A stretch of 64,000 nucleotides of DNA from sequence record NC_010583.1, one strand, 5' to 3'. Below, piece by piece: positions 1 through 64,000 of the stretch; within the stretch, counting starts at the first letter, position 1, and every line of letters begins with the position of its first letter. The position numbers were made by a program, and so were the translations under genes. This DNA comes from Escherichia phage Eps7. The notes under the pieces were generated by a model. The model saw only the letters and a list, made by a program, of their open reading frames with translations, was not told where the DNA came from and made no database searches.

Positions 1-106
1 TGTTATCGTTACACACCGTGACTATTTTATTTTTATTGTTAGGCAACTTTTAATTTGTCGATGAATTGTTGCGGAGTGGTACTATATTCCGCGCGTTCTT
101 CCTCGG

Positions 107-772
107 TCATACCTTCCCAACACATTTTAAACGTTCGGCTAGGAATTGATAATCGTTATCATCATCTAACGATTCATCAATAAAGGTTTCACCGATCAAT
201 GTTACGCCGATTGATAGGATATCGTTAACGGCTTGAGCGTCCAGCGTTTTAAATCCAGCACTTGCCGCCGCTGATAATACACCTTTATGATCATCAATCA
301 TTGTAAAATCAGCGTTCGGGTATAGCTGTTTAAACAGTTCAAAGTAATAAGATTTATATACAGCGTCTTTGCTGTGATATATTTCGCTAACCTTATCCGC
401 TTCAAAGTATTTATGTAATGTATCGCGGGAAAATACGCGAATATTACTATTTCCGCGCCCTCGCAAGCCTTGTTTGCGTAAATAAAAATAATCGCTTTTA
501 GACATTAAGCGCGCGGTACAAATAATATTTAAAGTATTTGCATCATTCATACATTGGCGCATATATTCAACCAATGGCAATAAAGAATCTTGCATAATTA
601 AATCATGTTTGCAGGCTTCGCGGGAATACTTAACTAAATTTAAATTCCCATTATCATCAAAACAAGGCGCTACACGGTGCATTGAATTAATGATTGTCCC
701 GTCTAAATCCCAAATCATAACGCGGGAAATATGCGGAAAAGTGCGGGTAATATTCATGTTAACTTGATTCAT
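107..772 (-). CDS. dmp: HAD-family 5'-deoxyribonucleotidase (Dmp-like pre-early protein)
   Basis: 221-aa ORF with N-terminal HAD motif WDLDGT; first gene of a T5-type pre-early block. Confidence 0.6.
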   Translation of the reverse strand: MNQVNMNITRTFPHISRVMIWDLDGTIINSMHRVAPCFDDNGNLNLVKYSREACKHDLIMQDSLLPLVEYMRQCMNDANTLNIICTARLMSKSDYFYLRKQGLRGRGNSNIRVFSRDTLHKYFEADKVSEIYHSKDAVYKSYYFELFKQLYPNADFTMIDDHKGVLSAAASAGFKTLDAQAVNDILSIGVTLIGETFIDESLDDDNDYQFLAERLKCVGKV

Positions 773-855
773 TTATTTGTTTCTCCTGTTAAGGGTAGTT
801 AGTTCAATCTTGCCAGCTAATTATATTAGATTAGCTGGCAATGTTCAATTAACTG

Positions 856-1248
856 TTAGTTAGTGAGGCCATACGCTAGCGCGTCACCGATAAAGCTAAG
901 ATCTTCACCATGTACGCTAGAGCGAATCCCCGCGCAAGTGTAAACCATCGCGCTAGCTTCTGGATTGCAGACCGGACACGGCTTAACAACTGCAAACGCT
1001 AGACCGGATTTAAGCGCATCAATAATAATTGTTTGCACTGTCAAAGTATCAGCGTAAACGCCTTTTGCTTTCGTATGGCTTGCCACTTTGCCGGTATCAT
1101 AAGCAAAGGTAGTAACCTGCAAAGCGTCGTTATAATTCAGCAAATCAAAATTAACTTGCCCCGCCTCGACGTGATAACGTTCACCATTAGAATAAACTAG
1201 AACGATGGAAGAAGTAGCGCGATCAAAAGGAATGTTTTGGTTTTTCAT
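856..1248 (-). CDS. hypothetical pre-early protein
   Basis: 130-aa ORF in compact same-strand array; CPVC motif; no recognisable domain. Confidence 0.45.
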   Translation of the reverse strand: MKNQNIPFDRATSSIVLVYSNGERYHVEAGQVNFDLLNYNDALQVTTFAYDTGKVASHTKAKGVYADTLTVQTIIIDALKSGLAFAVVKPCPVCNPEASAMVYTCAGIRSSVHGEDLSFIGDALAYGLTN

Positions 1249-1280
1249 GTTTATGACTCCAGATTATTTAATTACGGGAT

Positions 1281-1559
1281 TTATTGAAAAAATACATTTA
1301 AAGATAAATCAGTTTTACGAAAATATGTTTCGTCGCCGTCTTTCCTTTCTTGATTAAGGTAATCGCCTGTCATTACCTGAATAGAATCTTTTCCGAAAAA
1401 GATCATATTTTCGCCAATATTACTATCCCATACGGCATACATTCCCGCGTACATTCCACGGGTAACTAAATAAACGCAACTATCAAAAGACATTTCAGAC
1501 CATGCAATATCTTCTAAACAATTGCTATCAGGGATAGATATATTAATTTTACTAGCCAT
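1281..1559 (-). CDS. hypothetical protein
   Basis: 92-aa ORF in same-strand array. Confidence 0.4.
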   Translation of the reverse strand: MASKINISIPDSNCLEDIAWSEMSFDSCVYLVTRGMYAGMYAVWDSNIGENMIFFGKDSIQVMTGDYLNQERKDGDETYFRKTDLSLNVFFQ

Positions 1560-1611
1560 TTAATAAACCTTTTATTAATGGCGGTATATTTCAACCGCCG
1601 ATTAAATTTAA

Positions 1612-3277
1612 TTATGCAAAGAATTTACCGTTTTTGAAGTCAATCAAAGTACGTTGCCCGTTTGCATAGGTAATTAAATGCGTTTGCGTCCAGCTTGACG
1701 CGCCCACGTTGTAGCCCATATCAAGCGACCCCGCCACGCCAGCGGTATAAACGCCGCCGTAAATGCTAGCCGTATGAGTATGACCAGTGTTAAGGCGTCC
1801 CAACTTTTTAAACTGCTTAGGATTGCCCCGACTGCCGTTAATGCCATTGTGACCATGTACGCCGCATTCAATGCCAGCGATTTTAAACGACTGGTCAGTA
1901 GTCAGGAAAATAGCGTTAAATTCGCAACCTGCGACACTACGCAAGGCGTAATCTAGCACGTTAAAAGTATCATCCTTTTCAGCAATAGCGGCGTATATAG
2001 CAGCGTTTAGACGGTGATACAATTCCGCGTTTGCGGGATCGTCTTTAATGTTAGCGTTACGATCATCTAACCAGCGGGATAAAGCTAAATCATGGTTAGA
2101 TTCAACAATGATTGTTTGAGAAAAATCACGCTCCATTGATTCTAATACGCGTCCAGTGTCGATAAGATCATCTAGAACCTTGTCACGTCCTGCGGCGTAC
2201 TGTTTAGCAAGGAATACACCACTAGCGCGGTTGTGATGGTTACGCGATGTAAAATCATGCACATCATGAATAAACTGATATTTAGGCTTGAGAATATCAA
2301 GCAAGCTGTTTTCACTAGCCCATGAAGCAACGGCGCATTCATCATCTAGTTTTTCGGCGTGAATATCGCCATATTGCAAGCCTAGAACATGATCGGACGT
2401 TTCAAAACATCCGGTGGGCATAGCGCAAACATTCAAATCATAGAACATTCCGCTTTCATCCATTGTTTCAAGCTGGCGGCAATAAAATTCTCCGTCGTCG
2501 TCAAATTCTACCAGCAAAGCACCGTAATTATGCAGCGCCTCGGCTTTTTGACCTGCTTTCTGCTGAATGTAGTTTTTAAGCGTAGCCGTTCCGGTTGAAT
2601 ACATACGGCGCACTACTTCACCTTTTAACGCTGGCACACTTTCAGCGGTAATTTTAGCGTGACCAATTGCCAGACCTTCAATATTAAAGCCGTGGCGGTT
2701 TCTGCGAATCCTGAAAGCGGATAGTCTGCCGTTGGTAACACGTTAATTTCAGCCATGAAAGCAAAACGGCGATTATTTAAAAATACGTTTTTCTCGCAAA
2801 TATATTTATTAAATGCGGGATCGTATTTAATGCCTTCGTTACCTTCTCCATTCTGGAAGCCGTTTTTATTGTAAATGAATTTACTAACCAGCAATTCACC
2901 GCCGATATATTCAGCGAATTTTTCCAGACTTGCTAAAAAGTTTTTATGCGGGAGGAAGTATTATTTTGAATCGACGTTAGAATAAAACGGCGACCGGATT
3001 TAACTTCCCACTGTTCCACGGTACTAGAAACAATCCCCGCCGCTTCTGGGCGATCATCATTTTTAATCGCCTTTTCAGCTTTTGCCGCTTTCGGTTTCGC
3101 TGGCTTGTTTGCTTCCAGCCAATCACAAATCGCGGTGGAATGTTTCGTTGTATCGTAAACAGCTTTTGAAATATCGTCGCAAACTTCTAATTTAGTAGCG
3201 CGCAAACGCTTACCATAGAAATTAAAATCAGCGGCCATTTTCAGAATTTGAGCTTGTTTTTCTGCGGAAATATTCAT
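1612..3277 (-). CDS. A1: A1-like pre-early protein with metallophosphoesterase domain; reading frame interrupted twice
   Basis: three consecutive same-strand ORFs (2933..3277, 2625..2894, 1612..2637) totalling ~545 aa; GVHGH and GHTHT phosphoesterase-like motifs in the C-terminal piece; ORF ends look out of frame. Confidence 0.55.
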
Positions 3278-3386
3278 AACTAATTCAACTCCTATAAAGG
3301 GATAAAGATTAAAGCTGGCAATATTGCCAAATATAACGCCTTGCCTGAAGTGAGGACAATTTAAAAGGCGTTATAATTTGCAACAT

Positions 3387-3611
3387 TTAATTAATCGGCA
3401 TTAAACTAGAACAAAAGCCAAATACAATGCCAATTGTAAGAAAGATAATTGACAGATATTTTTGAATGTTCGCGTTTTTGCGGAAATTATTTGCGGCGTA
3501 AACGTTATTAATTCCAATTATTGCCAGAATTGACCTCGTATAATTCAGAATAAAAGCGGCGGCAATAATAAATAAACCTAAAATAAACGCTTCGCTAGGA
3601 TAAAAGATCAA
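3387..3611 (-). CDS. small membrane protein (two predicted TM helices)
   Basis: 74-aa hydrophobic ORF. Confidence 0.4.
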   Translation of the reverse strand: MIFYPSEAFILGLFIIAAAFILNYTRSILAIIGINNVYAANNFRKNANIQKYLSIIFLTIGIVFGFCSSLMPIN

Positions 3612-3661
3612 GATTATTCTCCTTTAAGGGTTAGCGGGGAATATTCCCCGCTAGTTAAAAT

Positions 3662-4078
3662 TTATTCACCTGCGGCCTGTTTTACTTCCTCCGCTACGCC
3701 TAACAATTGCGCTACAGCTTCCAGCGTTTCAAGTTTAGCACTTTCAAGGCTTGCCAGATCGTCGGCATCTTTTACGATACCTGAATCAATAGCGTGTTTA
3801 GCGATGACGCGCACATAGTGAGCTTTACGGACACTAGACCCGCCGCCAACTTTACGCGGTTTATCGCTTTTCTGATAGGCTTTTGCACTGGTCAATTTAG
3901 AACGTACAGACACCGGACTTGCAGCGCCAACGGCGGCGGCAATTTCTTTCAAGCCGTCACTATTCGCAAACTCAATCCCGCTTTTAGCGACCATTTCAGA
4001 ATACATAGAAACAGCTTTTTCGGTGTTTTCTTCGTTCCAAGAGAATTTTGCGGTTTTTTCGGTTTTAACGTTAGACAT
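3662..4078 (-). CDS. hypothetical pre-early protein (possible A2-like DNA-binding protein)
   Basis: 138-aa ORF, Lys/Ala-rich, directly downstream of A1-like gene region; assignment by position only. Confidence 0.4.
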   Translation of the reverse strand: MSNVKTEKTAKFSWNEENTEKAVSMYSEMVAKSGIEFANSDGLKEIAAAVGAASPVSVRSKLTSAKAYQKSDKPRKVGGGSSVRKAHYVRVIAKHAIDSGIVKDADDLASLESAKLETLEAVAQLLGVAEEVKQAAGE

Positions 4079-4177
4079 AATTTAATACTCCATTCAATTA
4101 TTAATTAAGGGATTATGATTAACTAATGTTAATCCATATATTCCCCATATTTCAGGGGAATATAAAGTTAGCACTAA

Positions 4178-4429
4178 TTAGCTAATAGCTTGCCATTTAT
4201 CATCTTTCTGAATGATCTTTACAACGTCGCCGGATTTAACGCGAACATTATAAATTGGCTTGCCGTGGTTACTGCGTTCCGTTTCCGCATAGACCGCTTC
4301 AATTTTATCGAAAGGATCTAGCGCCGCACCTTTAATACGTTCGGCTTTTCCGGTTAATTCATCCGTTTTAGTAACGAAAGGAATAAATACAGATTGACCT
4401 ACTTTCGGCGCGGTAATAACGTTTTGCAT
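4178..4429 (-). CDS. hypothetical protein
   Basis: 83-aa ORF ending the minus-strand pre-early block. Confidence 0.4.
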   Translation of the reverse strand: MQNVITAPKVGQSVFIPFVTKTDELTGKAERIKGAALDPFDKIEAVYAETERSNHGKPIYNVRVKSGDVVKIIQKDDKWQAIS

Positions 4430-4563
4430 TTTTAATACTCCGGTTTATTGGGGATTATTCCACAATAGCGCCTCGATACTTTGAAACGCTATTAGATTAT
4501 AATCCGCTAGGAGTTAGCCTAAACATTACCGTTTTTCCAAATTGTTAAAGAGCAGTTACTACG

Positions 4564-4872
4564 GGGAACATCTTAAAACCTATCGGCTAGCGTGTCAAGC
4601 GTTTTTTAAACTTTTTTCGATTTGATGTGAGTTATATAAATCAATCATTATATTACGCCACACCATTTCCAGACCTTGCTGCTTACCTTTCTTGTATTGC
4701 TTGAATCTGTATTTTACAGATCGTTGCGCTACTGTCAACAAATTTTTTTGTTCTGCTATCTAATGCGCTAGCAGGTTTCGCACTAATCACTAAAGCGTTT
4801 TTTGATTTGATCATTATCGTCGATTCCTTATAATGTATAAGTTTACCGCCGATAGGCTTTAAGATGTTCCCT
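4564..4872. repeat. 24-bp inverted repeat pair (GGGAACATCTTAAAACCTATCGGC / reverse complement) separated by ~260 bp
   Basis: 4564-4587 and 4849-4872 are reverse complements with one mismatch; lies in 1.5-kb non-coding region. Confidence 0.7.
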
Positions 4873-5520
4873 AGTTTTTAAAGAGCATGGCGGTAAACTT
4901 CCCCGCCGTGTAATCTTGCGTTTCGTTTCCGTCCCGCCGTCCTACGAGATAAATAATAGCAAATTGAGCGAAAGAGACAAGCGTAATTTTGTAAAGAAGT
5001 GTAAAGACAAACGCCACCGCACCACGTCCAGCGGCGCACTAAATTTAATGAAACGGGCGCGCGAATAACACCAAAACAACCATTTTAGCAAGTAATTTTT
5101 TCATTTATATCTGCTCTAGGGTACTTGACAAAATCTAAAATCCTCGTGGTGAGGTTTTCTCGGTGTACCCCTTATGATTGCCTATCTTTTCCTTTGATGC
5201 GCTTAGAATCGCTTACAGAGCGTTTTAGACCCTGTTAATAACTTATACAAAAAGCAAAAAATGAAATTTAATGAGTTATCCACTTGATTTTTCAAAAAAG
5301 TATTTTCTGCTGTTATTTTTCATTGACAAATAAGTTTAGACGTGCATTGATTGGTTAGCAGACTAACAATCGCTAGGATGATAATCACGCTGGTGGATTG
5401 TAACAGCCGAAACAGTTAGCAGACTATTAATAATCTAAAAACCTATTAGCCAACTAACTATTTCATATTATATAATATACTTATAAATTAAAGAGAAATA
5501 ATAACTATAAGAAACTATCG

Positions 5521-5655
5521 GCTAAGTGAGAACCACTATCATTTAGGTTATTCACAAAGTTATCCACAGCACTTTTTGACTTGACACAATAAGCAACATT
5601 TTGGCGACTTATCCACAGACTTATATACAGGTTATCCTACTGTATAAATATACAG
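5521..5655. repeat. left arm of ~135-bp imperfect inverted repeat carrying DnaA-box-like 9-mers and a 7-bp-arm palindrome
   Basis: reverse complement of 9781-9914 aligns with 5521-5655; TTATTCACA, TTATCCACA x2 at 5548-5617; CTGTATAAATATACAG at 5640-5655. Confidence 0.7.
5548..5617 (+). promoter_or_regulatory. cluster of three DnaA-box-like sites (TTATNCACA)
   Basis: TTATTCACA 5548-5556, TTATCCACA 5560-5568 and 5609-5617. Confidence 0.5.
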
Positions 5656-5905
5656 GGTAGAATGGTAGCAGTAACAACCGCAATCAAATTTAAGCGGTCT
5701 AAAACGCGCTACACGGCGTTTTCTCACTGCTGCCCTTATTATAATAAAGCCTTGTGTACGCTTACAGAGAGCTAGAAATAGAAAAACGCGCGGCTATCAT
5801 AAAAACAAGCGTTAGGCAAGGAATAAAAAACCTTTTCTTTTTTCTTGCCCCTAACAAACAAATATCTATATCATTCACTCACCGATTAACGATGGAGACA
5901 AAGAA

Positions 5906-6907
5906 ATGTCTACTGTAAGAATTGCAGTACCAGCAAACGCAACTATTGTTAAAGGTAGTTTGCGCAACCTGCTAGATGGTAGTAGTGCGGCAAGTATTCA
6001 GCACACCGCCGCAATGGTTGAAAAAATTCACGAGGATATTTTAGATAATAATGATACTCATTATTCAGTCGATGATTTCACGCTATTACTAGACCAGACA
6101 AGGGCGCTAGTAATTTTCAACCGTGATTATCACATTTTCCGTAACAGTCGGGGAACTGATATTGATTTTATCATTGTTGGTTATAGTGAATCCAATAATG
6201 GTTACATTGCGCGATTATATAACGTGCAAGAAAAAGAGCAGGTAACAGCAACAAAAGTAAATAATATCCGGCTGGATAGTGTCGGATCGTTATTAAATAG
6301 TATCTGGCGTGAATTATCCTCAAGCTATAAAGGTGCGGATAGTGACGCAATCGAAACAACTGGCGTATTGTGTTTTGAAAAGTCAACGGGTAACATGTTG
6401 ATCCCTAACGATTATTTAGAGTATGGGAATGAATCAAACGTTGCAAATGCTGGATTTACACTTTTACCGCTTGACAATGTAACAAAACAGGCTGTACAAT
6501 CTCAAACTTCAAGCGCAAATGCGCAAACTACTGAAAATAAAGGAAATATTATGTCTAAAGTATCTTCTATCGTTGCCGCTAATAAATCCGCCGTTGTAAA
6601 CGCTGCTAAACTGGAAGCGGGTAAAATTGCACTGACTCAAATCACAAAAGTAGCGGCGAAAAAAGCGCCGTTTATGATTAAAGGTTATATCGATACGCCG
6701 ATTGGTCGTGTAGTGATTGCTAACCTGTTAAGCGTAGCAGTTGACCAGTACGCCCCGACTAATCAGAAAGCGAAAGCGATAGCAGGCGCGGCAATGGAAG
6801 CGGCAATGTTGGAAATGGTACAGAGTTTCAATATTGCTGAAATGATCGATGAAATGGTAAAAGGCATTGACATTTCTACCTTTACCCAAAACACCGAAAC
6901 AGAATAA
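5906..6907 (+). CDS. hypothetical protein
   Basis: 333-aa ORF with GGAGA RBS; first gene of plus-strand cassette. Confidence 0.6.
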   Translation: MSTVRIAVPANATIVKGSLRNLLDGSSAASIQHTAAMVEKIHEDILDNNDTHYSVDDFTLLLDQTRALVIFNRDYHIFRNSRGTDIDFIIVGYSESNNGYIARLYNVQEKEQVTATKVNNIRLDSVGSLLNSIWRELSSSYKGADSDAIETTGVLCFEKSTGNMLIPNDYLEYGNESNVANAGFTLLPLDNVTKQAVQSQTSSANAQTTENKGNIMSKVSSIVAANKSAVVNAAKLEAGKIALTQITKVAAKKAPFMIKGYIDTPIGRVVIANLLSVAVDQYAPTNQKAKAIAGAAMEAAMLEMVQSFNIAEMIDEMVKGIDISTFTQNTETE

Positions 6908-6915
6908 TAATTACT

Positions 6916-6938
6916 AGCGGGGATTATTCCCCGCTTTA
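6916..6938 (+). terminator. hairpin AGCGGGG-N6-CCCCGCT with short T tract
   Basis: stem-loop immediately after stop of 5906..6907. Confidence 0.4.
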
Positions 6939-6973
6939 CTATTTCCCTGTTAATTGTTAGGAGACTAGTTATT

Positions 6974-7282
6974 ATGCAACTAAATCAAATCATGTTAGCG
7001 CAATTAGCCGAAAAAATGCCGAATAGCCCACATGTTAATTATTCGGACAATCAAAGCAATATTCCTATATGGGAAAAGCAAGGCCGTCCCTTTTTATGGG
7101 AACATGTAGAAAGCGCGAATAATTATCATGCTTTCTTTGATCGTGGTTATGGCTGGCTATGTATTTTTGTAGACGAAACTTTGCTGGATTATGGAATGGA
7201 TGAAATAGTCCGTGATGACGTAATTTTCTTAAATAAAGGATTTTACAGTGTAGCAAATTCTCTTTATTTCCCCGCTAATTAA
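6974..7282 (+). CDS. hypothetical protein
   Basis: 102-aa ORF preceded by TAGGAG RBS. Confidence 0.5.
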   Translation: MQLNQIMLAQLAEKMPNSPHVNYSDNQSNIPIWEKQGRPFLWEHVESANNYHAFFDRGYGWLCIFVDETLLDYGMDEIVRDDVIFLNKGFYSVANSLYFPAN

Positions 7283-7295
7283 TAGGAGTCTAGTT

Positions 7296-7790
7296 ATGTC
7301 AGAAGAAAAATATGGCTTTTCTCTAGAAAGTGTGAATGAAGCTGAACACGATATGATCGTTTTAGTTGATTGTCATACTGGCTATTGCGGGGAGGGCTGG
7401 ACGGAGGAACATTTTGTTCCCGCTGGCTGTGATCTGGACGCTTTCGCAAACGAACACGCATATGATAATGCTTCTCGTTTCGGTAGCGATGGGGAAGAAG
7501 ATGAAGAAACAGGGGAATGGATTGAAAATGATAATGTATATGCGAGTCTTTATCATTATCAATTGAGTAAGTCCGGTACTTATGTAAACGGCGGCGATCC
7601 TATTAATACCATTATGAAACTAATTATTAAACACGGTGGCGCGGAAATAATTGGTAACAAGGCGTTATTATACGCAAACCGATTAAAACAGCTTGTTTAT
7701 ATTCCTAATAATTCCCGTTGGGATGAATATGCCGTTTTACAGAAAGAATTAAAACGCTGTTTCAACATTGAAGCATTAGAAATAGTCTGA
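7296..7790 (+). CDS. hypothetical acidic protein
   Basis: 164-aa ORF preceded by TAGGAG RBS. Confidence 0.55.
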   Translation: MSEEKYGFSLESVNEAEHDMIVLVDCHTGYCGEGWTEEHFVPAGCDLDAFANEHAYDNASRFGSDGEEDEETGEWIENDNVYASLYHYQLSKSGTYVNGGDPINTIMKLIIKHGGAEIIGNKALLYANRLKQLVYIPNNSRWDEYAVLQKELKRCFNIEALEIV

Positions 7791-7806
7791 TGTAAAGTTT
7801 TGTAAA

Positions 7807-7833
7807 GGTCGCCTATTATGGCGGCCTTTTTTG
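7807..7833 (+). terminator. rho-independent terminator-like hairpin plus T6
   Basis: GGTCGCC-loop-GGCGGCC followed by TTTTTTG. Confidence 0.55.
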
Positions 7834-7897
7834 TTATAATGCCTTTACACCGAAACGGTGGATTGAAAATTTTCCCTGATTTCTAGGAGGCGTTAAA

Positions 7898-8125
7898 ATG
7901 GTACATTCATCATCTTCTGCAATTTTTAATGGTATGGAATGGGTATCCGTTCCCGCTATTATCAGCGTTATGGTTTCTGAATTTGGGATTGGTAAAACTT
8001 ATATCACCATTCAGGAACTTTATGACAATGACAAGATTGACCAGCAAACGGCGGGCTTTTTGCTGGATGAATTAAAAGCTAACCACTGTACCAAAAAGCA
8101 AGCGGCAAAAATTGTTTTAATGTAA
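7898..8125 (+). CDS. hypothetical protein
   Basis: 75-aa ORF with CTAGGAGG RBS. Confidence 0.45.
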   Translation: MVHSSSSAIFNGMEWVSVPAIISVMVSEFGIGKTYITIQELYDNDKIDQQTAGFLLDELKANHCTKKQAAKIVLM

Positions 8126-8171
8126 TTATTAAAGGGGATATATTATCCCCTAATTTCTAGGAGCTAATAAA

Positions 8172-8321
8172 ATGGTTATTTTTAGATCTATTCTGGCTAG
8201 TATCTTGGGCGCTATTTTATCGCTGTTTGTAATAGCTTTCGGCGTTCACGTGGTTATTATTGGAGCAGGTATCGCGGGGTTTTCTTACTTGTTAGGCTGT
8301 ATGACTGGTAAAGGGGAATAA
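8172..8321 (+). CDS. small membrane peptide (49 aa)
   Basis: ORF below track threshold; CTAGGAGC RBS; hydrophobic. Confidence 0.4.
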   Translation: MVIFRSILASILGAILSLFVIAFGVHVVIIGAGIAGFSYLLGCMTGKGE

Positions 8322-8324
8322 AAA

Positions 8325-8537
8325 ATGTTAAAGAATATTTCCCTTGCCCGTTCTAAAGGTTTTAAGCTGGTGGATGTTAACACGTTTGAGCGTCCAGATT
8401 GTAAAATCGAATATGTAGCACGCAACAAAAACGCTTTCCGTGTTACTGAAAAGAAATTTGACAAGCGCGGAAATTTGGTAGCCGAAACGGTTAAACACTT
8501 TGCCACCTTTTACGCTGCTTTTCGTGGGGTATTATGA
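8325..8537 (+). CDS. hypothetical protein
   Basis: 70-aa ORF. Confidence 0.45.
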   Translation: MLKNISLARSKGFKLVDVNTFERPDCKIEYVARNKNAFRVTEKKFDKRGNLVAETVKHFATFYAAFRGVL

Positions 8538-8658
8538 AAACTTTATTTTCTATTTTGCTCGGTGCTGCTGGTGGCTTTATTGCTACCTACTTAAAGTGAT
8601 CCTGCACTGTTAGGAGTTTATTCGATTTGTTTTGGCTATTTGCTAGGGAGGTTGGCAG

Positions 8659-9003
8659 ATGGTAATTTATGAGGGCAATCGCTTTATTACTAATTGCCGT
8701 CCGGCATTATTAGCAAACTATTTAAATCAGCTTTCACCAGTTTATAAAGGCGTAGTTAATATCTATGAGGGCAAAGCACATTATAAAATTTCTGCCGTTG
8801 TCGCCCGTGAACTAGCGTTTCAATTTTTAACTTTTGGGTCTTGTGACGTTCAGGTTATGGGGGAAGCGTTAATAGCGGAAAATGAAAATGAATTTATTGA
8901 CATTTTCCGCAAAGTATGTACGGAGCGCCTGATTATGAAAGGCGCGTATATTCAATCAACCGCTGAAAGTATTGAAACAGCGTTTCGAAAGGTGGCGCAA
9001 TGA
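8659..9003 (+). CDS. hypothetical protein
   Basis: 114-aa ORF with GGGAGG RBS. Confidence 0.55.
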   Translation: MVIYEGNRFITNCRPALLANYLNQLSPVYKGVVNIYEGKAHYKISAVVARELAFQFLTFGSCDVQVMGEALIAENENEFIDIFRKVCTERLIMKGAYIQSTAESIETAFRKVAQ

Positions 9004-9200
9004 CTAAAGATGAAGCACTAGAAAAAATGAAACAAGGTTTCAAAGTTAGTAATCAATATTTTACTAGCGATGAATTTTTGTACATGAAAGAAAACGGCGT
9101 GATCATGTCAGAAGATGGTTACAATTTTAATGATTGGTTTTTCAATATTCGCAAGGGTGAGGAATGGAAGCTAGACGGTTGGAGCGTCTACCGTGAATAG
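9000..9200 (+). CDS. hypothetical protein
   Basis: 66-aa ORF, ATGA overlap with upstream gene. Confidence 0.5.
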   Translation: MTKDEALEKMKQGFKVSNQYFTSDEFLYMKENGVIMSEDGYNFNDWFFNIRKGEEWKLDGWSVYRE

Positions 9201-9326
9201 CTGGTGGCGTAAAACGCAAAGTCACAAATCTAATAATACCGCTGGGAAACATTCCCAGCGTTTACGATTTGGTAATGGCTTTACAATGATATTGATAATC
9301 ATTCTCATTCTAGGAGCGATGGCGTT

Positions 9327-9422
9327 ATGAGACTATATATTTTCGTGGGTAATATTAAGCCTGCTAATGATCCCAACGGTGGCGACAATATCCGCCGCTA
9401 TTTTCAACAATACATCTATTAA
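9327..9422 (+). CDS. small hypothetical peptide (31 aa)
   Basis: ORF below track threshold preceded by CTAGGAGCG RBS. Confidence 0.3.
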   Translation: MRLYIFVGNIKPANDPNGGDNIRRYFQQYIY

Positions 9423-9437
9423 TAACGGGGCGTTACT

Positions 9438-9632
9438 ATGAGTGATAAAATTGTTATTAGTAAAACTAGTGTTACCGTGGATACATTCTATGTAGAAGAT
9501 ACAAAAGAAAACCGCGCAATTTGTGAGAATCAAGAGTATGACAAACTTATATATGATGAGTATGGTTACTACACTAATCTAGTAGATTCCTACGGTGAAA
9601 GCGTAGAGTTCTCCCATCAAATACCGGACTAA
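9438..9632 (+). CDS. hypothetical protein
   Basis: 64-aa ORF; last gene of plus-strand cassette. Confidence 0.5.
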   Translation: MSDKIVISKTSVTVDTFYVEDTKENRAICENQEYDKLIYDEYGYYTNLVDSYGESVEFSHQIPD

Positions 9633-9638
9633 TAATAA

Positions 9639-9668
9639 CGGGGCGCAACTATCGGCCCCGCCTTTTCT
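9639..9668 (+). terminator. GC-rich hairpin followed by T-rich tract
   Basis: CGGGGC-loop-GCCCCG then CCTTTTCT after last cassette gene. Confidence 0.5.
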
Positions 9669-9780
9669 GGCCTTCCTCAAATTTCCCATTATTAAAATAC
9701 CTCCTCCAAAAATAAACGCGTTAGGATGCGTTACAGAGCGTTTTAGAGCTATATTAGAGTTATTCACCACGCAGGAATAC

Positions 9781-9914
9781 TGTATAAATATACAGTAGAA
9801 TAACCTGTTGATAAGTCTGTTGATAACGCCTCAAAATCACTAGGATTTTGTCAAGTCAAATCGTGCTGTTAATAAACCTGTGGATAACTTAAATAACAGT
9901 GTTTCTCACTTCGC
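9781..9914. repeat. right arm of ~135-bp imperfect inverted repeat (DnaA-box-like sites, palindrome)
   Basis: CTGTATAAATATACAG 9781-9796; TGTTGATAA x2 (9807-9827) and TGTGGATAA 9879-9887; reverse complement matches 5521-5655. Confidence 0.7.
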
Positions 9915-10100
9915 TTTCTAAATGCGACTCATTCTCATTATGCGACTCATTCGTACTCAACTCTGTAAAGGATAACCATTCTCATTCCGCTTTCTAAGTG
10001 TGAATCATTATCATTCGCATTCAACTTCTCAAATGCGAATCAATCTCATTATCATTCGCATTTCGGCAGGCAGGGCATTTTCATTTTGCCCTGCGCTTTT

Positions 10101-10698
10101 GTGCAAATCCGACATTTGCCCCCACGGATTACGTGCCAGCGTGCATGTGCGAATCCGACAATTTTGTGTGTGAAACCGATGGGAAATATTTTTTATATGT
10201 GCGAATCCGACAATGAATTTTCCTAAAAACTCCAGCAATCAGCAACTGCGATGCAATCCAGCTGGATTCACTAGAGTATGTGCAAATCCGACATGAGTTT
10301 ATTTGTGCAAAACCGACAAGATTTTTGTGACTTCGATGAGAGGGTGTGTGATTGTGTGGGTTTGGGGAGAAGTGCGAATCCGACGAGGTTTTTGGGAGGA
10401 ACTATGGAGGGTGCAGCTGTAGTGGTGCTTCAGCACCGGTTTGCTGCGTTTTTGGGGATAATGTGGGATGTTTTGGCTAGAATTGAGATTAGTGGAGATA
10501 AAGCGAAATTTTTATTAGCAAAATGGGGCAAAATCGCTTGACAAGTGAAAATTCCTGTGGCTCCAAAAACTCAGGCAATCAAGGGCCTTCGGCCCGAAAT
10601 AATGCTGCTATTTTCAGGAGAGTATGTGTTCATGAAAACTTAGGCAATTGTGCAAATCCGACCATAAATTTCTAGAAACACAATGTGCAAATCCGACA
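10101..10698. repeat. dispersed array of about 8 copies of 14-bp motif GTGC(A/G)AATCCGACA
   Basis: copies at 10101, 10147, 10199, 10280, 10305 (variant), 10372 (variant), 10650, 10685; irregular spacing; non-coding. Confidence 0.75.
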
Positions 10699-10741
10699 GT
10701 AATTTCCAGAAATGTGTTTTCAAAAAAATGTTGTCTAGAAA

Positions 10742-10814
10742 TAACCGCCCTCCCTATAACCGCCCTGTATAGGAAACCGCCCTAGGATATCTATAGTAGG
10801 TGAGAAACTGCCCT
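10742..10814. repeat. short direct repeats AACCGCCCT x3 plus AACTGCCCT
   Basis: 10742-10750, 10758-10766, 10775-10783, 10806-10814. Confidence 0.6.
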
Positions 10815-11232
10815 AGAATGCGTGAGAAACAGATTTAAAGTTTGATGTAAACTCTAGAGTTAGTGCTCAACTATTCCTAGAAACTTAGGAGTCTAGAGGA
10901 AAGTGTTGTGCCATCCTAGCAGATGAGCGGCAACAGGTGTATCATCTTGAACATAAATATTGCCTTTAAATATTTATAAGGTAAATAAAAGTAAATATAC
11001 CCCCATTTCATGAGAGTTAGCCCCTCTAGGCGCGTGCGATTTGATACATCCTCCTGAGTCTCGGGGAGGAAGAACAATTGACGAGAACCTGCAAGCAGAA
11101 CCGTCATCAAGTGTTTTCCTACGAGGAATGATGTAAATCTACGGCCTAGAGGTAAAAACAAGTTGATGTTTTTAATCTATGAGATTATTATAACATGCAG
11201 CTCAAATAATGTCAAGAAGATTTTATTAACAT

Positions 11233-12267
11233 TTATACATCGTGATTGACTTTGAGTATGACTCCCTTCGATGCCATGAAAAGGAATGTTGCTAAGTAAG
11301 ATGACTCGGAGTTTAGCGCAGAATAATCTACACTTCCTCTAGGTCTAGTTTCTTGTTTAGTGTCAAGAATTGTTGATATATCAAACTTAACAAAGTTAGC
11401 AATCTTTCTAGCTTGCTCGGGATCACGTAAGAGTTCATAATGCGCTGCATTTAGAATATTAGTGGATTCAATTACATCATCATTAATTATACTTAGATGA
11501 ACCTGCGCAAGTATCGAGACAATCCCTAGCTTTAACTCAGATACAGAAGAATAAGGTGGTTCTACTTTCTTTGTAAGTCTAGGAAGATGATCATATTTAC
11601 ATTGTTTTTGTGGAATCATCAGAATGTTGGGATAACATTCTAAACATGACTTTGCATTTCCTTCTTTAAAATGTGGGAGTTCTTTATCAGCAAAGACATG
11701 GAATGAATCTGCTGAGAATCCTTTAATAGTAGGGTCAACAGTTTGAATCAGACGACGTAGACTAATGTATGAAGGAGCTAATGTAACTTCTTCTGCATCT
11801 TTATTATACTTGGGCTGTCCACTAGCATTAATATATGCAGGATAAAACTCTGCACAAAATGCTATTGCATGTGCCTCTAACTCATTAAGCTGAGAAACAC
11901 ATTTTCCATTACAAGCTCTAGCTAATTTAATAATCTCTGCTAAATTCTTTTTTTATACTCATATATAATCATCCGGTCTGGGTTTAAGTTCTGTTATTGA
12001 TTTTGCTGAGGGCTCTAACTTAATCCATGTAAATCCTAGCTGTTCTGATAGGTGAGAGATATTTCTAGGTGTTATCTTTATATCTGGAGGTAATTTAAAT
12101 ACTAGGTCTTTAAGTAACTTCATATCATCTGAACCAATGAAGAGAATATACTGCATTTCATCTCTTAGTTCATATTCAGATTCACTCAGGGAGCTAACAC
12201 CAGCAGTAAATTTATTGAGTTGGGCCACTTTGCAGCGACCCACGGTAAACTGAGTAATTATATCCAT
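11233..12267 (-). CDS. hypothetical protein(s); coding continuous 11233-11952 but no canonical start, upstream ORF 11959..12267 ends 6 nt before an A7 run
   Basis: ORFs 11233..11619 and 11959..12267 with an open stop-free frame between them; possible indel at homopolymer 11946-11952. Confidence 0.4.
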
Positions 12268-12878
12268 TAACGACCTCTAGCCTTATCTGCATCAATAGCT
12301 TCGAATACTTTCGTTAACATTTCTTCAAGCTCTCCATCTTTGCTAGGGTTGCTCAGATGAATAGTATATGAGTTCCTAGAAACTCCGGAGTCTTCCTGTG
12401 CTCCGCGATCTTTAGCAAAACTCATCATTGTAACACCAGCTTTGTTCCACTCATCTACGTTAGACGCTTCCCCAAACTTATATGACTGTGTACTATTTAC
12501 TATACCACCACACTTAATATTGTGCATATCCGACATTAATCTTTTATCAGAATTATTTAACATCGTGATTGGTCCAGACTGCCACGGATCTCGAATAGTC
12601 ACTGGAGTACTAGGGCGGTTCACCTCAGTCTTCACAAGTTTGTATCCAGCATCGATTAGTGAATTAATCAGATTATCAGCCGGGATGCGAGCCGTGCCAA
12701 AGATCTTACGAGCATTCATAAGTTTAGCCTGAAACTCTTTGCAAGCCTGAAGATCAATGTGCAAAAACGACAGCTGCATAGATTTAAACTGTACTGTAGC
12801 AGTCAGATCTTTAAAGCTGTAATCCCATGTATCGAGTTCATGATCTGCAACTACTTTAATGGTTTGTTGTGTAAACAT
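12267..12878 (-). CDS. hypothetical protein
   Basis: 203-aa ORF. Confidence 0.5.
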   Translation of the reverse strand: MFTQQTIKVVADHELDTWDYSFKDLTATVQFKSMQLSFLHIDLQACKEFQAKLMNARKIFGTARIPADNLINSLIDAGYKLVKTEVNRPSTPVTIRDPWQSGPITMLNNSDKRLMSDMHNIKCGGIVNSTQSYKFGEASNVDEWNKAGVTMMSFAKDRGAQEDSGVSRNSYTIHLSNPSKDGELEEMLTKVFEAIDADKARGR

Positions 12879-13063
12879 TATCTATTCTCCAGTTTATCTA
12901 ACAGCTTACGAGCTGCGATATTGTGTTGTTTAATTTCTCTGTTAAGAATCTCGTTCTCACAGTTTAACTCTAGATTCTTAGTATTAAGACGACTGCAGAT
13001 CAGTATCAAGCCTAGAATAGTTAAGAGGGATACGCCAAGTATTATTAGTAATAAGGTTTCCAT
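12878..13063 (-). CDS. small membrane protein (N-terminal TM, coiled-coil tail)
   Basis: 61-aa ORF; resembles neighbouring 13063..13296. Confidence 0.45.
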   Translation of the reverse strand: METLLLIILGVSLLTILGLILICSRLNTKNLELNCENEILNREIKQHNIAARKLLDKLENR

Positions 13064-13296
13064 TATTTGATTCCCATGTAACGTTTAAGATAAACAATGA
13101 AGTCTTCCGCTGTATGTTCTAGGCTACCTTGAGCCACGAATAACTTGAGAGACTCACGTTGTAATTTAAGAGTAGCTATCTCGCCACGTAACTTCACGTT
13201 ATCGTCAATAATCTTATTAGCTTCACGAGTCTTGTGCACAGCAGTGTTAATGGCAAAGACTAATACGATTGCTAAGATAATTAATACATATTCCAT
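13063..13296 (-). CDS. small membrane protein (N-terminal TM, coiled-coil tail)
   Basis: 77-aa ORF; similar architecture to 12878..13063. Confidence 0.45.
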   Translation of the reverse strand: MEYVLIILAIVLVFAINTAVHKTREANKIIDDNVKLRGEIATLKLQRESLKLFVAQGSLEHTAEDFIVYLKRYMGIK

Positions 13297-14067
13297 TAGT
13301 TACTCCATATTAGCATCCAGCTCTTGTCGAACGTGGCTGCTCTATTAATTAATTCGCCCATGGAGACGTTATTGTCGTCTATGGCTTCTTGTATAAACTC
13401 TTTACCAAAATCATCCAGTAGGTATTCTGTACCATTTATAATAATCTTATACAGGGTTGGGACTAAAGGATGTTGATGATTAAGTGGGTTCTCATTAACA
13501 GTTATCTCATTCCTTCCCCACGTCGTCTTGAACAGTTTGTGGGAGAGTAGAGCTAATGGGTTTGACCAGACTACGTACTCCATCTTTCTTTAACTCCTGT
13601 TTTAACTTTTGATCTTTATTATACCAAATTATGTGCTCGCCGTCAACTACAAATTTGTGGAAAGGTGCCGGTACGGTGTACACTCCATATTCTGTTAAGC
13701 GTGTCACAACTTTATGAGCACACAATCGGCAACCATGTCCTTCTAAGTGAGACCGTGCAGTTTGCAAGAAGTAACCATCGTGATCTGGACAATAGATCTC
13801 AACCTGCTGTTGCATCGTTCTATATTTAACTCTTTCATACCCAAAGAACTTACCATGTGCTTCAACAGCTCTTCTGATAAAGATAAGATTAAGTGCATCC
13901 TGTTGAAAGTCTGGATGAAGTTGTTTGAGCTTAGTTCTATTAATAGATCCATTTGATTTAGTGAATCTATTTATGGGGAATTGTAATGCTTCCTCATAAA
14001 GTAATTCGTTTATTTTATCTCTCATGCTAAATAGTCTCACAGTTAAGATAGAAGCATTCGTAAGCAT
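13296..14067 (-). CDS. hypothetical Cys/His-rich protein (possible zinc-binding nuclease-like), two overlapping frames
   Basis: ORFs 13507..14067 and 13296..13583 overlap; motif CPDHDGYF...HLEGHGCRLC. Confidence 0.35.
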
Positions 14068-14230
14068 ACTCCGTATATTCTTTATCTTGTAATAGATAGT
14101 TAGCCTGATCTTCTGGTACTCCAGCAGCTAATAATTGTTGTTTATTAGGCTTTTCAGCGAATACCTTTACGAAGTACATTCCCTCTTGATTGTACTCATT
14201 TATATCTCTAGTAAGAACATATACTTGCAT
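14027..14230 (-). CDS. hypothetical protein
   Basis: 67-aa ORF. Confidence 0.4.
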   Translation of the reverse strand: MQVYVLTRDINEYNQEGMYFVKVFAEKPNKQQLLAAGVPEDQANYLLQDKEYTEYAYECFYLNCETI

Positions 14231-14286
14231 TTGTAATTTCCTTGATACACGAAAGGCCAGAACAATTAAGTCCTGGCCTCTAGAAA

Positions 14287-14709
14287 TTAGGTAGCGTCAA
14301 TGCTCACTAAATCCGTTATAAATTCACCTGATTCCATAGGGATAGAGATCGCAGGATCACATTCACAGGAGGTTATCCATTCGTCCCATTTACTATCAAG
14401 TAAAGAGATAAAGCTATCAGGACTTCCTCTTTCTTTATACCTAGCTAAATATTCTTCTTTTAGCTCTCGTTCTGGATAAAGCAGAATAAAATCTATTCCA
14501 GCAGCATGAAGGGCATCCCGTACTTCTTTATGGCTAGAAACTAAGATCAGTTTACCTTCTTCTATAGCTTGTGAAATGTGCTCAATATAGTTCGCTGGAA
14601 AGTTATCCTTCGGGAACTTAGAAGAATCTGAATCTAGTACACGTGGAAAACACCTAGTAAAGTAAGTCTTACCACACCCTGGAAAAGCAGATATAACGTT
14701 AAATTGCAT
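14287..14709 (-). CDS. P-loop NTPase / nucleotide kinase-like protein
   Basis: 140-aa ORF with Walker A AFPGCGKT near N-terminus. Confidence 0.5.
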   Translation of the reverse strand: MQFNVISAFPGCGKTYFTRCFPRVLDSDSSKFPKDNFPANYIEHISQAIEEGKLILVSSHKEVRDALHAAGIDFILLYPERELKEEYLARYKERGSPDSFISLLDSKWDEWITSCECDPAISIPMESGEFITDLVSIDAT

Positions 14710-14719
14710 AATTATTTCC

Positions 14720-15082
14720 TTAGTGAAGTTGCTTGCCGTTTAAGGCCATATCAGCAGTTTCTAGAAGAGATTCAGTAATCTCACGAGATACTGAATACTC
14801 ATTAATTGCATGGCGACGTTTATAAGCATAGGCATTAACAACCAGATCTACAGCACCAAGAACATCTTGAACAGTAACTTCTTCACCATTATCAATCTCT
14901 TCCTGAGTAATGTCCATTAACTGGCCAACTGCCATTAAGAGACCAATAAGATCTGCTGTTTCACCTGCAACGATTGGGTCAACATGGTCTGTAGTAAGAT
15001 CGAAGGCATGATTAACAATATCTCGACCTTCTAGAGTACCTTCCTCAATCCGCTTCTCCAACTGCTTCATCTGCTCTAGCAC
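14720..15082 (-). CDS. hypothetical acidic protein
   Basis: 120-aa ORF. Confidence 0.45.
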   Translation of the reverse strand: MLEQMKQLEKRIEEGTLEGRDIVNHAFDLTTDHVDPIVAGETADLIGLLMAVGQLMDITQEEIDNGEEVTVQDVLGAVDLVVNAYAYKRRHAINEYSVSREITESLLETADMALNGKQLH

Positions 15083-15513
15083 TGGATTTTTTCTTTTGTG
15101 TCATGATAAAGATTTCCTGTATCAGTTGGAAGGAATGCCGATTGTGCCTTCGGCGGATGTTGTTTTGCAATCCAGTTGAGGATCAGTACACGGCTAGGAA
15201 CGATATCAGTATTATACCAGAAGTCATGAACCCAATGTCGTGCATCTTCGAACTTACCGAATTTATATGCTTTCTTAAACAATTCAAAACCAAAACAGTC
15301 AGGTGCAAAATCTACATCACGATAAGGAATTACCTTAGAACCTGTGAGATCTTGGATAGCTGCATTAATTTCTGTGTGGGAGTATTTCGACTCATGGAAT
15401 GTATTGAAGAAGCGATAATTGAAGCGTCCATTTGTTTCGACAAACAACTGAATGAATAAATCATTAAATTGTCCATCAAACCAGTAATTCTGTAATCTTT
15501 GCAGTGCTGTCAT
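15076..15513 (-). CDS. hypothetical protein
   Basis: 145-aa ORF. Confidence 0.5.
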   Translation of the reverse strand: MTALQRLQNYWFDGQFNDLFIQLFVETNGRFNYRFFNTFHESKYSHTEINAAIQDLTGSKVIPYRDVDFAPDCFGFELFKKAYKFGKFEDARHWVHDFWYNTDIVPSRVLILNWIAKQHPPKAQSAFLPTDTGNLYHDTKEKIQC

Positions 15514-15710
15514 TTACGAACTCCATTAATTGCTGCGATAACGCCTTCATACATGAAGGGAAGAACTTGTGAAACGTGGAAATCTTGAATTGTCCAGCCC
15601 GCTTCTTGATACATAATGTTAATGATTGCACAACTTAACATAAAAGCGGGTAGAATTATAAAGTAATCCCACGTTGCTTTCTGCAAGTTAGGGTTATAAA
15701 AATTAATCAT
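15510..15710 (-). CDS. small membrane protein
   Basis: 66-aa hydrophobic ORF. Confidence 0.4.
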   Translation of the reverse strand: MINFYNPNLQKATWDYFIILPAFMLSCAIINIMYQEAGWTIQDFHVSQVLPFMYEGVIAAINGVRK

Positions 15711-15810
15711 CTATTTTTAAGTCTCCGTATTACTTTGGCCTGCTCAACGATTATGAAAATGGCAACCACTAAACCGAAGATTAGGATTGCCATAACAGTT
15801 GTTAAATCAA

Positions 15811-16143
15811 TCAAGGTAGACGCCAAACGTAATGGGCTGTCCAAAGTGTTTCTGGTTCATCGTCATGATGCATCACTAAGGACTCTGGAGAATAACTATT
15901 AGCTAGTTCTTTACGAACCATCTCACGTTCTTCACCAGTTTCAATATTTTTAACAATCACTTTCATATTAAGAGGAGTTAACTCAGAAAGCGGTCGCCAT
16001 AAATCTTCCAGATCTGTTTTAGTTTTATTCTGGATAGATTGAAGGACTTCTAGTGTCTGGGGGTCTACGTTAATAAACCCACGTTCAGTAACAAAACCTA
16101 GAAACTCGTCCAGCAGGGTTAATTCACTAAAATTAAGCTTCAT
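15811..16143 (-). CDS. hypothetical protein
   Basis: 110-aa ORF. Confidence 0.5.
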   Translation of the reverse strand: MKLNFSELTLLDEFLGFVTERGFINVDPQTLEVLQSIQNKTKTDLEDLWRPLSELTPLNMKVIVKNIETGEEREMVRKELANSYSPESLVMHHDDEPETLWTAHYVWRLP

Positions 16144-16378
16144 CTTTCAGAATATCCTCGATCATGTCAGAAGATTGCTGTAGTTCGTCTACAATGCGTT
16201 TAACGTCAGTTTTTGTCACTTTACCAGCCAACATCGTGAACAGCATTGCAACGATGATGATAGGAACTGGCAGAACAAACAGTGCTACTTTACCAACGTT
16301 CTTCGGGGTCCAGGTATGATACTTAGTAACCAGAACACCAACAATAACCAGATAAAAAGCTAAGATAATTAACATCAT
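16133..16378 (-). CDS. small membrane protein
   Basis: 81-aa ORF with TM segments. Confidence 0.45.
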   Translation of the reverse strand: MMLIILAFYLVIVGVLVTKYHTWTPKNVGKVALFVLPVPIIIVAMLFTMLAGKVTKTDVKRIVDELQQSSDMIEDILKDEA

Positions 16379-16656
16379 TTCTTAATCTCCGTGATTACCT
16401 GAGCGCGCAGGACTTTAATAGGAAGTTTAGTGTTACCAACAAGAGTTTCAATATTCGTTAGCTTTTCTTTAAGAAGATCTGAACGTCTTTGCGTGTCCTC
16501 AATATCTTTCTCAGCAGCTATATACTTTTCCCATAGTGCATTGTTGGTGGCCTTCATTGCTTCCATATTTTTATTAGCATTAATAATACCAATGATTCCA
16601 CCAATTGCTGCTAAAGTCGTGAGAACCAGTAATCCAATTAAAATTTCTGTAATCAT
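16375..16656 (-). CDS. membrane-anchored coiled-coil protein
   Basis: 93-aa ORF, N-terminal TM. Confidence 0.45.
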   Translation of the reverse strand: MITEILIGLLVLTTLAAIGGIIGIINANKNMEAMKATNNALWEKYIAAEKDIEDTQRRSDLLKEKLTNIETLVGNTKLPIKVLRAQVITEIKK

Positions 16657-17060
16657 TTAAATACTCCATTAGCACACCACATGGATGGTGGGACTTCTTC
16701 TACATTTCCATAAAATTTGATCTTAAATAAGACACTACCTTTATTTTGGCAGAAAATCTTTCCTTCCTCTACCATAATTTTTGCTTGATTTGTGTCACCA
16801 GATCTTAAAACATCTATTACTGTAACCCCTGTAAATCTGGAGAATTGTTCATCAGCATATTCACCTTGTTGACGGTGTCTCTGCTCCATTTCCATGGCTG
16901 CTTTCTTTGCCTCTTCCCATTTATCCTTATGCTGAGTTGGGGCTTCCTTAACTTCTACTTTATCACGCTGGTTAAGCATGAAATCGGTAACACCGAGTGT
17001 GATAGCTAGAGAGACTAGGGCATTCAGCCCTAGTACAAGTAAGAATTTTCCGTTAGTCAT
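16653..17060 (-). CDS. membrane-anchored protein
   Basis: 135-aa ORF, N-terminal TM. Confidence 0.5.
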   Translation of the reverse strand: MTNGKFLLVLGLNALVSLAITLGVTDFMLNQRDKVEVKEAPTQHKDKWEEAKKAAMEMEQRHRQQGEYADEQFSRFTGVTVIDVLRSGDTNQAKIMVEEGKIFCQNKGSVLFKIKFYGNVEEVPPSMWCANGVFK

Positions 17061-17311
17061 TATTTCTTACCTTTTAGTTGCTTAACTTCACGCTCAAAAG
17101 ATGCTGCACGACGTTCGGCGGTTGCCTGATGCTCTTTCGCAAAACGTACTTCCTGTTTAGCGAGGTTGAATGCCATAGCATTCTTGTTCAGAGAATCATA
17201 CATCTTTTTCATTGCCGGAATAGACATCTTCATGAGCTGACCTTCAAAACCCTGCATATCGAGGAGAATTGCCAGAACGTTAGCCATTTCAGTTTTAGTC
17301 ATGTTTTCCAT
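17060..17311 (-). CDS. hypothetical protein
   Basis: 83-aa ORF 35 nt downstream of promoter -10. Confidence 0.5.
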   Translation of the reverse strand: MENMTKTEMANVLAILLDMQGFEGQLMKMSIPAMKKMYDSLNKNAMAFNLAKQEVRFAKEHQATAERRAASFEREVKQLKGKK

Positions 17312-17345
17312 TAGAATTTCCTCTCTCTCATTAATTTATGAACTT

Positions 17346-17375
17346 ATTATACAGAATTTTAAAGACTAAAAGCAA
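17346..17375 (-). promoter_or_regulatory. sigma70-type early promoter (-35 TTGCTT, -10 TATAAT on minus strand)
   Basis: plus-strand ATTATA 17346-17351 and AAGCAA 17370-17375, 18-bp spacer, A/T-rich upstream. Confidence 0.6.
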
Positions 17376-17392
17376 CTGAATTTTTTAATTAC

Positions 17393-17824
17393 TTACCAAT
17401 CGTTAATGAAACCTGAGAACTCAGAAGCAAATACTAGCTCAAATTTCTCAGCAATTTCAGGGTGATCTTTACAGATCAGTTCAATGCACTTCTCAGGTTC
17501 CATACCATCTTCCTCAGGATCACCGTAATACTTGTCCCAAAGATCATCAGGAATAACTTGCTCAGCTAGATCTTGGAAGTTCACTAACTGATAGCGTGGA
17601 GTATCCTCATTAATAAAGATCTCATGCAATTCCTCAGATACTTCTCCCTTATAATCGGAAATTAGCAGAGCATTGCAAGCAAAACATTCCCACATCATCA
17701 AACGCTCAGAAATCGGGTTCGATTTGTCTTGAACATAGGACTGAAAGACTGCCTTAAAAGTAGCTTTAACTTGCTCAAACTTATCTGCTGTTGCGATTAA
17801 AAGTGCTTTATCAATCTTTTGCAT
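17393..17824 (-). CDS. hypothetical protein
   Basis: 143-aa ORF. Confidence 0.5.
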   Translation of the reverse strand: MQKIDKALLIATADKFEQVKATFKAVFQSYVQDKSNPISERLMMWECFACNALLISDYKGEVSEELHEIFINEDTPRYQLVNFQDLAEQVIPDDLWDKYYGDPEEDGMEPEKCIELICKDHPEIAEKFELVFASEFSGFINDW

Positions 17825-17854
17825 TTTGATTCCTTCTCATCTAATTATAAAGTA

Positions 17855-17883
17855 ATTATACAGAAAACTAAGCATTTTAGCAA
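17855..17883 (-). promoter_or_regulatory. sigma70-type early promoter (-35 TTGCTA, -10 TATAAT)
   Basis: ATTATA 17855-17860, TAGCAA 17878-17883, 17-bp spacer. Confidence 0.6.
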
Positions 17884-17987
17884 ATGTAAAGTTTTAAAAT
17901 AAAAGGCCTAAGCCTAGGCCCGTAAAGAAAGAGATAAGAACTACTATCCCTATTGCTATAAATATCTCACGAGCCATGCCATCAAAA

Positions 17988-18503
17988 TCAAACATTGATA
18001 TCTCCCCTCAATACCGCTGCCACATCTTCATCGATTTGGAGTACTTCACCAGTAGTACAGTTAACCACTTTATCATAGCTTGTGAATTTGCCAGACACAA
18101 TATCCTCTAGAGGAATAGGAGTCTTGCTCATCTCAAAAGAGACGTTGATATAACGTGGGTCACGCACAGAATTAGTATGCACATGTCCGTGAATGTTTAG
18201 CCTACCACGAAGTTCTGCTTCATGCAATGGACAATGTGACAGCCAAAACTTCTTGCCACCACCTGTTTGCTTACCTAGAGCCTGAATATCATCATAAACG
18301 TCTATAAGATCTTTAATATGCAGACCCTGACGCTCAGCATCGTGGTTTCCCATAATTAGTTGGTTAGGCACGTTGTGGATAACCGACTTCAACTTGGCCA
18401 ACCCTTCTCGCCCCACGGCACTATCTCCTAGCAGCACAAGTTTTGTACGCTTGCCAATGTGCTTGGACAAAGTATCTAGGATATACTCATCGTGCTCTTT
18501 CAT
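17988..18503 (-). CDS. calcineurin-like metallophosphoesterase
   Basis: 171-aa ORF with GDSAVGRE, GNHD and GHVH motifs. Confidence 0.6.
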   Translation of the reverse strand: MKEHDEYILDTLSKHIGKRTKLVLLGDSAVGREGLAKLKSVIHNVPNQLIMGNHDAERQGLHIKDLIDVYDDIQALGKQTGGGKKFWLSHCPLHEAELRGRLNIHGHVHTNSVRDPRYINVSFEMSKTPIPLEDIVSGKFTSYDKVVNCTTGEVLQIDEDVAAVLRGDINV

Positions 18504-18576
18504 GTTCTTAAACCAGGGGCGAAAACGAAGAATCCCTGGGTGGTCTAAGTGGAGTTCACTCCAGAATTTAACTTCA

Positions 18577-18783
18577 TTATTTATTCCTTACACATGTGGA
18601 TATAATAGTATAACTATCGTAGAATATACCTTTTGTGAGTCCAATTTGAATACTGGAATAATCTAGCTCACCTCCAGCTACATCACATAAGTGTTTTGTA
18701 TCTTCTGCAGTAAATCTCATATTATCGTCGTAAGAATCACATCCAGCTAACAGCAATGTAGATAAGAATACCAGCTTTTTCAT
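18577..18783 (-). CDS. small lipoprotein
   Basis: 68-aa ORF with lipobox-like signal MKKLVFLSTLLLAGC. Confidence 0.5.
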   Translation of the reverse strand: MKKLVFLSTLLLAGCDSYDDNMRFTAEDTKHLCDVAGGELDYSSIQIGLTKGIFYDSYTIISTCVRNK

Positions 18784-19082
18784 TAATACCTCTTTTTAGT
18801 TAACCAATACATATGGTGCTCATATTGATAGCGATTCCACTTATCTTTAAATTCATCCATATGATTAAAGATATGTTTGGCTAAATCGTTAGCATTCTCT
18901 AGTGTTTTAGCGTAAAGTTTTACTGGTTCGCCATTCTCATACGAGATAATAATAAAGAGCCTATTATCTTCTTCAAATGCGGGGGATATAGATCGTATCC
19001 CCTCAACATCAATAAAGCCAGCCCAGCCTAGAGACTCAAAGTTACAATACTTAGTAATTGTTGGTATAATAGGTTTTTCCAT
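18783..19082 (-). CDS. hypothetical protein
   Basis: 99-aa ORF. Confidence 0.5.
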   Translation of the reverse strand: MEKPIIPTITKYCNFESLGWAGFIDVEGIRSISPAFEEDNRLFIIISYENGEPVKLYAKTLENANDLAKHIFNHMDEFKDKWNRYQYEHHMYWLTKKRY

Positions 19083-19960
19083 TACAGAATCCTCTGTACA
19101 CCACAGCTATCATTTTTATCTGTGGTAAATGTCATGATCTTACCGGCTTCATCATTAACTTGCGCAACCGTCAACTGCCCGTTGAAAACACCGCCAGTAT
19201 CGAGATAAACACGGTTCTTATACAGAATTGGGTAAGGAACACCAGTGTGTCCGTGGAATACGAAATCCACATTCTCAACTTCTGGTACTTCCACAGTCAA
19301 TTCATCTTTAAATCCCGCATAACGCTGGAAGTATGGATGCTCCGCACCTTGTTTAGACAGATGAAAACCAATTTCTTGAATTACATCACGATCCCATAGA
19401 TACGGCTCAATGTAATAGCTAGGATGATCATTAGGATCATTTTCACTTGCAGCGATATGATCAATAATATCATCCCAATTAGGTGTATGTACATCGAATC
19501 CAGCATCTTTATACTGAAACGGTATTCCGCCATGAACAACACCGTATTTCTTGCCACGATGGAGTACGGTCATGAATACAGGCATTTTAGCTGCCATATC
19601 TTCTGCGATACCTTTAATTGTATCGGTATCCATATCATTCATTGCCCACATCCCTCCATTATACATCCAGTTGGCATAGTCACCCGCAATCATAAACTGA
19701 TCATGGTTGCCACGAACGCTACGGAAGCGTGGGTTATATAAGAATTTGGCTAGGACCTGTAAGTTCTGCGGGCCACGGTCAATTAAGTCGCCAACACAGA
19801 CAACATAGTCACGCTTTTCTTTATATCCTGCTAGTTTAAGAGCATCTTCCAGCATATCATTACAGCCGTGAATATCTCCTACGAAGAACAGGTTAACATC
19901 GTCTGGTACTACTAACATTTCGTGCAGGTTAAATTCTTTTTTCATTATCGAGTCATCCAA
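19082..19960 (-). CDS. serine/threonine protein phosphatase (PPP family, lambda-phosphatase-like)
   Basis: 292-aa ORF with GDIHG, GDLIDRG and GNHD motifs. Confidence 0.8.
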   Translation of the reverse strand: MDDSIMKKEFNLHEMLVVPDDVNLFFVGDIHGCNDMLEDALKLAGYKEKRDYVVCVGDLIDRGPQNLQVLAKFLYNPRFRSVRGNHDQFMIAGDYANWMYNGGMWAMNDMDTDTIKGIAEDMAAKMPVFMTVLHRGKKYGVVHGGIPFQYKDAGFDVHTPNWDDIIDHIAASENDPNDHPSYYIEPYLWDRDVIQEIGFHLSKQGAEHPYFQRYAGFKDELTVEVPEVENVDFVFHGHTGVPYPILYKNRVYLDTGGVFNGQLTVAQVNDEAGKIMTFTTDKNDSCGVQRIL

Positions 19961-20325
19961 TTAGTGTGTTTTTCAGCTTCTGTATCATTTGGCTCAAAGA
20001 CAACGTGACAGTCTACTACTTCCCAGAAAGATTGACGGATGATAGCATTTTGTTCTGCAATATCCAATCCTTCCCATTCTTCAAGTGTTTCTAGATCTGT
20101 ATCAACTTCGGTATCACAGCCCACCAGCCCCAAAGTAACAACAATAGTAACACGGCCTTCACGTTCTTCGGGATAAACTTCAGCATATTCCCAAGCAGCC
20201 TGTTCAACATAGTATTCTTGCTCCGATTTAGACAAAGAGTTATACTTTTCTTCTGTGATTCCCATCTCTACAGCACGAGTACCACAGACCACGTTGTTAT
20301 GTATTATAAGATATGCGTAATTCAA
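19945..20325 (-). CDS. hypothetical acidic protein
   Basis: 126-aa ORF 32 nt downstream of promoter. Confidence 0.5.
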   Translation of the reverse strand: MNYAYLIIHNNVVCGTRAVEMGITEEKYNSLSKSEQEYYVEQAAWEYAEVYPEEREGRVTIVVTLGLVGCDTEVDTDLETLEEWEGLDIAEQNAIIRQSFWEVVDCHVVFEPNDTEAEKHTNWMTR

Positions 20326-20356
20326 TGTGATACTCCCCTCATCAATTTATACATAT

Positions 20357-20386
20357 ATTATATCAAAATTTTTAGTCAGAAAGCAA
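20357..20386 (-). promoter_or_regulatory. sigma70-type early promoter
   Basis: ATTATA 20357-20362, AAGCAA 20381-20386, 18-bp spacer. Confidence 0.6.
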
Positions 20387-20390
20387 GTAA

Positions 20391-20419
20391 TAAAAAACCC
20401 AGATCAGCTAAGATCTGGG
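20391..20419 (-). terminator. rho-independent terminator
   Basis: CCCAGATC-AGCTAA-GATCTGGG stem-loop followed on minus strand by T6. Confidence 0.65.
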
Positions 20420-20428
20420 TTAGATTTA

Positions 20429-20719
20429 TTAATCTTCTGGATTATCTTCCAGGAAGTTTTTGATTGCGTCATGCATAGTTTCTTTACGAAGTTGACGACC
20501 AATCAGAATGTGGTTGGCTTCCACACGACCATTAGGGAGACGATCTGCTAGAACTACTACAGGAACCTGACGAACGCCAAATTTCTGCATAAGTTCTGCA
20601 TTATCAGTCTCTTTATGAACTTCTAGACTGTAGTCCTGTACTACTTTATCGAATACAGGCTCGAACATTTTGCACGGATTGCAGGTAGATCCCTTTAATA
20701 GATATACTAATTTACTCAT
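20429..20719 (-). CDS. thioredoxin/glutaredoxin-like protein
   Basis: 96-aa ORF with CNPC redox motif near N-terminus. Confidence 0.6.
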   Translation of the reverse strand: MSKLVYLLKGSTCNPCKMFEPVFDKVVQDYSLEVHKETDNAELMQKFGVRQVPVVVLADRLPNGRVEANHILIGRQLRKETMHDAIKNFLEDNPED

Positions 20720-21122
20720 GTTTATTAACGGCCTCCAAAAATGCCTTCATTACTTTTACTGTTGCAGTGCTAAGATCTAAGGTAGCACCTAAGCACTCAG
20801 ATACAGCAGCCTGATAAGGGGCTTTTAGCCTGCCTTCCGGTACTTGTACTTTCTTATAGGTTTTCTTTTTGACTTTATCCAGCATCGTTTCAAGAACATT
20901 GAGAGGCAACTTCTGACCTTCAATATTCACGCCAAGCTCTTCCATTAGCATGGTATTTAAGTCAATACGAGTAAGTTTCTTGCCCTTGCTAGACATACGA
21001 ATTCCCGCCTTTTTCTCAAGTTTTGCACGCTCTGGTGAATCGAGGTCACGTAATGCGATGTTCAATTCATACGGAGCCATATTGTAATGGTTAGCCATCT
21101 GAGTGTAGTAACGATCTGACAT
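20712..21122 (-). CDS. hypothetical protein
   Basis: 136-aa ORF. Confidence 0.5.
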   Translation of the reverse strand: MSDRYYTQMANHYNMAPYELNIALRDLDSPERAKLEKKAGIRMSSKGKKLTRIDLNTMLMEELGVNIEGQKLPLNVLETMLDKVKKKTYKKVQVPEGRLKAPYQAAVSECLGATLDLSTATVKVMKAFLEAVNKHE

Positions 21123-21203
21123 TTGTGAAACTCCTCTGATTCAATTTATACAAATATTATATAAAAATTTACAGCGGACAGAGAAGTCAACTACTTTTTT
21201 ATA

Positions 21204-21620
21204 TTAATGTGCTTGATGTGGGAATCTCTTCCTAACTAGGTACATTGTTATTGGATATATTGAATACATAAGTATAGGGGAGAAAAGGGTGAAATAAGCC
21301 GTGACTCCCCCAGCTAACATCAGTGGTATCAATGCTAGAGTAAGGGCCATAAGAATCATACCGAATGAGACAGCCAGGGCTACTGTTATGCAGTTCTCTA
21401 ACTCCATCCAAAGCCAACAATATTTCGTATTTCTCTGGCAGTTGCATTTGCAAACGCCGAATGTGCCCATAATTATATACTCTAGCCCATGAACGACTTT
21501 CTTTAATGTGTCATTTTGGGTAACTAGTGCGACAACCGTAAGAATTATCATTAAAATGAAAACTACTAGGCTTATCTTCCATATTCCTAGTAACATCATG
21601 GTGAATAGTTCTGCAAACAT
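21204..21620 (-). CDS. multi-pass membrane protein
   Basis: 138-aa ORF with several hydrophobic segments. Confidence 0.5.
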   Translation of the reverse strand: MFAELFTMMLLGIWKISLVVFILMIILTVVALVTQNDTLKKVVHGLEYIIMGTFGVCKCNCQRNTKYCWLWMELENCITVALAVSFGMILMALTLALIPLMLAGGVTAYFTLFSPILMYSIYPITMYLVRKRFPHQAH

Positions 21621-21695
21621 GGCTTTCTCCTATCATTAAGTTTTTAAAGCCCCCTTTGCTTTAAAAGGCGGGAATTACCCCACCTTGATTTATTA

Positions 21696-22110
21696 TCAGA
21701 CTAATTCTACGTGACCACCGTCGTAAGTACCACGATCGATCTCATCATGATAATCACCAGAACTATTCCAGTCGGCACCAAAACGAAGTTTGACACCAAG
21801 TTCCTTACCAGCTTGTTCAAAAGCCTTCTTAACAGCCCAAAATGCTTCCAGATCTTTCCAATCAATCTTACCATTAATATATGGTGCAAAATCGATAGCG
21901 TCTCCAGTTACATGCTTACTTTTGCTAGGGTCTTTCAAAAATGAAGTACCATTAGCAATGTTTTGGGCACTTTGTGCTACTGTACGAATACCTTGTACGA
22001 TTGTGAAATCATATGGGGATAGTTCTAAAGCCCTACGAGCTACCTTTTGTAGCTCGGGCTTAACAGTTGCTAATTGTTTTTCGTCTTATTTTACCTAAAT
22101 TAAAACTCAT
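21696..22110 (-). CDS. lys: endolysin, L-alanyl-D-glutamate peptidase type; apparent +1 frameshift near 5' end
   Basis: C-terminal 80 aa (HVTGDAIDFAPY...GGHVELV) plus upstream out-of-frame start MSFNLGK; matches recalled T5 endolysin; ATGA overlap with upstream gene. Confidence 0.7.
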
Positions 22111-22761
22111 ATAGATCTACCTAATGATCTTTGCTGCGGTGAGCAAAGCTTTGTTAAGTACTCCTTAAATTGTTCCGAGTCAGCTGTATCTACGGGTTTA
22201 TCCTTCCAGGCAATACCTATGTATCCAGCATAGATATTATTTAGGTTGAAATACGGACAAGTATAGACGTAATTAAAAGTAACGTTCTTAAACGCGGGTA
22301 TATTTGACCCCATATATTTATTTACTTTTACACTTAAATCCGAAGCGTAGTTAAAGCCTTCCAGGTGACGTCTATAAAGTTCAGACGTCTTGTTTACTGC
22401 TTTATCGGCCAAGTCAGCCCTATCCAATTGCGCATTGCTTTCCCATGCAATAATGTTCGAATAATCGTTTATAGCATCGGGTTTATACTTGACTACAAAA
22501 ACAGCATCCGCACCCGTCTGAGAGAAAAGAACCATGCTCTTTTCTCGTGCTACATTAGGAAAGTTATCTATCCTTTGGGTTTGAACATCCTGTAAAACCG
22601 CAGACGTGAGAAGTCTTTAAAAATGACATCACCTCGCTAGTGTTACTTACAAACAAGAAAATAATGACAGCAACTAAGATAGTTAGCAGACGTTTTAGTA
22701 GCGAAGCTGGATCTTTCGCTTCTTGGAGCAGTACCGTTAATAGTTGTAGAAACTTTTCCAC
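22107..22761 (-). CDS. putative holin, frame interrupted
   Basis: ORFs 22564..22761 (N-terminal TM) and 22107..22535 with frame continuity across 22565-22616; coupled to endolysin start. Confidence 0.5.
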
Positions 22762-22785
22762 TTGTAACCTCCTCTAACCATTACC

Positions 22786-22814
22786 ATTATACTAATTCTA
22801 GAGGAAAATTACAA
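22786..22814 (-). promoter_or_regulatory. sigma70-type promoter (-35 TTGTAA, -10 TATAAT) upstream of holin-endolysin
   Basis: ATTATA 22786-22791, TTACAA 22809-22814, 17-bp spacer. Confidence 0.5.
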
Positions 22815-22872
22815 CGTGTTTTTAAAGATCACTTCTGGAGCATAATTTTTTGTCGTTGTCAAGAAGAATTTT

Positions 22873-22908
22873 AGGCAAAAGAAAAGCCAGAGTCGTTAAA
22901 CTCTGGCT
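22873..22908 (-). terminator. rho-independent terminator
   Basis: AGCCAGAG-loop-CTCTGGCT followed on minus strand by T-rich run. Confidence 0.6.
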
Positions 22909-22917
22909 TAAAACTAC

Positions 22918-23517
22918 TTACACTTCTCCATGTTCTTCTGGATGCGGAGCTTGAGCTTTACTATATTGCTCTTTGCGATAATTCGCCAAAATTTCAATAC
23001 GCTTATTGATTTCTTTACTGTTGAGGTAGATATTCTTATTCTCTTTTACCATGTCCTCGATCTCGTCAATAGAGAAGAACGGGAAGTAAACATCGAGCAT
23101 CATATCTTCTACAAACTGGTTGTAAGATTCATAGGCTTTCTTGATTTCTTGACCTTTCTCACAGAATCCGCCAGAGAACGTATGTCCCATAAGCGTAGCA
23201 TGTGGATGTACAACCCAACCGTGGCAAGACAGGAAGATTGTGCAGTAAGCAGAAGCACTAGGACCGAGCAGGTGTCCAATAACCGTTCCACGACAGTTAG
23301 CGATTAGGTTAGATAGTTGTGCAGCAGTATCAACGTAACCACCAGGCCCATTAATCATCAGATTAATTTCATCATCTTCACCAGCCTGCATCAGTATCAT
23401 GGATAGGTCACGATACTCATCCGGTGAGCCTAATTCTTCATCAAAGAAAAAGGTATATTCGTTAGATTGGCGAACAGTGTGAAACAGGTTAGTCTTTTCT
23501 TCTTTCTTATTAGTCAT
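22918..23517 (-). CDS. ClpP-like serine peptidase family protein
   Basis: 199-aa ORF with INGPGG...GHLLGPSASAY pattern resembling ClpP. Confidence 0.55.
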   Translation of the reverse strand: MTNKKEEKTNLFHTVRQSNEYTFFFDEELGSPDEYRDLSMILMQAGEDDEINLMINGPGGYVDTAAQLSNLIANCRGTVIGHLLGPSASAYCTIFLSCHGWVVHPHATLMGHTFSGGFCEKGQEIKKAYESYNQFVEDMMLDVYFPFFSIDEIEDMVKENKNIYLNSKEINKRIEILANYRKEQYSKAQAPHPEEHGEV

Positions 23518-23529
23518 AGTGATCCTTAA

Positions 23530-24282
23530 TTATCCAACTAGTGGTTCTAGCTCTAAGTCACAGAAGTGGTACACATCGGTACGAAGTGCATCAAGTCCGT
23601 TGAAGGTATTCTCAAATTTATGAGAAATGTATTTTTCAGGAATACCGCTTTCAGACGGATGATCTGTCTCGATGCGATACTTATTAGTAATACCAGATTC
23701 AACCTTAATAAGCATGGAATCCATATCTAGAGTATTGGTTTCCATGATTAGCTCTCCCTCATTGGGGAAACGCACATCGGTAACGATTGCGACGTCTGGG
23801 TCGTCTTTATCGATGGATTGCTCCAGAATTATGAGCCAAATGCGTTCATGCACCAGCTGCCTTCCTAACTCAGTACCTACAAGCTGTAGCATTTTTCTTG
23901 GGGAGATAAATACGCTATACAGCGCATCATCAGCTTGCCCAATTAACTGCTGAGGATCAAGGTATTTTCCTTCAAAAATCGGCCAAACGTACGAGAAGTC
24001 CTCAAACTTATCGATACCATACTTAAACCATACGTCTCTAGCTCGCTCCAATTGAGATTGTGTGACTGTAAACCATTGGTCAATCTCTTTTCCCCTGCGC
24101 TCTCCCAGAAACTCTGGAGTTACCCCGAGGATTACGGATGCAAGTTCGTAAACGGGTTTAGCAAAACTGTAACGACGGGATAAACACGTTGGGAACGTGT
24201 CATTACACCAGTCAATCATTAATTCTGCAACGGTATCTTTTCCCGCACCAGCCTCACCATGTAAACCGACTAATACTGACAT
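23530..24282 (-). CDS. deoxynucleoside monophosphate kinase-like P-loop protein
   Basis: 250-aa ORF with N-terminal GEAGAGKDT Walker A, similar in layout to phage dNMP kinases. Confidence 0.6.
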   Translation of the reverse strand: MSVLVGLHGEAGAGKDTVAELMIDWCNDTFPTCLSRRYSFAKPVYELASVILGVTPEFLGERRGKEIDQWFTVTQSQLERARDVWFKYGIDKFEDFSYVWPIFEGKYLDPQQLIGQADDALYSVFISPRKMLQLVGTELGRQLVHERIWLIILEQSIDKDDPDVAIVTDVRFPNEGELIMETNTLDMDSMLIKVESGITNKYRIETDHPSESGIPEKYISHKFENTFNGLDALRTDVYHFCDLELEPLVG

Positions 24283-24635
24283 TAATCTTTCCTATTTGTA
24301 ATGGGTGGATAGTAAACTAAGCAACGTTTTTCTTGTAAATCTTGACGATAGAAGCAAACCATACCGGTCAGTCGTGAAATGTAAGAGTAAACTGCTTCCT
24401 CGCATTTTGCTTTTGCATTCCAATCTTTGTAAGGTACAACAACTACTACGCCATCTTCACCATTTGTAGCTAATTTCTTTTCGAATTTGAAATCAAAGCT
24501 ACACGGCTGAAGTCCTTTAGGCCAGTCAACATGAGCTTGTTTTAACTCATGGGATGGCTCCGGTTTTATTTCTTCTGCACAGCCTGTGATTGTGATTGCG
24601 GCTGCGAGCAGTACTCCAAGTTTCCAGTTAAACAC
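24282..24635 (-). CDS. lipoprotein (candidate outer-membrane spanin subunit)
   Basis: 117-aa ORF with lipobox ITGC; overlaps upstream TM/coiled-coil gene. Confidence 0.45.
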   Translation of the reverse strand: MFNWKLGVLLAAAITITGCAEEIKPEPSHELKQAHVDWPKGLQPCSFDFKFEKKLATNGEDGVVVVVPYKDWNAKAKCEEAVYSYISRLTGMVCFYRQDLQEKRCLVYYPPITNRKD

Positions 24636-25015
24636 GCTAATCTTTCCTCGAACTCTTTATTCTGCTTTTTAGCAATTAATGTTACCAATCCAGGCTTTGC
24701 AGCGATAACATCTTGACGACTAAGAGCTTTATCTAACTGCTTAATCTTTTTGTCTAGATCTGCTTGCGAAATATTATTCATTGTGAAATACTGGTTCATT
24801 CGAGTCTCACGAAGTTCACTCTCAGTTTTCACTTTATTAAGAGAAGTCTCTAGAGTGGAGATCTTTTTAGTCGCAACTGCAAGATCTCCCGCTAAAGTTT
24901 CAACCTTATTTACTAAATGATAAGCACCGAATCCGATACCTATCGCAAGACCAGCTCCCAGGATATACCACTTACCTTGCCATATTCCTGAAAGAAGTTT
25001 TTGTATCAAATCCAT
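24566..25015 (-). CDS. N-terminal TM coiled-coil protein (candidate inner-membrane spanin subunit)
   Basis: 149-aa ORF; TM helix then heptad-rich region; 3' end overlaps lipoprotein gene. Confidence 0.45.
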   Translation of the reverse strand: MDLIQKLLSGIWQGKWYILGAGLAIGIGFGAYHLVNKVETLAGDLAVATKKISTLETSLNKVKTESELRETRMNQYFTMNNISQADLDKKIKQLDKALSRQDVIAAKPGLVTLIAKKQNKEFEERLACLTGNLEYCSQPQSQSQAVQKK

Positions 25016-25670
25016 GTGCTGCTAACCTGTCTTTATCTGATACGGTAATCATATCAGGCTCACCAGTTCCTAGTACACCGAAGATATACTGTTCGAGAAC
25101 TTGGTGTAAACGGTATAAGTTACTTTCAATTTCCTGCCACGGAATACCTGACTGATGGAAACGAATGTTTGTCTGAATTACGAAGTTACGAACATCATCG
25201 TTATCGTTCTTCTTAATACCTTTCACATATGCAATTGGTACGCGCAGTTCAGATAAGATACGTTCTGCTTTAGGTTTTGCTTCAACCAACATATCTCGCA
25301 TGGTTTCACGAACATCACCACGATTCTTGTCTAGTAAGTAAGAACGGGCATGTAATCCCATTTCTTCCATTTTATCAAATACAGCATCGATGTTGAACGT
25401 TTTGAAACTGAATGCCGGATGCCAGCAGGACAGCTCATGTAACCAGTAAACTTCACCTGCAATAAACAGCGGATTTACTGAGTATTCGAAATCACCACGG
25501 AAGGATAAGGAACCTTCACGAAACACCTGACGATTATGAACAATATTCTTTTCTACATCGTCGGTTACTTTTACTAGCAGCTCTTCAGTTTTACGCTCCC
25601 AGACACGATCTGGATCAAATAAACTATTCTGCAAATCGTATACATCATTGAACTTTGAAATGATTCTCAT
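24972..25670 (-). CDS. hypothetical protein
   Basis: 232-aa ORF 32 nt downstream of promoter. Confidence 0.55.
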   Translation of the reverse strand: MRIISKFNDVYDLQNSLFDPDRVWERKTEELLVKVTDDVEKNIVHNRQVFREGSLSFRGDFEYSVNPLFIAGEVYWLHELSCWHPAFSFKTFNIDAVFDKMEEMGLHARSYLLDKNRGDVRETMRDMLVEAKPKAERILSELRVPIAYVKGIKKNDNDDVRNFVIQTNIRFHQSGIPWQEIESNLYRLHQVLEQYIFGVLGTGEPDMITVSDKDRLAAHGFDTKTSFRNMAR

Positions 25671-25701
25671 AAATTATCCTTTTGCCTCAATCTATAAACA
25701 T

Positions 25702-25730
25702 ATTATATAATACTTGTGGCGTCTGAGCAA
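25702..25730 (-). promoter_or_regulatory. sigma70-type early promoter
   Basis: ATTATA 25702-25707, GAGCAA 25725-25730, 17-bp spacer. Confidence 0.55.
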
Positions 25731-25816
25731 CTGAAATTTTATTACAAAAAATAGCCCAGCCTGCAATTTTGCGACTGGGCTTTGTCATTATTATTCTTGC
25801 TAGGAGGTGATTATCA

Positions 25817-26206
25817 TCACTCTTGTTTACTTAATTCTCTAGCACGACGTAGCGATCCAGCGGTTCTCCATAGTTTAATGTCGTCAATAACTTCTTTGTA
25901 AGGAGCAATAGTAAGACCTAGCGGTCCTGCTACCAACAGTCCAAAGAAACCAATTACACGCATGTATAGCAAGCATTCTTTGGGAGTCATTGACTGGACA
26001 GCCTGCCTTTCCTCATCACTGTCGAACTCGTATTCTTGATCGTCTAAACGTAGGTACTTAATAAACCATTCAGCAGAATATTCATCCAGATGACTAATAA
26101 CTGCAATAGCATAGCCTAAACCAATAATAAACCATGCTGCTACAATGAATAAAATAAAGCTCATGATATCTCCAGTTAAAGTTGAGGTCCGCGACCAACT
26201 CACCAC
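25817..26206 (-). CDS. membrane protein
   Basis: 129-aa ORF with TM segments. Confidence 0.5.
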   Translation of the reverse strand: MVSWSRTSTLTGDIMSFILFIVAAWFIIGLGYAIAVISHLDEYSAEWFIKYLRLDDQEYEFDSDEERQAVQSMTPKECLLYMRVIGFFGLLVAGPLGLTIAPYKEVIDDIKLWRTAGSLRRARELSKQE

Positions 26207-26280
26207 TTACCGCACTAAGGGGCACGACTCCCTTATCCGTAACAGTTGCAGGTGACGCAACTCGGTCCTACGCGAGTTCT

Positions 26281-26565
26281 TTACTTGCTCTGCATTTCAG
26301 CACGGAATTTTTTCATCTTACGAGTTTTACGGAAGAAGAAATAAGTAGCTACTGGCCCGAACAAGGTGTCCATAATAAGCATACCTGACATGATGAATTT
26401 GAACATCTTTTCATCGTCAAATTCTGCTAATTCTGGTGGACGATATTTGTTTATAACATAAAGAATAACATCTTTATTTTTAGAGATATACAGATCATCA
26501 ATCAGACTGTAAATCGCGACAACTGCACCAATAACAAACCACAAAGCAAATGGAGAGATAATCAT
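26281..26565 (-). CDS. small membrane protein
   Basis: 94-aa ORF. Confidence 0.45.
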   Translation of the reverse strand: MIISPFALWFVIGAVVAIYSLIDDLYISKNKDVILYVINKYRPPELAEFDDEKMFKFIMSGMLIMDTLFGPVATYFFFRKTRKMKKFRAEMQSK

Positions 26566-26855
26566 TTAAGATCCTTTTCATCAATTAGAATAGTAACAAA
26601 CAATGGTACACAACCTGGGCACAAATCTTTACCAAACTTTTCCATTACATCCCAAAGTGGTAAGGTAATCATATCATTCTTAACTCTAGGATCTGTATAC
26701 TCAGCTATTCGTTTATTTGCAAAATCAGTAGCTAAATCTGAGTTATGCTCGTAGCTATAATCAGTCCAGAATTTAGTATGATCATTTCTAAGATACTCTA
26801 GTACAGCATCAGTTGCTGGAATCTGAACTAGACTGTTGAGATTTAGCTCTTTCAC
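26562..26855 (-). CDS. hypothetical protein
   Basis: 97-aa ORF. Confidence 0.5.
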   Translation of the reverse strand: MKELNLNSLVQIPATDAVLEYLRNDHTKFWTDYSYEHNSDLATDFANKRIAEYTDPRVKNDMITLPLWDVMEKFGKDLCPGCVPLFVTILIDEKDLK

Positions 26856-27306
26856 GTTCTTCTCTCCGACGTTTGCGTTCCTTCATCATGTGGGCTGCTA
26901 CAACCTCATGATAGTAATCGTTAATGTTACCTTCAGGTAAGAAATGTTTAATCGTTTCTAGCTGACAGATAACACGGTAAAGATGTTTATTTGGCAAACA
27001 TAATTTCATGCCCATAACAAATCCAGAGAAACCTGGAACACTGAACGTGGGTTGGGCTTCTACGTTGCCCTCGGGATTGATACTAAGTTCAATCGAGATA
27101 CCCATTTTCATACTATAAAGCTGACAACCCTCACCATTACCAAATCTTGACCAAACAGTAAAGTCCTCATCGATTTGATCTTGGATTTCTTCAATTGCAA
27201 GTTTAATTCTAGGATCTAAATTAGTCATCTTCACCTTCAAAGTCGCAATCATAACGACAAGTAAACGAATCGGAATTGTTAGAATGTTGAGTAGTGATTT
27301 CACCAC
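26809..27306 (-). CDS. hypothetical protein
   Basis: 165-aa ORF. Confidence 0.5.
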   Translation of the reverse strand: MVKSLLNILTIPIRLLVVMIATLKVKMTNLDPRIKLAIEEIQDQIDEDFTVWSRFGNGEGCQLYSMKMGISIELSINPEGNVEAQPTFSVPGFSGFVMGMKLCLPNKHLYRVICQLETIKHFLPEGNINDYYHEVVAAHMMKERKRRREERERAKSQQSSSDSSN

Positions 27307-27520
27307 GTTTGCTAACAGTAACAGCCGGAGTAGAGAAGTTTTTATTAGTATAGATCTCTACTTTGCCATTACGTTCTTTAATATCACGCACTTTACCATA
27401 TTCGGTGGTAATACCGTTCTGCTGAACTTTAATATTACCATTTTTCATAGAAACTTTGGTGGATGCCAGAGAACCGAAACTAACTGCTGAAATTACTAGA
27501 GCAATAATAAGTTTACGCAT
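27221..27520 (-). CDS. secreted protein (signal peptide)
   Basis: 99-aa ORF with N-terminal signal-like MRKLIIALVISAVSFGSLAS. Confidence 0.5.
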   Translation of the reverse strand: MRKLIIALVISAVSFGSLASTKVSMKNGNIKVQQNGITTEYGKVRDIKERNGKVEIYTNKNFSTPAVTVSKRGEITTQHSNNSDSFTCRYDCDFEGEDD

Positions 27521-27794
27521 AATGCAACTCTCTTAGTTTATTCGTGATAGCCTGTAGTACGCCTTCTCGACTAGTATCTATAGTTACACCGATAGAGTCT
27601 CCAGTCACATACACTTTACACCTATTAGGGCCTTCACTAATTATTAATGCCACTGTAGTTATATTTATAGAACAGTCCTTATAATTAGAAGTTCTAAAGG
27701 TAACGAAAGGAGAACAGAAATTACTCATCTTCATCCTCCTCCTTACAGTCACGGCATACATCATAATCATTGAAAGAATGTTCGTGAGCTTCAC
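27513..27794 (-). CDS. hypothetical protein (start uncertain)
   Basis: 93-aa ORF; probable true start at internal Met near 27731. Confidence 0.35.
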   Translation of the reverse strand: MKLTNILSMIMMYAVTVRRRMKMSNFCSPFVTFRTSNYKDCSINITTVALIISEGPNRCKVYVTGDSIGVTIDTSREGVLQAITNKLRELHYA

Positions 27795-28002
27795 ACCACC
27801 AAGAACAAGAATCGCACAAGAAAATTTCTGTTTTCTCTATTGCCTGTCCAAGCAGTTCGTCTGCTTCATCTTCTGTGATTTTCAAACTACAAACATCAGC
27901 AATACGTTTAACAATCATTCTGCCTGCTTCATGATAGGACATACAAGTCCCAACAACATCATGCTCAAGAACATGGACAGCGCAGTCTAAGCGAGTTTTC
28001 AT
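27721..28002 (-). CDS. Cys-rich acidic protein
   Basis: 93-aa ORF with several CxxC pairs. Confidence 0.5.
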   Translation of the reverse strand: MKTRLDCAVHVLEHDVVGTCMSYHEAGRMIVKRIADVCSLKITEDEADELLGQAIEKTEIFLCDSCSWWCEAHEHSFNDYDVCRDCKEEDEDE

Positions 28003-28032
28003 TTCAAAGCCCTCTCATCAATTTATATAAAT

Positions 28033-28061
28033 ATTATACCAAGAAAAGAGGGTTTTAGCAA
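28033..28061 (-). promoter_or_regulatory. sigma70-type early promoter
   Basis: ATTATA 28033-28038, TAGCAA 28056-28061, 17-bp spacer. Confidence 0.6.
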
Positions 28062-28078
28062 ATGAATTATTTACGAAA

Positions 28079-28447
28079 TTAGTCGTAGCACCACCATAAT
28101 CCACGCTTACGCAGATCATGATCGCGATTATAGTCGTAATTTTCTGGATCTTTCATCACATGATGAAGTTCACGACGGTTTCCCTGACGAACCATTTTGT
28201 TAGAATGCCACTTAACGTTCCTACTAACAGAATCCCACCAGTGCCCATCTTTCTTCTCGTTACGGATGATATTTTCCTGAATCTCCTTCTCAATTTCATC
28301 CCAAGTTTTTAGCCCATGCTTCATTGGATCGAACTTGATAATACTTCCACTGTTTACCATCCCTATCCGTGTAGATATACGGAATACGGATATTAGTGCT
28401 ATGAAAGTTATAAGTAGAACGATGTGCATCACGCCAGTGACGATCAC
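28079..28447 (-). CDS. membrane-anchored protein
   Basis: 122-aa ORF with N-terminal TM. Confidence 0.5.
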   Translation of the reverse strand: MIVTGVMHIVLLITFIALISVFRISTRIGMVNSGSIIKFDPMKHGLKTWDEIEKEIQENIIRNEKKDGHWWDSVSRNVKWHSNKMVRQGNRRELHHVMKDPENYDYNRDHDLRKRGLWWCYD

Positions 28448-28533
28448 CAGATTGTTTACGATATGTACGGCTCATATTACCTCCATTAAGTCTTTTAAAT
28501 TAACTTAATGTGGACGAACTTCAAAATATAACA

Positions 28534-28719
28534 TTAGTAATTTCCGTTGTCGTTGTATACTACCCCACTGCTAGGGAGTTCTTCTACTGTCACATTCTCG
28601 AACTCTATAGAACTTCTATGGTTTCTAGCCAGTTCGATTGCTTCTTCCGCAGTTTCCGCAACAACAATAGCTGTACCACCTAACCACAGGCCGCTATAGT
28701 TCACTTTAAAAATTTTCAT
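28534..28719 (-). CDS. hypothetical protein
   Basis: 61-aa ORF. Confidence 0.4.
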   Translation of the reverse strand: MKIFKVNYSGLWLGGTAIVVAETAEEAIELARNHRSSIEFENVTVEELPSSGVVYNDNGNY

Positions 28720-28783
28720 TTCGAAAATCCTATATACAAGAAAACCCCAGACTACTTATTCAATAGCTGGGGTTTGTTATTAA

Positions 28784-29077
28784 TTAACCTTCACCGAAAC
28801 CTACGAAGCCATCAAATTCATCATTTGAAATACCTTCGCCATATCCGATAATCAGTTCAGTCGATTCCATCTTTTTAATCTCCGAGATTTTCATGCCTGC
28901 TTTACTATTCTTATAGTATTTGCGAGGATTCCCACACATCCAACAAGAACAGATGCAAGGAGTGGTAGTGATAATGCCTAACCGCTTAGGACTTTCTTCG
29001 TGTGGGAAGACTGTCCAATACTTCTTGCGATTGTTTTTCACACGTTGCCGATGATGGCGTCTTAATGCTCGATCCAC
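28784..29077 (-). CDS. Cys-rich hypothetical protein
   Basis: 97-aa ORF. Confidence 0.5.
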   Translation of the reverse strand: MDRALRRHHRQRVKNNRKKYWTVFPHEESPKRLGIITTTPCICSCWMCGNPRKYYKNSKAGMKISEIKKMESTELIIGYGEGISNDEFDGFVGFGEG

Positions 29078-29158
29078 ACATTTCTCCTAAAACTTGGGAG
29101 ATAAATGGAGTTTGCTCGACTACTTTGCGTAGCTGGGAGAAATCGTATCCAAACCCCA

Positions 29159-29527
29159 TTATATCGCCTGAGTAAATGTACGACTAATAACGTCGTTCTG
29201 TTGTTCACGCGTCAGTGCATTAAATCGAACAGCATAGCCAGAGACACGAATGGTCAACTGAGGGTATTTTTCAGGATGTTTCTGTGCATCCAAAAGCTGA
29301 TCACGACTTAACACATTGACATTTAGGTGCTGACCTCCCTCGACCTGAGGAATTACTTCAACATCTACGATGCGAAAGGCTTCAGGATCAAAGTGAGGTG
29401 TGATACCTTCTAGATCTTCAACTAGAACTTTTTGTTTAAGTTCACCATCTTTAGAGTATAATTGAATGATCTGATTGTCATGAACAAGGTTAATTACGCC
29501 GGATTTAAGGTTTTGGTACGCTTTCAT
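29159..29527 (-). CDS. hypothetical protein
   Basis: 122-aa ORF. Confidence 0.5.
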
Positions 29528-29710
29528 TAGATCTCCCTGATGTTAGAATTTGGCTCAGCTTTTTGTTAACCCAGAAGCAAGATAAAAACTGGGAGGCAGG
29601 CTGTTTATTAAGTGAATACCCGATAATCGCTCGTAGTCCGGCTTGTGGATTGATAGTCCCATTCAGTTTAATAAACACAGAGATCTGGCACAAAGGCCTG
29701 ATCTTATCTT

Positions 29711-29787
29711 TGGTAGTTAGTAGTGGATTTGAACCACTGTAGTCGCTCCGTATGAAGGAGGTGCATAACCTCTCTGCCAACTAACTA
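29711..29787 (-). tRNA. tRNA with anticodon CAT (Met or Ile-lysidine type)
   Basis: manual fold: acceptor TAGTTAG/CTAACTA, T-arm GGTTCAAATCC, anticodon loop TTCATAC, encoded CCA. Confidence 0.6.
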
Positions 29788-29883
29788 TTATGTTTTACTA
29801 GACTAAGTAAGTATTCTTTATACTCTTTAGACCAATTAGTCTTTTTTAAACTTTCCTGGACGCATAGTCTTACTTCCTAAATT

Positions 29884-29960
29884 TGGTACTCCGGGAGGGA
29901 TTTAAACCCCCGATCTCTCGGTTATCAGCCGAGTGCTTTAGATCGCTAAGCTACCGAAGC
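29884..29960 (-). tRNA. tRNA-Ile (GAT)
   Basis: manual fold: anticodon stem CTCGG/CCGAG, loop CTGATAA, T-loop TTTAAAT, encoded CCA. Confidence 0.6.
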
Positions 29961-29961
29961 A

Positions 29962-30165
29962 TTAACATTTAATTGCAGAACGTTTACCATTTCTAGGCGC
30001 ACCTGGAAGTCGTGCACGTTCTGCCATTCTTCGCTTAATCTTTGGGATATTTTCTAGTGTTTGTTCTTCAGGCTTAATACCTGAAACACTACACCACTGA
30101 TTACCATCCCATGCGGTAATGATCATAACACCATTACCCATAATCTTTTGTGAAGTAATTCTCAT
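29962..30165 (-). CDS. hypothetical protein
   Basis: 67-aa ORF. Confidence 0.4.
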   Translation of the reverse strand: MRITSQKIMGNGVMIITAWDGNQWCSVSGIKPEEQTLENIPKIKRRMAERARLPGAPRNGKRSAIKC

Positions 30166-30458
30166 TATAACAACTCGTCTAAGTAAGAGGTATACTGGTA
30201 TTTAGCTTCACCAGTTTTATCTACTTCGACTTCTGTTCTAGGTACTTTTCGTACCAGACCGTGAATCATCTTATATTGAATAGATTTAGATGGTTCGTGA
30301 TCTTTAGGAAAGACCTGCTTAACTGTAACTACTTTAAATCCCTCACGTGGTGTTAGTACAACAACTTGATCACCTTCTTTGATTTTCCAAGACTCAGGAA
30401 ATTCATAAGTGTAGCGTTGACCACCGGTAAGGAATATAACAGAAAGATAACGTTTCAT
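30165..30458 (-). CDS. hypothetical protein
   Basis: 97-aa ORF 32 nt downstream of promoter. Confidence 0.5.
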   Translation of the reverse strand: MKRYLSVIFLTGGQRYTYEFPESWKIKEGDQVVVLTPREGFKVVTVKQVFPKDHEPSKSIQYKMIHGLVRKVPRTEVEVDKTGEAKYQYTSYLDELL

Positions 30459-30489
30459 TTGGTTTTCCTCTCATTAATTTATATAAACA

Positions 30490-30518
30490 TTATATCAAGA
30501 AATAAGAGGAAAGGCAAA
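30490..30518 (-). promoter_or_regulatory. sigma70-type early promoter (-35 TTGCCT)
   Basis: ATTATA 30490-30495, AGGCAA 30513-30518, 17-bp spacer. Confidence 0.55.
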
Positions 30519-30533
30519 TGAATTTTTAAATTT

Positions 30534-30608
30534 GGTGCTCCCACCAGGAATCGAACCCGGTTCAGATGCTTACAAGGCAACTGCATCGCCAGCAATGCTT
30601 TAGGAGCA
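30534..30608 (-). tRNA. tRNA-Thr (TGT)
   Basis: manual fold: T-arm CCGGGTTCGATTCCTGG, anticodon loop CTTGTAA, encoded CCA. Confidence 0.6.
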
Positions 30609-30774
30609 ATAAACCCGTTATTTCAACGGGATTTCTTTTTCAAATACAGGAGACTTATCAGACATTACTGTCATAGCCAACTGCTGTAGAAATTCGAATG
30701 AGAGTTTTAAACGTTCTTCGCCCAACTCAACCTCAACGCGCTTCATTCGTTTATCTACCTTTATCTTTAGATTA

Positions 30775-30996
30775 TCAGCCATCTTCGGGTTCTCTTTGCT
30801 CAGCTATTGCTAGCCAGTCTGGTAAAAGAAACTTAGTACGAAATTCTTCATATGTTTCTTCCGGATGAAAGCTATAGCCTTGCTTTTCATCATTTAATAA
30901 AACCGAACCGTCTTCCTGCTCATAAGCTCGGTATGTTTCACCAATAATTAAAACTCGCCTATTAGGGTTTTTATTACGAAACTCAAAAACGTCCAT
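30775..30996 (-). CDS. hypothetical protein
   Basis: 73-aa ORF. Confidence 0.5.
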   Translation of the reverse strand: MDVFEFRNKNPNRRVLIIGETYRAYEQEDGSVLLNDEKQGYSFHPEETYEEFRTKFLLPDWLAIAEQREPEDG

Positions 30997-31011
30997 AACG
31001 TTTCCTTAAAT

Positions 31012-31086
31012 TGGTGCGGGATACGAGAGTCGAACTCGTGTCTACTGGTTGGAAGCCAGTTATTCTAGCCACTGAACTAATCACGC
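31012..31086 (-). tRNA. tRNA-Gly (TCC)
   Basis: manual fold: anticodon stem ACTGG/CCAGT, loop CTTCCAA, T-loop TTCGACT, CCA. Confidence 0.65.
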
Positions 31087-31092
31087 ATAAAT

Positions 31093-31168
31093 TGGCTGGA
31101 GAAGGAGGAATCGAACCTACCATTAACGGAGTCAAAGGCCGTTGTGCTAACCGTTACACTACTCTCCA
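31093..31168 (-). tRNA. tRNA-Gln (TTG)
   Basis: manual fold: U1-A72, discriminator G, anticodon loop CTTTGAC, T-loop TTCGATT, CCA. Confidence 0.6.
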
Positions 31169-31174
31169 AGTATT

Positions 31175-31250
31175 TGGCTGGGATGCCACGGATCGAACGT
31201 GGAACCTTCGGAGTCAGAGGCCGACGATCTGCCAATTGATCTACATCCCA
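31175..31250 (-). tRNA. tRNA-Gln (CTG)
   Basis: manual fold: U1-A72, discriminator G, anticodon loop CTCTGAC, D-stem GATC, CCA. Confidence 0.6.
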
Positions 31251-31258
31251 ATAATTTT

Positions 31259-31459
31259 TTATTCTTCAGGAACCGTGGCTATTGGATCTGGTTCTTCTAG
31301 ACGTTTACCATTATGATCGACACGAATAATGCCACAACCTTCACAGATTACAACAGCACCATAGCCTTCTTTAACTTCGGCTTCTGTAATCAGACCAGAT
31401 AAATCACCAGTATCTTTGCCCCACATATCAATAGAGCATTCTTTGCAGAAATCAGCCAT
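31259..31459 (-). CDS. zinc-ribbon-like small protein
   Basis: 66-aa ORF with CxxC...CxxC. Confidence 0.5.
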   Translation of the reverse strand: MADFCKECSIDMWGKDTGDLSGLITEAEVKEGYGAVVICEGCGIIRVDHNGKRLEEPDPIATVPEE

Positions 31460-31483
31460 ATTTTATTTCCTATTTAAGTTAAT

Positions 31484-31558
31484 TGGTGCATCCTCAGGGA
31501 ATCGAACCCCGATCGTAAAGTTCGTAGCTTTACATTCTTTCCGTTGAAATAAGGACGC
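31484..31558 (-). tRNA. tRNA-Arg (ACG)
   Basis: manual fold: anticodon stem TAAAG/CTTTA, loop CTACGAA, T-loop TTCGATT, CCA. Confidence 0.6.
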
Positions 31559-31564
31559 AATATT

Positions 31565-31641
31565 TGGGGTGGCTAGTGGAATTCGAATCCACATAGGCCT
31601 GATTCACAATCAGGATCATTAACCAATTATGATATAGCCAC
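31565..31641 (-). tRNA. tRNA-His (GTG)
   Basis: manual fold: anticodon stem CCTGA/TCAGG, loop TTGTGAA, T-loop TTCGAAT, CCA. Confidence 0.7.
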
Positions 31642-31960
31642 AATTGAAATCTCTAGTTATCCCTTTCGGAGGGGCTAAAGGGCGATACCCATTCTAAAGA
31701 CTTCAATTGTGGCGGCTCTCCGAAACTCATCACACTAACAACTAGTTGATTACTTCTGGATTCTCGCCCAGAAAATTCTCTAGAAAGGTGCACCGTTACT
31801 CTTTGAGCCATTAATGTATCAAGAAGCAGAAGGACTTGAACCTTCACGAGATAGACCATTTATCTCAGCCTCGTTTTCGGGTATCTTATGAGGAGTGGAT
31901 GTTCCCCTTACGCCCTTTAGGAAGCCCCGTCTACCGATTCCGGCATACTTCAAGAATTAT
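31642..31960 (-). other. unresolved tRNA-like / structured RNA region
   Basis: ORF-free; contains Leu-tRNA-like D-arm GGAATCGGTAGAC and a T-arm GAAGGTTCAAGTCCTTC without clean acceptor pairing or CCA. Confidence 0.3.
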
Positions 31961-32164
31961 TTAAAACTTGTAACCTTCGGGAACCTTATCCTTAACACCA
32001 ATATACTCAGCTTGGATGTAATAATCAGGTACATGATCTTTTGGCAGATTCTTGTTAGTATCATGAACCTCAGCTCTAGCTTCTTCTTCAGAATCAAAAC
32101 CACGATACCAGATTTCACCACCCCAGCCACGTTCACTTTCGGTATACTTAACAATGTGTTTCAT
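31961..32164 (-). CDS. hypothetical protein
   Basis: track ORF 31961..32215 trimmed to internal Met so it does not overlap tRNA. Confidence 0.4.
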   Translation of the reverse strand: MKHIVKYTESERGWGGEIWYRGFDSEEEARAEVHDTNKNLPKDHVPDYYIQAEYIGVKDKVPEGYKF

Positions 32165-32182
32165 AAGGTTTTCCTTATTAGT

Positions 32183-32272
32183 TGGAGGAAGGTAATGGAG
32201 TCGAACCATCACCATATCGCTACAGCGGGCAGGTTTTCAAGACCTGTTACATACCACTATGTCCTACCTTCC
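32183..32272 (-). tRNA. tRNA-Ser (TGA), long variable arm
   Basis: manual fold: acceptor GGAAGGT/ACCTTCC, anticodon stem CAGGT/ACCTG, loop CTTGAAA, CCA; 90 nt. Confidence 0.65.
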
Positions 32273-32279
32273 AGTTGTT

Positions 32280-32370
32280 TGGCGGAAGAAGAGAGATTCG
32301 AACTCTCAAGCCGTTTTACCAGTCAGCCACTTTCCAAGCGGTTTTCGTCACCTAATCGATTTGCTCTTCC
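32280..32370 (-). tRNA. tRNA, long-variable-arm class (anticodon unresolved, possibly Ser-GGA)
   Basis: perfect T-arm GAGAGTTCGAATCTCTC, acceptor GGAAGAG/TTCTTCC, CCA; 91 nt. Confidence 0.5.
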
Positions 32371-32544
32371 GTAGATCTCAGGATTAAATCATAAACTTCA
32401 TTAGCGGATACTGGAAGTATGAGATTATACATCTTTTGGTCATACCTCTGACCATACTCTATAAACACATACTCTTTAGTTAATGTATTAACAGCTAACC
32501 AGATATCAGTTATAGGAGTTTTCATCATGAGTTAATCCAATGTT

Positions 32545-32625
32545 TGGTAGGGATGGAGGGACTCGAACCCACACCCGAAGACTAGAATCTAAATCTAGCG
32601 CGTCTGCCAATTTCGCCACATCCCC
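32545..32625 (-). tRNA. tRNA-Leu (TAG)
   Basis: manual fold: anticodon stem CTAGA/TCTAG, loop TTTAGAT, extended variable region, CCA. Confidence 0.6.
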
Positions 32626-32632
32626 ATTTTAT

Positions 32633-32851
32633 TTAGTTAGAAATAAATAATAATCCCGCAACAATGGAACCTACGCCACTGAACACCATTATCAGCATAG
32701 CTTCTAAGCTGATAAAGCGGACAGTATATGGAGCGCCCCAAGAATAATCAGTAAAGAAAGTTTTCTTTTCTTTAGCTAAATCTTTAACAGTTCTAAAATA
32801 GATAGCTAGTGCTAAAGCTGCAAGAACTATAGAGGCTGCTAAGAATACCAT
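32633..32851 (-). CDS. small membrane protein
   Basis: 72-aa ORF with two hydrophobic segments. Confidence 0.45.
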   Translation of the reverse strand: MVFLAASIVLAALALAIYFRTVKDLAKEKKTFFTDYSWGAPYTVRFISLEAMLIMVFSGVGSIVAGLLFISN

Positions 32852-32870
32852 ATTATTTCCTTAATTTGTT

Positions 32871-32946
32871 TGGTGGAGTCACTCAGAATTGAACTGAGTT
32901 CCACTGCTTGCAAGGCAGTAAGTTTAACCAAATAACCTATGACCCC
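32871..32946 (-). tRNA. tRNA-Ala (TGC)
   Basis: manual fold: G3-U70 pair, anticodon stem ACTGC/GCAGT, loop CTTGCAA, CCA. Confidence 0.6.
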
Positions 32947-32952
32947 GAATTT

Positions 32953-33031
32953 TGGTGGAGAATAACGGAATCGAACCGTTCTGATGTCCTCGGTGCAAGC
33001 GAGGTGTCCACTCCATGCAGACCCATTCCCC
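32953..33031 (-). tRNA. tRNA with anticodon TGC (second Ala-like copy)
   Basis: manual fold: G3-U70, anticodon stem CCTCG/CGAGG, loop CTTGCAC, T-arm AACGGTTCGATTCCGTT, CCA. Confidence 0.5.
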
Positions 33032-33040
33032 AAAATTTAT

Positions 33041-33304
33041 TTATTCTCTATACATATCGAGAACAGTTGCTACAATCTGAGCTTCTAGCCTAGCAATATC
33101 TTTATTCACTATATCAGATTCTACTACTAAGTGATTATATATTGCTTCAGTTTTAGCAAGATCTACATCAGATAGTTTATTAAGACTATTATAATACTTA
33201 GCATTATTGCAACGTTTCTTCATATCGGAAACTCGTTTATGGAGTGTTCTTTGTTGATAACGTTGTGACATTAGTTTCTTAGCCATATCTTTCAGATCAA
33301 ACAT
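33041..33304 (-). CDS. hypothetical protein
   Basis: 87-aa ORF with AGGAAT RBS. Confidence 0.5.
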   Translation of the reverse strand: MFDLKDMAKKLMSQRYQQRTLHKRVSDMKKRCNNAKYYNSLNKLSDVDLAKTEAIYNHLVVESDIVNKDIARLEAQIVATVLDMYRE

Positions 33305-33548
33305 GGATATTCCTTCTAGTTTACTAAGGCTATTAGCTCGGTGTGCGTATTACCCTCAGACATTAGCCAGTAGAGGATAATCGCTCTTCACAAACCCGAT
33401 ACACTATTCAGTTGCCGCTGAATCTAGCGGACTAATCTAGAACTTCTCCCGAGTCGTAGGGATCGTGCTTTTTTGGCAGCCAGTCCTAGGTCGAGCTAAT
33501 ACCTTAGTGAACTTTGATGAGGATTTCTCCTCATCAATTTATATAAAT
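33305..33548 (-). ncRNA. candidate structured leader / small RNA
   Basis: 245-nt ORF-poor transcribed segment between promoter and next start codon; long-range complement TAAGGTATTAGCTCG vs CGAGCTAATAGCCTTA; local hairpins. Confidence 0.3.
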
Positions 33549-33577
33549 ATTATAACAAGAAATTAAGCATCAAGCAA
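33549..33577 (-). promoter_or_regulatory. sigma70-type early promoter
   Basis: ATTATA 33549-33554, AAGCAA 33572-33577, 17-bp spacer. Confidence 0.6.
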
Positions 33578-33929
33578 GTACATTTTTAGCGATTTCTTGT
33601 AGTTCCTTAACGTCGCTAACGAAAAGGTAATCAGAGCTTCCAGAGTGCATACTCTGCATAACCACACCACCATCCGGTGCATCTTCTTTCAGTGTGATAC
33701 CTAACCAGAACTCGGCAAAACTAGGTGTTACCTCACCTTGACTTGCCTTGAACACATCGCCTTCTGTGATCTCTTGACCAGTGGAGAGTCCCATGTATGG
33801 TACGTTCAGATCAATATCTTTGTAGAACTCAGCTAGATCTTGCTCGAAATCCCAACCTTTAGAGATAGCGAACTCCATTGTTACATGACCGAAATAGCCT
33901 TGAACCTTGCTTGATAATTGCATTTGCAA
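33570..33929 (-). CDS. hypothetical protein
   Basis: 119-aa ORF. Confidence 0.5.
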   Translation of the reverse strand: MQMQLSSKVQGYFGHVTMEFAISKGWDFEQDLAEFYKDIDLNVPYMGLSTGQEITEGDVFKASQGEVTPSFAEFWLGITLKEDAPDGGVVMQSMHSGSSDYLFVSDVKELQEIAKNVLA

Positions 33930-33948
33930 TTCCTTATTTTGAGTTAAT

Positions 33949-34022
33949 TGGTACTCGGTGATAGAATCGAACTATCGCAACCGCCGTGTAAAGACGGGGT
34001 TCTCCCATTAAACTAACCGAGC
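33949..34022 (-). tRNA. tRNA-Val (TAC)
   Basis: manual fold: T-arm GATAGTTCGATTCTATC, anticodon stem CCGTC/GGCGG, loop TTTACAC, CCA. Confidence 0.6.
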
Positions 34023-34026
34023 AATT

Positions 34027-34104
34027 TGGTGGATTGCCTGGGATTCGAACCCAGAACTGACGGATTAAAGGTCCGCTACTCTTATCCAGTTGAGCTAGCA
34101 ATCC
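34027..34104 (-). tRNA. tRNA-Lys (TTT)
   Basis: manual fold: anticodon stem GCGGA/TCCGT, loop CCTTTAA, T-arm CTGGGTTCGAATCCCAG, CCA. Confidence 0.6.
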
Positions 34105-34490
34105 AATTTTTCTACTAATAATTTAAAAGCATCTAGTACAGGTACTTCAAACCATTCTCCAGATACTCTATAATCTTTAAGAAGATTATGTAATTCTTTC
34201 TCTGTACGTCTTTTATCCGACGAAAATCTGAAATGGTATAGCTTGTAGTCTCTATTAGGTGAATAAGTTTGATAACTTGTTAACCTCTCATTCACATCTA
34301 TAGTCATACCTATTTTATACATGCCTGGCCATGCTGGATTACCAATTACATATACAAAACCTTCCGTTATAGGTATTTTATGCTCCCTTTTATACTTTAA
34401 GAGATTTAAGGCTGCCATTCGATAACAGAATCTAAACTCTGAAGTTTTTAACTTACCTTCTTTACCTGAAATTTCGTTATATTTGCTCAT
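34095..34490 (-). CDS. T5orf172-type (GIY-YIG-like) domain protein
   Basis: 131-aa ORF with YVIGNPAWPGMYKIGMT...RL...Y pattern; 3' end overlaps tRNA by ~10 nt. Confidence 0.5.
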   Translation of the reverse strand: MSKYNEISGKEGKLKTSEFRFCYRMAALNLLKYKREHKIPITEGFVYVIGNPAWPGMYKIGMTIDVNERLTSYQTYSPNRDYKLYHFRFSSDKRRTEKELHNLLKDYRVSGEWFEVPVLDAFKLLVEKLDC

Positions 34491-34744
34491 ATAAGCTCTT
34501 ATGAGCTTATCATCTATAATGAAGTTATCAGGAAGGTTTAAGGCAGCTAAAAACTTTATTAATTAGCATAGACTTCCTTAATAGAATAAACTTTTAAGTT
34601 AAGGTGATTAATACCAAATTCCGCCATCACTTCGTTTTCATCTTTACCGTAATGGGCTAGTGGATACTTCTTACGATCTTTGCTAGAACGTAGATCACTT
34701 ACTTTTAAACGAAATAATTTCATTTCGAAATCCTTCTATTAAAT

Positions 34745-34822
34745 TGGAAGCGGGTGCAGGAATCGAACCTACCTCTTTCTAGCTTATGAGACTAGCGATC
34801 TCTACCAGAGATCTAACCCGCA
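34745..34822 (-). tRNA. tRNA-Met (CAT), possibly initiator type
   Basis: manual fold: unpaired 1-72, anticodon loop CTCATAA, T-loop TTCGATT, CCA. Confidence 0.55.
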
Positions 34823-34828
34823 ATTGTT

Positions 34829-34907
34829 TGGTCTCCGTGGGAGGATTTGAACCCCCCGACCCTATCGCCCCAAACGAAACGCTCTGGCCAAACTGAGCTA
34901 CACGGAG
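34829..34907 (-). tRNA. tRNA-Pro (TGG)
   Basis: manual fold: acceptor CTCCGTG/CACGGAG, anticodon loop TTTGGGG, T-loop TTCAAAT, CCA. Confidence 0.55.
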
Positions 34908-34938
34908 AATATTCTTTGTTAACTCACTTTATAAATAT

Positions 34939-34967
34939 ATTATACAGAGAATTAAGCTAAATAGCAA
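34939..34967 (-). promoter_or_regulatory. sigma70-type early promoter upstream of tRNA pair
   Basis: ATTATA 34939-34944, TAGCAA 34962-34967, 17-bp spacer. Confidence 0.6.
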
Positions 34968-35212
34968 CTACATTTTTAATAAATTTACTTATTAGGTAAG
35001 TCACCGAGCTATCAACTCATGCTAGCGAAAGTTTGCGAGACCTTCTTTAAGTACTAGAACACACCCGCCGATGTGTCGGACTTACTTAATAAGTAAACTT
35101 TCGTTTACTTACACCTACCTGGTCGGGAGGATTTTCAGCGACTAGAACCGGCCGGAAACTCATCGCCTTGTTTATCTAGGAGTCCGTTCTCTAGGAAGCA
35201 GAAACCTAAATT

Positions 35213-35287
35213 TGGTGCGGTCGGAGGGAATCGAACCCTCAACTTCTGGTTGGCAACCAAAAAATTATACCTTTTAACTACGAACGC
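35213..35287 (-). tRNA. tRNA-Gly (GCC)
   Basis: manual fold: T-arm GAGGGTTCGATTCCCTC, anticodon stem TTTGG/CCAGA, loop TTGCCAA, CCA. Confidence 0.6.
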
Positions 35288-35302
35288 ATAATAAGTCAAT
35301 CT

Positions 35303-35440
35303 AGGCAGGACTTGAACCTGCTATCACTTGTGCGGATTTACGAGAACCATTCTTTCACTCGAATCGAACGAGCTTCTACCCTCGGCAAGCTGGTGTCCCC
35401 TCTCCACCACGCTAGAATGATAATTAATGCCTGCTCCTTT
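35303..35440 (-). other. unresolved tRNA-like region (two T-arm-like motifs, no encoded CCA)
   Basis: GCAGGTTCAAGTCCTGC and GCTCGTTCGATTCGAGT motifs; acceptor stems could not be paired by hand. Confidence 0.3.
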
Positions 35441-35500
35441 GAATCAAGAAGTCCACCCCGGACTTTGGGTCTTTGCAGTACATCACGCTGCTCTGATGTT

Positions 35501-35576
35501 TGGTACACCCACTAGGACTTGAACCTAGAACCCTCCGCTTAAGAGGCGGTAGCTCTAACCATTGAGCTATGGATGT
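35501..35576 (-). tRNA. tRNA-Lys (CTT)
   Basis: manual fold: T-arm CTAGGTTCAAGTCCTAG, anticodon loop CTCTTAA, CCA. Confidence 0.55.
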
Positions 35577-35652
35577 ATTATTATGTTTTGCAGTGCTCTA
35601 AATATAGACACTTCCCACGCGGTGGTTATCTATACCAGCGTCCTGCAAAAAT

Positions 35653-35729
35653 TGGCGCGACCGATGGGATTCGAACCCACATTTTCTCCCGTGACAGGGG
35701 AGTACCATTACCAAGCCAGCCCCGATCGC
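35653..35729 (-). tRNA. tRNA-Asp (GTC)
   Basis: manual fold: anticodon stem CTCCC/GGGAG, loop CTGTCAC, T-loop TTCGAAT, discriminator G, CCA. Confidence 0.65.
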
Positions 35730-36025
35730 ATAATTTATTTACTCAGTTTTGAGTTTTTCGATAGCTTCCTCAACCTCTTTTAGAGCTTCACGACGGGCAT
35801 TCTGTTGCTGCATATCTTGAATTAATGTCAGTTTTTGTTTTTAATTTCTTGATCCCAAACCTTAATATTATTAATCAGACTATCACGATCAGCTTCTAGT
35901 CGAGCAATTGCACGAGTTGTCATATCTATTTCCTCAGTTATTAATGAAAATGGTATCTGTGACTGAATTCAATATCAGTAATGATAGCTGGTTGGCTACC
36001 GGTTTACTTAACTCTACACAGAATA

Positions 36026-36108
36026 TGGCGGGCCGTGTAGGATTCGAACCTACGTTGTCTTTCGACATGGATTAACAGTCCACCGCCAAACCGCTTGGCT
36101 AACGACCC
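36026..36108 (-). tRNA. tRNA-Asn (GTT) with enlarged variable region
   Basis: manual fold: anticodon arm GTGGACTGTTAATCCAT, T-arm GTAGGTTCGAATCCTAC, CCA; 83 nt. Confidence 0.55.
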
Positions 36109-36115
36109 TAAAATT

Positions 36116-36191
36116 TGGACGACCGCATGAGATTCGAACTCACATAAGGAGGTTTTGCAGGCCTCCGCCTAAGCCATTCAGCCAACGGTCG
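36116..36191 (-). tRNA. tRNA-Cys (GCA)
   Basis: manual fold: anticodon loop CTGCAAA, discriminator U, T-loop TTCGAAT, CCA. Confidence 0.55.
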
Positions 36192-36369
36192 AGTTATCTT
36201 GCTTTTCGAGATTAGTAAACTCTAGATCTTTAGAATGTCCTATAGATCTAGCATAATAGCCATCTCCAGCATCATAGCCTGACTTACCACACTCACACAT
36301 CTTAAACTCTCTATAACGAGTGAAAATATGTTCAGAACCACAACACTTAAATTTAACTAACATTTTCAT
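36178..36369 (-). CDS. zinc-ribbon-like small protein
   Basis: 63-aa ORF with CC...CxC; 3' end overlaps tRNA by ~14 nt so stop may be misplaced. Confidence 0.4.
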   Translation of the reverse strand: MKMLVKFKCCGSEHIFTRYREFKMCECGKSGYDAGDGYYARSIGHSKDLEFTNLEKQDNSTVG

Positions 36370-36590
36370 TTAACACGCTCCGGTAAATCTTCGAGTTTAT
36401 ATTGAGTAGCCACATTAGCAGCATCTAGTAACAAACCCATATGTTTAAGAATCCTAGTGATAGCTTCGCCTTCTGCTTCTTCTACAAAAGTGCGTAGTTG
36501 AATGAAGTCAATACCACCATCCATACCAGAGAAAATGTTAAGTAAGCGAAGCATTACCAGCTTACGTTCTTTTAATTCTTGTTCTGCCAT
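36366..36590 (-). CDS. hypothetical protein
   Basis: track ORF 36366..36608 trimmed to Met 30 nt downstream of promoter -10. Confidence 0.5.
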   Translation of the reverse strand: MAEQELKERKLVMLRLLNIFSGMDGGIDFIQLRTFVEEAEGEAITRILKHMGLLLDAANVATQYKLEDLPERVK

Positions 36591-36619
36591 GTTGCTTCTC
36601 CAGTTCAATTTATGTAATA

Positions 36620-36648
36620 ATTATACAGAACTTTAAGGATTTAAGCAA
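36620..36648 (-). promoter_or_regulatory. sigma70-type early promoter
   Basis: ATTATA 36620-36625, AAGCAA 36643-36648, 17-bp spacer. Confidence 0.6.
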
Positions 36649-36928
36649 CTACATTTTTCAGAAATTTGATGCCTTTCTTTTTCTTCTTATACTTCCACGT
36701 TAATGGATTCTGTCGATTATGAACGCTTGAGATCTTTGTCTCGTCAAATTTCTTCAATACCATGTAATCACACGCCAACTGCTCTAGTGGAATGGTTTCT
36801 CCATCAAAAGCATAAACATAAGGCTGTTGACTAGCACGATAATGATAGACTTTGTTAACTCTACGTTTCAGCGACTTATCCGCGCAGTAAATAAAGAAGT
36901 TTTCAGGATGCATCAGCATCTCCTTCAA
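36641..36928 (-). CDS. hypothetical protein
   Basis: 95-aa ORF directly downstream of tRNA. Confidence 0.45.
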   Translation of the reverse strand: MKEMLMHPENFFIYCADKSLKRRVNKVYHYRASQQPYVYAFDGETIPLEQLACDYMVLKKFDETKISSVHNRQNPLTWKYKKKKKGIKFLKNVVA

Positions 36929-36930
36929 AT

Positions 36931-37005
36931 TGGTGCAACCTGTACGTAACGATCGTACCTCTTCTCCTTTTCAGGGAGACGCTAATCCATCTCAGCTAAA
37001 GTCGC
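36931..37005 (-). tRNA. tRNA-Phe (GAA)
   Basis: manual fold: anticodon stem TCTCC/GGAGA, loop CTGAAAA, CCA; atypical T-loop. Confidence 0.5.
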
Positions 37006-37011
37006 AAATAT

Positions 37012-37088
37012 TGGCAAACCTACTAGGACTCGAACCTAGACCGTACGGTTTTGGAGACCGACATGCTGTCCAGTAACACTCTAGGAAT
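37012..37088 (-). tRNA. tRNA-like, anticodon probably CCA (Trp); acceptor stem imperfect
   Basis: T-arm CTAGGTTCGAGTCCTAG, anticodon arm CGGTCTCCAAAACCG, CCA end; 5' acceptor pairs poorly. Confidence 0.4.
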
Positions 37089-37096
37089 GCAGAAAT

Positions 37097-37173
37097 TGGC
37101 GTCCTGTGCGGGGATCGAACCCGCAAATCCTACCTTGAAAGGGTAGTGACTTTACCAGTTTGTCTAACAGGAC
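37097..37173 (-). tRNA. tRNA-Glu (TTC)
   Basis: manual fold: acceptor GTCCTGT/ACAGGAC, anticodon stem CTACC/GGTAG, loop CTTTCAA, CCA. Confidence 0.7.
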
Positions 37174-37180
37174 TTAAATT

Positions 37181-37271
37181 TGGTGTTGGATGATGGAGTC
37201 GAACCACCCGAGACCCTTCCGAGTCGGCAGATTTACAGTCTGCTTCGCTACCTCTACGATACTAATCCAAC
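37181..37271 (-). tRNA. tRNA-Tyr (GTA), long variable arm
   Basis: manual fold: anticodon stem GCAGA/TCTGC, loop CTGTAAA, 91 nt, CCA. Confidence 0.65.
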
Positions 37272-37396
37272 ATATTTGAATGAAAAATAAGTCGGTTAAA
37301 CTCAAGGTGGAATATTTCAGGAAATCCTGACTTTACCCCTAAAAGCAACTCGCTTAGTTACTTCTCATTCAGATATGTTTTCCAAATTAGATAACT

Positions 37397-37426
37397 ATTA
37401 TATCAAGTTTTGAAGGACTGAGCAAG
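37397..37426 (-). promoter_or_regulatory. sigma70-type promoter overlapping a hairpin
   Basis: ATTATA 37397-37402, AGCAAG 37421-37426; inverted repeat CTGAGCAAG...CTTGCTCAG 37418-37450. Confidence 0.45.
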
Positions 37427-37461
37427 TCAAATTTTAAAGAACTTGCTCAGTGCTATATCAG

Positions 37462-37737
37462 TTACTCGAAGCTAGGAGTGACACTCAGTTTGAATGGAAG
37501 CTCGAACACTTCTTCATAATCATCATTGAGCGTAATTACACGACCTTCTAGCTTAGTCATGGTGATTTCGATATCAGCCTCTGCATCAGGAGCCATACCA
37601 GCTTCCACACATTTAGCTTTGACTTCCGGCAGAAGTTCTACATCGTAGAAATAAAGCCATTCAATCTCACCTTCCCAGCCACCCCAGGATTTACAAACAG
37701 CACTTTCAACACCAGTTGCAGTAACACGTTTTGACAT
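37462..37737 (-). CDS. hypothetical acidic protein
   Basis: 91-aa ORF 31 nt downstream of promoter. Confidence 0.5.
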   Translation of the reverse strand: MSKRVTATGVESAVCKSWGGWEGEIEWLYFYDVELLPEVKAKCVEAGMAPDAEADIEITMTKLEGRVITLNDDYEEVFELPFKLSVTPSFE

Positions 37738-37767
37738 TCGTTAACTCCTTCATCAATTTATATAACT

Positions 37768-37797
37768 ATTATAGCAGAAATCTTAAGTAAAAAGCAA
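37768..37797 (-). promoter_or_regulatory. sigma70-type early promoter
   Basis: ATTATA 37768-37773, AAGCAA 37792-37797, 18-bp spacer. Confidence 0.6.
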
Positions 37798-37827
37798 GTA
37801 CATTTTTAAAATTTCTGCTTGGAGGAG

Positions 37828-38034
37828 TTAAACTCCTGATTCTTCAGCCAGATCAAGCCCAACCAACGTGATTGCCATAATAGCCGCGCCATGTTCTTTC
37901 TCTCCTAGCTCTTTGGCTTGAGTGAGAATATTTAGGAACTGCTTTTGAAAATCTGCAACTTCTTCTGTCATGCCTGCTTCAGCAATAATTCCTTTCAGCA
38001 TAAAGCGTTGTGCCGTAATTTCAGGATTAGCCAT
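37828..38034 (-). CDS. hypothetical protein
   Basis: 68-aa ORF. Confidence 0.45.
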   Translation of the reverse strand: MANPEITAQRFMLKGIIAEAGMTEEVADFQKQFLNILTQAKELGEKEHGAAIMAITLVGLDLAEESGV

Positions 38035-38185
38035 TTATTATCTCCAGTTATTTAGAATGTAAGCCAAACTTAGGATCATAGCGATCGTAAGTCGTACCAT
38101 TAGTTGAAGCCTTGATGCTATGAAAACGACAGTACATAAATTTACGTAGTGCTTTCTTAATAGCTTTCATTTTATTTCCTTAATT

Positions 38186-38262
38186 TGGTAGGGGTGGTGG
38201 GATTCGAACCCACAAAACCTGAATTTTAAGTCCAGTACCTATGCCAATTCGATTACACCCCC
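38186..38262 (-). tRNA. tRNA with anticodon TAA (Leu-type) but short variable arm
   Basis: manual fold: T-arm GTGGGTTCGAATCCCAC, anticodon stem CTGGA/TTCAG, loop CTTAAAA, CCA; D-arm irregular. Confidence 0.45.
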
Positions 38263-38270
38263 ATGTAATC

Positions 38271-38608
38271 TTAGCGAATCTCTAAACCCTGGAAATATCG
38301 AGGGAATGGAGAGCCAACTTCAAAATTGATGCCCCAATTAAGTTCAACGAGTTCAGATTTATTAAGATCTAGGCCATTACCTTCAAAGATATAGCCGTAA
38401 ACCGCAGGGAACATAGCTGCTAGATCTTCCATATCGGAATGAGCATTGTGTTCTTCACGGAACTGCTCAACTCTTCAATAGAACTTTTCTAGGAGACTCA
38501 GGTACGATGAACGTTACCACATCAGTAGAATCATCGGTACGATACACCGTAGCTTGGAACAAGCCAACACCTAAAAGGTTTATTGCCGGAGTAGTAAAAA
38601 TATCCATC
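38271..38608 (-). CDS. hypothetical protein, frame interrupted near 38470
   Basis: two adjacent protein-like frames (MDIFTTPAINLL... and ...EQFREEHNAHSDMEDL...) each below track threshold. Confidence 0.35.
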
Positions 38609-38794
38609 TTAGCCTCGCTCAATGTCTAGACAAATTGCATATTCAGGGTTGATACCAGTACCTTTACATGTAGGACATTCCCATTCTCTACAGAAAATAT
38701 CCCCAGGTTCTGCATCATCCTGCCTACCACTACCATGACAGTCCTTACACCGACATTCTTCTAATGCTTTCTTCATTTCATAGAATCTAGACAT
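38609..38794 (-). CDS. zinc-finger-like small protein
   Basis: 61-aa ORF with CxxC...CxxC. Confidence 0.5.
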   Translation of the reverse strand: MSRFYEMKKALEECRCKDCHGSGRQDDAEPGDIFCREWECPTCKGTGINPEYAICLDIERG

Positions 38795-38811
38795 ATAGTC
38801 TCCTAGTTAAT

Positions 38812-38889
38812 TGGTGGCTCCCGGAGGATTCGAACCTACCTACCTTTCGCTTATGAGGCGACGGCTCATACCAAATGAGCTTGAGAACC
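38812..38889 (-). tRNA. tRNA with anticodon CAT (third CAT tRNA)
   Basis: manual fold: D-stem GCTC/GAGC, anticodon loop CTCATAA, T-loop TTCGAAT, CCA. Confidence 0.55.
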
Positions 38890-38894
38890 AAATT

Positions 38895-38988
38895 TGGAGG
38901 AAGATGCCAGATTCGAACTGGCACACCGTGTCTCCACAGCTACTGGCTGTTTAGCAAACAGCTCCCTTACCTTTAGGGTTAATCTTCC
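38895..38988 (-). tRNA. tRNA-Ser (GCT), long variable arm
   Basis: manual fold: acceptor GGAAGAT/ATCTTCC, anticodon loop TTGCTAA, T-arm GCCAGTTCGAATCTGGC, 94 nt, CCA. Confidence 0.6.
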
Positions 38989-39002
38989 GAATTTATGAAT
39001 AT

Positions 39003-39031
39003 ATTATACAGAAAATTTCGGCATTAAGCAA
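39003..39031 (-). promoter_or_regulatory. sigma70-type early promoter upstream of tRNA pair
   Basis: ATTATA 39003-39008, AAGCAA 39026-39031, 17-bp spacer. Confidence 0.6.
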
Positions 39032-39039
39032 GTGAAATT

Positions 39040-39336
39040 TTACTGAACATTGCACTGATATACTTGTTTGATACGTGTCACTGACTTCTTAGTTGGGTTG
39101 ATAGAAGAACCCTGCCACCAACGTGATTCTGAGCTGAGAACAGCCCCAGGAACAGCTTGTTCTTTTGGCAGAACAATATCAAAACACTGTTCACCCATAT
39201 TATCTTTAATGTGCGACCAAATGTCTAGAGTAAATCGTTCTAGCTTATTACAAACTTGAACTTGACAAAGTTCCTGTTGTGGAGCAGCAAATACAGAAGT
39301 AGATACTAGAGTCAATGCAAGTACAATGCGTTTCAT
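39040..39336 (-). CDS. secreted/periplasmic protein (signal peptide)
   Basis: track ORF trimmed to MKRIVLALTLVSTSVFA start; MREESNM prefix is a leader artefact. Confidence 0.5.
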   Translation of the reverse strand: MKRIVLALTLVSTSVFAAPQQELCQVQVCNKLERFTLDIWSHIKDNMGEQCFDIVLPKEQAVPGAVLSSESRWWQGSSINPTKKSVTRIKQVYQCNVQ

Positions 39337-39366
39337 ATTTGATTCCTCTCTCAAATTTATAAATAT

Positions 39367-39394
39367 ATTATACAGAAATTTTCTATATAAGCAA
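39367..39394 (-). promoter_or_regulatory. sigma70-type early promoter
   Basis: ATTATA 39367-39372, AAGCAA 39389-39394, 16-bp spacer. Confidence 0.55.
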
Positions 39395-39411
39395 GGTAAA
39401 AATTTATGTAT

Positions 39412-39434
39412 ATAGCCCTCTAAGCGAGGGCTAT
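39412..39434 (-). terminator. hairpin ATAGCCCTC-loop-GAGGGCTAT downstream of pnuC-like gene
   Basis: perfect 9-bp stem; T-rich tract is weak. Confidence 0.4.
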
Positions 39435-39441
39435 AACTACT

Positions 39442-40134
39442 TTATTTGTTAACGCGTACAAAGTATCCTTTATAGGCTCCCATAATAGAGTTACCTAAGA
39501 ATACTAGCCACATTGCTAGGATTGCATAAGATGCACCTGTAGATTGAGCAGTTACAAGCCAAATGTACACAGTACCAATGTTAATAGCAATCCAAATCAG
39601 CCATTGTTCAGCATATTGTTTGACCATAAGCCACATAGCAATCACACTACCTACCGCAGTAAATGCATCCAACATTGGGAATGGATCAGCCGTAGTAGCA
39701 AGGAAACTACCATAACCTAACGTGGCTACTGCTAAAATCCCTAGAGTCAGCAAAGCTTGAGCTTTTGTCAGAACTTTAGTTGGAACATCCGGCAGATTAC
39801 TTGGCTTATTTTTATGCCATAAGTACATTCCATAAAACTGCATAGGAACGTAGTATAGCAGGTTTAGTGCAGCGTTACCATAAAGATCTGCGTTTAAAGC
39901 TGTAATACCATATGTAAGAACACCCACTAAGCCCCAAATATAGTTGGAAACACGTCCTTTTGCAACCAGAATAACACAAACCACATTGGTTATTGCAGTA
40001 GCCCAATCTAGAGCTGTACCATTATAGTTTGCTAAACTAATAAAGGCGACTGCTATAAACAGCCACAGATATTCCAGAGGTTTCCAGTTTTTAAAGTCAT
40101 TTACGAGATAGTTAGTCATATTAAAACTCTCCAA
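39442..40134 (-). CDS. pnuC: PnuC-like nicotinamide riboside transporter
   Basis: 230-aa multi-TM ORF overlapping the end of the NadR-like gene; size and topology typical of PnuC. Confidence 0.55.
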   Translation of the reverse strand: MESFNMTNYLVNDFKNWKPLEYLWLFIAVAFISLANYNGTALDWATAITNVVCVILVAKGRVSNYIWGLVGVLTYGITALNADLYGNAALNLLYYVPMQFYGMYLWHKNKPSNLPDVPTKVLTKAQALLTLGILAVATLGYGSFLATTADPFPMLDAFTAVGSVIAMWLMVKQYAEQWLIWIAINIGTVYIWLVTAQSTGASYAILAMWLVFLGNSIMGAYKGYFVRVNK

Positions 40135-41176
40135 AGATAAAGTGATGAATCAGCCAGTCTACTGCGTTTACTGCTTCGTCCATACGAACTTTGTAGTCCG
40201 GAGAGTCGATGTAAACAGTACGCCCTTCAGGGAACTGATTTGGAAATTCTTTCTTCATCTGCTCGAACAGTTCAGAAGTAATTGAACGATCGGAGTTAAT
40301 ACGTAAACCATCATCTACCCACTTGACAGTAGGCGCTAGAACAATTACTAAATCGTAATGTTCTTCTTTTGCAATTGCTGTAACCACAGGGTTCTTACTA
40401 TGTTCATAAAGTCTGTGGTAGAACTCAGTAATAAAAGCATTTGTATCCACAAACATGATCTTATTTGCAGTACGTTTTGCTTCAAACTCTAGCTCTTTGT
40501 GTCTGAACGCAATTTTACTATAGTCTTCGCTGGTAAGCAGATTTTCGTTACCAACTAGATCAACTTCACAATACGTTCGGCCATATTCTTTTACCCACGA
40601 AGTGTTGTATAGCTTCGCAAGGTATTTTGTTAAAGTAGTCTTTCCTGAGCTTTCAGTCCCAATGATTACAACCTTACGCACGTAATCTTTACGAACTACG
40701 CTAGGAAGAAACTCCCAATACTTCATAAGATCATTACGAATCATTGTAGCTGAGATTGGAACACGAGTCCGATCAGAATCTACAATATAATGACCAAACT
40801 TCGGCAGATATTTCTTATATTCTGCATCATAGTCTAGTTCGCTAGAGAAAATGGTGATCTCAGGCAAATGTCCGTAATTTTCATTAAGGATTCTAGCATA
40901 TTCCGGCCAACCATTCGGATATTCAGGAATATCATCTTCAATAATGTACTCTACCGAAATGTGCTCAATATCCGCGTAAGTTTGTTCTAACCAACGAAGT
41001 CGATTCTTTAACTGTAATACTTCCTGATCACGTGTGTTCTGCTTATCCAGCCAACGATTATCATGACTAACTACAACAATAACTCGTTCACACATAGTTG
41101 CTGCTGTGTTTATTAGGTTAATATGACCACGCGTTAATGGCGCGAACTTACCAATTACTAGACCAGTCTTAATCAT
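40121..41176 (-). CDS. nadR: NadR-like bifunctional NMN adenylyltransferase / ribosylnicotinamide kinase
   Basis: N-terminal nucleotidyltransferase motif GKFAPLTRGHINLI and C-terminal Walker A GTESSGKTT; start trimmed to MIKTGLV. Confidence 0.65.
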   Translation of the reverse strand: MIKTGLVIGKFAPLTRGHINLINTAATMCERVIVVVSHDNRWLDKQNTRDQEVLQLKNRLRWLEQTYADIEHISVEYIIEDDIPEYPNGWPEYARILNENYGHLPEITIFSSELDYDAEYKKYLPKFGHYIVDSDRTRVPISATMIRNDLMKYWEFLPSVVRKDYVRKVVIIGTESSGKTTLTKYLAKLYNTSWVKEYGRTYCEVDLVGNENLLTSEDYSKIAFRHKELEFEAKRTANKIMFVDTNAFITEFYHRLYEHSKNPVVTAIAKEEHYDLVIVLAPTVKWVDDGLRINSDRSITSELFEQMKKEFPNQFPEGRTVYIDSPDYKVRMDEAVNAVDWLIHHFIFGEF

Positions 41177-41205
41177 ATTTGATTCCTCTCTCAAATTTAT
41201 AAATA

Positions 41206-41234
41206 TATTATACAGAGAATTTAGCGTTCAAGCA
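41206..41234 (-). promoter_or_regulatory. sigma70-type early promoter
   Basis: ATTATA 41206-41211, AAGCAA 41229-41234, 17-bp spacer. Confidence 0.6.
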
Positions 41235-41390
41235 ATCGAATTTTTAAACTTTTTAGTGGAAAAATCTCAAGGCATTTAGTGGTAGCACGTTGTTGCTACA
41301 ATAATAGTATATGTATTACTAAAGTAAATAAAGAATTAAATACTAAAGACCTTAGTTGAATAACTTATGGGCTTTTCTTTTGCCTTAAAT

Positions 41391-41427
41391 ACAGAAAAGC
41401 CCGCGCTCTCGGAGGAAACGCGGGCTT
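41391..41427 (-). terminator. rho-independent terminator
   Basis: AGCCCGCG-loop-CGCGGGCT stem followed on minus strand by TTTTCT. Confidence 0.65.
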
Positions 41428-41450
41428 GGTTCGAAGATTACGTGTAACTA

Positions 41451-42395
41451 TTACTTGTTACGCATATCCATGATCATTTGACCATCGTAGCCAGTACCAA
41501 CAACAGTCTGCGGTACACCACCTTGTATTTTTCAGCACGAAGCATTTCAAACTTCCAGCTGCTTCCAACGAATCATTTCAGGAGTAATGGTACGTTGCAG
41601 CGCGGCGTTAGCTTCAGCTTCTTTCTTAGCTGCGTACAGTTTAGCATCTGCGTCACGTTCGTTAGCTACTGCCATGTTTTCACGAGCAGAACGATCAGCT
41701 TCAGCTTGCTTAACTTTCTGCTGTGCTTCTTGTTCAACACGAGCCAATTCAGCTTTAGCGGCGTTAACTTGTTCTTCACGAACTTTTGTGTTTTGTACCT
41801 GTTCCATGATTACAGGTGGCAGAGTAATATCCTGAAGGAATACTTGCTTAACCGTGTAACCATAAGGACGCGCGTACTCTTCTACTTCTTGCTGAATAGC
41901 AGTTTGCAGTTGAGCCTGAATCTTAGCGTCGAACAGATCTTGTGCTTTTGGTACAGACTTACCAAACTCACGAATCGTAGATAGCATCTTCTCTTCAACG
42001 TACTTGTTCAGAGCTTGATCCTGAGTACCTGCGTTAACACGGTTCATAGGAGCTTTAGCACCATCAAACTGCAACATAACGGTAATGTCAACAGTGGACT
42101 TAAACTTATCCTGGCTAGGAACCTGAAGTTTATCCAGTTTCATGGAAATATCTTTCGTACTAAAAGTATCAAAAGAAGCAAATGGGTTAACAATATGGAA
42201 GCCTGGCAATACAGGATTAGGGCTAACTTTACCCAGGAAGGTTTGGGTCTTAACAGTACCATCCTGAACAACTGTGTAGGAATTGAGAGCCAGAATAAGA
42301 GCGCCAAGACCAACTACAGCACCAACACCCCAACGTTTGATAGTGCGAATTACTTTTTGCTCAGAAGTCAGTTCTTTAGTGTTTTTAGTAAACAT
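41451..42395 (-). CDS. SPFH/band-7 (stomatin/prohibitin-like) membrane protein, C-terminus frame-shifted
   Basis: 282-aa ORF with N-terminal TM and long Gln/Ala coiled-coil region; protein-like frame continues to stop near 41451. Confidence 0.5.
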
Positions 42396-42406
42396 ATATT
42401 TCCTTA

Positions 42407-42607
42407 TTATTTAGAAGAGTTAGCTACTACAGTTACTTTAGTTGCAGAAATAAACAGGCTAGCATCCACAGCAAATTCAGGAGCTTTGATATCTCCATTA
42501 TGAAATATGACTATACCGGAGACTACTTCAAATGCTAGTGCTGTAACATCGGTGGTATTTACTTGTGAATGTTCACCTACTACTTTTACTATATATCGTG
42601 TTTTCAC
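42407..42607 (-). CDS. hypothetical protein
   Basis: 66-aa ORF downstream of tRNA. Confidence 0.45.
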   Translation of the reverse strand: MKTRYIVKVVGEHSQVNTTDVTALAFEVVSGIVIFHNGDIKAPEFAVDASLFISATKVTVVANSSK

Positions 42608-42633
42608 TTTATTTTCCTAGCAGTTAATAAAAT

Positions 42634-42708
42634 TGGCCGAGGTGACAGGATTCGAACCTGCATAAAGGAATTTAGAAGACTCCTGCCTATCCCTTAGACT
42701 ACACCCCG
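42634..42708 (-). tRNA. tRNA-Arg (TCT)
   Basis: manual fold: acceptor CGGGGTG/CACCTCG, anticodon stem GGAGT/ATTCC, loop CTTCTAA, T-arm GCAGGTTCGAATCCTGT, CCA. Confidence 0.6.
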
Positions 42709-43805
42709 TTTAGGTATTTTTAAGAACTCTTATAAAAGCTCTTAAAGATACCCGACGGTAGGTAGGGTCAGCCCCCTCAGATTAAGCTCTGCAGCCCTTC
42801 CGTCAGACAATATCTTCCAGTTTAAGTCAGGGTGACTTTGTGGTTATGTTCTCCGTATGTGAAGAACTCGGTTAGGCTTAGGTCATGACTCCCAGCCTAC
42901 TGCTGCCACTCAACAGGAATTATCGCGAATTACCTGTACTATTGGGCACCATTAGTGACATCTCTCATGTCAGCGTTTCCCACTCTCATATTCACGCGGT
43001 CTGTTAGAATCGCACCTCCGATTTTCGATGCGAAGCTGGATGCCTAGTCTCAGGTTAAACGGGGCACACACTAGGCAGTGATCCCGAGTTCCGAGTTTGG
43101 TTGAGGCCGTCAGGTTTCCTCGTGGTTTAGCTGTTTCGATTCTAACCTAATACTGATCAGGTGGCGTACCTCCTGAACCGTCATAGTATGTACTCCAGCA
43201 GCGAATGCTTATCCGGTATAAGCCCGAGTTATCCGATTCTTTCCAGAAGGAGCAGTAAAGCTCAATGTCAGCCTGTGAGCATCTGGCAGTGTTATCACAT
43301 AAGTCAGTTCGACACCCCACATTTTAGTGCCTGGTAGATCCCGAATGAAGCCCTCAGTCGTTAGACCTCCATCATTCATCAAAGATTTACGCTACCCACT
43401 ATTCGATGGACAATCGCCGCATTGTGGTATACATACGTTTTCACTTGCATCCTAGACGGGTCAGCGTTGAAAGTTATATGGGTTTCTCAAGCCCAACCTT
43501 CAGTCTTCTACCCCTGGGACACGCACCGTATTTCACACTGTGCCTAGCTCCTGTTGAGACCCATCGTTTTGTATAAATTAGAGAAGAGTTTAGAGGAGAG
43601 GTTTCAGACGCCTCATTTTACAAGAAGTCTCGAACCTATATTCGTTACTCTAGTCACTTGGCCGGATATACCGGACTGGACTCGGAACTCTAACAGGTGA
43701 TCATTCTTAACCCACCGACTCTATTCAGTGTCAGAAGCTATCACTAGGTGAATCGCTAAAGCTCACTCAGCGTAATCGGCTCGCTGTTCTCTAATTTATG
43801 AATCT
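42709..43805 (-). other. ~1.1-kb ORF-free, G+C-elevated segment transcribed from an early promoter (candidate large non-coding RNA or foreign insert)
   Basis: no ORF of 60 codons or more in six frames; sampled G+C ~45-52 percent versus ~30-40 percent in flanks; promoter at 43806-43834 points into it. Confidence 0.4.
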
Positions 43806-43834
43806 ATTATACAGAATTTTGGAACGTTTAGCAA
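43806..43834 (-). promoter_or_regulatory. sigma70-type early promoter reading into the ORF-free segment
   Basis: ATTATA 43806-43811, TAGCAA 43829-43834, 17-bp spacer. Confidence 0.6.
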
Positions 43835-43842
43835 ATCAATTT

Positions 43843-44286
43843 TTAATTAAATTCGCCAGCAACCTGAGCAGCAATGCCACCATCGTAACGACCAGGAAAC
43901 TCTTCCTTAATCGCTTTCATCAGCATACCCTTTGTAATCCCAGGATTCAACTTAACTAATTCTGCAAAGTATTTGCGAATCTCAGAATCAGATAACTGAG
44001 GCGGCAGATACTGTTGTAGCCATTTGTTCAGTATATATTCATACTGAGCAGACTGCAAGCTATAATTATCAAGGTCTTGACCGTGAAGTTTAGCTTTTGT
44101 CTGATTAATGCTTTTCAGTTGAGCTTTTAGATAAGATACAAACTGTTCAGAAGTAATGAAGTCTTTATCAACACGCTGAAGATCTCCGATTATAGTCTGG
44201 TAGCTTTTAGCTACTTCTTTATCAGAACCATCAACCTTAGATTCCTGCAAAGCCCTACGCAAAACATCTAGAATATTCTCTTCCAT
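43843..44286 (-). CDS. GatB/YqeY-domain-like protein
   Basis: 147-aa ORF; recalled resemblance of C-terminal region to YqeY family; TAATG overlap with upstream small ORF. Confidence 0.45.
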   Translation of the reverse strand: MEENILDVLRRALQESKVDGSDKEVAKSYQTIIGDLQRVDKDFITSEQFVSYLKAQLKSINQTKAKLHGQDLDNYSLQSAQYEYILNKWLQQYLPPQLSDSEIRKYFAELVKLNPGITKGMLMKAIKEEFPGRYDGGIAAQVAGEFN

Positions 44287-44456
44287 TATTTAATTCCCAG
44301 TGCTTGGTTAAAAGATTGTTCTGTCATAACTGCCGAGACTTTAGCGAAATCAAACTTCTTAGGGTTTGTAGTAATTTCAGCAACGTTAGTAGTTTTAACT
44401 GTTTTCGTAGTACGGATACCACGAGTATTAACACCAATAATTACAACTGATTTCAT
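44286..44456 (-). CDS. small hypothetical protein (56 aa)
   Basis: ORF below track threshold, 32 nt downstream of promoter. Confidence 0.4.
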   Translation of the reverse strand: MKSVVIIGVNTRGIRTTKTVKTTNVAEITTNPKKFDFAKVSAVMTEQSFNQALGIK

Positions 44457-44487
44457 ATTTCGCTTCCTCTCATTAATTTATGAAAGT

Positions 44488-44516
44488 ATTATACAGAAAT
44501 TTAAGGCTTTAAGCAA
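44488..44516 (-). promoter_or_regulatory. sigma70-type early promoter
   Basis: ATTATA 44488-44493, AAGCAA 44511-44516, 17-bp spacer. Confidence 0.6.
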
Positions 44517-44524
44517 TCGAATTT

Positions 44525-44992
44525 TTAAGTTTTCTTAACCACAGGCTTGTAGAACGTATGGCCTTGAATCTTCGTTGTTTTCTTAAACTTCTTTGTCCAG
44601 TACGGTTTATCTTTACCACTATGGAAGTATAACGCTCCATGTGTTGGATCTTGTGGTAAATCAACGTAGTATATCACTCTAGCTAAATTCTTAGCAACTT
44701 GCCAAGCCTCATCGGTTTTATCAACTTTTGGTCTCTTGGCCACCCAAGAGAACTGGTTAGACTGATATACTACTTTACAGTAAGAATCAGGAAAGTACCA
44801 GAGTTAACACGGTTTTTTAGTAACCTGTGCAACTGCGATCATTCCTTTAGTGCCCTCACCTCGTGCTTCGAAGTAGATATTTTTTGCAATGCAATCAATC
44901 TGCTTTGAGTCGTAGGTCGCATGACTATTGAAGCTATAGGTTAGGGCAGCTATTAAAAGCAAAGCTGCCTTCATTTTATTTACTCCGGCCAA
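44525..44992 (-). CDS. SleB-like cell wall hydrolase with signal peptide, frame interrupted
   Basis: ORFs 44804..44992 (signal peptide, NIYFEARGE) and 44525..44743 (HGALYFHS); intervening frame reads VNSGTFPDSYCKVVYQSNQFSW. Confidence 0.5.
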
Positions 44993-45297
44993 TCGTACTC
45001 AATACGATTAGGGCTTTCTTGATACCCTTCGTCTAAGAGATCATTACGCATGGTCTCTTTAGCTACTGGGTTCGAGGTTACTAGTACCACTTTCTTGGGT
45101 CTCTGACCAAATTCTAGGAGTAAACGAAGAATTTGATAACCTTCCATACCATCTACAGCCAGATCGTTATCCATATAAACGAAATGACCTGTGGTATCGG
45201 TTTTATTCAGAAACTCAATAGCGGCTTCGGGGGTTCGAATGATAATGTCCATTCCATGAAGGTTACGTACATCATCAATCAGAATATGAAAAATCAT
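44980..45297 (-). CDS. receiver (REC/CheY-like) domain protein candidate
   Basis: 105-aa ORF with ILIDD ... YMDNDL ... VVLVTS ... K spacing resembling response-regulator receiver domains. Confidence 0.4.
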   Translation of the reverse strand: MIFHILIDDVRNLHGMDIIIRTPEAAIEFLNKTDTTGHFVYMDNDLAVDGMEGYQILRLLLEFGQRPKKVVLVTSNPVAKETMRNDLLDEGYQESPNRIEYDWPE

Positions 45298-45327
45298 AAT
45301 AGCCTCGTCTCATCAATTTAAAAATAT

Positions 45328-45356
45328 ATTATACAGAAAACTAAACTAATTAGCAA
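45328..45356 (-). promoter_or_regulatory. sigma70-type early promoter
   Basis: ATTATA 45328-45333, TAGCAA 45351-45356, 17-bp spacer. Confidence 0.6.
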
Positions 45357-45736
45357 ATACATTTTTAAATTGAGAGACTAGTAAACCGATAAACAGCCTA
45401 GAGGCGCCACAGGCCATATCTTATGAGCCATGTACCTTTGATCTAGGGTTTGAATCATCAACGAATACTTTGCATCTTTTAGCTTTAGAAGGTTAGAAGT
45501 TTGAGTTCTTTTAACTTTTCAGCTTTCATACTTGAGCGTTGATCTTTGAAGTTGTGTTGGTACTACCAACGACCGTTTTTACAGTTCAGCTTAAGAGGCT
45601 GGTGTAATAAACATAATCTCCAATAGATTATACTTTATAGTATGGTCAGCGGTCTTATTTAACCTCGTATTTCAACCGCTGCTGCGAGGTAAGATGCTTG
45701 GGCTTTCGTCTACCGATTTACTAGTCTTTTAAATTA

Positions 45737-46375
45737 TTACTCTACTTCGATGAAAGTAGAGGCGTTGGACTCAGACAGAACAAAGTCAACGTTAGTTGCA
45801 AAGTCCTGGTATTCTTCGTCGTGTTGCTTGATCAGCTTTTCTAGCTCCAGCGGATCGATCAGGAACGGAGTGTTCTTGAGTTCCAGCAGGTTAAGCTGCA
45901 TCTTAACTTCATCCTCGGAAGTCTTCTTGTCGCGGGTAGCCATGGTATCCTGCAGACGCTCATACTTGGCGTCAAACTGAGCCTTCTGAGTGTTAAACTT
46001 AACAGTAGCAGCATGGAACTGCTTACGCATGTTAGCCAGCAACTGAGCTTTGAGTTCCATAGAACGCTTAGCTTCGATTGCTTCCGCAACAGTCATAGAG
46101 CGAGAACCGATCTCTACAACAGTTTCAGCATTGCTCTTGATCAGCGCAGCTTTCAGCTGATCACGCTGGGACATCATATCCAGCAGAGACTGGAAATCAG
46201 TCTTAATACGAGTAGACAGAGCATCTACTTCGATTGCAGCGCCAACGACAACTTGGTTCTTGTCCTTACCTTCACCAACAGCGATCAAAAGCTGTTGTTC
46301 AGTAGCTTTACGGATTTTAGCTTCCAGAGACTTGATAGTTGCCAGAGCACGAGTTTTAGAGATACGAGTAGTCAT
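45737..46375 (-). CDS. coiled-coil hypothetical protein
   Basis: 212-aa ORF, G+C-richer than neighbours. Confidence 0.55.
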   Translation of the reverse strand: MTTRISKTRALATIKSLEAKIRKATEQQLLIAVGEGKDKNQVVVGAAIEVDALSTRIKTDFQSLLDMMSQRDQLKAALIKSNAETVVEIGSRSMTVAEAIEAKRSMELKAQLLANMRKQFHAATVKFNTQKAQFDAKYERLQDTMATRDKKTSEDEVKMQLNLLELKNTPFLIDPLELEKLIKQHDEEYQDFATNVDFVLSESNASTFIEVE

Positions 46376-46429
46376 TATTTGCTTCCTTATATGAAGTTTG
46401 AGATTTGAATTTGTTTTAAAAACGGTCTA

Positions 46430-46612
46430 TTACAGACCGATTGCCAGCATAGTGCGCAGAACAGTATCAGAACTGTTATCAATATTCGGATTGGCGCGAT
46501 TCAGCACGTTAAAGATTTTCTGGATGCCGGACTGACGCTCAGCCATACGACGCAGACCCAGGTTACGTTTTGCTACTTTACCATTTTTACGGACGTTTTT
46601 AGATACTGGCAT
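46430..46612 (-). CDS. small basic protein
   Basis: 60-aa ORF. Confidence 0.4.
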   Translation of the reverse strand: MPVSKNVRKNGKVAKRNLGLRRMAERQSGIQKIFNVLNRANPNIDNSSDTVLRTMLAIGL

Positions 46613-47385
46613 AATTATTTTCCTTTTGTTGTTCTCTCAAATTTATGAATATATTATACAGAATTTGGAGCTGAAAGCAAATCAAATTTTGATTTTTTTC
46701 GATCATGATGGCTACACAATAACTTTCAACTAAAGCATCGAATGCGGGATCATGTTTCACTGGATAGATTCCATAACGAATGGTATCCATCTTTTCCATT
46801 TTAGCTTTTGCCCAGCTAGCACCTTCGGCTTCTAGATCTTTATAGCTATAACCAGCTTGCATCCACTGATTACGGAAAGATCGAACGTTACCTAAGTTCC
46901 AGAATTTCCACGGAACTATTTCTTCATGGGTTCCGGCATGGAACGTATTTGCAGAGTAGATTGTCATATCAAACTCTGGGCCATTGCCGTAATACAGAGC
47001 ATTATCTCCTAGAGACAATTCCATAATGTTCTGAGCCATAGAGAAGGCAGCATAATTAGAGCCTACGTCATTAGTGCAGTGATGCTTACCATCACGGAAG
47101 GCAATCAGTTTAGGATTACGACCATTTAGAGCCTCCATAATATGGAGCGCAGATGGACTGTTTTTTAGCTTGATCCATCCAGAATGCAATAGTAGAGGCA
47201 GTTACCTTAGCACCCGCATTAAGCTGATCTTGAACGTCTAGAGTAACGAATACCAGATCAGGATCTTTATCAATTCCGTGCATCGCTACAAAAGCGAAAG
47301 AAGGCATTGCAATATGAGTAGTACCGCAATTTCCTGGAGTACCTAGAGATTCAATGTCCAGCATACCAAAGGGCTTGAATTTCAT
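46599..47385 (-). CDS. putative exonuclease-like protein, frame interrupted
   Basis: ORFs 47116..47385 (MLDIESLG acidic motif) and 46599..47189 overlap; 3' end of downstream piece runs into promoter. Confidence 0.4.
46653..46680 (-). promoter_or_regulatory. sigma70-type early promoter
   Basis: ATTATA 46653-46658, AAGCAA 46675-46680, 16-bp spacer. Confidence 0.55.
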
Positions 47386-47415
47386 AATTATGTCCTTTAT
47401 TGTTGTAGAAAACTA

Positions 47416-47628
47416 TTAAAGAGCTGTCTCTTTAATAGACTCCCACTGTTTGGGGTCTTTCAGAGGAAGTTCCTCTTCTTCAAACAGGTCTGTTCCATTT
47501 TCACTAACATCCCAGTTTTCTTCCATGATTTCTTCTAGAAGCTCATGTTTAGAAAGACGAGTGTAGTCTCTAGCAGACTTGTGAGTGCTAGCACGGTTAA
47601 AATCATTCTTTGCAACGAAGTTACGCAT
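47416..47628 (-). CDS. hypothetical protein
   Basis: 70-aa ORF. Confidence 0.45.
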   Translation of the reverse strand: MRNFVAKNDFNRASTHKSARDYTRLSKHELLEEIMEENWDVSENGTDLFEEEELPLKDPKQWESIKETAL

Positions 47629-47669
47629 AGTTTCTCCAAATAAGAGGGGCTTTCGCCCCCTGATTTAAA

Positions 47670-47885
47670 TTACTTGCCCAGCAGTTTAAGGATATTTTCC
47701 TTAATAGTTTGAGCAGATTTTTCACTCTTATTGGTTTCAGCCAGTTTCAGAGCGAGTTCTTCCTGCTGTTTCTGAATATCAGCAGCAGTTTTCTGGTCAG
47801 CTTCAATACGAGCTTGAAGTTCATCAGTAATAGTGGTAAAGGAAGCAACGATTTCAGTAACGGAACGTGGTTTCTTAGAGAACAT
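47670..47885 (-). CDS. coiled-coil small protein
   Basis: 71-aa ORF. Confidence 0.45.
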   Translation of the reverse strand: MFSKKPRSVTEIVASFTTITDELQARIEADQKTAADIQKQQEELALKLAETNKSEKSAQTIKENILKLLGK

Positions 47886-47946
47886 AAAAATATCCTTAAT
47901 TAGTCAGAGAAAGAGTTAGTATATGGGGCTTTCGCCCCATCAATCA

Positions 47947-48462
47947 TTACTTCGCTTTACGCTTACGAGTAGGTTTAGCGGATTTACGATCAGAAGCACC
48001 AGTAAACTTAATACCGATACCGTAGCACAGAGCGCGAACGTTGTCACGGCTATACTCTACACCGAAAATATTCGGTTTAACGGAGCCAAACTGTCCACGG
48101 GATTCACGCATTACGTCAGCCATTGGCTTACGCTTCTGATTGACTGCTTTTTCGTAGTCTTTCAGAGCCATACCGTTGCGGGCGAACATCTCAGCACCGC
48201 CGTTAAAGCTCAGAGTTACCGGTACAGACTTATGACCTTCACCCTTGATGAACACAACCTGCTTAGCAGTTGCGCGAGTAGAGTTCTTGGCCTTCGGCTT
48301 CTGGCGAACCGGAGCCGCAGACTTCAGGGCAGTCTGAGCCTGAGCATCAGTAGGATGCTTACGCAGATGACGTTCCAGACGAGCCTTACGATTGGCTTCG
48401 GTCTGAGCGAAAGTTTTAACTGCCGGAGCTGCCTGAGTTTTTGCGTTTTTCTGCTTAGCCAT
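47947..48462 (-). CDS. basic (Lys/Ala-rich) protein, possible nucleic-acid binding
   Basis: 171-aa ORF. Confidence 0.55.
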   Translation of the reverse strand: MAKQKNAKTQAAPAVKTFAQTEANRKARLERHLRKHPTDAQAQTALKSAAPVRQKPKAKNSTRATAKQVVFIKGEGHKSVPVTLSFNGGAEMFARNGMALKDYEKAVNQKRKPMADVMRESRGQFGSVKPNIFGVEYSRDNVRALCYGIGIKFTGASDRKSAKPTRKRKAK

Positions 48463-48500
48463 TATTTGTTTTCCTTTTTGTTGATCAATTTATGAGATAT

Positions 48501-48529
48501 ATTATACGAAATTTTGAAGCGTTTAGCAA
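48501..48529 (-). promoter_or_regulatory. sigma70-type early promoter
   Basis: ATTATA 48501-48506, TAGCAA 48524-48529, 17-bp spacer. Confidence 0.6.
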
Positions 48530-48545
48530 ATGAATTTTTTAAAAA

Positions 48546-48824
48546 TTATCTGCCGATCATCTTAGCTTGTTCCTCACTGGAAACGTACTGATAACCACCC
48601 TTATTGTATGCAGGAGCAGTACACAGTTTCTTACGCTCAATTTCTTCTTGAGCCTTGCGTTCCCTTTCGGCTAACTCTTCATCTAGGTAAATTAGACGTT
48701 GCTCCGGAGGTGGTGGAAGCCTAGTTTCTGGCTCACCAATATTTGCCTTTCTGATCTGACGCGGAGATTGTGCGCGTTTTCTCAAAGGTTTAAATCCTAA
48801 TGAATTTGAGTTGTAAATTCGCAT
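48546..48824 (-). CDS. hypothetical protein
   Basis: 92-aa ORF. Confidence 0.5.
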   Translation of the reverse strand: MRIYNSNSLGFKPLRKRAQSPRQIRKANIGEPETRLPPPPEQRLIYLDEELAERERKAQEEIERKKLCTAPAYNKGGYQYVSSEEQAKMIGR

Positions 48825-48851
48825 AAAGCCCTCCTCACTTTCAATACGAAT

Positions 48852-48880
48852 ATTATACTAAATTAGAGGGCTTTAAGCAA
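48852..48880 (-). promoter_or_regulatory. sigma70-type early promoter
   Basis: ATTATA 48852-48857, AAGCAA 48875-48880, 17-bp spacer. Confidence 0.6.
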
Positions 48881-48900
48881 GTGAATTTTTAATTTATTTA

Positions 48901-49389
48901 TTACATCTCAGCAAGTTCTTGCTCAGTAATTACAGTATTGCATAGAGCATCAACTTCTTCATTACCACGAATACCTGAGTGACCTTTAACCTTAACAAAG
49001 GTTGGATTGGTATCATGGAAGTTAATATACTGTTGAGTTAGTTTAAATGCTTCTTGCCAGAGTTCTAGATTAAGAGGAGTTTCACCATCTCCCTTCTTCC
49101 AGCCTTTCTTCTGCCAAGACCACATCCAGCTTTCCATACCATTTTTGCAGTAAGCAGAATCAGTGTAGATAATTACTGGACGATTATCTTTCTTAGTAGA
49201 CCAACGAAGAACTTCTACAATTGCAGTAAGTTCCATTTCGTTATTAGTAGTTTTAGGGCTGAAGCCAGATTTAGAGCCAATACGATCATCATTATCATTA
49301 TAGACAACGAATCCCCACGCACCTAAACCAGGATTGCCTTTACATGCACCATCTGTATATATGTGGAAAACCGACATTATTTGCTCCAA
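48901..49389 (-). CDS. rnhA: ribonuclease HI
   Basis: 162-aa ORF with YTDGAC.GNPG, TNN.MEL, DS.Y and HSG..GNE.VD motifs. Confidence 0.8.
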   Translation of the reverse strand: MEQIMSVFHIYTDGACKGNPGLGAWGFVVYNDNDDRIGSKSGFSPKTTNNEMELTAIVEVLRWSTKKDNRPVIIYTDSAYCKNGMESWMWSWQKKGWKKGDGETPLNLELWQEAFKLTQQYINFHDTNPTFVKVKGHSGIRGNEEVDALCNTVITEQELAEM

Positions 49390-49646
49390 TCAATTTCAAG
49401 CCAAAAACCTTCACGCTGTTCATACTTAGCTTCTACAACATAACCTAGTTTGCTAAGTTTTTGCATGACGCTATTTCTAGCGTTTTCTGAGTATTCAGTT
49501 AATCCCTGGATGTGACAGTTAAATTCTTTATCTTTAATAGCTTTGTCAATCTCTACGGCAATAAGTGATTCTAGGTCAATTACTTCCTTTTTAATGCTAG
49601 CAATAGTATTTTGTTTTGCTTCTAAAGCAGATAAAAGAATAGACAT
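49377..49646 (-). CDS. hypothetical protein
   Basis: 89-aa ORF. Confidence 0.5.
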   Translation of the reverse strand: MSILLSALEAKQNTIASIKKEVIDLESLIAVEIDKAIKDKEFNCHIQGLTEYSENARNSVMQKLSKLGYVVEAKYEQREGFWLEIDWSK

Positions 49647-49648
49647 AT

Positions 49649-50227
49649 TTATTCTCCAATTACTAAAACATCATGTTGGGAAGATACACCACACATATAA
49701 TCTGCACAATGCGTAAAAGCCAGATCAATGATTTCAAATATATCATCTACATCTAAATCTGTGGCTCGACAATCCGCAATAGCTAAACCTGTACGAATAC
49801 TGGAAAGTACATCTTCTCCTCCACAGCCTACACCGGCATATTCAACTTCTAGAATAGAAGCATTAGATTGGAAAATAAAGATTCTTCCTTTGTAGAGCAT
49901 AATAAATTGTCCCAGATTAGGTTCAGCATATTTTTCATTTTTCTTTTCGCCAAAATCTTTCTGGTTAAACATATCACGTAATTTAGGTACTATTTCCGTA
50001 TATAAATATTTATCATCGGAAATATCTGCTAAACGTGGTGGTACAGTAAAGCTATGCTCTAGTAATTGTCCCATGTAGAAGGAACTAGTGTATCCGAAGT
50101 ACAAATCATCAGAGATTTTGAATACTTTCGGATTTTTAACCAGCAGTTTCGTATAGCCATTAGAACCCATACGATCACCAGCTAAGTATACTTTATCTTT
50201 ATATTTAAATGCTACTATGGCTGTCAT
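49649..50227 (-). CDS. Ntn-hydrolase (HslV/proteasome-like) family protein candidate
   Basis: 192-aa ORF starting MTAIVAFKYKDKVYLAGDRMGSNG, resembling HslV N-terminus. Confidence 0.45.
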   Translation of the reverse strand: MTAIVAFKYKDKVYLAGDRMGSNGYTKLLVKNPKVFKISDDLYFGYTSSFYMGQLLEHSFTVPPRLADISDDKYLYTEIVPKLRDMFNQKDFGEKKNEKYAEPNLGQFIMLYKGRIFIFQSNASILEVEYAGVGCGGEDVLSSIRTGLAIADCRATDLDVDDIFEIIDLAFTHCADYMCGVSSQHDVLVIGE

Positions 50228-50257
50228 TATTAAATCCTTCTGTCAAATTAGAAGTAT

Positions 50258-50286
50258 ATTATATTTGAATTTCACTCAGTAAGCAA
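50258..50286 (-). promoter_or_regulatory. sigma70-type early promoter
   Basis: ATTATA 50258-50263, AAGCAA 50281-50286, 17-bp spacer. Confidence 0.6.
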
Positions 50287-50325
50287 ATGAAATTTAAATA
50301 TAATAGCCCCGAAGGGCTATTTGAA

Positions 50326-50679
50326 TTAGATTATAATCAAGATTATTAGGGCGTATGTCAGATAATGCAGTAACTGATCAAATCCTAAAGCTATCCAAAA
50401 CTTAGCATCGCTTATAGCATATTTACAGCGTTGTGCTTTCCAATAATCTATAATAAAGTGTAGAATTAATTCCATAATAGCTAAAGCTATAGACATTCCT
50501 GGTGATGTGAATAGGATTAGAATTGCAAATGTTAATCCAGCATGTACTAGCGAATGGGTTAATAATGGAAGTTTCCACCCTATTTTATGCGTCTTTCTTA
50601 GCATATATGGTGTTTGGAGTGGATAATCGGCCATAAAATGTTTTAGAAAGAATATGACAAATAATAGTATAATTAACAT
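50326..50679 (-). CDS. multi-pass membrane protein
   Basis: 117-aa hydrophobic ORF. Confidence 0.45.
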   Translation of the reverse strand: MLIILLFVIFFLKHFMADYPLQTPYMLRKTHKIGWKLPLLTHSLVHAGLTFAILILFTSPGMSIALAIMELILHFIIDYWKAQRCKYAISDAKFWIALGFDQLLHYLTYALIILIII

Positions 50680-50682
50680 ATG

Positions 50683-51537
50683 TTACACCGTAAATGGATA
50701 TGCAATAGCAGGATGGTGTTCATAGCCACGAACAGTAAAATCATCCTTACTTACCCACGTTAATACATCATCCAAAGTTCTAATATTTGGATTGATTTCT
50801 AAAGTAGGAGGTGCAAAAGGTTCACGATCGAATTGCTTGTGCTCCATCAGAACATTATACTGATCTTCATAGATATGAAGATTAATAATCTTTTGACGAG
50901 CAATACCTGGCTTAAGACCTGTAATCTGTGCCATAATAGCTAGAAGTGCATAGCATTGCACCATATTAAATACTTGGCCCAGCAAGAAATCATTAGACCT
51001 CTGGAAAGAGTTTAGGTATAGTGTATCACCTAAAATAGAGAATTGATGGGTATGCATACACGGACGTAGGCATCCTTTACGAAATTCCCCACGGGTTCCA
51101 AAAGTTAAAATTTCTCCACGATCGTCAATCCCTCTTTTCAAATTATGATAGACTTTGGCTAACTGATCAAATACCATACCATCAGAATTAGTCCAATGAC
51201 GTCCTTGAACACCATAGACTCGTCCCATATCATCCTCGCCTTTACGGAATGGATTACCTAGCCAGGCAATATTTTCATTTGCATTAGCATTCCATGTATT
51301 AACACCAATAGCGCGGAATTGTGCTGCTGAGTCGTACCCACGGAGATATCCGATCATTTCCATTATTGCTTGTTTAGCAAATGCTTTACGAGTAGTTACT
51401 AGCGGCAGTTCTCCTGCTCCTACGTTAAAGGTAAAGTCTGCATCAATAATGGTTAGGCAACGAACCCCTGTTCTAGGATTCGTTACCCATACACCCTCTT
51501 CAAGAATACGTTTTCCAGTTTCAATATATTGCTTCAT
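50683..51537 (-). CDS. thyA: thymidylate synthase
   Basis: 284-aa ORF with catalytic-Cys region [10 protein letters not shown]; adjacent to DHFR and RNR genes. Confidence 0.8.
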
Positions 51538-52062
51538 TTAAATATCACCAATTCTTGTAAGAATGAAAGCGTTTTATCTGCATTCTGTCCTGCCACATAG
51601 TCCATTCTAGTTGCCATTGAATTATAAGTAATATGATGATGCAGATGTACATCAGCAGATAATGGTGTGGCTGAAGTAATAGTAGAGATATACGCCATAT
51701 CTAGATGATTTTTTGACATACATTTCAAGAAGCAGAGTTGCTCCCCCTAATACTACAGTTACCTCTTCCTTGAGAAAATCAGGCAGACGGTATCCAATGT
51801 TGCTTATGCGTGTAGCTGATCTTATAGAGTTCGGTAGTGGTCTATTTGCATAAATAAATAGGTCAGAATCTCCTAGTATTCTTTTTTGCAGAGTCTCAGG
51901 GAATGCTAACCAAGTTCCTGCTCCTACAATAATATTGTCAGGTGCCAGAGAATCCAATGTAGCATAGAAGATATCTAGTTCTTCTTTGAAAGAACCCCAG
52001 GGGAGCTTACCATTGAGGCCGAACTCCCCATTCGGCCCAGTTGCATAGATTGCTGCTATCAT
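51534..52062 (-). CDS. dihydrofolate reductase, frame interrupted near 51700
   Basis: N-terminal MIAAI...GKLPW DHFR motif; two overlapping frames 51652..52062 and 51534..51728. Confidence 0.6.
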
Positions 52063-53207
52063 TAGAACATATCCTCAAATTCGTTGCCAAGATCTTTCAG
52101 AGTATCAGCAGATGTTTCTGTTACTTGACCTACACGATACGCTGCGCCAATCTGAATCTCTTGCGGAGCAGGTTGTAAAGATGTAGTATCCAACCAGTTC
52201 ATAATCCACGGAATAGGGTTCTTAGTAATTACAGGTAAGTGGCTTGGCCATTCTACACCAATGTGCATAAATGCGTTACGTCCTACAAAGTAAAGGTATT
52301 CTTCAAGCAGTTCTGCGTTCAAACCAATCAGACTGCGGCCTTTAAAGATAAAGTGGCCCCATTCAATCTCAGTTTTCAGAGTTTTTAGGAGTTGTGTTGG
52401 TGCTTTAGCTAATGCTTCATCTACCAGATCTTTATCAAATTGCTGGAACATAATCTGGATGATAGCTTTAGACATTTGAGTATGTAGAGCTTCATCTTTA
52501 GCGATTAATTGCAGGTTCTTAGCAATACCTTGCAGAATATCGTTCTCTGCTAGAGCAAAGGTACATGCAAAGGATGCGTAGAACTGCATTGCTTCCAGAC
52601 CGTAGATTGCAAAGTAAGCATCTAACAGCTTAGCCTGAGTTTCACGTTTAACTTCAGGGAACTCAGTTTCTGGATAAGTATTATCACCACGATGATCACG
52701 TACTGCAAGGAAATACTGACCTAACAGATACAATTCATCAAACAGTTCAACAGAATCTGCGATACGTGCAAATGCTTCTTGGTTTTTAGTTACAGAATCA
52801 ATAAATTCTGCTGGATCAGTCAGAACGTTACGAATAATATTACTATACGCACGGCTGTGCAGATCTTCGAAGTAGCTCCACTGCTTGAGCATACCCTCCA
52901 ATTCAGGACGGCTTACAAGCGGCATAATAGCTGCTTCAGGAGCACGGCTAATGAAAGAATCTGTTTGGGTCTGCCATGCTAAGTTCAGGAGAGTAATTTC
53001 CTGAATATCACGCGGAAGGTTTGGCCATTGTTTCTTATCGGCTTCCAGACTGATTTCAGTTTCAGTCCAAAATTGAGAACGTTGCAGAAGTGCTAGACGC
53101 TCAAGTTCAGGATGTGCTACACGAACGTAATCTGCGATACCAAGAGAATCGCCCAGGAAAAGGTCAGCGTTAGTATGATCCCAATTCAGGTTTAGTAAAG
53201 TAGTCAT
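52062..53207 (-). CDS. nrdB: ribonucleotide reductase small subunit
   Basis: 381-aa ORF with ferritin-like DEALH region; sits between DHFR and nrdA. Confidence 0.75.
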   Translation of the reverse strand: MTTLLNLNWDHTNADLFLGDSLGIADYVRVAHPELERLALLQRSQFWTETEISLEADKKQWPNLPRDIQEITLLNLAWQTQTDSFISRAPEAAIMPLVSRPELEGMLKQWSYFEDLHSRAYSNIIRNVLTDPAEFIDSVTKNQEAFARIADSVELFDELYLLGQYFLAVRDHRGDNTYPETEFPEVKRETQAKLLDAYFAIYGLEAMQFYASFACTFALAENDILQGIAKNLQLIAKDEALHTQMSKAIIQIMFQQFDKDLVDEALAKAPTQLLKTLKTEIEWGHFIFKGRSLIGLNAELLEEYLYFVGRNAFMHIGVEWPSHLPVITKNPIPWIMNWLDTTSLQPAPQEIQIGAAYRVGQVTETSADTLKDLGNEFEDMF

Positions 53208-53238
53208 TGATTTTCCTCTTTCTCACTATTTCAGGAAT

Positions 53239-53267
53239 ATTATAGCAAATCTGGTAGCGATTAGCAA
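53239..53267 (-). promoter_or_regulatory. sigma70-type early promoter upstream of nrdB
   Basis: ATTATA 53239-53244, TAGCAA 53262-53267, 17-bp spacer. Confidence 0.6.
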
Positions 53268-53273
53268 GTAAAA

Positions 53274-53756
53274 TTATAAACTATCAAGCTCCAATAGTTT
53301 AGCATCGCGCCATTCTATAGCATCCTCTAATTCTTTAAATGTTTTAGTATGTTTTACACCTTTCCTAGCTATTTGGACTTGATAAGATCCACTTGCTTTT
53401 TGGTGTATATTTTTAATACCTAACTTATTGTCCTTATGTGCTCCAACGTTCTTTCCATTACTAAATCTGTTAGAGGCTAGTAAATTAATTGCTCTATTAT
53501 CATGACGTATTCTATTATCATGATCTACTTCTTTTGGGATGTACCCATGCGTAATATAGAATGCTAGGATATGTGCGTAGTATTTTGTACCTCTTACCTG
53601 CATTACTATGTATCCTGAGCATTTTTCCAAAGAGCCTGCCTCTTTGCCTGCAAACTTAGTATTAAATGATTTATCTTCTCTAGGTTTGTGGGTAAAGATT
53701 CCGGTTTCTGGATTATAGTCAAATAACTCAGCTATTTCTTTGTATTTTTCTTCCAT
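53274..53756 (-). CDS. HNH homing endonuclease
   Basis: 160-aa ORF with HNH motif EVDHDNRIRHDNRAINL; located between nrdA and nrdB. Confidence 0.7.
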   Translation of the reverse strand: MEEKYKEIAELFDYNPETGIFTHKPREDKSFNTKFAGKEAGSLEKCSGYIVMQVRGTKYYAHILAFYITHGYIPKEVDHDNRIRHDNRAINLLASNRFSNGKNVGAHKDNKLGIKNIHQKASGSYQVQIARKGVKHTKTFKELEDAIEWRDAKLLELDSL

Positions 53757-53811
53757 AATCTAAAATTACAGCCATTATAGGCCTAATAAAGGGGCTTTCG
53801 CCCCTTATTTA

Positions 53812-56204
53812 TTATAATTGACAACCACCAGATGCGCATCCAGCAGCAGCTTCCTCTCCTGCACCTCCACCATTTTCAGTGTTGAAGTTTGCATAATAAA
53901 AGGTTTTCCAACCGTACTTAACAGCAGTCATAAAGTCACGAACTACTACTGGGCCGGGAATGATTTCATTCTCGAACTTGGTGTAGTCATAGTACATATT
54001 CGTACTGATAGACTGGCTGAAGAATTTCTGCATGGTTGCTACCCATTTGATCCACTCGATACGATCTACATCATAAGCCAGTTTATAGCTCATTAATGTA
54101 TCCCAATCAGTTGCACCTGGAGCAATTGCAATTACTTTATTAACTGCACTACCCTTGATAGATACGATCTTACGGGGCGGTTCGATAGAGTTAGTAACAC
54201 CTAGCAGTACAGAGGAACTTTCACCTGGCATCTGAGCAGTCAGAACAGAGTTGCGCATACCATATTTCAGAATATCTGCACGCAGAGATTCCCAATCCAT
54301 TTCTAGACCTACAGTTACCAGTTCATCAACAGTTTTCTTGTACGTGTCGATTACCAGAGTTCCTTGCGAAGGCTTAGTACGATTAAACCAGTCACATGCA
54401 CCTTGTTCTTTAGCCAGACGTACAGAGGCTTTATGTAGGAAGTAGGACAGCTTTTCAGCTTCACGGTGAATCCAGTTACGTGCTTCAACACCTTCGTAAG
54501 CCAAACCTTCTGCTGCCATTGCACCTGCTGCGTTCATCAGACCAATACCAACGTTACGACGTTTCTTAGCCGTGTACTTCCATAGTTGGGAATGGGTAAT
54601 CCTGAATCTCGATGATTGTATCAACGAATTTCAGAAGGATGTAGCAAGTTTTCTCCCATTCAGCCAGAGATTCCATGCGGCCTAGTACAACACCACCTAA
54701 GTTACACAGAGATACTTCACCAATATCTTCTGGACGCATATCGTCTAACTGATCTTGGGTTTTATACAGTTCCGTAACGTGATGGAATGGACGGGTGGCT
54801 GAGTAATTCAACACAAAAGGGTTGGTCATACGAATCGGGTCAAGGAAGTTACCATGACGGTTAGATTCACCAATGTGATGAGCATACATACGCCCTGTTT
54901 CCATACGGATACGTAACCAAGTATCTAGGATTTCTTTTGCAGAGATTCTAGGAGCTGCTGGAATTGTTTTTCCTTCGTGGTCGATCTTTGTAAGAGAAGC
55001 CACACGTTTCTCCGCTGCCACGTAGATTTCTTCAAACTTAGCCTCATCTTCACCATAAAACGCTTCATGAACTTCTGGTGCGTAGAAGTAGGACATTAGC
55101 GTAATATCTTCGTTTTTCAGGTAACGTTTTAACAGAAGGTTGTTAAAGCTCAGAGAATAATCCATCTTATCGATTTTATTCTCGTCTGTAGCACGTTGCT
55201 GCTTAACCTGCATCAACTGAATGATTTCAGGATCGAAGTATGGATAAGACACAGTAGCAGAACCGCCACGGGTTTGCTGAGTGTTAGCTTTTACTGATCG
55301 GTCAATGTGTCGATAATATGGCAGTTTTCCGGAATGCGGGAATGCCCCATTTCGCACCGGATCAGCAATTGATCGGCTTTCAAGATGATACCCGATTCCC
55401 GCTCTGGCTGCGACCATTTTGAAGACGATGTGCTCGGCTGTGTCGATTGAATCCAGCGTGTCAGTGGAATCCACGAGACAGCAACTAGCAAATCCACGGT
55501 CACTAGAGCGCAGGCCAACCAGTGGCGGCGTAGGAACGTTGATTTTGTGGAGCGACATTGCATTGTAGAGGTCGATTGCATCTAGGATTGTCCAGTTAGG
55601 TTGAGATAACATCGCCATTGCCATACCCATGTAGGCAAACTGCGGGGTTTCATAAATTTCACCAGTTGCAATATTACGACGAGAATACTTGTCGAAGAAC
55701 TGTTTCAGTCCACCACTGGTGAATAAACGATCGCGATCATGATCAATAACTTGGTTCAGAGCGTCAAACTGATCATCGCTAATCCATGCACTCATGTCTT
55801 CCCAGCGCCAACACGAACCATATGATCGTGGAAGAAACGCAGAGAAGGGGTTCAAAGGAATCATATAGGCGTTTACGCATCTGCGCAAGACGTAATTCCT
55901 TTGCTACAGTATCATATGCTGGGTTGTCTTTGATAAGACCTTCAGCGGCTTTAATTAACACATCTTGGAGGGTATCGGAATCTACAACACCTTTTGGTAG
56001 ATTTTTCTGGGCAGACATAACGACGGCAGACCAACTTACGTCAGTTGCTTTACATGCCCATGCAGCCCAATCATTGAGTTTTTCAGGAGCAAAGTCCTGA
56101 ACAGTACCGTCACGTTTAATTACTTTTTCAATACTATGGCTCATTGGGGTTTCCTTTTTGTAGTTATCAGGATTTAGGAAATATTCTACTTTGTTTTGGG
56201 TCAT
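53812..56204 (-). CDS. nrdA: ribonucleotide reductase large subunit, frame interrupted twice
   Basis: three consecutive ORFs (55779..56204 with ATP-cone VIKRDGT, 54566..55888, 53812..54624 ending in Cys-rich tail); breaks near 55800-55880 and 54570-54620. Confidence 0.75.
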
Positions 56205-56267
56205 TATGCAAGTACAATTTTACAGATAAAAAGAGCCCGGATATTTTCATACCCAGGCTCGTCTGTC

Positions 56268-56510
56268 TTACCATTTAAGTTTATCGGTTATATCAATTAG
56301 CTTCTGTTGTATTTCTCGGTTGAAGAGAATATCTACAGAAGTACTTAGTTCATTATAGTTGAAAGGCCGATTTGGATTAGAGGCTACAATTTTCCACGCT
56401 AGGGTAGTCTTAGGACTTTCTTCCCCTTCCTTACGTGTAATCATGTTAGCAGCACTCAGTGAAGTACGGTGGATCTTAGTTTTGCGGTGCAGATGTACGA
56501 CGTTTCCCAT
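56268..56510 (-). CDS. hypothetical protein
   Basis: 80-aa ORF. Confidence 0.45.
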   Translation of the reverse strand: MGNVVHLHRKTKIHRTSLSAANMITRKEGEESPKTTLAWKIVASNPNRPFNYNELSTSVDILFNREIQQKLIDITDKLKW

Positions 56511-56511
56511 A

Positions 56512-56845
56512 TTACACCTTCCCCATATCCTTAAAGATATCGTAGAATGCTTTAGACTCCGGTGAGCGAACGTTGTCGATCAGTTCGATCATAGAGAAAG
56601 GAGAGTTTTCGTACTTCTCATAGACTTCCATAAGAAGTGCTAGACCTGAATCACCCTTGATGTCTTTCTGAGCTATATCCCCACAGATAATTAAACGACA
56701 ATCTTGTCCTACACGAGTCAGGAGACAGATCATTGCTTCAACGGAGATATTCTGAGCTTCATCGACAATTACATAGGAGTTGTTGAATGTTGCCACGCTT
56801 TCTTGAACCATTGCGGTTCTCTCTTTTTTGACGTGCTTTTCCCAT
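56512..56845 (-). CDS. PhoH-like P-loop ATPase fragment (Walker B only)
   Basis: VIVDEAQN and CGDIAQKD motifs; probable start MGKARQKRE upstream with frame shift at an A6 run. Confidence 0.45.
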
Positions 56846-56918
56846 AAATAACACTCCTATAGTGTACTTCGCTAACAGAGGATCAACAAAAAGATCTTGT
56901 TTATCAACTTACAAATAT

Positions 56919-56947
56919 ATTATACCAATATATGCGGGAGAAAGCAA
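56919..56947 (-). promoter_or_regulatory. sigma70-type early promoter
   Basis: ATTATA 56919-56924, AAGCAA 56942-56947, 17-bp spacer. Confidence 0.55.
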
Positions 56948-57138
56948 CTACAATTTTAAATAAGCCTATGATATTGCATTTAAATAAAAAATTTGCTTGC
57001 TTTTATTGGGAGATGTATGGTACTAGATAATCATTTTATATCGCGTACACGGGCGCGTGATTATACTATTTTTAATAGAGGTTGGCAAATAAAATTTTTT
57101 GACCCAGATCAATTTACAGAATGTTATAGTAAAATATT

Positions 57139-57168
57139 GTTGACATCCGCCTTCGAATGAGTTATAAT
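57139..57168 (+). promoter_or_regulatory. consensus sigma70 promoter (TTGACA-17-TATAAT) upstream of nrdD
   Basis: TTGACA 57139-57144, TATAAT 57163-57168; GGAGG RBS before ATG 57198. Confidence 0.65.
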
Positions 57169-57197
57169 AGTAGTCTTAGTTAGAGAAGGAGGGTATA

Positions 57198-59072
57198 ATG
57201 AATCGCAATGAAGAACTAAAATATAAAGGAATGCAGTCCTTAATTCGAAACTGCAAAGAAATTATCGAAGGTTCAGCAGATGAAGAGCTGCTGTTTAATA
57301 ATGCCAATAAACCCTCAGAACGTTTCCCTACACAAAGGGATATGCTTGCAGGGGAATTGAGTAAATATCTGATTCTGGAAGAAATGCCAATACAGATTCG
57401 AAATGCTCACATGATTGGTGATATTCACTTCCATGATGCTGATTACGCTGCGTTAGGTATGACTAACTGTTGCCTGGTTGCTTTGGAAGATATGTTGAAG
57501 AATGGTATGAAGGTTGGTAATGCTGAAATCAGTACACCAAACTCTATTACTACTGCGGCTGCTATTACAGCTCAGATTATCACTCAAGTTAGCTCCCATC
57601 AGTATGGTGGTACTTCTGTAGACCGATTAGATGAAGTATTGGCTCCTTATGTTCGTAAGTCTTACGATAAGAATCATGCGTTTGCAAAGCGTTGGACTAA
57701 GGATGAAGCCAAAGCATCTGTAATGGCTACGGAAATGACTGAGAAAGAAGTGTACGATGCCTGTCAAGGTCTAGAATATGAAATCAATACGATGTTCAAC
57801 TCTAATGGTCAGAGTCCATTTATTACCTTTGGGTTTGGTCTAGGAACTTCTTGGGAAGCACGTCTTGTACAGAAAGCAATCCTAGAAGTGCGTATGGATG
57901 GTTTGGGTATCAATAAACGTACTGCTATCTTCCCTAAACTGGTATTTGTTCTGCGAGATGGCGTAAACATGAAGCCTGGAGATGTCAACTACGATATCAA
58001 GAAGTTGGCTATGAAGTGTACTGCCGAACGTATGTATCCTGACTATATCAGCTATGATAAGGTTGTAGAAGTTACGGGAGACTACAAAGTCTCTATGGGC
58101 TGTCGTTCATTCCTGGCTGCTGCGGAAGATGGTGAAACTTCTGGTCGTAACAACTTAGGCGTTGTTTCCGTAAACCTTCCTCGAATCGCTATCGAAGCGG
58201 AAGGAAATATTGATCTATTCTTCGATCTGCTTGAGCTGCGTGTGGATACCGCGTTAAAAGCATTGGAGTGGAGAGTTGATCGCTTAAAATACATTCAAGC
58301 TAACGCTGCGCCCATCCTCTATATGTCAGGAGCCTTTGGATTACGTCTGGGGCCAGATGAATATGTATTTGATCATTTCTACAAGCGTGCTTCTGTATCC
58401 CTAGGATATATTGGCTGCCACGAAATGTTGCAGCTCATGTTTGGTAAAGATGTTGATACAATGTCTGAGTCTTGTATCAAGTTCGTTCAACGTGTGTTAC
58501 AATACATGCGTGATCGTGCTGATCAGAAGAAGGAAGAGACTCAATTAGGGTATAGTCTGTATGCTACACCATCTGAATCTCTATGTGATCGCTTCTGTCG
58601 TCTAGATCGTGAGTATTTCCCAGAGCATGAAGATATTCTGGCTAAAGGATATTACACTAACTCTCATCACCTTGATGTGGAGCGTAAGGTTGCTCCAAAT
58701 GTGAAGTTTGATTATGAGTCTAACTTTACTCCTATTGCTTCTGGTGGGTGCATTTCCTATGTGGAATTACCCGATATGAAACGATTCCCAGATGCGCTGG
58801 AATGGGTTATTAACTATGCTGCAAGTAAGGTTCATTACTTCGGTATTAATACTCCAGTAGACTCCTGTGGGGAATGTGGGTTCTTGGGTGAGACTATAGC
58901 TTCTGAGGATGGTTTCAAATGCCCTATTTGTGGCAACCATGACCCTGAGACTCTTGAGGTAACTCGTCGAGTTTGTGGATATCTTGGAAATCCAGGTGCT
59001 CGTCCGTTTAACCCAGGCAAACAGCATGAGGTAATGGGTCGAGTGAAACATCAGGACATTCGCGCTAAATAA
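57198..59072 (+). CDS. nrdD: anaerobic ribonucleoside-triphosphate reductase
   Basis: 624-aa ORF ending with glycine-radical motif RVCGYLG and CPICG zinc-ribbon. Confidence 0.8.
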   Translation: MNRNEELKYKGMQSLIRNCKEIIEGSADEELLFNNANKPSERFPTQRDMLAGELSKYLILEEMPIQIRNAHMIGDIHFHDADYAALGMTNCCLVALEDMLKNGMKVGNAEISTPNSITTAAAITAQIITQVSSHQYGGTSVDRLDEVLAPYVRKSYDKNHAFAKRWTKDEAKASVMATEMTEKEVYDACQGLEYEINTMFNSNGQSPFITFGFGLGTSWEARLVQKAILEVRMDGLGINKRTAIFPKLVFVLRDGVNMKPGDVNYDIKKLAMKCTAERMYPDYISYDKVVEVTGDYKVSMGCRSFLAAAEDGETSGRNNLGVVSVNLPRIAIEAEGNIDLFFDLLELRVDTALKALEWRVDRLKYIQANAAPILYMSGAFGLRLGPDEYVFDHFYKRASVSLGYIGCHEMLQLMFGKDVDTMSESCIKFVQRVLQYMRDRADQKKEETQLGYSLYATPSESLCDRFCRLDREYFPEHEDILAKGYYTNSHHLDVERKVAPNVKFDYESNFTPIASGGCISYVELPDMKRFPDALEWVINYAASKVHYFGINTPVDSCGECGFLGETIASEDGFKCPICGNHDPETLEVTRRVCGYLGNPGARPFNPGKQHEVMGRVKHQDIRAK

Positions 59073-59079
59073 TGAATCA

Positions 59080-59113
59080 GCCAGATCGCTAGTCGATCTG
59101 GCTTTTATTTTAT
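59080..59113 (+). terminator. rho-independent terminator after nrdD
   Basis: AGCCAGATCG-CTAGT-CGATCTGGCT followed by TTTTATTTT. Confidence 0.7.
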
Positions 59114-59141
59114 TTGCTTTCGAGCTAAAACTTATGTATAA

Positions 59142-59453
59142 TTGATTTATAAATTTGAGAGGAGAAAGACTATGAGCAAATTGCTTCCGAAAGTAGATGT
59201 TTCCCATCTTGGAGAGCCTAGTGAAGAACGTAAGGCTCTTGATTGGCTAGGTGGATTTGATTATCGTCGTGTTGTTGCAACATGGAATACTGGTAAGGTT
59301 AAAAAATTTCGTGTGCATTATGTTGGCAAAGATAAGTGGCTCTGGATCGATTATGAAGAATCGAAGGGATCTACTAAGGCTGTAAAAGTCTATCGTATGA
59401 ATGGGTATTATTATGCTCATTGTGATAAGAATGAATTTACAGTACAGAACTAA
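59142..59453 (+). CDS. hypothetical protein
   Basis: 103-aa ORF with GAGAGG RBS; lacks CxxxCxxC so not an NrdG activase. Confidence 0.5.
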   Translation: MIYKFERRKTMSKLLPKVDVSHLGEPSEERKALDWLGGFDYRRVVATWNTGKVKKFRVHYVGKDKWLWIDYEESKGSTKAVKVYRMNGYYYAHCDKNEFTVQN

Positions 59454-59462
59454 GGAACAAGA

Positions 59463-59666
59463 ATGAAGAACGTAAGACATCTTAAATATCGCTTAATTTA
59501 CAACGGACGTATGGAAACAGAAGATCTAGCTCAGCTAGCGATCAATTCAGATGAAGTTACGGTTCGTGCTTTATCTATTGAGAAGCTGCGTGCTTCTTAC
59601 GAAAATCGTATTATGGAACTGGAGGAGAAACTGTATGGACTTCTTGAATCAGAATCTAAAAAATAA
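59463..59666 (+). CDS. hypothetical protein
   Basis: 67-aa ORF. Confidence 0.45.
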   Translation: MKNVRHLKYRLIYNGRMETEDLAQLAINSDEVTVRALSIEKLRASYENRIMELEEKLYGLLESESKK

Positions 59667-59829
59667 TCTAGAAAACATGCTTATGGAGCAGTGGAACTCT
59701 GGGTATAATGCTGGGGTGGCTACTTGTATTGCGGGGTTGGATATGCTTATTAAGCAAGAAAAGGTACGTCCAGAAGAAGCAATTCTACTCCAAAATATCA
59801 TCGAAGGATTCAAGCAAGGAATCGTATAA
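59635..59829 (+). CDS. hypothetical protein
   Basis: track ORF 59551..59829 trimmed to Met after GGAGGAG RBS. Confidence 0.45.
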   Translation: MDFLNQNLKNNLENMLMEQWNSGYNAGVATCIAGLDMLIKQEKVRPEEAILLQNIIEGFKQGIV

Positions 59830-60643
59830 TGCGTAGACTAATCGTTGTTAGTGGTGCAGGTTTGAGTGTAGATAGTGGTGTTCGTGCTTTCCGTACTGAT
59901 ACTGCTAGTGGTAAAGCGTTGTGGGATGATTATGACCTAGAAGAGGTATGTAATATTCATGCCTTTCGTGGTAATTTTACCATAAAACTCATATGTTTTA
60001 CAACAAACGTCGTGAAGAGTTACAAACTGTTGAACCTAACCTAGCTCATTTGCGTATTGGTGAATGGTATAAACGGTATCCAAATCAAGTGGTAAACCTT
60101 ACTACCAATGTTGATGATCTAATCGAACGTGCTGGAGTGCCGAGAGAAGATATACTCCATATTCATGGATATCTGAAAGAAATTATTGTAGAGCATGCGT
60201 TCGACCAGACACGTGATGTTATTGATATTGGGTATAGTTCTATTGATCCAGATGACTTTGATTGGGTTAAACCTAACGTTATCTTCTTTGGTGAGGTTGC
60301 TCCTGCCTATAAAACAATGTATGAGGTTTTTGATGGTATCACCAGTCATGATATGATCATCATTGTTGGGTGCTCTAACCAAGTAATTAACTTCTACTGG
60401 GAGCTATTTCCTGTTCTGAATCTTACTGCTGCAAAACTTATGGTAGTTAACTATTACGATAGTGCAGTAGCTATGGAACCAGGCTATCAGGGCATGACTC
60501 GTAGTGAAATGTATCAGTTAGAAGAACGTGGTATTCCTTACTGGAGTAAAGGTGCTGTGGATGCCTTTAGTGATCCCGATTTTATTGCTCGTGTGGAAGC
60601 TCATCTAGAAGGTAAACCCTATGTTCAACAAAAGCATGTGTGA
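59829..60643 (+). CDS. Sir2-family (sirtuin-like) protein, frame interrupted near 60000
   Basis: N-terminal VVSGAGLSVDSGVRAFR and downstream TTNVDDL...HIHG resemble sirtuin motifs; two overlapping frames. Confidence 0.5.
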
Positions 60644-60803
60644 TCTTTTAGTGTGGCCGGATGGTAGTTGGTGCTACCGTTTCGAATTTGCTACCGATGA
60701 TTTCTCATGGAAGAGTGATGATTTCTGTGTTATCTATGAAGATACAGCAGAATGGAAAGAGTTCCTTATTAAGGAGGGAGAATATGGTGAAGAAGATTTT
60801 TAA
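60621..60803 (+). CDS. small acidic protein
   Basis: 60-aa ORF. Confidence 0.4.
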   Translation: MFNKSMCDLLVWPDGSWCYRFEFATDDFSWKSDDFCVIYEDTAEWKEFLIKEGEYGEEDF

Positions 60804-60969
60804 GGGTATCTGGAAAGGTCTAGTATGGTTTGTCAACCTAATCGGTATGATTACCATTTATTCTCTGTTCCTATCTGTTATGTGGGGTAAAGGTGAATTG
60901 AAGGTTCCAGTTCCTTTTACTGATGAAGTTAAAGTCTGGACGTGGGATGCTACTGGTGGAAATAAGTAA
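60784..60969 (+). CDS. small membrane protein
   Basis: track ORF 60661..60969 trimmed to Met after AGGAGGGAG RBS. Confidence 0.45.
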   Translation: MVKKIFKGIWKGLVWFVNLIGMITIYSLFLSVMWGKGELKVPVPFTDEVKVWTWDATGGNK

Positions 60970-61462
60970 TACTCCTATAATTTTCCTGGATATTGATGGG
61001 GTGCTCAATTCGAGCATCTCTCACCATCATGCTCCAGATAGTGAAAAGCTATTCTTTGGTAGTGATTGGGTTTATAAGCCATTACTCCAGGCTTTTCAGA
61101 ACTTCCTTAAACCTTCTCCAATAATGATTGTTGGGGTATCTTCATGGTTTTCTGTACGAAACGAGATGGAGAACGTCCAGAGTATGACCGGGCTCGGTTT
61201 GATCGATCGTTTTCTTGGTACAACAGATTTTACTGGTGGCGGTTTATCTCGTGGTAATTCTGTCTTACGTTTCGTAGAAAAACATAAGCTCAAGCATTGG
61301 TGCGTCCTAGATGATGCTGGTGCTATGATGTATCAATTTCCTACTGTTATTGTAAATGGCAGGACTGGAATAAACCTTCAAGATTTAAATGCTATCAGCT
61401 ATATGCTGGAGTTTAGTCCAGATCTTGAAATGTGTAAGGCTCTTCAGAAACTCAAGGTGTAA
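60947..61462 (+). CDS. HAD-like hydrolase
   Basis: FLDIDGVLN motif near N-terminus; start chosen to avoid overlap. Confidence 0.5.
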   Translation: MLLVEISNTPIIFLDIDGVLNSSISHHHAPDSEKLFFGSDWVYKPLLQAFQNFLKPSPIMIVGVSSWFSVRNEMENVQSMTGLGLIDRFLGTTDFTGGGLSRGNSVLRFVEKHKLKHWCVLDDAGAMMYQFPTVIVNGRTGINLQDLNAISYMLEFSPDLEMCKALQKLKV

Positions 61463-61464
61463 AT

Positions 61465-61893
61465 ATGTTCGATAATCTTTTCATGAAAGAGGTAAACCCT
61501 ATGCTCCTCAACTTCTGGCGATCTCTCCCTGATGGTATGTATAATGAAACCATCAATCTGCTCAAGATTTGGTGTGAGAATAACGATATCTTCTTATCCT
61601 TTAAAGGCCCACTAGAGGAAGCTCCGTGTATTGGAGTTAGCGTGGATTTAGGGGAGGGAGTAGAAGAGATTGTAGACTGGAAAGAACTAGATGAAATGGG
61701 TCTGGTTTTTGCCTTGAACCATAAGCTGTTTATGCCTGCAAATCACCGTCTTATTGTAAACTATCGCACTGGTGAAGCTCCTGCTTTCCAGGTAAATGAA
61801 CGGGAGGGCTGGTCATATTCGCCCGAAGAAGTAAATGAGGGGATTCAGAAACTTCGTCGTTTCGGGTATATGATCCCAGGTTTAACTGCTTAA
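61465..61893 (+). CDS. hypothetical protein (tandem paralog A)
   Basis: 142-aa ORF; shares W.EL..MGL..ALN...F.P......R...TGE. ... PGL pattern with next gene. Confidence 0.5.
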   Translation: MFDNLFMKEVNPMLLNFWRSLPDGMYNETINLLKIWCENNDIFLSFKGPLEEAPCIGVSVDLGEGVEEIVDWKELDEMGLVFALNHKLFMPANHRLIVNYRTGEAPAFQVNEREGWSYSPEEVNEGIQKLRRFGYMIPGLTA

Positions 61894-61902
61894 GGAGGCA
61901 GA

Positions 61903-62298
61903 ATGGAACAAGTATTTTGGCGTCAGATAGATCCTAGTTTGGTAGAGCGTGCTGAGGGGCTCCTTGCACGTTGGTTGGGGGTTGACAAGGTTAGTGTAAC
62001 ATTTCCGTTTACTTCTGTAACAGACCCTAGTGTAGGTGTCTTTGTGGACGAAGATGAAGATGATGGTTGGGAAGCTGACTGGAATGAATTGTCCAGTATG
62101 GGCTTGATTGTTGCCCTCAACTTCTCTATATTCCACCCACGTGGTTTAGCTATTACACGTGATCCCGAAACCGGTGAATCCCCTTATCTTTTGCAAGTAG
62201 AAGATGATATTTGGGAGTACACCGAAGATATTCTCGAAGAAGCTAAAGGTCAATTAAATCGCATTGGGATCTATGTTCCAGGCCTAAATGATGATTGA
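61903..62298 (+). CDS. hypothetical protein (tandem paralog B)
   Basis: 131-aa ORF similar to 61465..61893. Confidence 0.5.
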   Translation: MEQVFWRQIDPSLVERAEGLLARWLGVDKVSVTFPFTSVTDPSVGVFVDEDEDDGWEADWNELSSMGLIVALNFSIFHPRGLAITRDPETGESPYLLQVEDDIWEYTEDILEEAKGQLNRIGIYVPGLNDD

Positions 62299-62322
62299 TT
62301 TTCATTAGTCCAATCCTGATTA

Positions 62323-62349
62323 CCGAGTCATTTTGGCTCGGTTTTCTCT
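62323..62349 (+). terminator. rho-independent terminator
   Basis: CCGAG-loop-CTCGG followed by TTTTCTCTG. Confidence 0.55.
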
Positions 62350-62390
62350 GTGCTCAAAGACACTGATAGCACCTTACGGAAAAATTTTAC

Positions 62391-62419
62391 TTGCAGGATG
62401 GTCAAAATCTTGATATAAT
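62391..62419 (+). promoter_or_regulatory. sigma70-type promoter (TTGCAG-17-TATAAT) on plus strand
   Basis: TTGCAG 62391-62396, TATAAT 62414-62419, A-rich upstream. Confidence 0.5.
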
Positions 62420-62916
62420 ATTTATATTGAATTGAGAGACATTAGTAAAAATTGATTTTGCTAATTTTTCTTGTTTACAATCCGCAATACGGAACAGTTA
62501 GGCTGCCCCATTAAGGGTTGTTTTAACTATTACTAGTGTTTATACTGCATTAGTTAATTATCAATTAAGTGATCTGCGTACCCTGAATTCGGAAAGGTAA
62601 ATCCAAACCGTGCATATTTAGCTCGTTATATAGGCAGAGCTTTATATGGGGGTGCGAACGAAAAGAGCAGCGAATGGTGACACGTCCAGTAGCCACCTAC
62701 CAATAGGATAGTGAGGGCAATCAGAATCGGCTTAGCGGCCAATGACCTAGGTTCTGATCTGGATAAGAGTTAAGAGAGCGCAGCACTGAGGTATGATAAC
62801 TTATTCATACTGCTTGATGATGATTAATGTTTGTGTAAATGGTAGTAATAGTTGTTCTATTCTTTTGAATAGTCCTAAAGAAAGATATTCGAATAACCAA
62901 CATAGGAGTATTGTTG

Positions 62917-64000
62917 TGTTCTCAATCCTACAAGGTCACGCAGGATTTTCCAGAGATAAAGCTACTGGCATCTGGAAAGAGATCAAAGTGGAAGATTACA
63001 CCTTTGCAAAGCGATTCTCTAAAGAGCATCCAGAAGGTAAACCAGCTTCCATGCCCTTCAAATTTGATGTACTTGAAGAACTTGACCCGCAAAACCTTGC
63101 TGAAATGTTACCTATCATGCGTCGTCTTACCAAAGACCCGCATATTGTAGCTATTCGTGGTAAATGTTTAGCCCCAAAAGATAATGTGCGTCGTACCAGG
63201 GGAAACTTTAACGTATCCAATCCTAGTCATATTATTGCTATGGACGTGGATGGTATTGTAGATACTGGTGGCTATGACAAGTTTAATCTTGTTGGCATGG
63301 CACGTCATATTATTAAGATGTTGAATAGTATTAGTGAGGATATGTTTCCTCTTGATGCAGGGTTTATTGCCCATGCATCGTCTTCGGCTGGATTAAAACC
63401 AGGTATCCGAATGCACTTAATGCTAGAATCTAATGTCAAGGTAACGCAGGGACAGTTAAAGTTCTTATTTACATCTATCAATGATAGTAGTAAGCAAAAG
63501 TACGGCTTTGATATTGCTGACTTAGCTTATTATTCTTCTGTTCAGCTTCACTATTTCGCAGATCCCTTATTTGATGATGGTATAGTCGATCCGTTTAAAG
63601 CGGAGAATAAACCACGTCTTGTGTATGTTAAGGGTTCGAAGGTAAATCTACCTAATAACCTAGTTGACTTTGAAACAACTAGAGGTGAGTTTAAAGAAGA
63701 GTTCTACTCCTTACTTGACCAAATTAAAGGCAAGAAGGCTGCATCTGATAAAGTGGAAGAAACCATCAGCGAACTAGAAGAAGCTGAGGATGGAGTGTAC
63801 CTGCGTATTATTCCAAAACTTTATCACAGAGCGTTAGAAGATGGTGTTGACTTTACGTGGTTAGAACGTGAAATTAAACCAGCTTTATCTGAGTATATTG
63901 CGACTAAAGATAATAGTCGTAATATTCAAGATTACTTTAATAACGGTCGTAAGCAGGCTCTCAAAGCCTTTGTAAATAACTCCAAACGTGAGATTCCACC
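62917..64000 (+). CDS. partial ORF running off window end; possible replication (primase-like) protein
   Basis: GTG start after AGGAG RBS; open frame of ~360 codons to window end; function guessed from position only. Confidence 0.4.

Follow-up and report, generated by a model that had tools for sequence, protein, structure and literature searches.

Identical GAAA-tetraloop hairpins between early genes of a T5-like phage: putative leaky terminators or mRNA-protecting elements

The window analyzed here, the whole 64-kb stretch of DNA, is the early-gene region of a T5-like phage (Demerecviridae, Epseptimavirus) and is 98% identical to Epseptimavirus genomes. It contains three exact copies of a short G/C-rich hairpin, which we consider, with a probability of about 0.6, to be leaky terminators or mRNA-protecting hairpins of the early operons, the identity of the copies being a matter of DNA history. 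A leaky-terminator or 3'-end-protecting role is proposed because the hairpins are located near stop codons, have weak or absent U-tracts, and are not followed by promoters. The triple identity is explained by sites 1 and 2 bracketing an optional gene, by the import of site 3 with an HNH cassette, and by the generic nature of the hairpin. That the copies match exactly does not point to a specific motif recognized in trans.

RESULTS

Sequence, placement, and fold of the three hairpins

The 14-mer GGGGCTTTCGCCCC is found on the plus strand at positions 47646-47659, 47925-47938, and 53791-53804, as the preliminary description had reported. None of 100 dinucleotide-preserving shuffles contained a match, so that three copies are observed where zero are expected, and the copies are the sole tetraloop hairpins with an all-G/C 5-bp stem in the window. 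All ORFs adjoining the hairpins (Table 1) are on the minus strand, and their positions confirm the intercistronic location originally noted. The predicted fold on the transcribed strand, a 5-bp G/C stem capped by a GAAA tetraloop, also held: the mRNA (minus) strand reads GGGGC(GAAA)GCCCC, with a folding energy of -10.0 kcal/mol, compared to -9.1 kcal/mol for the plus strand with its UUUC loop. In context folds of 56 to 66 nt, the minimum-energy structure contains the hairpin at all three sites. One or two flanking pairs lengthen the stem at each site, and the stems (5 to 7 bp; -10 to -12.7 kcal/mol) start 10, 8, and 7 nt past the minus-strand stop codons of the 71-aa ORF (p71; site 1), the 171-aa DUF7022 ORF (p171; site 2), and nrdA (site 3), respectively. 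The sequences flanking the three copies are unrelated to one another. No family match at the hairpins was obtained in an Rfam E-value scan of positions 44000 to 58000, where the only hit was a spurious plant miRNA (E = 0.13) elsewhere in the region.

Table 1. Positions of the hairpins and of the neighboring genes and promoters in the window
Feature	Coordinates	Strand	Description
Hairpin site 1	47645..47660	-	G-GGGGC-GAAA-GCCCC-U on mRNA; between the 71-aa ORF and the 70-aa ORF
Hairpin site 2	47923..47940	-	AU-GGGGC-GAAA-GCCCC-AU; between the 171-aa DUF7022 ORF and the 71-aa ORF
Hairpin site 3	53789..53806	-	AA-GGGGC-GAAA-GCCCC-UU; between nrdA and the HNH endonuclease gene
70-aa ORF (p70)	47416..47628	-	T5.088 homologue; directly downstream of hairpin 1; without its own promoter
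71-aa ORFan (p71)	47670..47885	-	phrog_2380, function unknown; bracketed by hairpins 1 and 2; optional cassette
171-aa DUF7022 gene (p171)	47947..48462	-	T5.089 homologue; first in the transcription unit, upstream of hairpin 2
Sigma-70-type early promoter	48501..48529	-	TTGCTA-17-TATAAT; position of T5 promoter P-H207
nrdB promoter	53239..53267	-	TTGCTA-17-TATAAT; kept downstream of the HNH cassette
HNH gene, free-standing (putative homing endonuclease)	53274..53756	-	160 aa, PF13392; insertion downstream of nrdA, ahead of the nrdB promoter
nrdA, 3' part	53812..54624	-	Stop codon at 53812-53814; transcript stops at hairpin 3 or continues past it

Terminator features and promoters

The sequences downstream of the hairpins differ in U content. 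At site 1, the stem is followed by UCUUAUUU, with 6 U residues in the first 8 nt, and then by the GGAG Shine-Dalgarno sequence of p70, which begins 8 nt past the hairpin. At site 3, 5 of the 8 nt are U (UUUAUUAG); the stem with its flanking pairs is followed by UAUUAGG, and the HNH start codon is 34 nt downstream of the hairpin. The U-runs of both of these sites are interrupted. Site 2, followed by AUACUAAC, has no U-tract, and just 3 of its 8 nt are U (UAUACUAA). With an approximate version of the d'Aubenton-Carafa d-score, sites 1 and 2 fell short of the terminator threshold (-3 to -34), and site 3 was borderline (+11 to -16); the same approximation gave +17 for the resident UUCG terminator and +36 for trpA t. 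Because of these low scores, termination may be negligible, especially at site 2. A simple terminator scan picks out sites 1 and 3, in a total of 14 sites against 9.6 expected. Both homologous sites of HASG4 are annotated as putative transcriptional terminators in its GenBank record, and terminator features are also present within the matched region of the VAH1, BB1, and AKM_ECS records. The literature searched yielded no RNA 3'-end, termination, or half-life data for these sites and no transcript-end data for T5-like phages.

The early promoter in front of p171 is the sole promoter-like site upstream of the p171-p71-p70 unit. No promoter-like site was identified on the minus strand from 48461 to 46729, and the record of T5 itself lists no promoter from P-H207 to T5.087. 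With no promoter after hairpin 1 or 2, the downstream genes of this unit therefore need read-through. The HNH gene also lacks a promoter of its own; a TATAAT sequence after hairpin 3 has no -35 element and is not conserved, being TATCAT or TATAAC in relatives. In other T5-like intergenic regions, a UUCG stem-loop occurs together with a TTGCTA promoter.

Constant stems and variable loops in relatives

We compared 48 homologous site instances from 27 related IMG/VR loci and the window. The stem was unchanged in all 48, and seven loop forms were seen: GAAA (34 instances), UUCU (5), AGAA (3), GAGA (2), UUUC (2), GUAA (1), and UUUA (1), 37 of the 48 being GNRA loops. The loop of site 1 is almost fixed as GAAA (18/20), and the intergenic sequence around it is 93% to 100% conserved in most relatives. 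The site 2 loop is variable, and in Tequintavirus loci the intergenic surroundings of site 2 are just 62% to 73% identical, with the stem still invariant. This pattern suggests that constraint acts on the hairpin as such and not on a specific motif. An invariant stem offers no covariation by which an RNA constraint could be told from a DNA constraint. The loops also include exact inversions (GAAA/UUUC and AGAA/UUCU), which show that the element behaves as a DNA palindrome as well.

In BD13, a complete related genome of 121.8 kb, the motif is confined to the two sites on either side of the 71-aa ORF, so that it is not dispersed genome-wide. Dispersed repeats of the REP/BIME type and MITE-like palindromes were rejected as candidates, given only two or three copies and the unrelated flanks. 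Also rejected was a conserved GNRA-tetraloop RNA motif, as the loop is not conserved in homologues and no Rfam family was matched. The annotations of the more distant Klebsiella phage Roth37 and Providencia phage PR1 leave no intergenic gap after the p171 homologue, and the hairpin element is thus dispensable.

Origin of the copies at sites 1, 2, and 3

As a pair of 14-bp direct repeats, sites 1 and 2 enclose p71. This ORFan is absent from 8 of the 27 related loci, T5 among them, and one hairpin is left there, which has the left flank of site 2 and the right flank of site 1, with the junction inside the hairpin. Locus L130, without p71, groups tightly in the left-flank tree with L132, which has p71, and its merged intergenic sequence consists of the L132 site 2 left flank, one 14-mer, and the site 1 right flank, the product expected of one deletion from repeat to repeat. 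The p71-less loci are scattered in the trees from both flanks and are thus polyphyletic. These alleles show that the gene is removed by recombination or replication slippage between the repeats, one hybrid hairpin being left, as in T5; the reverse of this deletion would add p71. In a third arrangement found among relatives, an 86-aa ORF (p86) is inserted directly against hairpin 1. The dS values were 0.25 to 0.49 for p71, noisy because the gene is short, and 1.0 to 1.2 for the neighboring p171.

The HNH domain next to site 3 is supported by matches to PF13392 HNH_3 (E = 4.7e-9) and phrog_99 (E = 1.2e-49). The HNH allele was identified in 2 of the 27 IMG/VR loci in addition to the window and in some 46 to 55 of about 500 T5-like records, without exception in the gap between nrdA and nrdB. 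Its boundaries are discrete: roughly 530 bp stand in place of about 35 bp containing a UUCG terminator. The site 3 14-mer is restricted to loci that have the HNH allele at 97% to 100% identity, and among different relatives three unrelated hairpins occupy the position at the nrdA end. Comparison of these alleles shows that the site 3 hairpin apparently came with the HNH cassette, displacing the resident UUCG terminator behind nrdA.

The exact 14-mer was also found in at least 120 unrelated viral contigs, and a T-rich tail (at least 5 T residues in the next 8 nt) followed 39 of 123 occurrences in the GAAA sense versus 18 in the opposite sense. In one unrelated marine contig (L074), two copies of the 14-mer enclose a small ORF at a distance of 274 bp from each other. 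GGGGC-GAAA-GCCCC is a generic near-optimal short hairpin that has the same use in many unrelated phages.

DISCUSSION

Proposed role and alternatives

In the model that we favor, each hairpin would act as an intrinsic but leaky terminator and/or impede 3'-to-5' exonucleases, so that the upstream message (p171, p71, and nrdA) would exceed the downstream message (p71, p70, and HNH, respectively) with read-through still possible. Hairpin 3 would keep expression of the putative HNH homing endonuclease low, and nrdB would be resupplied from its own promoter downstream of HNH. The preliminary description had suggested a shared RNA processing, stability, or attenuation element. The positions of the hairpins fit attenuating terminators or 3'-end stabilizers, as do the terminators annotated in the records of relatives; a shared element specific for the GNRA loop is not supported, given the loop counts, the inverted loops, the restriction of the motif to two sites in BD13, and the unrelated hairpins at the site 3 position.

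It is conceivable, though we think it rather unlikely, that the hairpins are primarily DNA recombination signals, that is, PeSL-like or attC-like boundaries that form a hairpin or cruciform at replication and serve the gain, loss, and exchange of small ORFan cassettes among T5-like phages, with any RNA effect being secondary. The junction between p71-containing and p71-less alleles is exactly in the 14-mer, and the p71-less loci are polyphyletic; p86 abuts hairpin 1, the HNH cassette abuts hairpin 3, and the insertion of ORF117 is 4 nt away from the UUCG hairpin at 50302-50321. Moreover, the exact loop inversions imply hairpin-templated DNA events, the marine contig has paired 14-mers around its small ORF, and the GGGG...CCCC stem-loops of the promoter-early stem-loop (PeSL) cassettes of T4-type phages (Arbiol et al. 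2010, PMC2839356; Comeau et al. 2014, PMC4122927) mediate such shuffling with crossovers in the loop, one having been mapped there in the RB49 PeSL (PMC2839356). The lower dS of p71 relative to p171 is compatible with lateral cassette exchange but is noisy. However, any 14-bp repeat would support slippage or recombination irrespective of its function, a dedicated recombinase is not evident, and two or three copies per genome do not make a genome-wide system. In the 16.5-kb region, the association of junctions with hairpins is, by our estimate, not clearly above that due to intergenic location alone, because whole-gene indels must end in intergenic DNA, which is where the hairpins lie.

The remaining alternatives are less probable still. 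One is a specific role in RNA recognition, in which a phage or host protein would bind the GAAA (GNRA) tetraloop, or the loop would dock into a receptor, in RNA processing or in translational control, for example by coupling translation of p70 to p71 termination via an extended fold at site 1. That GAAA is the commonest loop speaks for this, as does the 56-nt fold of site 1 (-19.4 kcal/mol; z = -3.0), in which UUUAAAU pairs with AUUUGGA, overlapping the p70 Shine-Dalgarno sequence (GGA). Non-GNRA and inverted loops at homologous sites of otherwise intact loci make it improbable, however, together with the unrelated hairpins found at the site 3 position, the lack of an Rfam family, the unrelated flanks, and the absence of the motif elsewhere in BD13. 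Slightly less credence is given to efficient rho-independent terminators that end monocistronic transcripts. The G/C-rich stems after stop codons, the scan hits at sites 1 and 3 (in a scan little above expectation), and the annotations in related records would agree with full termination, but the genes behind hairpins 1 and 2 have no promoter, the p70 Shine-Dalgarno sequence is very close to hairpin 1, the TATAAT after hairpin 3 is unconserved, and the U-tracts and approximate d-scores are poor next to those of the UUCG terminator and trpA t. The least likely account of the triple identity is that the copies converged by chance on an optimal short hairpin and share no history. The wide occurrence of the exact 14-mer in unrelated viral contigs, often with T-runs after it, and the unrelated flanks would allow it, and the relation of site 3 to sites 1 and 2 is where it could apply; yet recombination between sites 1 and 2 is evident from the hybrid single-hairpin alleles, and the hairpin of site 3 is found strictly together with a single HNH allele.

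Comparison with known systems

Read as leaky terminators or mRNA-protecting hairpins with a history as DNA repeats, the three copies have their closest analogues in intrinsic terminators and in the PeSL cassettes of T4. Stem-loops protect 3' ends in the malEFG and puf operons, and Tuerk and colleagues reportedly described, in 1988, C(UUCG)G and GNRA tetraloop hairpins in T4 intergenic regions. Like intrinsic terminators and 3' stabilizers, the present hairpins have a short G/C stem and an extra-stable tetraloop after a stop codon on the transcribed strand, and the likeness to terminators extends to the U-rich tails of sites 1 and 3 and to the annotation in related records. They differ from intrinsic terminators in that site 2 lacks a U-tract and those of sites 1 and 3 are short, with interruptions; moreover, the approximate d-scores are lower than those of classical terminators, and the promoterless downstream genes require substantial read-through.

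The likeness to T4-type PeSLs lies in the GGGG...CCCC stem-loops between small early ORFans, here GGGGC/GCCCC around a 71-aa ORFan, and in the two copies flanking an ORFan in one phage with a single chimeric copy in a relative. In contrast to PeSLs, the hairpins (i) are found in Demerecviridae and not in a T4-like phage, (ii) are repeats of only 14 bp without the ~100-bp conserved promoter module, (iii) have no accompanying promoter at any of the three sites, and (iv) number two or three per genome (two in BD13 and three in the window) instead of about 50.

Site 3 also resembles the mobE locus of T4, an HNH gene between nrdA and nrdB that is cotranscribed with nrdA and has a weak intrinsic terminator stopping 30% to 50% of transcripts (Wilson and Edgell 2009, PMC2790892). 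Common to both are a promoterless HNH gene in the nrdA-nrdB gap, with a homing role that is putative here, a hairpin that has a short U-tract and separates nrdA from most of the endonuclease reading frame, an nrdB promoter downstream, and a sporadic distribution among relatives. The hairpin described here is upstream of the HNH start codon, whereas that of mobE is inside the 5' coding region, and HNH-less T5-like alleles carry their own UUCG-type terminator, whereas mobE-less T-even phages have none. The HNH domain, the sporadic presence at a fixed intergenic site, and the discrete boundaries are the features of a putative mobE-like cassette that were found at site 3.

Occurrence and genomic setting of the hairpin

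Over the 8 kb that surround the sites, identity to Epseptimavirus phages (e.g., Salmonella phages PHZ191 and oselot and the chee130_1 group) is 98%, and positions 47380 to 48560 are 100% identical to Salmonella phage BD13; the window thus corresponds to the early region of a T5-like phage (Demerecviridae, Markadamsvirinae). Read in the mRNA sense, nrdA is followed by hairpin 3, an HNH homing endonuclease gene, a promoter, nrdB, frd, thyA, and, further on, RNase H. After RNase H come a promoter at the same position as T5 P-H207, the p171 gene (DUF7022), hairpin 2, the p71 gene, hairpin 1, the p70 gene, and metallopeptidase genes.

The 14-mer GGGGCTTTCGCCCC (plus strand) occurs in exactly three copies in the window, at the coordinates reported in the preliminary description, and had no match in 100 dinucleotide-preserving shuffles. 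The ORFs adjoining the three sites are all on the minus strand. No other all-G/C tetraloop hairpin with a 5-bp stem is present in the 64-kb window. The proposed G/C stem with a GAAA tetraloop on the transcribed strand was also confirmed by folding: GGGGC-GAAA-GCCCC has a predicted energy of -10.0 kcal/mol on the mRNA (minus) strand and -9.1 kcal/mol on the plus strand, and the minimum-energy folds of the 56- to 66-nt contexts contain the hairpin.

The genome-wide motif count that had been suggested was performed on complete BD13 (121.8 kb) and recovered GGGGC-N(3-6)-GCCCC at the two p71-flanking sites only; with just two local copies in a complete related genome, a genome-wide regulatory motif was rejected. 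No relevant match was found in an Rfam scan of 44 to 58 kb of the window. A T5 nick site, for which the annotated T5 consensus is Pu-pGCGC, was rejected because the hairpin lacks GCGC.

Features in the window and in related loci (window coordinates unless a locus is named; L-numbers are IMG/VR contigs or loci)
Feature	Position	Strand	Sequence or context (hairpins 1 to 3 in mRNA sense)
Hairpin 1	47646-47659	-	UAA, 10 nt, G-GGGGC-GAAA-GCCCC-U, CUUAUUU, then p70 GGAG Shine-Dalgarno and AUG
Hairpin 2	47925-47938	-	UAA, 8 nt, stem (extendable: AU-GGGGC-GAAA-GCCCC-AU), then AUACUAAC; 14-mer to p71 AUG, 41 nt
Hairpin 3	53791-53804	-	UAA, 7 nt, stem (extendable: AA-GGGGC-GAAA-GCCCC-UU), then UAUUAGGCC; 14-mer to HNH AUG, 34 nt
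Promoter, P-H207 position	48529-48501	-	
p171	47947-48462	-	171-aa DUF7022 ORF
p71	47670-47885	-	71-aa ORFan
p70	47416-47628	-	70-aa ORF
HNH gene	53274-53756	-	between nrdA and nrdB promoter
AU-rich 11-bp hairpin	47413-47438	-	CUAUUAAAGAG-ACAG-CUCUUUAAUAG, then UUUUCU
Pre-early hairpin	3632-3653		TAGCGGGGA-ATAT-TCCCCGCTA; after 138-aa ORF (3662-4078, -)
Pre-early hairpin	6915-6935		TAGCGGGGA-TTAT-TCCCCGCT; after 333-aa ORF (5906-6907, +)
UUCG hairpin	50302-50321		AAUAGCCC-UUCG-GGGCUAUU, then AT-rich stretch and TTGCTT -35-like box
117-aa ORF	50326-50679		between thyA stop and UUCG hairpin
p86 insertion	L134 8797-9064; L155 488-748; L156 1255-1515		
Insertions inside nrdA	L137 ~534-1451, 1908-2924; L148 ~1441-2357		roughly window 54810-55275
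Inverted loops	about 8525-8540, 8806-8820		L128, L143, L134, L136, L138, L139, L144, L146, L147; homologues of sites 2 and 1, respectively
14-mers in L074	11902-11915, 12176-12189		274 bp apart

Predicted termination and transcription through the hairpins

A simple terminator scan classified sites 1 and 3, and not site 2, as terminator-like; overall, it found 14 sites versus 9.6 expected, i.e., no enrichment. Approximate d'Aubenton-Carafa scores, a rough guide only, fell between -3 and -15 at site 1, between -17 and -34 at site 2, and between +11 and -16 at site 3, with the resident T5 nrdA terminator and trpA t scoring +17 and +36, respectively, by the same approximate formula. Site 2, which has no U-tract, would more likely be a stabilizer or pause site than a terminator.

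No sigma-70-like sites were found in a scan of the minus strand from 48461 to 46729, and the curated T5 record lists no further promoter from P-H207 through the end of T5.087. Hence, p71, p70, and the later genes must be transcribed through hairpins 2 and 1. Judging from the sequence, these two hairpins, if terminating at all, must be leaky. A hidden promoter behind each hairpin was also considered and rejected, as the scan identified none; the TATAAT following site 3 is without a -35 element and is replaced by TATCAT or TATAAC in L130 and L150. We found no T5 transcript 3'-end mapping in the literature searched.

Two further structures were observed around p70. The AU-rich hairpin overlapping the end of the p70 ORF is terminator-like. 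At site 1, a 56-nt fold (47625 to 47680, minus strand; -19.4 kcal/mol, z = -3.0) includes a lower helix in which UUUAAAU, just after the p71 stop codon, is paired with AUUUGGA, overlapping the p70 Shine-Dalgarno sequence. This predicted helix may couple p70 translation to p71 termination.

Conservation of the stem and loop among relatives

For comparison, 27 T5-like loci were retrieved by a protein-anchored IMG/VR scan and arranged with the mRNA sense on top. The stem is invariant and the loop is free: the ten stem bases were identical in 48/48 homologous site instances (27 loci and the window), and in Tequintavirus loci the intergenic region around the hairpin at site 2 shared only 62% to 73% identity with the window. 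The loops were GAAA (9), UUCU (5), AGAA (3), GAGA (2), and UUUA (1) at site 2 (n = 20); GAAA (18), GUAA (1), and UUUC (1) at site 1 (n = 20); and GAAA (7) and UUUC (1) at the merged site, the single hairpin left in loci without p71 (n = 8). GNRA loops accounted for 37 of the 48 instances. Since loops vary across these instances, inverted forms included, a GNRA loop is preferred, not required. The preliminary description had suggested a shared RNA processing, stability, or attenuation element; this is supported in part, as the element probably belongs to the ordinary class of leaky terminators or stabilizers, and the loop variation among relatives argues against a dedicated GNRA-recognizing mechanism.

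Two loop pairs, UUUC/GAAA and UUCU/AGAA, are exact inverses of each other and represent apparent loop inversions because the stem is a perfect palindrome. They carry the signature of hairpin-templated events in DNA and are what template switching or cruciform processing would produce at a perfect inverted repeat. Both loop orientations are present among nine close relatives (see the table). Deep conservation of the hairpin was not supported, as Klebsiella phage Roth37 and Providencia phage PR1 are annotated without an intergenic gap after the p171 homologue.

Gain and loss of the p71 cassette

In 8 of the 27 loci, including T5, p71 is absent and a single hairpin is present. Its left flank (uaauagauaaaua) is of the site-2 left flank type and its right flank (ucuuauuuggagaaacuaug) is of the site-1 right flank type; the junction in the p71-lacking genomes is thus hairpin to hairpin. 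In the left-flank tree, L130 (without p71) groups tightly with L132 (with p71), and the merged intergenic sequence of L130 is the same as the left flank of site 2 in L132 joined through one 14-mer to the right flank of site 1, as one deletion between two 14-mers would give. In neighbor-joining trees of both flanks, the p71-lacking loci are scattered among the p71-containing ones, and therefore deletion, or recombination at that point, has been repeated. A third arrangement (p171, hairpin, p71, p86, hairpin, p70) was identified in L134, MET_P1_137_112, and SE24; p86, an 86-aa ORFan (phrog_28965), sits after the p71 stop codon and ahead of hairpin 1 in some Epseptimavirus and Tequintavirus genomes. 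An apparent 770-bp insertion in Sds2-type records was an artifact of joined BLAST pieces.

The nucleotide identity between the window and Tequintavirus was 91% to 94% for p71, 77% to 78% for p171, and 63% to 68% for p70, and that of the site-1 intergenic region was 93% to 100%, except in L128 (84%). The corresponding dS values were 0.25 to 0.49 for p71 (a noisy estimate, as p71 has only 71 codons), 1.0 to 1.2 for p171, and 0.5 to 0.7 for nrdB. This suggests that the shared ancestry of the p71 cassette is more recent than that of its neighbors. In many GenBank records (oselot, BD13, SE24), the coiled-coil-like p71 is labeled "tail length tape-measure protein"; its sole match was phrog_2380 (unknown function), with no hit to Pfam, and the label looks like a propagated misannotation.

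Site 3 and the HNH cassette

Site 3 is linked to the HNH cassette: GGGGC-GAAA-GCCCC follows nrdA only together with the same HNH allele (97% to 100% identity), in the window, L130, and L150. Gaps without HNH (112 nt) contain, after nrdA, GGAGAUC-UUCG-GGUCUCC-UUUUUCUUUG and a TTGCTA-17-TATAAT promoter preceding nrdB. Insertions of other HNH types lie downstream of the promoter and leave the UUCG terminator in place; a related HNH (75% to 78%) located as in the window has a different hairpin, AGAGGGUUA-AUU-AUAACCCUCU-UAUUUUU. The cassette of the window, roughly 530 bp with the hairpin at its start, has replaced ~35 bp containing the resident terminator. This cassette was present in ~46 to 55 of about 500 T5-like records, and in each of them it lay in the nrdA-nrdB gap. 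A hairpin directly behind nrdA is thus conserved in position and interchangeable in sequence, the strongest comparative evidence that the need there is for a hairpin and not for this particular motif.

Comparison of window positions 53239 to 53830 with L124, L126, L127, L132, and L133 revealed at least four different HNH insertions in the T5-like gap, at two points (before and after the nrdB promoter), a parallel to the T-even mobE site. In addition, L137 and L148 have insertions of ~0.9 to 1.0 kb inside nrdA relative to the window, which may be introns, inteins, or more endonuclease insertions.

The 14-mer in other phages and other hairpins in the window

The exact 14-mer was found in at least 120 IMG/VR contigs. 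The matches listed include one T5-like contig (L078) and one distant T5-like relative (L015), the latter with a 14-mer directly behind nrdB; the rest appear unrelated. With the hairpin read in the GAAA sense, the next 8 nt contain at least five T residues in 39 of the 123 listed occurrences, versus 18 of 123 in the other sense, with many textbook cases (e.g., GGGGCGAAAGCCCCUUUUUUU). L074 (IMG/VR 3300017735_000250), an unrelated marine contig of 30% G+C, has two copies with similar flanks (ttcttg...cttttNgtta) and a small ORF between them, i.e., a hairpin-ORF-hairpin design in another phage. As a short, near-optimal terminator stem, the 14-mer is commonly reused, and convergence is therefore a realistic source of site 3. 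We consider that the threefold identity in the window reflects local repeat-mediated gene gain and loss together with import along with the homing endonuclease cassette.

Other hairpins were noted in the window. The pre-early (terminal-repeat) region has a second reused hairpin, with one 8-bp stem shared by two intercistronic positions in divergent transcription units. A 117-aa ORF lies between thyA and a UUCG hairpin; in L125, L127, L131, and L132, this ORF is missing and thyA is followed directly by the UUCG hairpin, and the junctions fall on a repeated TAA that is 4 nt away from the UUCG stem. Over 16.5 kb, 5 to 6 of ~30 indel junctions were within 10 nt of a hairpin versus ~4 expected by a rough estimate, as whole-gene indels must end in intergenic DNA, and no enrichment is claimed.

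Interpretation and comparison with known systems

We propose that the hairpins would act as leaky intrinsic terminators and/or 3' exonuclease barriers that grade expression within early operons, where they mark operon-internal attenuation points in T5-like phages. One hairpin probably limits the expression of the selfish HNH endonuclease. Homologous hairpins are annotated as "putative transcriptional terminator" in HASG4, terminator features are also present in the matched region of VAH1, BB1, and AKM_ECS, and the copy in the curated T5 record is unannotated. As routine punctuation of phage gene expression, the hairpins matter mainly for correct annotation. Beyond that, a 14-bp palindromic terminator hairpin is a demonstrable junction of a recurrent gene presence/absence polymorphism, with loop inversions, and p171-p71-p70 offers a simple testable locus for short-repeat-mediated cassette loss. 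In a literature search of incomplete coverage, we found no paper on T5-like phages that described the p71 indel bounded by hairpins, the inverted loops, or the link between the hairpin and the HNH gene.

For site 3, T4 mobE provides an experimental precedent with the same nrdA-HNH-nrdB layout. This free-standing HNH gene is cotranscribed with nrdA, and its weak terminator (30% to 50% termination, short U-tract) is thought to downregulate the endonuclease, with nrdB downstream having its own promoter (PMC2790892). Among described systems, the promoter-early stem-loop (PeSL) of T4-type phages comes closest to sites 1 and 2: GGGG...CCCC stem-loops flank ORFans, a sister phage has one chimeric copy in place of an ORFan and the copies on its two sides, and one crossover was mapped within the loop (PMC2839356). 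PeSLs, however, have a promoter half and a high copy number; the hairpins studied here lack both and are therefore PeSL-like at the p71 locus, not PeSL family members. It is conceivable, and in our view rather unlikely, that T5-like phages (Demerecviridae) have a general hairpin-only PeSL counterpart, with short, perfectly palindromic G/C hairpins that both terminate leakily and act as hot spots of recombination or template switching, at which small ORFan cassettes (p71, p86, ORF117, HNH) are inserted, excised, loop-inverted, and exchanged between genera, the hairpin insulating newcomers transcriptionally. The hairpins themselves belong to a well-known kind. The idea that regulatory stem-loops can act as recombination linkers is known for T4-type phages, and the behavior of these hairpins as cassette boundaries extends it modestly to an unrelated phage family of therapeutic and biocontrol use.

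What the first reader, a model, noticed from the sequence alone, without database searches (positions are those of the whole stretch)
53274..53756. HNH homing endonuclease inserted between nrdB and nrdA
A free-standing HNH endonuclease gene with its own GNRA hairpin boundary separates the two aerobic RNR subunit genes. This is a typical homing-endonuclease insertion site in phage nucleotide-metabolism operons and marks a mobile element.
Basis: partly seen in the sequence, partly recalled or inferred. Interest (0 to 1): 0.4.

Follow-up and report, generated by a model that had tools for sequence, protein, structure and literature searches.

The report
Homing endonuclease gene between RNR genes
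A small selfish nuclease gene sits between the two ribonucleotide-reductase genes of a T5-like phage; it looks intact, but identical copies are already annotated in public phage genomes, so it is an ordinary finding.

Summary
ORF 53274..53756 (minus strand, 160 aa) is an HNH_3 endonuclease (Pfam 36.2 bits, cut-off 24.8; PHROG 99, E=1e-49). Its catalytic D78-H79...N91...N100 residues are invariant among homologues. The predicted fold best matches I-HmuI, followed by an AP2-like DNA-binding domain.

The window is a T5-like phage (Demerecviridae). The gene lies between nrdA and nrdB, which are read nrdA -> HEG -> nrdB.

About 46 public T5-like records carry this gene and 249 have an empty 106-bp spacer. 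Another 75 and 29 records carry two other HNH genes at a second point in the same spacer.

The insert is a cassette:
- a diverged last ~91 nt of nrdA (78% identity against 99-100% around it);
- a GC hairpin that replaces the ancestral UUCG terminator;
- a gene with no promoter or Shine-Dalgarno sequence.

dN/dS of 0.03-0.06 says the protein is maintained.

One correction: the GNRA loop is not conserved. Orthologous cassettes have UCUC or GUAU loops, so the stem is what matters, probably as a leaky nrdA terminator.

This is already known: identical proteins are annotated as homing endonucleases, and the nrdA-nrdB hot spot is published for T5-like and T-even phages. Cleavage and homing are untested. 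Interest is low.

The parts
53274..53756 (-). Free-standing HNH homing endonuclease gene, 160 aa. It has an N-terminal beta-rich region, an HNH_3 catalytic core (D78, H79, N91, N100, N103) and a C-terminal AP2-like DNA-binding domain.
   Evidence: ORF. Pfam HNH_3; PHROG 99. Invariant residues. AF2 model with pLDDT 84. Foldseek matches to I-HmuI and AP2 domains. dN/dS of 0.02-0.07 in all three thirds of the gene. GC is 33.7% against 42-44% in the flanking genes.
53757..53788 (-). Leader between the hairpin and the HEG start codon. No Shine-Dalgarno sequence and no conserved promoter.
   Evidence: Sequence. The promoter scan finds nothing here. The TATAAT-like hexamer is not conserved in FFH1, FGS017 or L032.
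53789..53806 (-). GC-rich hairpin (GGGGC-GAAA-GCCCC plus UUUAUU) that replaces the ancestral nrdA UUCG terminator. Probably a leaky terminator or attenuator ahead of the HEG.
   Evidence: The stem is kept, with a compensatory added base pair, in FGS017, while the loop varies (GAAA, UCUC, GUAU). The leader plus hairpin is found only in records that also carry the HEG (38 records).
53812..53902 (-). Last ~91 nt of nrdA: a diverged patch linked to the HEG. It contains a Trp->Phe codon just before the YY pair, synonymous changes and an extra Ala codon. It is either a co-converted flank or the candidate target/immunity region.
   Evidence: This patch is 78% identical to the HEG-less phages 118970_sal2 and Seabear, which are 99-100% identical to the window in the preceding 600 nt and in nrdB. 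The Phe codon is present in 9 of 9 HEG+ alleles, against 4 of 22 HEG-less alleles.
53239..53267 (-). Sigma-70-type nrdB promoter (TTGCTA-17-TATAAT with an upstream TG). It lies immediately downstream of the HEG stop codon and marks the undisturbed downstream boundary of the insertion.
   Evidence: It is identical in empty and occupied alleles and is annotated as a promoter in the T5 and AKFV33 records.
52062..53207 (-). nrdB, the class Ia RNR small subunit and the downstream neighbour.
   Evidence: Its first 1000 nt are 98-100% identical to HEG-less relatives.
53812..56204 (-). nrdA, the class Ia RNR large subunit and the upstream neighbour. In this window it reads in three frames because of single-base indels.

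Best explanation
This is a free-standing homing endonuclease gene (HEG) of the HNH_3 / His-Me-finger type, with an AP2-like DNA-binding tail. It sits in the nrdA-nrdB spacer of a T5-like phage.

Shown here:
- The gene is intact and under strong purifying selection.
- It is present in roughly a tenth of T5-like genomes, at exactly the same place.
- It is part of a discrete cassette: the last ~91 nt of nrdA in a diverged version, a GC hairpin in place of the ancestral UUCG terminator, then a gene with no promoter or Shine-Dalgarno sequence. The cassette ends right at the untouched nrdB promoter.

Inferred mechanism:
- The gene is transcribed at a low level by read-through from nrdA past the weak hairpin (UUUAUU tail in place of UUUUUCUUU).
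- In a mixed infection with a HEG-less T5-like phage, the enzyme nicks or cuts the HEG-less allele in or near the nrdA 3' end or its terminator.
- Recombinational repair from the HEG+ genome then copies the cassette and the adjacent nrdA markers into the recipient.
- The HEG+ allele is protected because the terminator is replaced and the nrdA 3' end carries substitutions.
For: Family:
- Pfam HNH_3 scores above the curated cut-off; PHROG 99 matches at E=1e-49.
- D78, H79, N91, N100 and N103 are invariant across 12 homologues with as little as 30% identity.
- The AF2 model (pLDDT 84.4) has I-HmuI 1u3e as its best PDB match (probability 0.99). AP2 domains follow at rmsd 1.6 A.

Maintained function:
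- dN/dS is 0.03-0.06 overall, with dS up to 1.2, and 0.00-0.07 in each third of the gene.

Mobility signature:
- 46 of 391 records matching the spacer query hold the gene. 249 records have the empty junction.
- Empty spacers are nearly identical across the two genera.
- The HEG occurs in both Epseptimavirus and Tequintavirus backgrounds.
- Identity to otherwise 99-100% identical HEG-less phages drops to 78% only in the last 100 nt of nrdA.
- FFH1, a Tequintavirus, shares that patch at 91%, against 76-78% for HEG-less Tequintaviruses.
- GC falls to 34% over the gene.

Expression:
- There is no promoter-like site between the nrdA stop and the HEG start, whereas a 10/12 promoter follows the HEG.

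Precedent:
- T4 mobE occupies the same nrdA->HEG->nrdB position, is promoterless, has a terminator found only in mobE+ phages, and nicks nrdB of HEG-less T2 (PMC2790892).
- HEGs are the main source of differences among T5-like genomes (PMC10644984).
- The nrdA-nrdB spacer was noted as a hot spot in the T5-like phage AKFV33 (PMC3326045).
Against: - No cleavage, nicking or inheritance data exist for this protein. None could be produced here, and I found none in the searched literature.
- HEG divergence between genera (dS 0.47 to FFH1, 1.2 to FGS017) is no smaller than that of nrdB (0.53-0.62). There is thus no sign of recent cross-genus transfer, and long vertical residence with occasional loss would also fit.
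- The structural match to I-HmuI has a weak E-value (5e-3) and a TM-score of 0.43.
- Pfam finds no AP2 domain by sequence, even at E<=10.
- The diverged nrdA patch could simply be hitch-hiked donor sequence rather than an immunity determinant. The Phe codon also occurs in 4 HEG-less alleles.
- The lack of a ribosome-binding site leaves the mode of translation unexplained.
Confidence: 0.85

Rival explanations
1. The gene is a resident, no longer mobile HNH protein kept for another job. Candidates are a nuclease used against competing phages or host DNA, or a DNA-binding regulator acting through its AP2-like domain. On this reading its patchy distribution reflects repeated loss rather than homing.
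For: - Strong purifying selection shows that the protein is useful to something, but it does not say to what.
- HEG divergence tracks or exceeds flanking-gene divergence between genera, as expected for old vertical inheritance.
- Wilson and Edgell themselves allow that MobE might act indirectly (PMC2790892).
Against: - The catalytic residues are all intact.
- The sharp 91-nt diverged flank, shared across genera, is hard to produce by simple deletion of the gene from an ancestral HEG+ state.
- The empty spacer carries a complete, different terminator that is nearly identical in both genera, which argues for insertion/replacement rather than loss.
- Only about 10% of relatives carry the gene, so it is dispensable.
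Confidence: 0.1
2. The hairpin is a functional GNRA-tetraloop RNA element, for example a remnant of a group I intron or a tetraloop-receptor partner, and it defines the boundary of the mobile element.
For: In this window the loop reads GAAA on the coding strand, and the hairpin sits at the upstream edge of the HEG.
Against: - The loop is UCUC in mar003J3 and S113, and GUAU in FGS017, while the stem is kept with a compensating extra pair.
- Rfam finds no intron or any other RNA family in the nrd region.
- The sequence boundary of the cassette lies about 91 nt further upstream, inside nrdA.
- The hairpin occupies exactly the place of the ancestral UUCG terminator.
Confidence: 0.03
3. The ORF is a chance open frame or a decayed pseudogene.
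For: There is no Shine-Dalgarno sequence and no promoter. One public record annotates only a 109-aa version.
Against: - A 160-codon open frame in 34% GC DNA.
- Profile matches at E=1e-49.
- dN/dS is 0.02-0.06 even in the first 51 codons.
- The gene has the identical 483-nt length in all eight orthologues examined.
Confidence: 0.01

Closest known systems
Orthologues annotated in public T5-like phage genomes: phagemcphageface, chee130_1/saus132, S113, SP76, phiR2-01 g086, FFH_1 ORF95, and mar003J3 (labelled 'F-TflVI')
   Same: The proteins are 92-100% identical and 160 aa long. They share the same position between the nrdA terminator and the nrdB promoter, and the same hairpin-plus-leader cassette.
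   Different: Essentially nothing differs; the window carries one more copy. The window has Asn95 where mar003J3, S113, FFH1 and FGS017 have Asp. None of these orthologues has been characterised experimentally as far as the searched literature shows.
T5 HegH (putative P-TflVIII, T5.095) and the AKFV33 ORF96 / Th1-type HNH endonuclease
   Same: They share the HNH_3 family and the overall architecture. Identity to the window protein is 34% (E=9e-24) and 42% respectively. They occupy the same nrdA-nrdB spacer and have the same C-terminal 'KTF..LE.AIEWRD' module.
   Different: They are paralogues, not orthologues. They are inserted about 40-70 nt further downstream, between the nrdB promoter and the nrdB start codon, and they keep the ancestral UUCG terminator. 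Their diverged flank is the first ~130-200 nt of nrdB rather than the end of nrdA.
T4 MobE (free-standing HNH endonuclease between nrdA and nrdB)
   Same: The genomic niche and gene order are the same (nrdA -> HEG -> nrdB). MobE is promoterless and depends on upstream transcription. It has a terminator found only in HEG+ genomes. Its target lies in a conserved part of an adjacent RNR gene, with protective polymorphisms in the HEG+ allele (PMC2790892).
   Different: There is no detectable sequence similarity (BLASTP E=0.92). MobE belongs to a different Pfam HNH family (PF01844 against PF13392) and to a different phage family. The shared niche therefore reflects independent invasions. In T4 the nrdB promoter lies inside mobE; here it lies outside the HEG.
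I-HmuI (Bacillus phage SPO1 intron-encoded HNH nicking endonuclease, PDB 1u3e)
   Same: It is the best structural match to the predicted model over 153 aligned columns (probability 0.99). It has the same extended N-terminal beta region followed by the HNH core.
   Different: I-HmuI is intron-encoded, whereas this gene is free-standing. Identity is only 21%, and phmmer finds no sequence-level match. I-HmuI ends in a helix-turn-helix DNA-binding domain (my own knowledge, not checked here), while this protein's tail matches AP2 domains.

Membership tests
HNH_3 (PF13392) / His-Me finger endonucleases | Profile score above the curated gathering threshold | tested here: met
   36.2 bits against a cut-off of 24.8, E=4.7e-9, residues 59-100. 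PHROG 99 matches at E=1.2e-49.
HNH_3 (PF13392) / His-Me finger endonucleases | Catalytic Asp-His, structural Asn and metal-binding Asn all present | tested here: met
   D78, H79, N91, N100 and N103 are invariant in a 12-sequence alignment reaching down to 30% identity. Their spacing (H+12, then +9) equals that of I-HmuI H75/N87/N96, which I recall from the literature and did not recheck.
HNH_3 (PF13392) / His-Me finger endonucleases | beta-beta-alpha-metal fold resembling solved HNH homing endonucleases | tested here: met
   AF2 model at pLDDT 84.4. The best PDB match is I-HmuI 1u3e, probability 0.99. The E-value is only 5e-3 and the TM-score 0.43, so this support is moderate.
HNH_3 (PF13392) / His-Me finger endonucleases | Metal-dependent DNA nicking or cleavage | not testable with these tools
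   Needs purified protein and a substrate.
Free-standing homing endonuclease gene | An independent ORF in an intergenic spacer, not inside an intron or intein | tested here: met
   nrdA and nrdB are colinear with HEG-less homologues. Rfam finds no intron in the region.
Free-standing homing endonuclease gene | Presence/absence polymorphism at one fixed site among close relatives | tested here: met
   46 records are occupied and 249 are empty. The boundaries are identical in all 8 occupied alleles aligned.
Free-standing homing endonuclease gene | Co-conversion or divergent tract in the flanking conserved gene | tested here: met
   The last ~91 nt of nrdA is 78% identical, against 99-100% in the neighbouring segments. 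HEG+ phages of another genus share the patch.
Free-standing homing endonuclease gene | Site-specific cleavage of the HEG-less allele and super-Mendelian inheritance in mixed infection | not testable with these tools
   Requires phage crosses and in vivo or in vitro mapping.
AP2-like DNA-binding domain (HNH-AP2 architecture) | Sequence match to Pfam AP2 | tested here: not met
   No Pfam hit for the C-terminal 51 residues or for the whole protein, even at E<=10.
AP2-like DNA-binding domain (HNH-AP2 architecture) | Three-stranded sheet plus helix fold that superposes on AP2 domains | tested here: met
   Arabidopsis TEM1 AP2 domain 7et4: probability 0.99-1.0, rmsd 1.6 A over 38 residues. The lambda Int N-terminal domain also matches. 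Predicted secondary structure is E117-119, E125-131, E134-140, H143-159.
T4 MobE family | Sequence homology to MobE | tested here: not met
   BLASTP E=0.92. MobE hits PF01844, not PF13392.
T4 MobE family | Location between nrdA and nrdB, transcribed in the same direction | tested here: met
T5 HegH (P-TflVIII) orthologue group | High identity and the same insertion point (between the nrdB promoter and the nrdB ATG) | tested here: not met
   34% identity. The window gene is inserted upstream of the promoter.

The most novel reading that the evidence does not exclude
The enzyme may recognise the nrdA sequence that encodes the essential radical-transfer tyrosine pair. In the window this is KT-F-YY; the pair corresponds to Y730/Y731 of E. 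coli NrdA by my own numbering from memory. The Trp->Phe codon immediately before that pair, found in all 9 HEG+ alleles, would then be the immunity substitution.

More broadly, three unrelated or paralogous HNH genes compete for one 106-bp spacer. Each is tied to a diverged patch that stops at an essential radical-transfer codon block: the YY pair at the end of nrdA for this gene, and the FW block at the start of nrdB for the T5 HegH type. This mirrors T4 MobE. T5-like phages would then be a natural system for studying competition between homing endonucleases at a single locus.
Probability: 0.25. Interest if true: 0.4.

Novelty: already known. Interest (0 to 1): 0.2.

Why it matters
It matters little on its own. 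It is one more copy of an annotated selfish gene in a well-known hot spot.

Three practical points follow:
- Correct gene calling: the full 160-aa ORF is the real one, not the 109-aa call in one public record.
- Mosaic boundaries in T5-like genomes at this locus are expected to coincide with the gene.
- The occupied, empty and alternatively occupied alleles are a ready-made natural experiment. They could be used to map the target of an uncharacterised HNH-AP2 endonuclease and to study how several homing genes share one spacer next to essential RNR codons.

Tried and rejected
- **phmmer against PDB sequences** found nothing at E<=1. The link to I-HmuI came only from the predicted structure.
- **Pfam at E<=10** on the separate N- and C-terminal pieces found nothing. 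The AP2-like assignment therefore rests on fold alone.
- **MAFFT alignment of the occupied against the empty spacer** misplaced the upstream flank. I defined the boundaries by direct inspection of anchored sequences instead.
- **The large protein search** returned only 7 homologues, so the structure prediction used a shallow alignment.
- **The IMG/VR pattern scan** returned 13 loci.
- **T5 genome-nicking enzyme:** rejected, because only about 10% of T5-like phages carry the gene.
- **Terminase-associated HNH:** rejected because of the genomic context (a nucleotide-metabolism cluster) and the family (HNH_3).
- **Homologue of T4 mobE:** rejected.
- **Promoter in the leader:** rejected. The scan finds none, and the TATAAT-like hexamer is not conserved.
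- **Recent cross-genus transfer:** not supported by dS values.
- **Other copies in the window:** tblastn with the window HEG and four related HNH proteins from T5-like phages finds no second copy of this family in the window.

Full report
**What is there**

The window is part of a T5-like phage genome (Demerecviridae, closest to Epseptimavirus). The 4.3-kb stretch around the finding matches hundreds of Salmonella, Escherichia and Klebsiella T5-like phages. The best matches reach 98% identity (SB6, chee130_1/saus132, phagemcphageface).

On the minus strand the gene order is:
- nrdA (53812..56204);
- a hairpin (53789-53806);
- the ORF of the finding (53274..53756, 160 aa);
- a sigma-70-type promoter, TTGCTA-17-TATAAT (53267..53239);
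- nrdB (52062..53207), then frd and td.

**Is it an HNH endonuclease?**

Yes.
- Pfam HNH_3 scores 36.2 bits against a curated cut-off of 24.8 (E=4.7e-9).
- PHROG 99 'HNH endonuclease' matches nearly the whole protein (E=1.2e-49).
- I aligned the protein with seven database homologues and four paralogues from T5-like phages, with identities down to 30%. The residues that make an HNH active site are invariant: D78, H79, N91, N100 and N103.
- An AlphaFold2 model from a shallow alignment is reasonably confident (mean pLDDT 84.4).
- The model's best match in the PDB is the HNH homing endonuclease I-HmuI (1u3e, probability 0.99, 153 aligned columns). The E-value is weak (5e-3) and the TM-score is 0.43.
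- The C-terminal sheet-plus-helix (residues ~113-159) superposes on plant AP2 domains at 1.6 A rmsd and on the lambda Int N-terminal domain.
- Sequence methods alone see neither I-HmuI nor AP2.

The protein is therefore an HNH-plus-AP2-like endonuclease, an architecture common among phage-encoded HNH endonucleases.

**Is the gene alive?**

Eight orthologues all have an uninterrupted 483-nt ORF. Against the most distant ones, dS reaches 0.47 (FFH1) and 1.2 (FGS017), while dN/dS is 0.03-0.06.

The first 51 codons have dN/dS of 0.02-0.06, although one public record leaves them out of its gene call (chee130_1, 109 aa). The full-length protein is therefore made and maintained.

**Is it an insertion?**

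HEG-less relatives from both genera were compared: Bas26, 118970_sal2 and Seabear in Epseptimavirus, and SSP1 and SP15 in Tequintavirus. They have a 106-107-bp spacer that is almost identical in all of them. It consists of the nrdA stop codon, a UUCG-loop terminator (GGAGAUC-UUCG-GGUCUCC plus UUUUUCUUU), the nrdB promoter and the nrdB Shine-Dalgarno sequence.

In every allele that carries this gene, about 37 bp holding that terminator is replaced by about 535 bp. The replacement holds a different GC hairpin, a 32-nt leader and the ORF. Its stop codon abuts the untouched promoter.

Counts of records in the phage collection:

| State of the nrdA-nrdB spacer | Records |
|---|---|
| Empty junction | 249 |
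| This gene | 46 |
| T5 hegH / P-TflVIII type | 75 |
| Th1 / AKFV33 ORF96 type | 29 |

By protein identity of at least 90%, 42 records carry this gene. The hairpin-plus-leader segment is found in 38 records, always together with the gene.

The hegH and Th1/AKFV33 types are paralogues, 34% and 42% identical to the window protein. They are inserted at a different point, between the nrdB promoter and the nrdB start codon, and they keep the ancestral terminator.

**Footprint of homing**

The HEG-less phages 118970_sal2 and Seabear are 99-100% identical to the window through the 600 nt of nrdA that precede the patch. They are also 98-100% identical through the first 1000 nt of nrdB. Identity falls to 78% only in the last 100 nt of nrdA.

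The patch starts at the codon before a conserved Tyr-Tyr pair. There the window has ACC-TTT-TAT-TAT-GCA and HEG-less relatives have ACT-TGG-TAC-TAC-GCT. The patch continues with mostly synonymous changes and one extra Ala codon up to the stop codon.

FFH1, a Tequintavirus carrying the gene, shares the patch at 91%. HEG-less Tequintaviruses are at 76-78%.

All 9 distinct HEG+ alleles have Phe at that codon. Among HEG-less alleles, 18 have Trp and 4 have Phe. Fisher's exact test gives p=3.5e-5, but the genomes are not phylogenetically independent.

The YY pair aligns with the KTLYY motif of a solved class Ia RNR alpha chain (7mdi). By my own numbering from memory it corresponds to Y730/Y731 of E. 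coli NrdA, the radical-transfer tyrosines.

A short, sharply bounded, largely synonymous patch in a conserved gene next to a free-standing HEG is what co-conversion and target-site immunity look like in T4 (PMC2790892). The patch does not show which base pairs are recognised.

GC content drops to 34% over the gene, against 42-44% in the flanks.

**The hairpin**

In the window, chee130_1, SB6, SP76 and FFH1 the loop is GAAA. In mar003J3 and S113 it is UCUC. In FGS017 it is GUAU, with one extra compensated base pair.

The stem is therefore conserved and the GNRA loop is not. The hairpin takes the place of the ancestral terminator but has a poorer U-tract (UUUAUU).

No promoter-like site lies between it and the ATG. 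The TATAAT-like hexamer there is not conserved, and there is no Shine-Dalgarno sequence.

The most economical reading is a leaky nrdA terminator that lets a little transcript run into a poorly translated, potentially toxic gene. This is inferred by analogy with T4 mobE, which is promoterless and has a terminator found only in mobE+ phages (PMC2790892).

**Comparison with what is known**

Identical or near-identical proteins are already annotated as 'homing endonuclease' or 'HNH endonuclease' in about 40 public genomes.

The literature already covers the general points:
- HEGs as the main variable in T5-like genomes (PMC10644984).
- The nrdA-nrdB spacer as a HEG hot spot in T5-like phages (PMC3326045, which describes the paralogous AKFV33 ORF96).
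- The same hot spot in T-even phages (PMC2790892).

T4 MobE shares the niche and the gene order but not ancestry at any detectable level. BLASTP gives E=0.92, and MobE belongs to Pfam PF01844 rather than PF13392. These are independent invasions of the same spacer.

I found no experimental work on this particular endonuclease.

**Verdict**

- The hairpin is a replaced terminator whose loop is not conserved.
- The cassette reaches about 91 nt into nrdA.

The finding is ordinary and already annotated. Endonuclease activity, the target site and homing remain inferences.

**Limits**

- Record counts include GenBank/RefSeq duplicates.
- The structural model rests on 8 sequences.
- The association of the Phe codon with the gene is not corrected for shared ancestry.

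Noticed in passing
window 53812-56204 (indels at 54577, 55803, 55848; also 54795, 54806, 54818-54819): nrdA reads in three frames (ORFs 55779..56204, 54566..55888 and 53812..54624). The cause is single-base indels that all four close relatives compared lack. They lie mostly in or next to short base runs, which looks like sequencing or assembly error rather than a real pseudogene.
   Followed up: partly
window 51534-52062 (indels at 51709 and 51624-51626); td at 51092/51099: The dihydrofolate reductase gene is also split (ORFs 51652..52062 and 51534..51728) by a window-specific 1-base insertion and a 3-base deletion. td carries a compensated pair of 1-base indels 7 nt apart.
   Followed up: partly
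window ~56787 (ORF 56512..56811): phoH is truncated to its C-terminal 99 codons. A 419-nt deletion relative to chee130_1 and SP76 is responsible; those phages have a 753-nt gene.
   Followed up: no
window ~56224 (upstream of nrdA) and ~52062 (frd/nrdB junction): Two further homing-endonuclease sites of the T5-like nucleotide-metabolism cluster are empty in this window. SP76 and mar003J3 carry a ~490-nt HNH gene upstream of nrdA. mar003J3 also carries hegJ_1 (P-TflX) between frd and nrdB.
   Followed up: partly
L004 (T5), L014 (SB10), L015 (HildyBeyeler): first ~130 nt of nrdB: Phages with the T5 hegH-type endonuclease share a distinctive, mostly synonymous nrdB 5' haplotype: 94-98% identical to each other and 76-84% to the others. 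It ends at a nucleotide block, encoding SQFWTETE, that is invariant among the eight genomes compared. This mirrors the MobE target region in T4 nrdB (PMC2790892).
   Followed up: partly
L008 (Salmonella phage SB6) 2708-3609: SB6 has a 298-bp tandem direct duplication inside the cassette, running from the leader to codon ~89 of the endonuclease. It gives a truncated copy followed by a full copy. It may be real or an assembly artefact.
   Followed up: partly
L014 (SB10), L028, L029, L031: Four alleles lack this endonuclease and keep the ancestral terminator, yet carry the HEG-linked Phe codon. SB10 also carries the extra Ala codon in nrdA. These could be resistant alleles or alleles that lost the gene.
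   Followed up: no
L002 (mar003J3) first 200 nt of nrdB: mar003J3 has a unique nrdB 5' end, only 73-76% identical to every other genome compared, including several amino-acid changes. Its origin is unknown.
   Followed up: no
L001 (chee130_1) 2774-3103: The public annotation of the orthologue in chee130_1 (MF431736) calls only 109 aa, starting at Met52. The upstream 51 codons are conserved and under purifying selection, so that gene call is too short.
   Followed up: yes
window 29714-42708, minus strand: Rfam finds 27 tRNA genes, which is the T5-type tRNA cluster. tblastn with the window HEG and four related HNH proteins from T5-like phages finds no second member of this HNH family anywhere in the window.
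   Followed up: no

What the first reader, a model, noticed from the sequence alone, without database searches (positions are those of the whole stretch)
59829..60643. Sir2-like (sirtuin family) protein encoded alongside the NAD salvage module
The N-terminus (VVSGAGLSVDSGVRAFR) and a downstream TTNVDDL...HIHG segment resemble the NAD-binding motifs of sirtuins. The frame is interrupted near 60000, so the call is tentative. A phage carrying both NAD-consuming and NAD-producing functions is worth a look.
Basis: partly seen in the sequence, partly recalled or inferred. Interest (0 to 1): 0.5.

Follow-up and report, generated by a model that had tools for sequence, protein, structure and literature searches.

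The report
Frameshifted T5-type phage sirtuin gene
This is the well-known Sir2-like (sirtuin) early gene of T5-family phages, broken here by the loss of one T from a run of five, so it is a real but ordinary gene whose biochemical role has never been tested.

Summary
Window 59829-60643 (+) is a sirtuin gene split into a 71-aa and a 216-aa ORF. The only lesion is a T4 run at 59975-59978, where related phages have T5. Restoring that base gives a 271-aa protein that matches Pfam SIR2 end to end (E 7.8e-23), PHROG 2162 (1e-115) and E. coli CobB (sequence 2e-18; Foldseek 2e-16 on a pLDDT 91 model).

The window is a T5-like Epseptimavirus, and the gene is the ortholog of T5p100, annotated "SIR2 family" in the T5 record. 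Its closest relative, PSa2, shares the deletion, so it is probably real and recent, making a null or very weak allele.

The NAD-binding and catalytic residues and the class III Tyr-x-x-Arg pair are invariant in the phage clade. The four zinc cysteines are absent throughout.

The substrate is unknown. Homology favours a CobB-like lysine deacylase. Gene neighbourhoods fit the published prediction of NAD-dependent RNA-end repair: HAD_SAK_2 lies 303 nt downstream here, and other phages place it beside Rnl1/kinase/phosphoesterase or RlaP/NADAR genes.

The NAD salvage pair (PnuC/NadR, "NARP3") is 18.6 kb away, not adjacent. Verdict: already known, low interest.

The parts
59829..60643 (+). Whole Sir2-like gene, ortholog of T5p100. 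It is 815 nt here and 816 nt in intact relatives. The conceptual product is 271 aa.
   Evidence: Intact 816-nt CDS in bombadil, PMBT27, 8sent65, SB6, GRNsp8, PMBT31 and KFSSM.
59829..60044 (+). N-terminal ORF of 71 aa. Codons 1-50 are sirtuin (strand beta1, GAGLS loop, SGVRAFR). The last 21 codons are out-of-frame tail.
   Evidence: Pfam SIR2 17.4 bits on its own.
59975..59978 (+). T4 homopolymer, the site of the single-base deletion. Relatives have T5 (GGT AAT TTT TAC CAT = G N F Y H). A -1 slip of tRNA-Phe on U_UUU here would recreate the wild-type protein exactly.
   Evidence: Alignments. 63-nt query: only PSa2 is identical, and the other listed records span 64 nt.
59993..60643 (+). C-terminal ORF of 216 aa. 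It carries Y-x-x-R (FYNKRR), PNxAH, TTNVD, the catalytic HG, KPNVIFFGE, GCS and VVN.
   Evidence: Pfam SIR2 54.5 bits. Invariant columns.
60947..61462 (+). HAD-superfamily phosphatase of the 'Swiss Army Knife RNA repair' type (HAD_SAK_2), ortholog of T5p103. It is the conserved partner of the sirtuin in T5-like phages.
   Evidence: Pfam PF18143 at E 2.2e-19. Next to Sir2 in 28 of 60 IMG/VR loci. Reversed order in Erwinia phage KEY.
60621..60969 (+). Two small overlapping ORFs between Sir2 and HAD: 60621-60803 (60 aa) and 60784-60969 (61 aa, hydrophobic).
   Evidence: PHROG 5116 and 11166, function unknown. Annotated in PSa2 and bombadil.
59172..59829 (+). Three small upstream ORFs: 59172-59453, 59463-59666 and 59635-59829. 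The last one's stop overlaps the Sir2 ATG (TAATG).
   Evidence: PHROGs 7953, 5236 and 5827, function unknown, with no Pfam hit.
61465..62298 (+). Two paralogous DUF7415 genes (61465-61893 and 61903-62298) that close the cluster.
   Evidence: Pfam PF24187 at 6.8e-37 and 3.1e-28.
59079..59103 (+). Terminator-like hairpin after nrdD. It marks the upstream edge of the Sir2 gene cluster.
   Evidence: 10-bp stem with 6 GC pairs and a T-rich tail. Consensus match only.
62322..62342 (+). Terminator-like hairpin at the downstream edge of the cluster.
   Evidence: 9-bp stem and T-rich tail. Consensus match only.
39442..41194 (-). NAD salvage pair: PnuC-like transporter (39442-40134) and NadR-like NMNAT/ribosylnicotinamide kinase (40121-41194). 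This is the 'NAD salvage module' of the finding, 18.6 kb from Sir2.
   Evidence: Pfam NMN_transporter at 3.1e-43; CTP_transf_like plus AAA_28. Same architecture as NARP3 of the T5-like phage Bas30 (PMC13464706).

Best explanation
The locus is the T5-family early gene for a single-domain, cysteine-less sirtuin (ortholog of T5p100, PHROG 2162). In this genome, and in its closest relative PSa2, one T has been lost from a T5 run at codon 50. Translation therefore ends after 71 aa. The remaining 216 codons are intact but lack an obvious ribosome-binding site. I read this as a recent, real, lineage-specific null or strongly hypomorphic allele of a dispensable accessory gene. At most, trace amounts of full-length protein could arise by unprogrammed -1 slippage on U_UUU. 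When intact, the enzyme binds NAD+ through GAGxS, N94, D96 and the other invariant positions, and uses His113 as general base. It should carry out the standard sirtuin two-step reaction: a substrate oxygen attacks C1' of the nicotinamide ribose and nicotinamide leaves, then the ribose 2'-OH resolves the adduct. By homology, the most likely substrate is an acyl-lysine on a host or phage protein. The invariant Tyr58/Arg61 pair, equivalent to CobB Y92/R95, suggests an anionic acyl group such as succinyl. Shown here: family membership, fold, motif conservation, the lesion and its distribution. Inferred: the chemistry, the substrate, and that the deletion is real. Sub-confidences: Sir2 identity about 0.97; deletion real rather than artefact about 0.85; protein deacylase as the chemistry about 0.45.
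For: Family and fold: Pfam SIR2 81.8 bits over the full profile, PHROG 2162 at 1e-115, and E. coli CobB as best solved relative at 2e-18. The AF2 model has pLDDT 91.2 and pTM 0.89. Its best Foldseek hits are CobB (E 2e-16, TM 0.82), Sir2Af1 and SIRT5, all lysine deacylases. In 120 homologs F57, Y58, R61, R62, P70, N71, H74, T93, N94, V95, D96, H113, G114, K148, P149, F153, F154, E156, D175, G181, S183 and N208 are invariant. Y58/R61 align with CobB Y92/R95; I checked the numbering through the A76G and I131C mutant chains, and Y92 is named as an engineered position in the 6rxs title.

Lesion: T4 here against T5 in relatives. In the 63-nt search only PSa2 of 175 records is identical. Window and PSa2 are 99.0% identical in the gene and their C-terminal 216 aa are identical. 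Sir2 is the only ORF of at least 90 aa that is split in PSa2 relative to PMBT27 over 27 kb. The 22 substitutions shared by window and PSa2 against the others are 19 synonymous and 3 non-synonymous, and the window has no private substitution, so the gene shows no decay.

Dispensability: the Shivani genome announcement lists a Sir2-like regulator as the one T5 regulatory gene Shivani lacks (PMC4342426). A deletion fuses Sir2 to HAD in SelmaRatti, and DT57C looks the same. The gene is split at another position in KPN4.
Against: No sirtuin of this phage clade has been assayed, and I found no experimental paper. The zinc-binding Cys4 module that canonical deacylases need is absent from the whole clade. 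The Gln of TQN(I/V)D is replaced by Thr. The scores are far below the NCBIfam CobB equivalog cut-offs: 85 against 320 bits, and 98 against 243. The gene neighbourhoods point to RNA-end repair rather than protein modification. The window's assembly carries other frame breaks that are almost certainly errors: nrdA three times, A1 twice, plus dmp, a metallopeptidase and a hypothetical gene. An artefact at the T-run therefore cannot be excluded without reads.
Confidence: 0.45

Rival explanations
1. Same gene and same lesion, but the intact enzyme works on broken RNA rather than protein. In this reading, proposed by Iyer, Burroughs and Aravind in 2022, it acts with the adjacent HAD_SAK_2 phosphatase. 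It transfers ADP-ribose from NAD+ to a terminal RNA 2'-phosphate and releases it as ADP-ribose 1''-2'' cyclic phosphate, as Tpt1/KptA does. That would heal tRNA ends cut by host anticodon nucleases.
For: HAD_SAK_2 (PF18143, E 2.2e-19) lies 303 nt downstream in the same terminator-bounded cluster. Of 60 IMG/VR loci encoding a relative, 28 have HAD next to Sir2 and 12 have Metallophos, Rnl1, cREC and a PNK-like kinase next to Sir2. That linkage survives about 50% sequence divergence and local inversions (Pfam labels). Erwinia phage KEY keeps the HAD-Sir2 adjacency in reversed order. A distant Cys-less relative sits between RlaP and NADAR in a T4-like contig. The Tpt1 reaction is formally parallel to sirtuin chemistry, and the invariant Tyr/Arg anion pocket could hold a phosphate (inference). 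The prediction is published for the T5-like phage SP15 (PMC9503650; taxonomy). The phage also carries 29 tRNA genes, so tRNA supply matters to it.
Against: No sirtuin has been shown to act on RNA. Every structural neighbour is a protein deacylase. The family is acidic (median pI 5.2, range 4.6-6.1), which is unusual for RNA-binding enzymes; this is weak evidence. Twenty of the 60 loci show none of the markers I searched for near Sir2, and Pfam scans of two such contexts found no repair genes. I saw no RNA ligase or polynucleotide kinase within the stretches of T5-like genomes I examined. Phage counter-defence genes also cluster without sharing a pathway. Two Sir2 alleles only 53% identical pair with a 96-98% identical HAD, so no specific protein-protein fit is required.
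Confidence: 0.3
2. The frame interruption is a sequencing or assembly artefact, and the real phage has T5 and an intact, functional sirtuin gene.
For: The lesion is a one-base length change in a homopolymer. The window has at least eight other frame-breaking indels in five conserved genes, including nrdA and A1, and none of these is shared with PSa2 or PMBT27. The rest of the gene is undamaged.
Against: The same T4 is present in PSa2, an independently deposited genome about 2% divergent overall (97.9% identity over 24 kb). PSa2 is the window's closest relative in this gene and is otherwise free of split ORFs in the compared region. A random error landing on exactly that base would be about a 1-in-10,000 coincidence. 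All the other listed assemblies, which come from many laboratories, read T5.
Confidence: 0.15
3. The split is functional. Either a programmed -1 ribosomal frameshift at U_UUU_A regulates sirtuin dosage, or the 71-aa and 216-aa products assemble into a two-piece enzyme.
For: A -1 slip of tRNA-Phe from UUU (59976-78) to UUU (59975-77) would give exactly the wild-type sequence GNFYHKTH. The break falls in a surface position where other family members tolerate a 25-35 aa insertion.
Against: There is no X_XXY_YYZ heptamer. The 80 nt downstream fold no better than shuffles (z = -0.88). The shift is absent from all other listed relatives, so there has been no selection for a stimulator. No Shine-Dalgarno-like sequence precedes the ATG at 59993. 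The N-fragment would remove strand beta1 and the GAGxS loop from the Rossmann core.
Confidence: 0.03
4. The protein is not a deacylase or repair enzyme. It would instead be an NAD+ glycohydrolase or ADP-ribosyltransferase used for host takeover or superinfection exclusion, like the SIR2 effectors of bacterial defence systems or SirTM.
For: It has the sirtuin fold with intact Asn, Asp and His and no zinc module, as in several defence SIR2 domains (own knowledge). It is a dispensable locus with two highly divergent alleles, which is typical of conflict genes.
Against: There are no hits to any PADLOC defence model. No partner genes such as HerA, TIR, pAgo or Macro are nearby. The closest sequence and structure relatives are the canonical class III/U sirtuins. 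A free NADase would work against the phage's own NAD+-dependent ligase, annotated in PSa2, and against its NARP3 module.
Confidence: 0.07

Closest known systems
T5p100 and its orthologs (PHROG 2162, 'Sir2-like protein' of Demerecviridae)
   Same: The tblastn match to the T5 genome is 84% identical. The position is the same: nrdD, small ORFs, Sir2, two small ORFs, HAD (T5p103), two DUF7415 genes, D2. The length is the same (271-272 aa).
   Different: Here the reading frame is broken by a T5-to-T4 deletion at codon 50. The function of T5p100 itself has never been tested.
E. coli CobB (class III sirtuin; PDB 1S5P, 6RXJ)
   Same: CobB is the best sequence hit (2e-18) and the best structure hit (TM 0.82). 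It shares SG(I/V)RxFR, FYNxRR (Y92/R95 equivalent to Y58/R61), PNxAH, ERAG, the catalytic HxHG and the FGE motif.
   Different: Identity is only about 24%. The phage protein has no zinc cysteines, Thr instead of Gln in TQNID, 'IN' instead of 'YP' after the GxS motif, and a 60-residue C-terminal extension. It scores far below the CobB equivalog cut-offs.
SIRT5 (desuccinylase/demalonylase)
   Same: It shares the Tyr-x-x-Arg anion-recognition pair and the overall fold (the role of the pair is from my own knowledge of Du et al. 2011).
   Different: It is a eukaryotic mitochondrial enzyme with a zinc module. Only the N-terminal 116 residues align by sequence.
Sir2/CobB of KVP40-type Vibrio phages (phiSt2, phiGrn1)
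   Same: These are phage sirtuins already reported to lack the zinc ligands and to coexist with phage NAD+ salvage genes (PMC5107563). tblastn identity over the core is 39-40%.
   Different: They belong to a different phage family, have a different salvage pathway (NAMPT and NMNAT genes, PMC5107563) and lack the C-terminal third.
Tpt1/KptA RNA 2'-phosphotransferase
   Same: Under the RNA-repair hypothesis the reaction is the same in outline: an NAD+-dependent two-step transfer onto an anionic oxygen, resolved by the ribose 2'-OH (PMC9503650).
   Different: The fold is unrelated (ART-like rather than Rossmann). There is no sequence similarity, and the analogy is untested.
Defence-associated SIR2 NADases (ThsA, DSR1/2, SIR2-HerA, SPARSA)
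   Same: They share the sirtuin fold, NAD+ as substrate, and a role in phage-host conflict.
   Different: There is no PADLOC model hit, the protein is single-domain with no sensor or partner, and it is encoded by the phage rather than the host.

Membership tests
Sir2/sirtuin family (Pfam PF02146) | Profile match above the curated gathering score over the whole domain | tested here: met
   81.8 bits against a cut-off of 24, profile positions 1-178 of 180, for the frame-corrected protein.
Sir2/sirtuin family (Pfam PF02146) | NAD-binding and catalytic motifs: GAGxS, (T/S)QN(I/V)D, and the HG general base | tested here: met
   G9-A10-G11-L12-S13, N94, D96 and H113-G114 are present and invariant or nearly so in 120 homologs. 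The Gln of the second motif is Thr93 throughout the clade.
Sir2/sirtuin family (Pfam PF02146) | Sirtuin two-domain fold | tested here: met
   AF2 pLDDT 91.2 and pTM 0.89. Foldseek top 50 hits are all sirtuins, with E down to 1.9e-16.
Sir2/sirtuin family (Pfam PF02146) | Structural zinc bound by four cysteines in the small domain | tested here: not met
   No Cys in residues 114-150. The only widely conserved Cys residues in the family are C41 and C182. The model keeps a three-stranded ribbon there. Among the nearest 150 cluster representatives, Cys-less forms have Thr at the Gln position (35 T against 8 Q) and 4-Cys forms keep Gln (80 Q against 8 T).
Class III sirtuins / CobB equivalog | Tyr-x-x-Arg acyl-carboxylate pocket | tested here: met
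   Y58 and R61 are invariant in 120 homologs and align with CobB Y92/R95.
Class III sirtuins / CobB equivalog | NCBIfam equivalog or subfamily score above the curated cut-off | tested here: not met
   NF040867 85.3 bits against 320; NF001753 97.7 against 243.
Class III sirtuins / CobB equivalog | NAD+-dependent lysine deacylase activity | not testable with these tools
   This needs enzyme assays. No published assay of any phage-clade member was found.
T5-family Sir2-like gene (PHROG 2162, T5p100 orthologs) | Family profile match and conserved position in the early region | tested here: met
   PHROG 2162 at 1e-115. Synteny with T5, PSa2, bombadil and PMBT27.
T5-family Sir2-like gene (PHROG 2162, T5p100 orthologs) | Uninterrupted reading frame of about 271 codons | tested here: not met
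   T4 in place of T5 at 59975-59978 splits the gene. The lesion is shared only with PSa2.
Predicted phage sirtuin RNA-repair system (Iyer et al. 2022) | Sirtuin of the phage clade linked to RNA-end-processing genes (HAD_SAK, Rnl1, kinase, phosphoesterase, cREC, 2H, Nudix) | tested here: met
   HAD_SAK_2 lies 303 nt downstream. Forty of 60 related loci carry such genes next to Sir2.
Predicted phage sirtuin RNA-repair system (Iyer et al. 2022) | NAD+-dependent removal of an RNA 2'-phosphate | not testable with these tools
   This is a biochemical claim, and no experimental report was found.
Defence-type SIR2 NADase effectors | Match to defence-system SIR2 models, or presence of partner genes | tested here: not met
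   Zero PADLOC hits. No HerA, TIR, pAgo or Macro genes in the cluster.
Programmed -1 ribosomal frameshift | Slippery heptamer, downstream stimulatory structure, and conservation of the shift among relatives | tested here: not met
   There is only a U_UUU tetramer. The downstream fold has z = -0.88. The shift is present in the window and one of the 175 related records found (PSa2), and in no other listed record.

The most novel reading that the evidence does not exclude
The cysteine-less 'TTNVD' phage sirtuins are not protein deacylases. They would be a new enzymatic class that uses NAD+ to strip 2'-phosphates, or otherwise to ADP-ribosylate and heal ends, on cleaved tRNA. They would work with HAD_SAK_2 in T5-like phages, with Rnl1/kinase/phosphoesterase in Mydovirus-like phages, and with RlaP/NADAR in T4-like phages, as a counter to tRNA-cutting host defences. 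Under this reading, the cassette-like allele swapping, deletions and frameshifts at this locus reflect selection by hosts that sense or are blocked by the enzyme.
Probability: 0.3. Interest if true: 0.7.

Novelty: already known. Interest (0 to 1): 0.22.

Why it matters
For this window it matters little. The gene is a long-annotated, widespread phage gene: 997 phage records hold a relative. Here it carries a trivial one-base lesion.

The wider family is still worth an experiment. It is a large, phage-specific sirtuin clade with no zinc site and no tested activity. It sits in genomes that also rebuild NAD+ (NARP3, or NARP1-like genes) and, in T5-like phages, use an NAD+-dependent ligase. Its gene neighbourhoods suggest a possible RNA-repair chemistry that would be new for sirtuins.

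The natural null alleles would be ready-made controls for such tests. These are the window/PSa2 frameshift, the SelmaRatti/DT57C deletion and the KPN4 split.

Tried and rejected
1. Exact-pattern scans of IMG/VR for the T4 and T5 versions of a 32-33-nt stretch both returned nothing. The flanks were too specific, so the scans were uninformative. I replaced them with a 63-nt megablast against GenBank phages.

2. RefSeq rows saying 'Sir2 (x2)' first suggested that the split was common. It is not. The second 'Sir2' is the HAD_SAK_2 gene, mislabelled. phrog_18062, which is named Sir2, matches the HAD C-terminus at 1.4e-54 and Sir2 itself only at 4e-6, and Sir2-HAD fusion proteins exist in SelmaRatti and apparently in DT57C.

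3. MET_P1-197_41 looked like a third T4 carrier because it spans 63 nt. The alignment shows T5 there, plus five other single-base deletions elsewhere in the gene. I treat it as an error-rich record.

4. Programmed frameshifting was rejected.

5. A defence-type SIR2 was rejected.

6. A dN/dS test for pseudogene decay was uninformative. The window has no private substitutions, and the differences are clustered recombination patches.

7. Literature searches for any assay of a phage sirtuin found only annotations and in-silico work.

8. Domain fusions among distant relatives (WG repeats, LRR, tandem SIR2) gave no functional lead for the phage clade.

Only the whole-protein pI was computed.
Full report
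**What is in the sequence**

Window 59829-60643 (+) holds two overlapping ORFs. The first, 59829-60044 (71 aa), begins MRRLIVVSGAGLSVDSGVRAFR. The second, 59993-60643 (216 aa), contains LTTNVDDLIERAG, HIHG and KPNVIFFGE. The second frame is already open from 59975, directly after a TAA at 59972-59974. Joining the frames at the T-run 59975-59978 gives a 271-aa protein.

This protein matches Pfam SIR2 (PF02146) at 81.8 bits, E 7.8e-23, over positions 1-178 of the 180-position profile. The C-terminal ORF alone passes the gathering score, and the N-terminal one alone does not. It also matches PHROG 2162 'Sir2' at 1e-115 and E. coli CobB at 2e-18 among solved structures.

**Where the window comes from**

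The window is a T5-like phage (Demerecviridae, Epseptimavirus, EPS7 type). The locus is 97.8% identical to Escherichia phage PSa2 and about 97% identical to Salmonella phages PMBT27, 8sent65 and bombadil. In total 436 phage records match the 1.6-kb stretch.

The gene is the ortholog of T5p100, annotated 'NAD-dependent protein deacetylases SIR2 family; similar to KVP40 Sir2/CobB' in the T5 genome record. tblastn finds a relative in 997 of 50,697 phage records. The gene is already known as an annotation. I found no experimental study of any phage sirtuin.

**The frame interruption**

Intact relatives have an 816-nt gene reading GGT AAT TTT TAC CAT (G N F Y H). The window has 815 nt, with T4 in place of T5.

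- A 63-nt query across the site finds 175 records. Only PSa2 is identical. Every other listed record spans 64 nt except MET_P1-197_41.
- MET_P1-197_41 has T5 at this site but five other single-base deletions in the gene.
- In a 153-billion-gene index, the exact 216-aa product occurs only in PSa2.
- Window and PSa2 are sister sequences in this gene, at 99.0% against about 97.2% to the rest.
- The 22 substitutions that separate them from the others are 19 synonymous and 3 non-synonymous and lie in one patch (codons 120-266). The window has no private substitution. PSa2 has eight, in a second patch at codons 28-39.

The gene therefore evolved under purifying selection, and the deletion is recent.

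**Is the deletion real?**

The window's assembly is error-prone. Relative to PSa2, five other genes are split across frames: nrdA with three shifts, A1 with two, plus dmp, a metallopeptidase and a hypothetical gene. No window ORF is split in PSa2. Against PMBT27 over 27 kb, Sir2 is the only split ORF in PSa2, whereas three are split in the window.

Because an otherwise clean, independently deposited sister genome has the same base missing, I put about 0.85 on a real, inherited deletion and about 0.15 on an artefact.

A programmed frameshift is not supported. There is no heptameric slippery site, the downstream RNA folds no better than shuffles (z = -0.88), and the shift is not conserved. An unprogrammed -1 slip on U_UUU would recreate the wild-type protein exactly, so trace expression is possible.

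The gene is also dispensable:
- The Shivani genome announcement lists a Sir2-like regulator as the one T5 regulatory gene that Shivani lacks (PMC4342426).
- SelmaRatti carries a deletion fusing Sir2 residues 1-103 to the end of the HAD gene, and the DT57C match suggests the same.
- Klebsiella phage KPN4 has the gene split at a different place.

**Anatomy of the protein**

In 120 homologs, all single-domain, 214-299 aa and from phage-like contigs, the invariant positions include F57, Y58, R61, R62, P70, N71, H74, T93, N94, V95, D96, H113, G114, K148, P149, F153, F154, E156, D175, G181, S183 and N208. GAGxS and SGxRxFR are more than 90% conserved.

Y58/R61 align with CobB Y92/R95. I verified the numbering through the A76G and I131C mutant chains shown. 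This is the pair that lets class III sirtuins bind anionic acyl groups (own knowledge: Du et al. 2011; Colak et al. 2013).

The zinc tetrad is missing. No Cys occurs in residues 114-150, and only C41 and C182 are widely conserved. The AlphaFold model (pLDDT 91.2, pTM 0.89) still shows a confident three-stranded ribbon there and a low-confidence cofactor loop around residues 22-36. Its best structural matches are CobB (E 1.9e-16, TM 0.82), Sir2Af1, SIRT5, Sir2Tm and SIRT2.

A profile search of 1.84 billion cluster representatives gave 160 hits at E up to 1e-30. Among the nearest 150, the Cys-less small domain goes with Thr at the Gln position of TQN(I/V)D (35 T against 8 Q), while 4-Cys relatives keep Gln (80 Q against 8 T). 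The protein scores far below the NCBIfam CobB equivalog cut-offs and has no match to defence-system SIR2 models.

It is therefore a member of the sirtuin family and of a phage-specific Cys-less subclade. It is not a CobB equivalog.

**Surroundings**

A perfect sigma-70 consensus promoter (57140-57168) precedes nrdD. Terminator-like hairpins at 59079-59103 and 62322-62342 bracket a tight plus-strand cluster. The cluster holds three small ORFs, Sir2, two small ORFs, a 171-aa HAD_SAK_2 protein (60947-61462; PF18143, E 2.2e-19) and two DUF7415 paralogs.

The NAD salvage pair is elsewhere, on the minus strand 18.6 kb away: PnuC-like at 39442-40134 and NadR-like at 40121-41194. It has the architecture of NARP3, shown in 2026 to rebuild NAD+ from nicotinamide riboside and to defeat Sir2-HerA and DSR1 defences in the T5-like phage Bas30 (PMC13464706).

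**What the enzyme does**

Nothing here or in the literature tests this. Two readings compete.

*Homology.* This says NAD+-dependent lysine deacylase. Every close sequence and structure relative is one, the general base and NAD contacts are intact, and the anion pocket suggests succinyl-type substrates.

*Genomic context.* This supports the published prediction (Iyer, Burroughs and Aravind 2022, PMC9503650) that this phage clade works in RNA-end repair. The sirtuin would remove a 2'-phosphate in a Tpt1-like reaction. The authors name the T5-like phage SP15 as the type for the sirtuin-HAD pairing. My own checks agree with the linkage:
- Of 60 IMG/VR loci encoding a relative, 28 have HAD_SAK_2 beside Sir2.
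- Twelve have Metallophos, Rnl1, cREC and a PNK-like kinase beside it, through about 50% divergence and local inversions.
- Erwinia phage KEY has the order HAD, one ORF, Sir2.
- A distant Cys-less relative lies between RlaP and NADAR.

Against the context reading, 20 of the 60 loci show none of the markers I searched for, and Pfam scans of two such contexts found no repair genes. The family is acidic, with median pI 5.2. Counter-defence genes also cluster for reasons other than a shared pathway.

I rank protein deacylase at about 0.45, RNA-end processing at about 0.30, and other NAD+-consuming roles at the remainder. A deacylase acting on repair or ligation enzymes would reconcile the two lines of evidence, but that is speculation.

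**Seen on the way**

The Sir2 gene is an allelic cassette. IMG/VR locus L053 is 95-100% identical to the window on both sides but only 40-69% identical from about 59900 to 60620, that is, from codon 25 to the stop. Its protein is 53% identical and carries a roughly 30-aa insertion exactly at the position of the window's frameshift. Together with the deletions and splits listed above, this marks the locus as an accessory site with high turnover.

**Verdict**

The finding is real and correctly interpreted, but it describes an already annotated, widespread phage gene carrying a one-base lesion. Novelty: already known. Interest: low for this window. The family's untested chemistry remains a reasonable experimental target.

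Noticed in passing
window 59900-60620; locus L053 8070-8849 (also L054, L056, L058): The Sir2 gene is an allelic cassette. L053 is 95-100% nt-identical to the window on both flanks but only 40-69% identical from codon 25 to the stop of Sir2. The alternative allele (283 aa, 53% aa identity) carries a roughly 30-aa insertion at exactly the position of the window's frameshift, while the adjacent HAD gene stays 96-98% identical.
   Followed up: partly
window 60947-61462; L002 4548-5063; L019 3501-3950: RefSeq labels the HAD_SAK_2 gene 'Sir2 (NAD-dependent deacetylase)'. phrog_18062, which is named Sir2, matches the HAD C-terminus (1.4e-54) and barely matches Sir2 (4e-6). This is probably because SelmaRatti, and apparently DT57C, carry a deletion that fuses the Sir2 N-terminus to the HAD C-terminus.
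   Followed up: yes
window 53815-56204 (-), 1615-3277 (-), 42-772 (-), 46695-47385 (-), 38274-38607 (-): Five conserved genes are split over two or three frames relative to PSa2 and PMBT27: nrdA, A1, dmp, a metallopeptidase and a hypothetical gene. The causes are single-base indels, mostly in short homopolymers. These look like assembly errors in the window's source record.
   Followed up: partly
window 39442-41194 (-): A PnuC-like transporter and an HTH-less NadR-like NMNAT/kinase overlap by 14 nt. This is the same two-gene architecture as the recently characterised NARP3 counter-defence module of phage Bas30 (PMC13464706).
   Followed up: partly
window 53274-53756 (-): A 160-aa HNH_3 homing-endonuclease ORF sits between nrdB and nrdA. 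It is present in PMBT27 but absent from PSa2.
   Followed up: partly
window 29711-42708 (-): There are 29 tRNA genes covering 20 amino acids, all on the minus strand and interleaved with small ORFs. The PnuC/NadR pair lies between the main array and the last tRNA-Arg gene at 42634-42708.
   Followed up: no
window 61465-61893 and 61903-62298 (+): Two tandem paralogs each carry two DUF7415 repeats directly after the HAD gene. The pair is retained even where Sir2 and HAD are deleted (SelmaRatti) or where HAD is missing (L070, L072, L073).
   Followed up: no
window 59635-59829 (+); L001 9235-9429: PSa2 annotates the 64-aa ORF just upstream of Sir2 as 'nicotinamide mononucleotide transporter'. It has no Pfam hit and matches only the unknown-function PHROG 5827, so the label looks spurious.
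   Followed up: partly
L006/L007 1-1133 and 12023-12720; L080 4917-7181; L008 1940-2215: In other phage families the Sir2 gene sits among other NAD/ADP-ribose or counter-defence genes. Examples are NAPRTase-like plus Prs-like genes (NARP1-like) and NADAR in Klebsiella Mydovirus, RlaP and NADAR in a T4-like contig, and an Acb2/Tad1-like gene in ECO340P2.
   Followed up: partly
window 57060-57168: Divergent promoter-like sites lie between phoH and nrdD: a perfect 12/12 sigma-70 consensus on the plus strand (57140-57168) and an 11/12 match on the minus strand (57088-57060).
   Followed up: no
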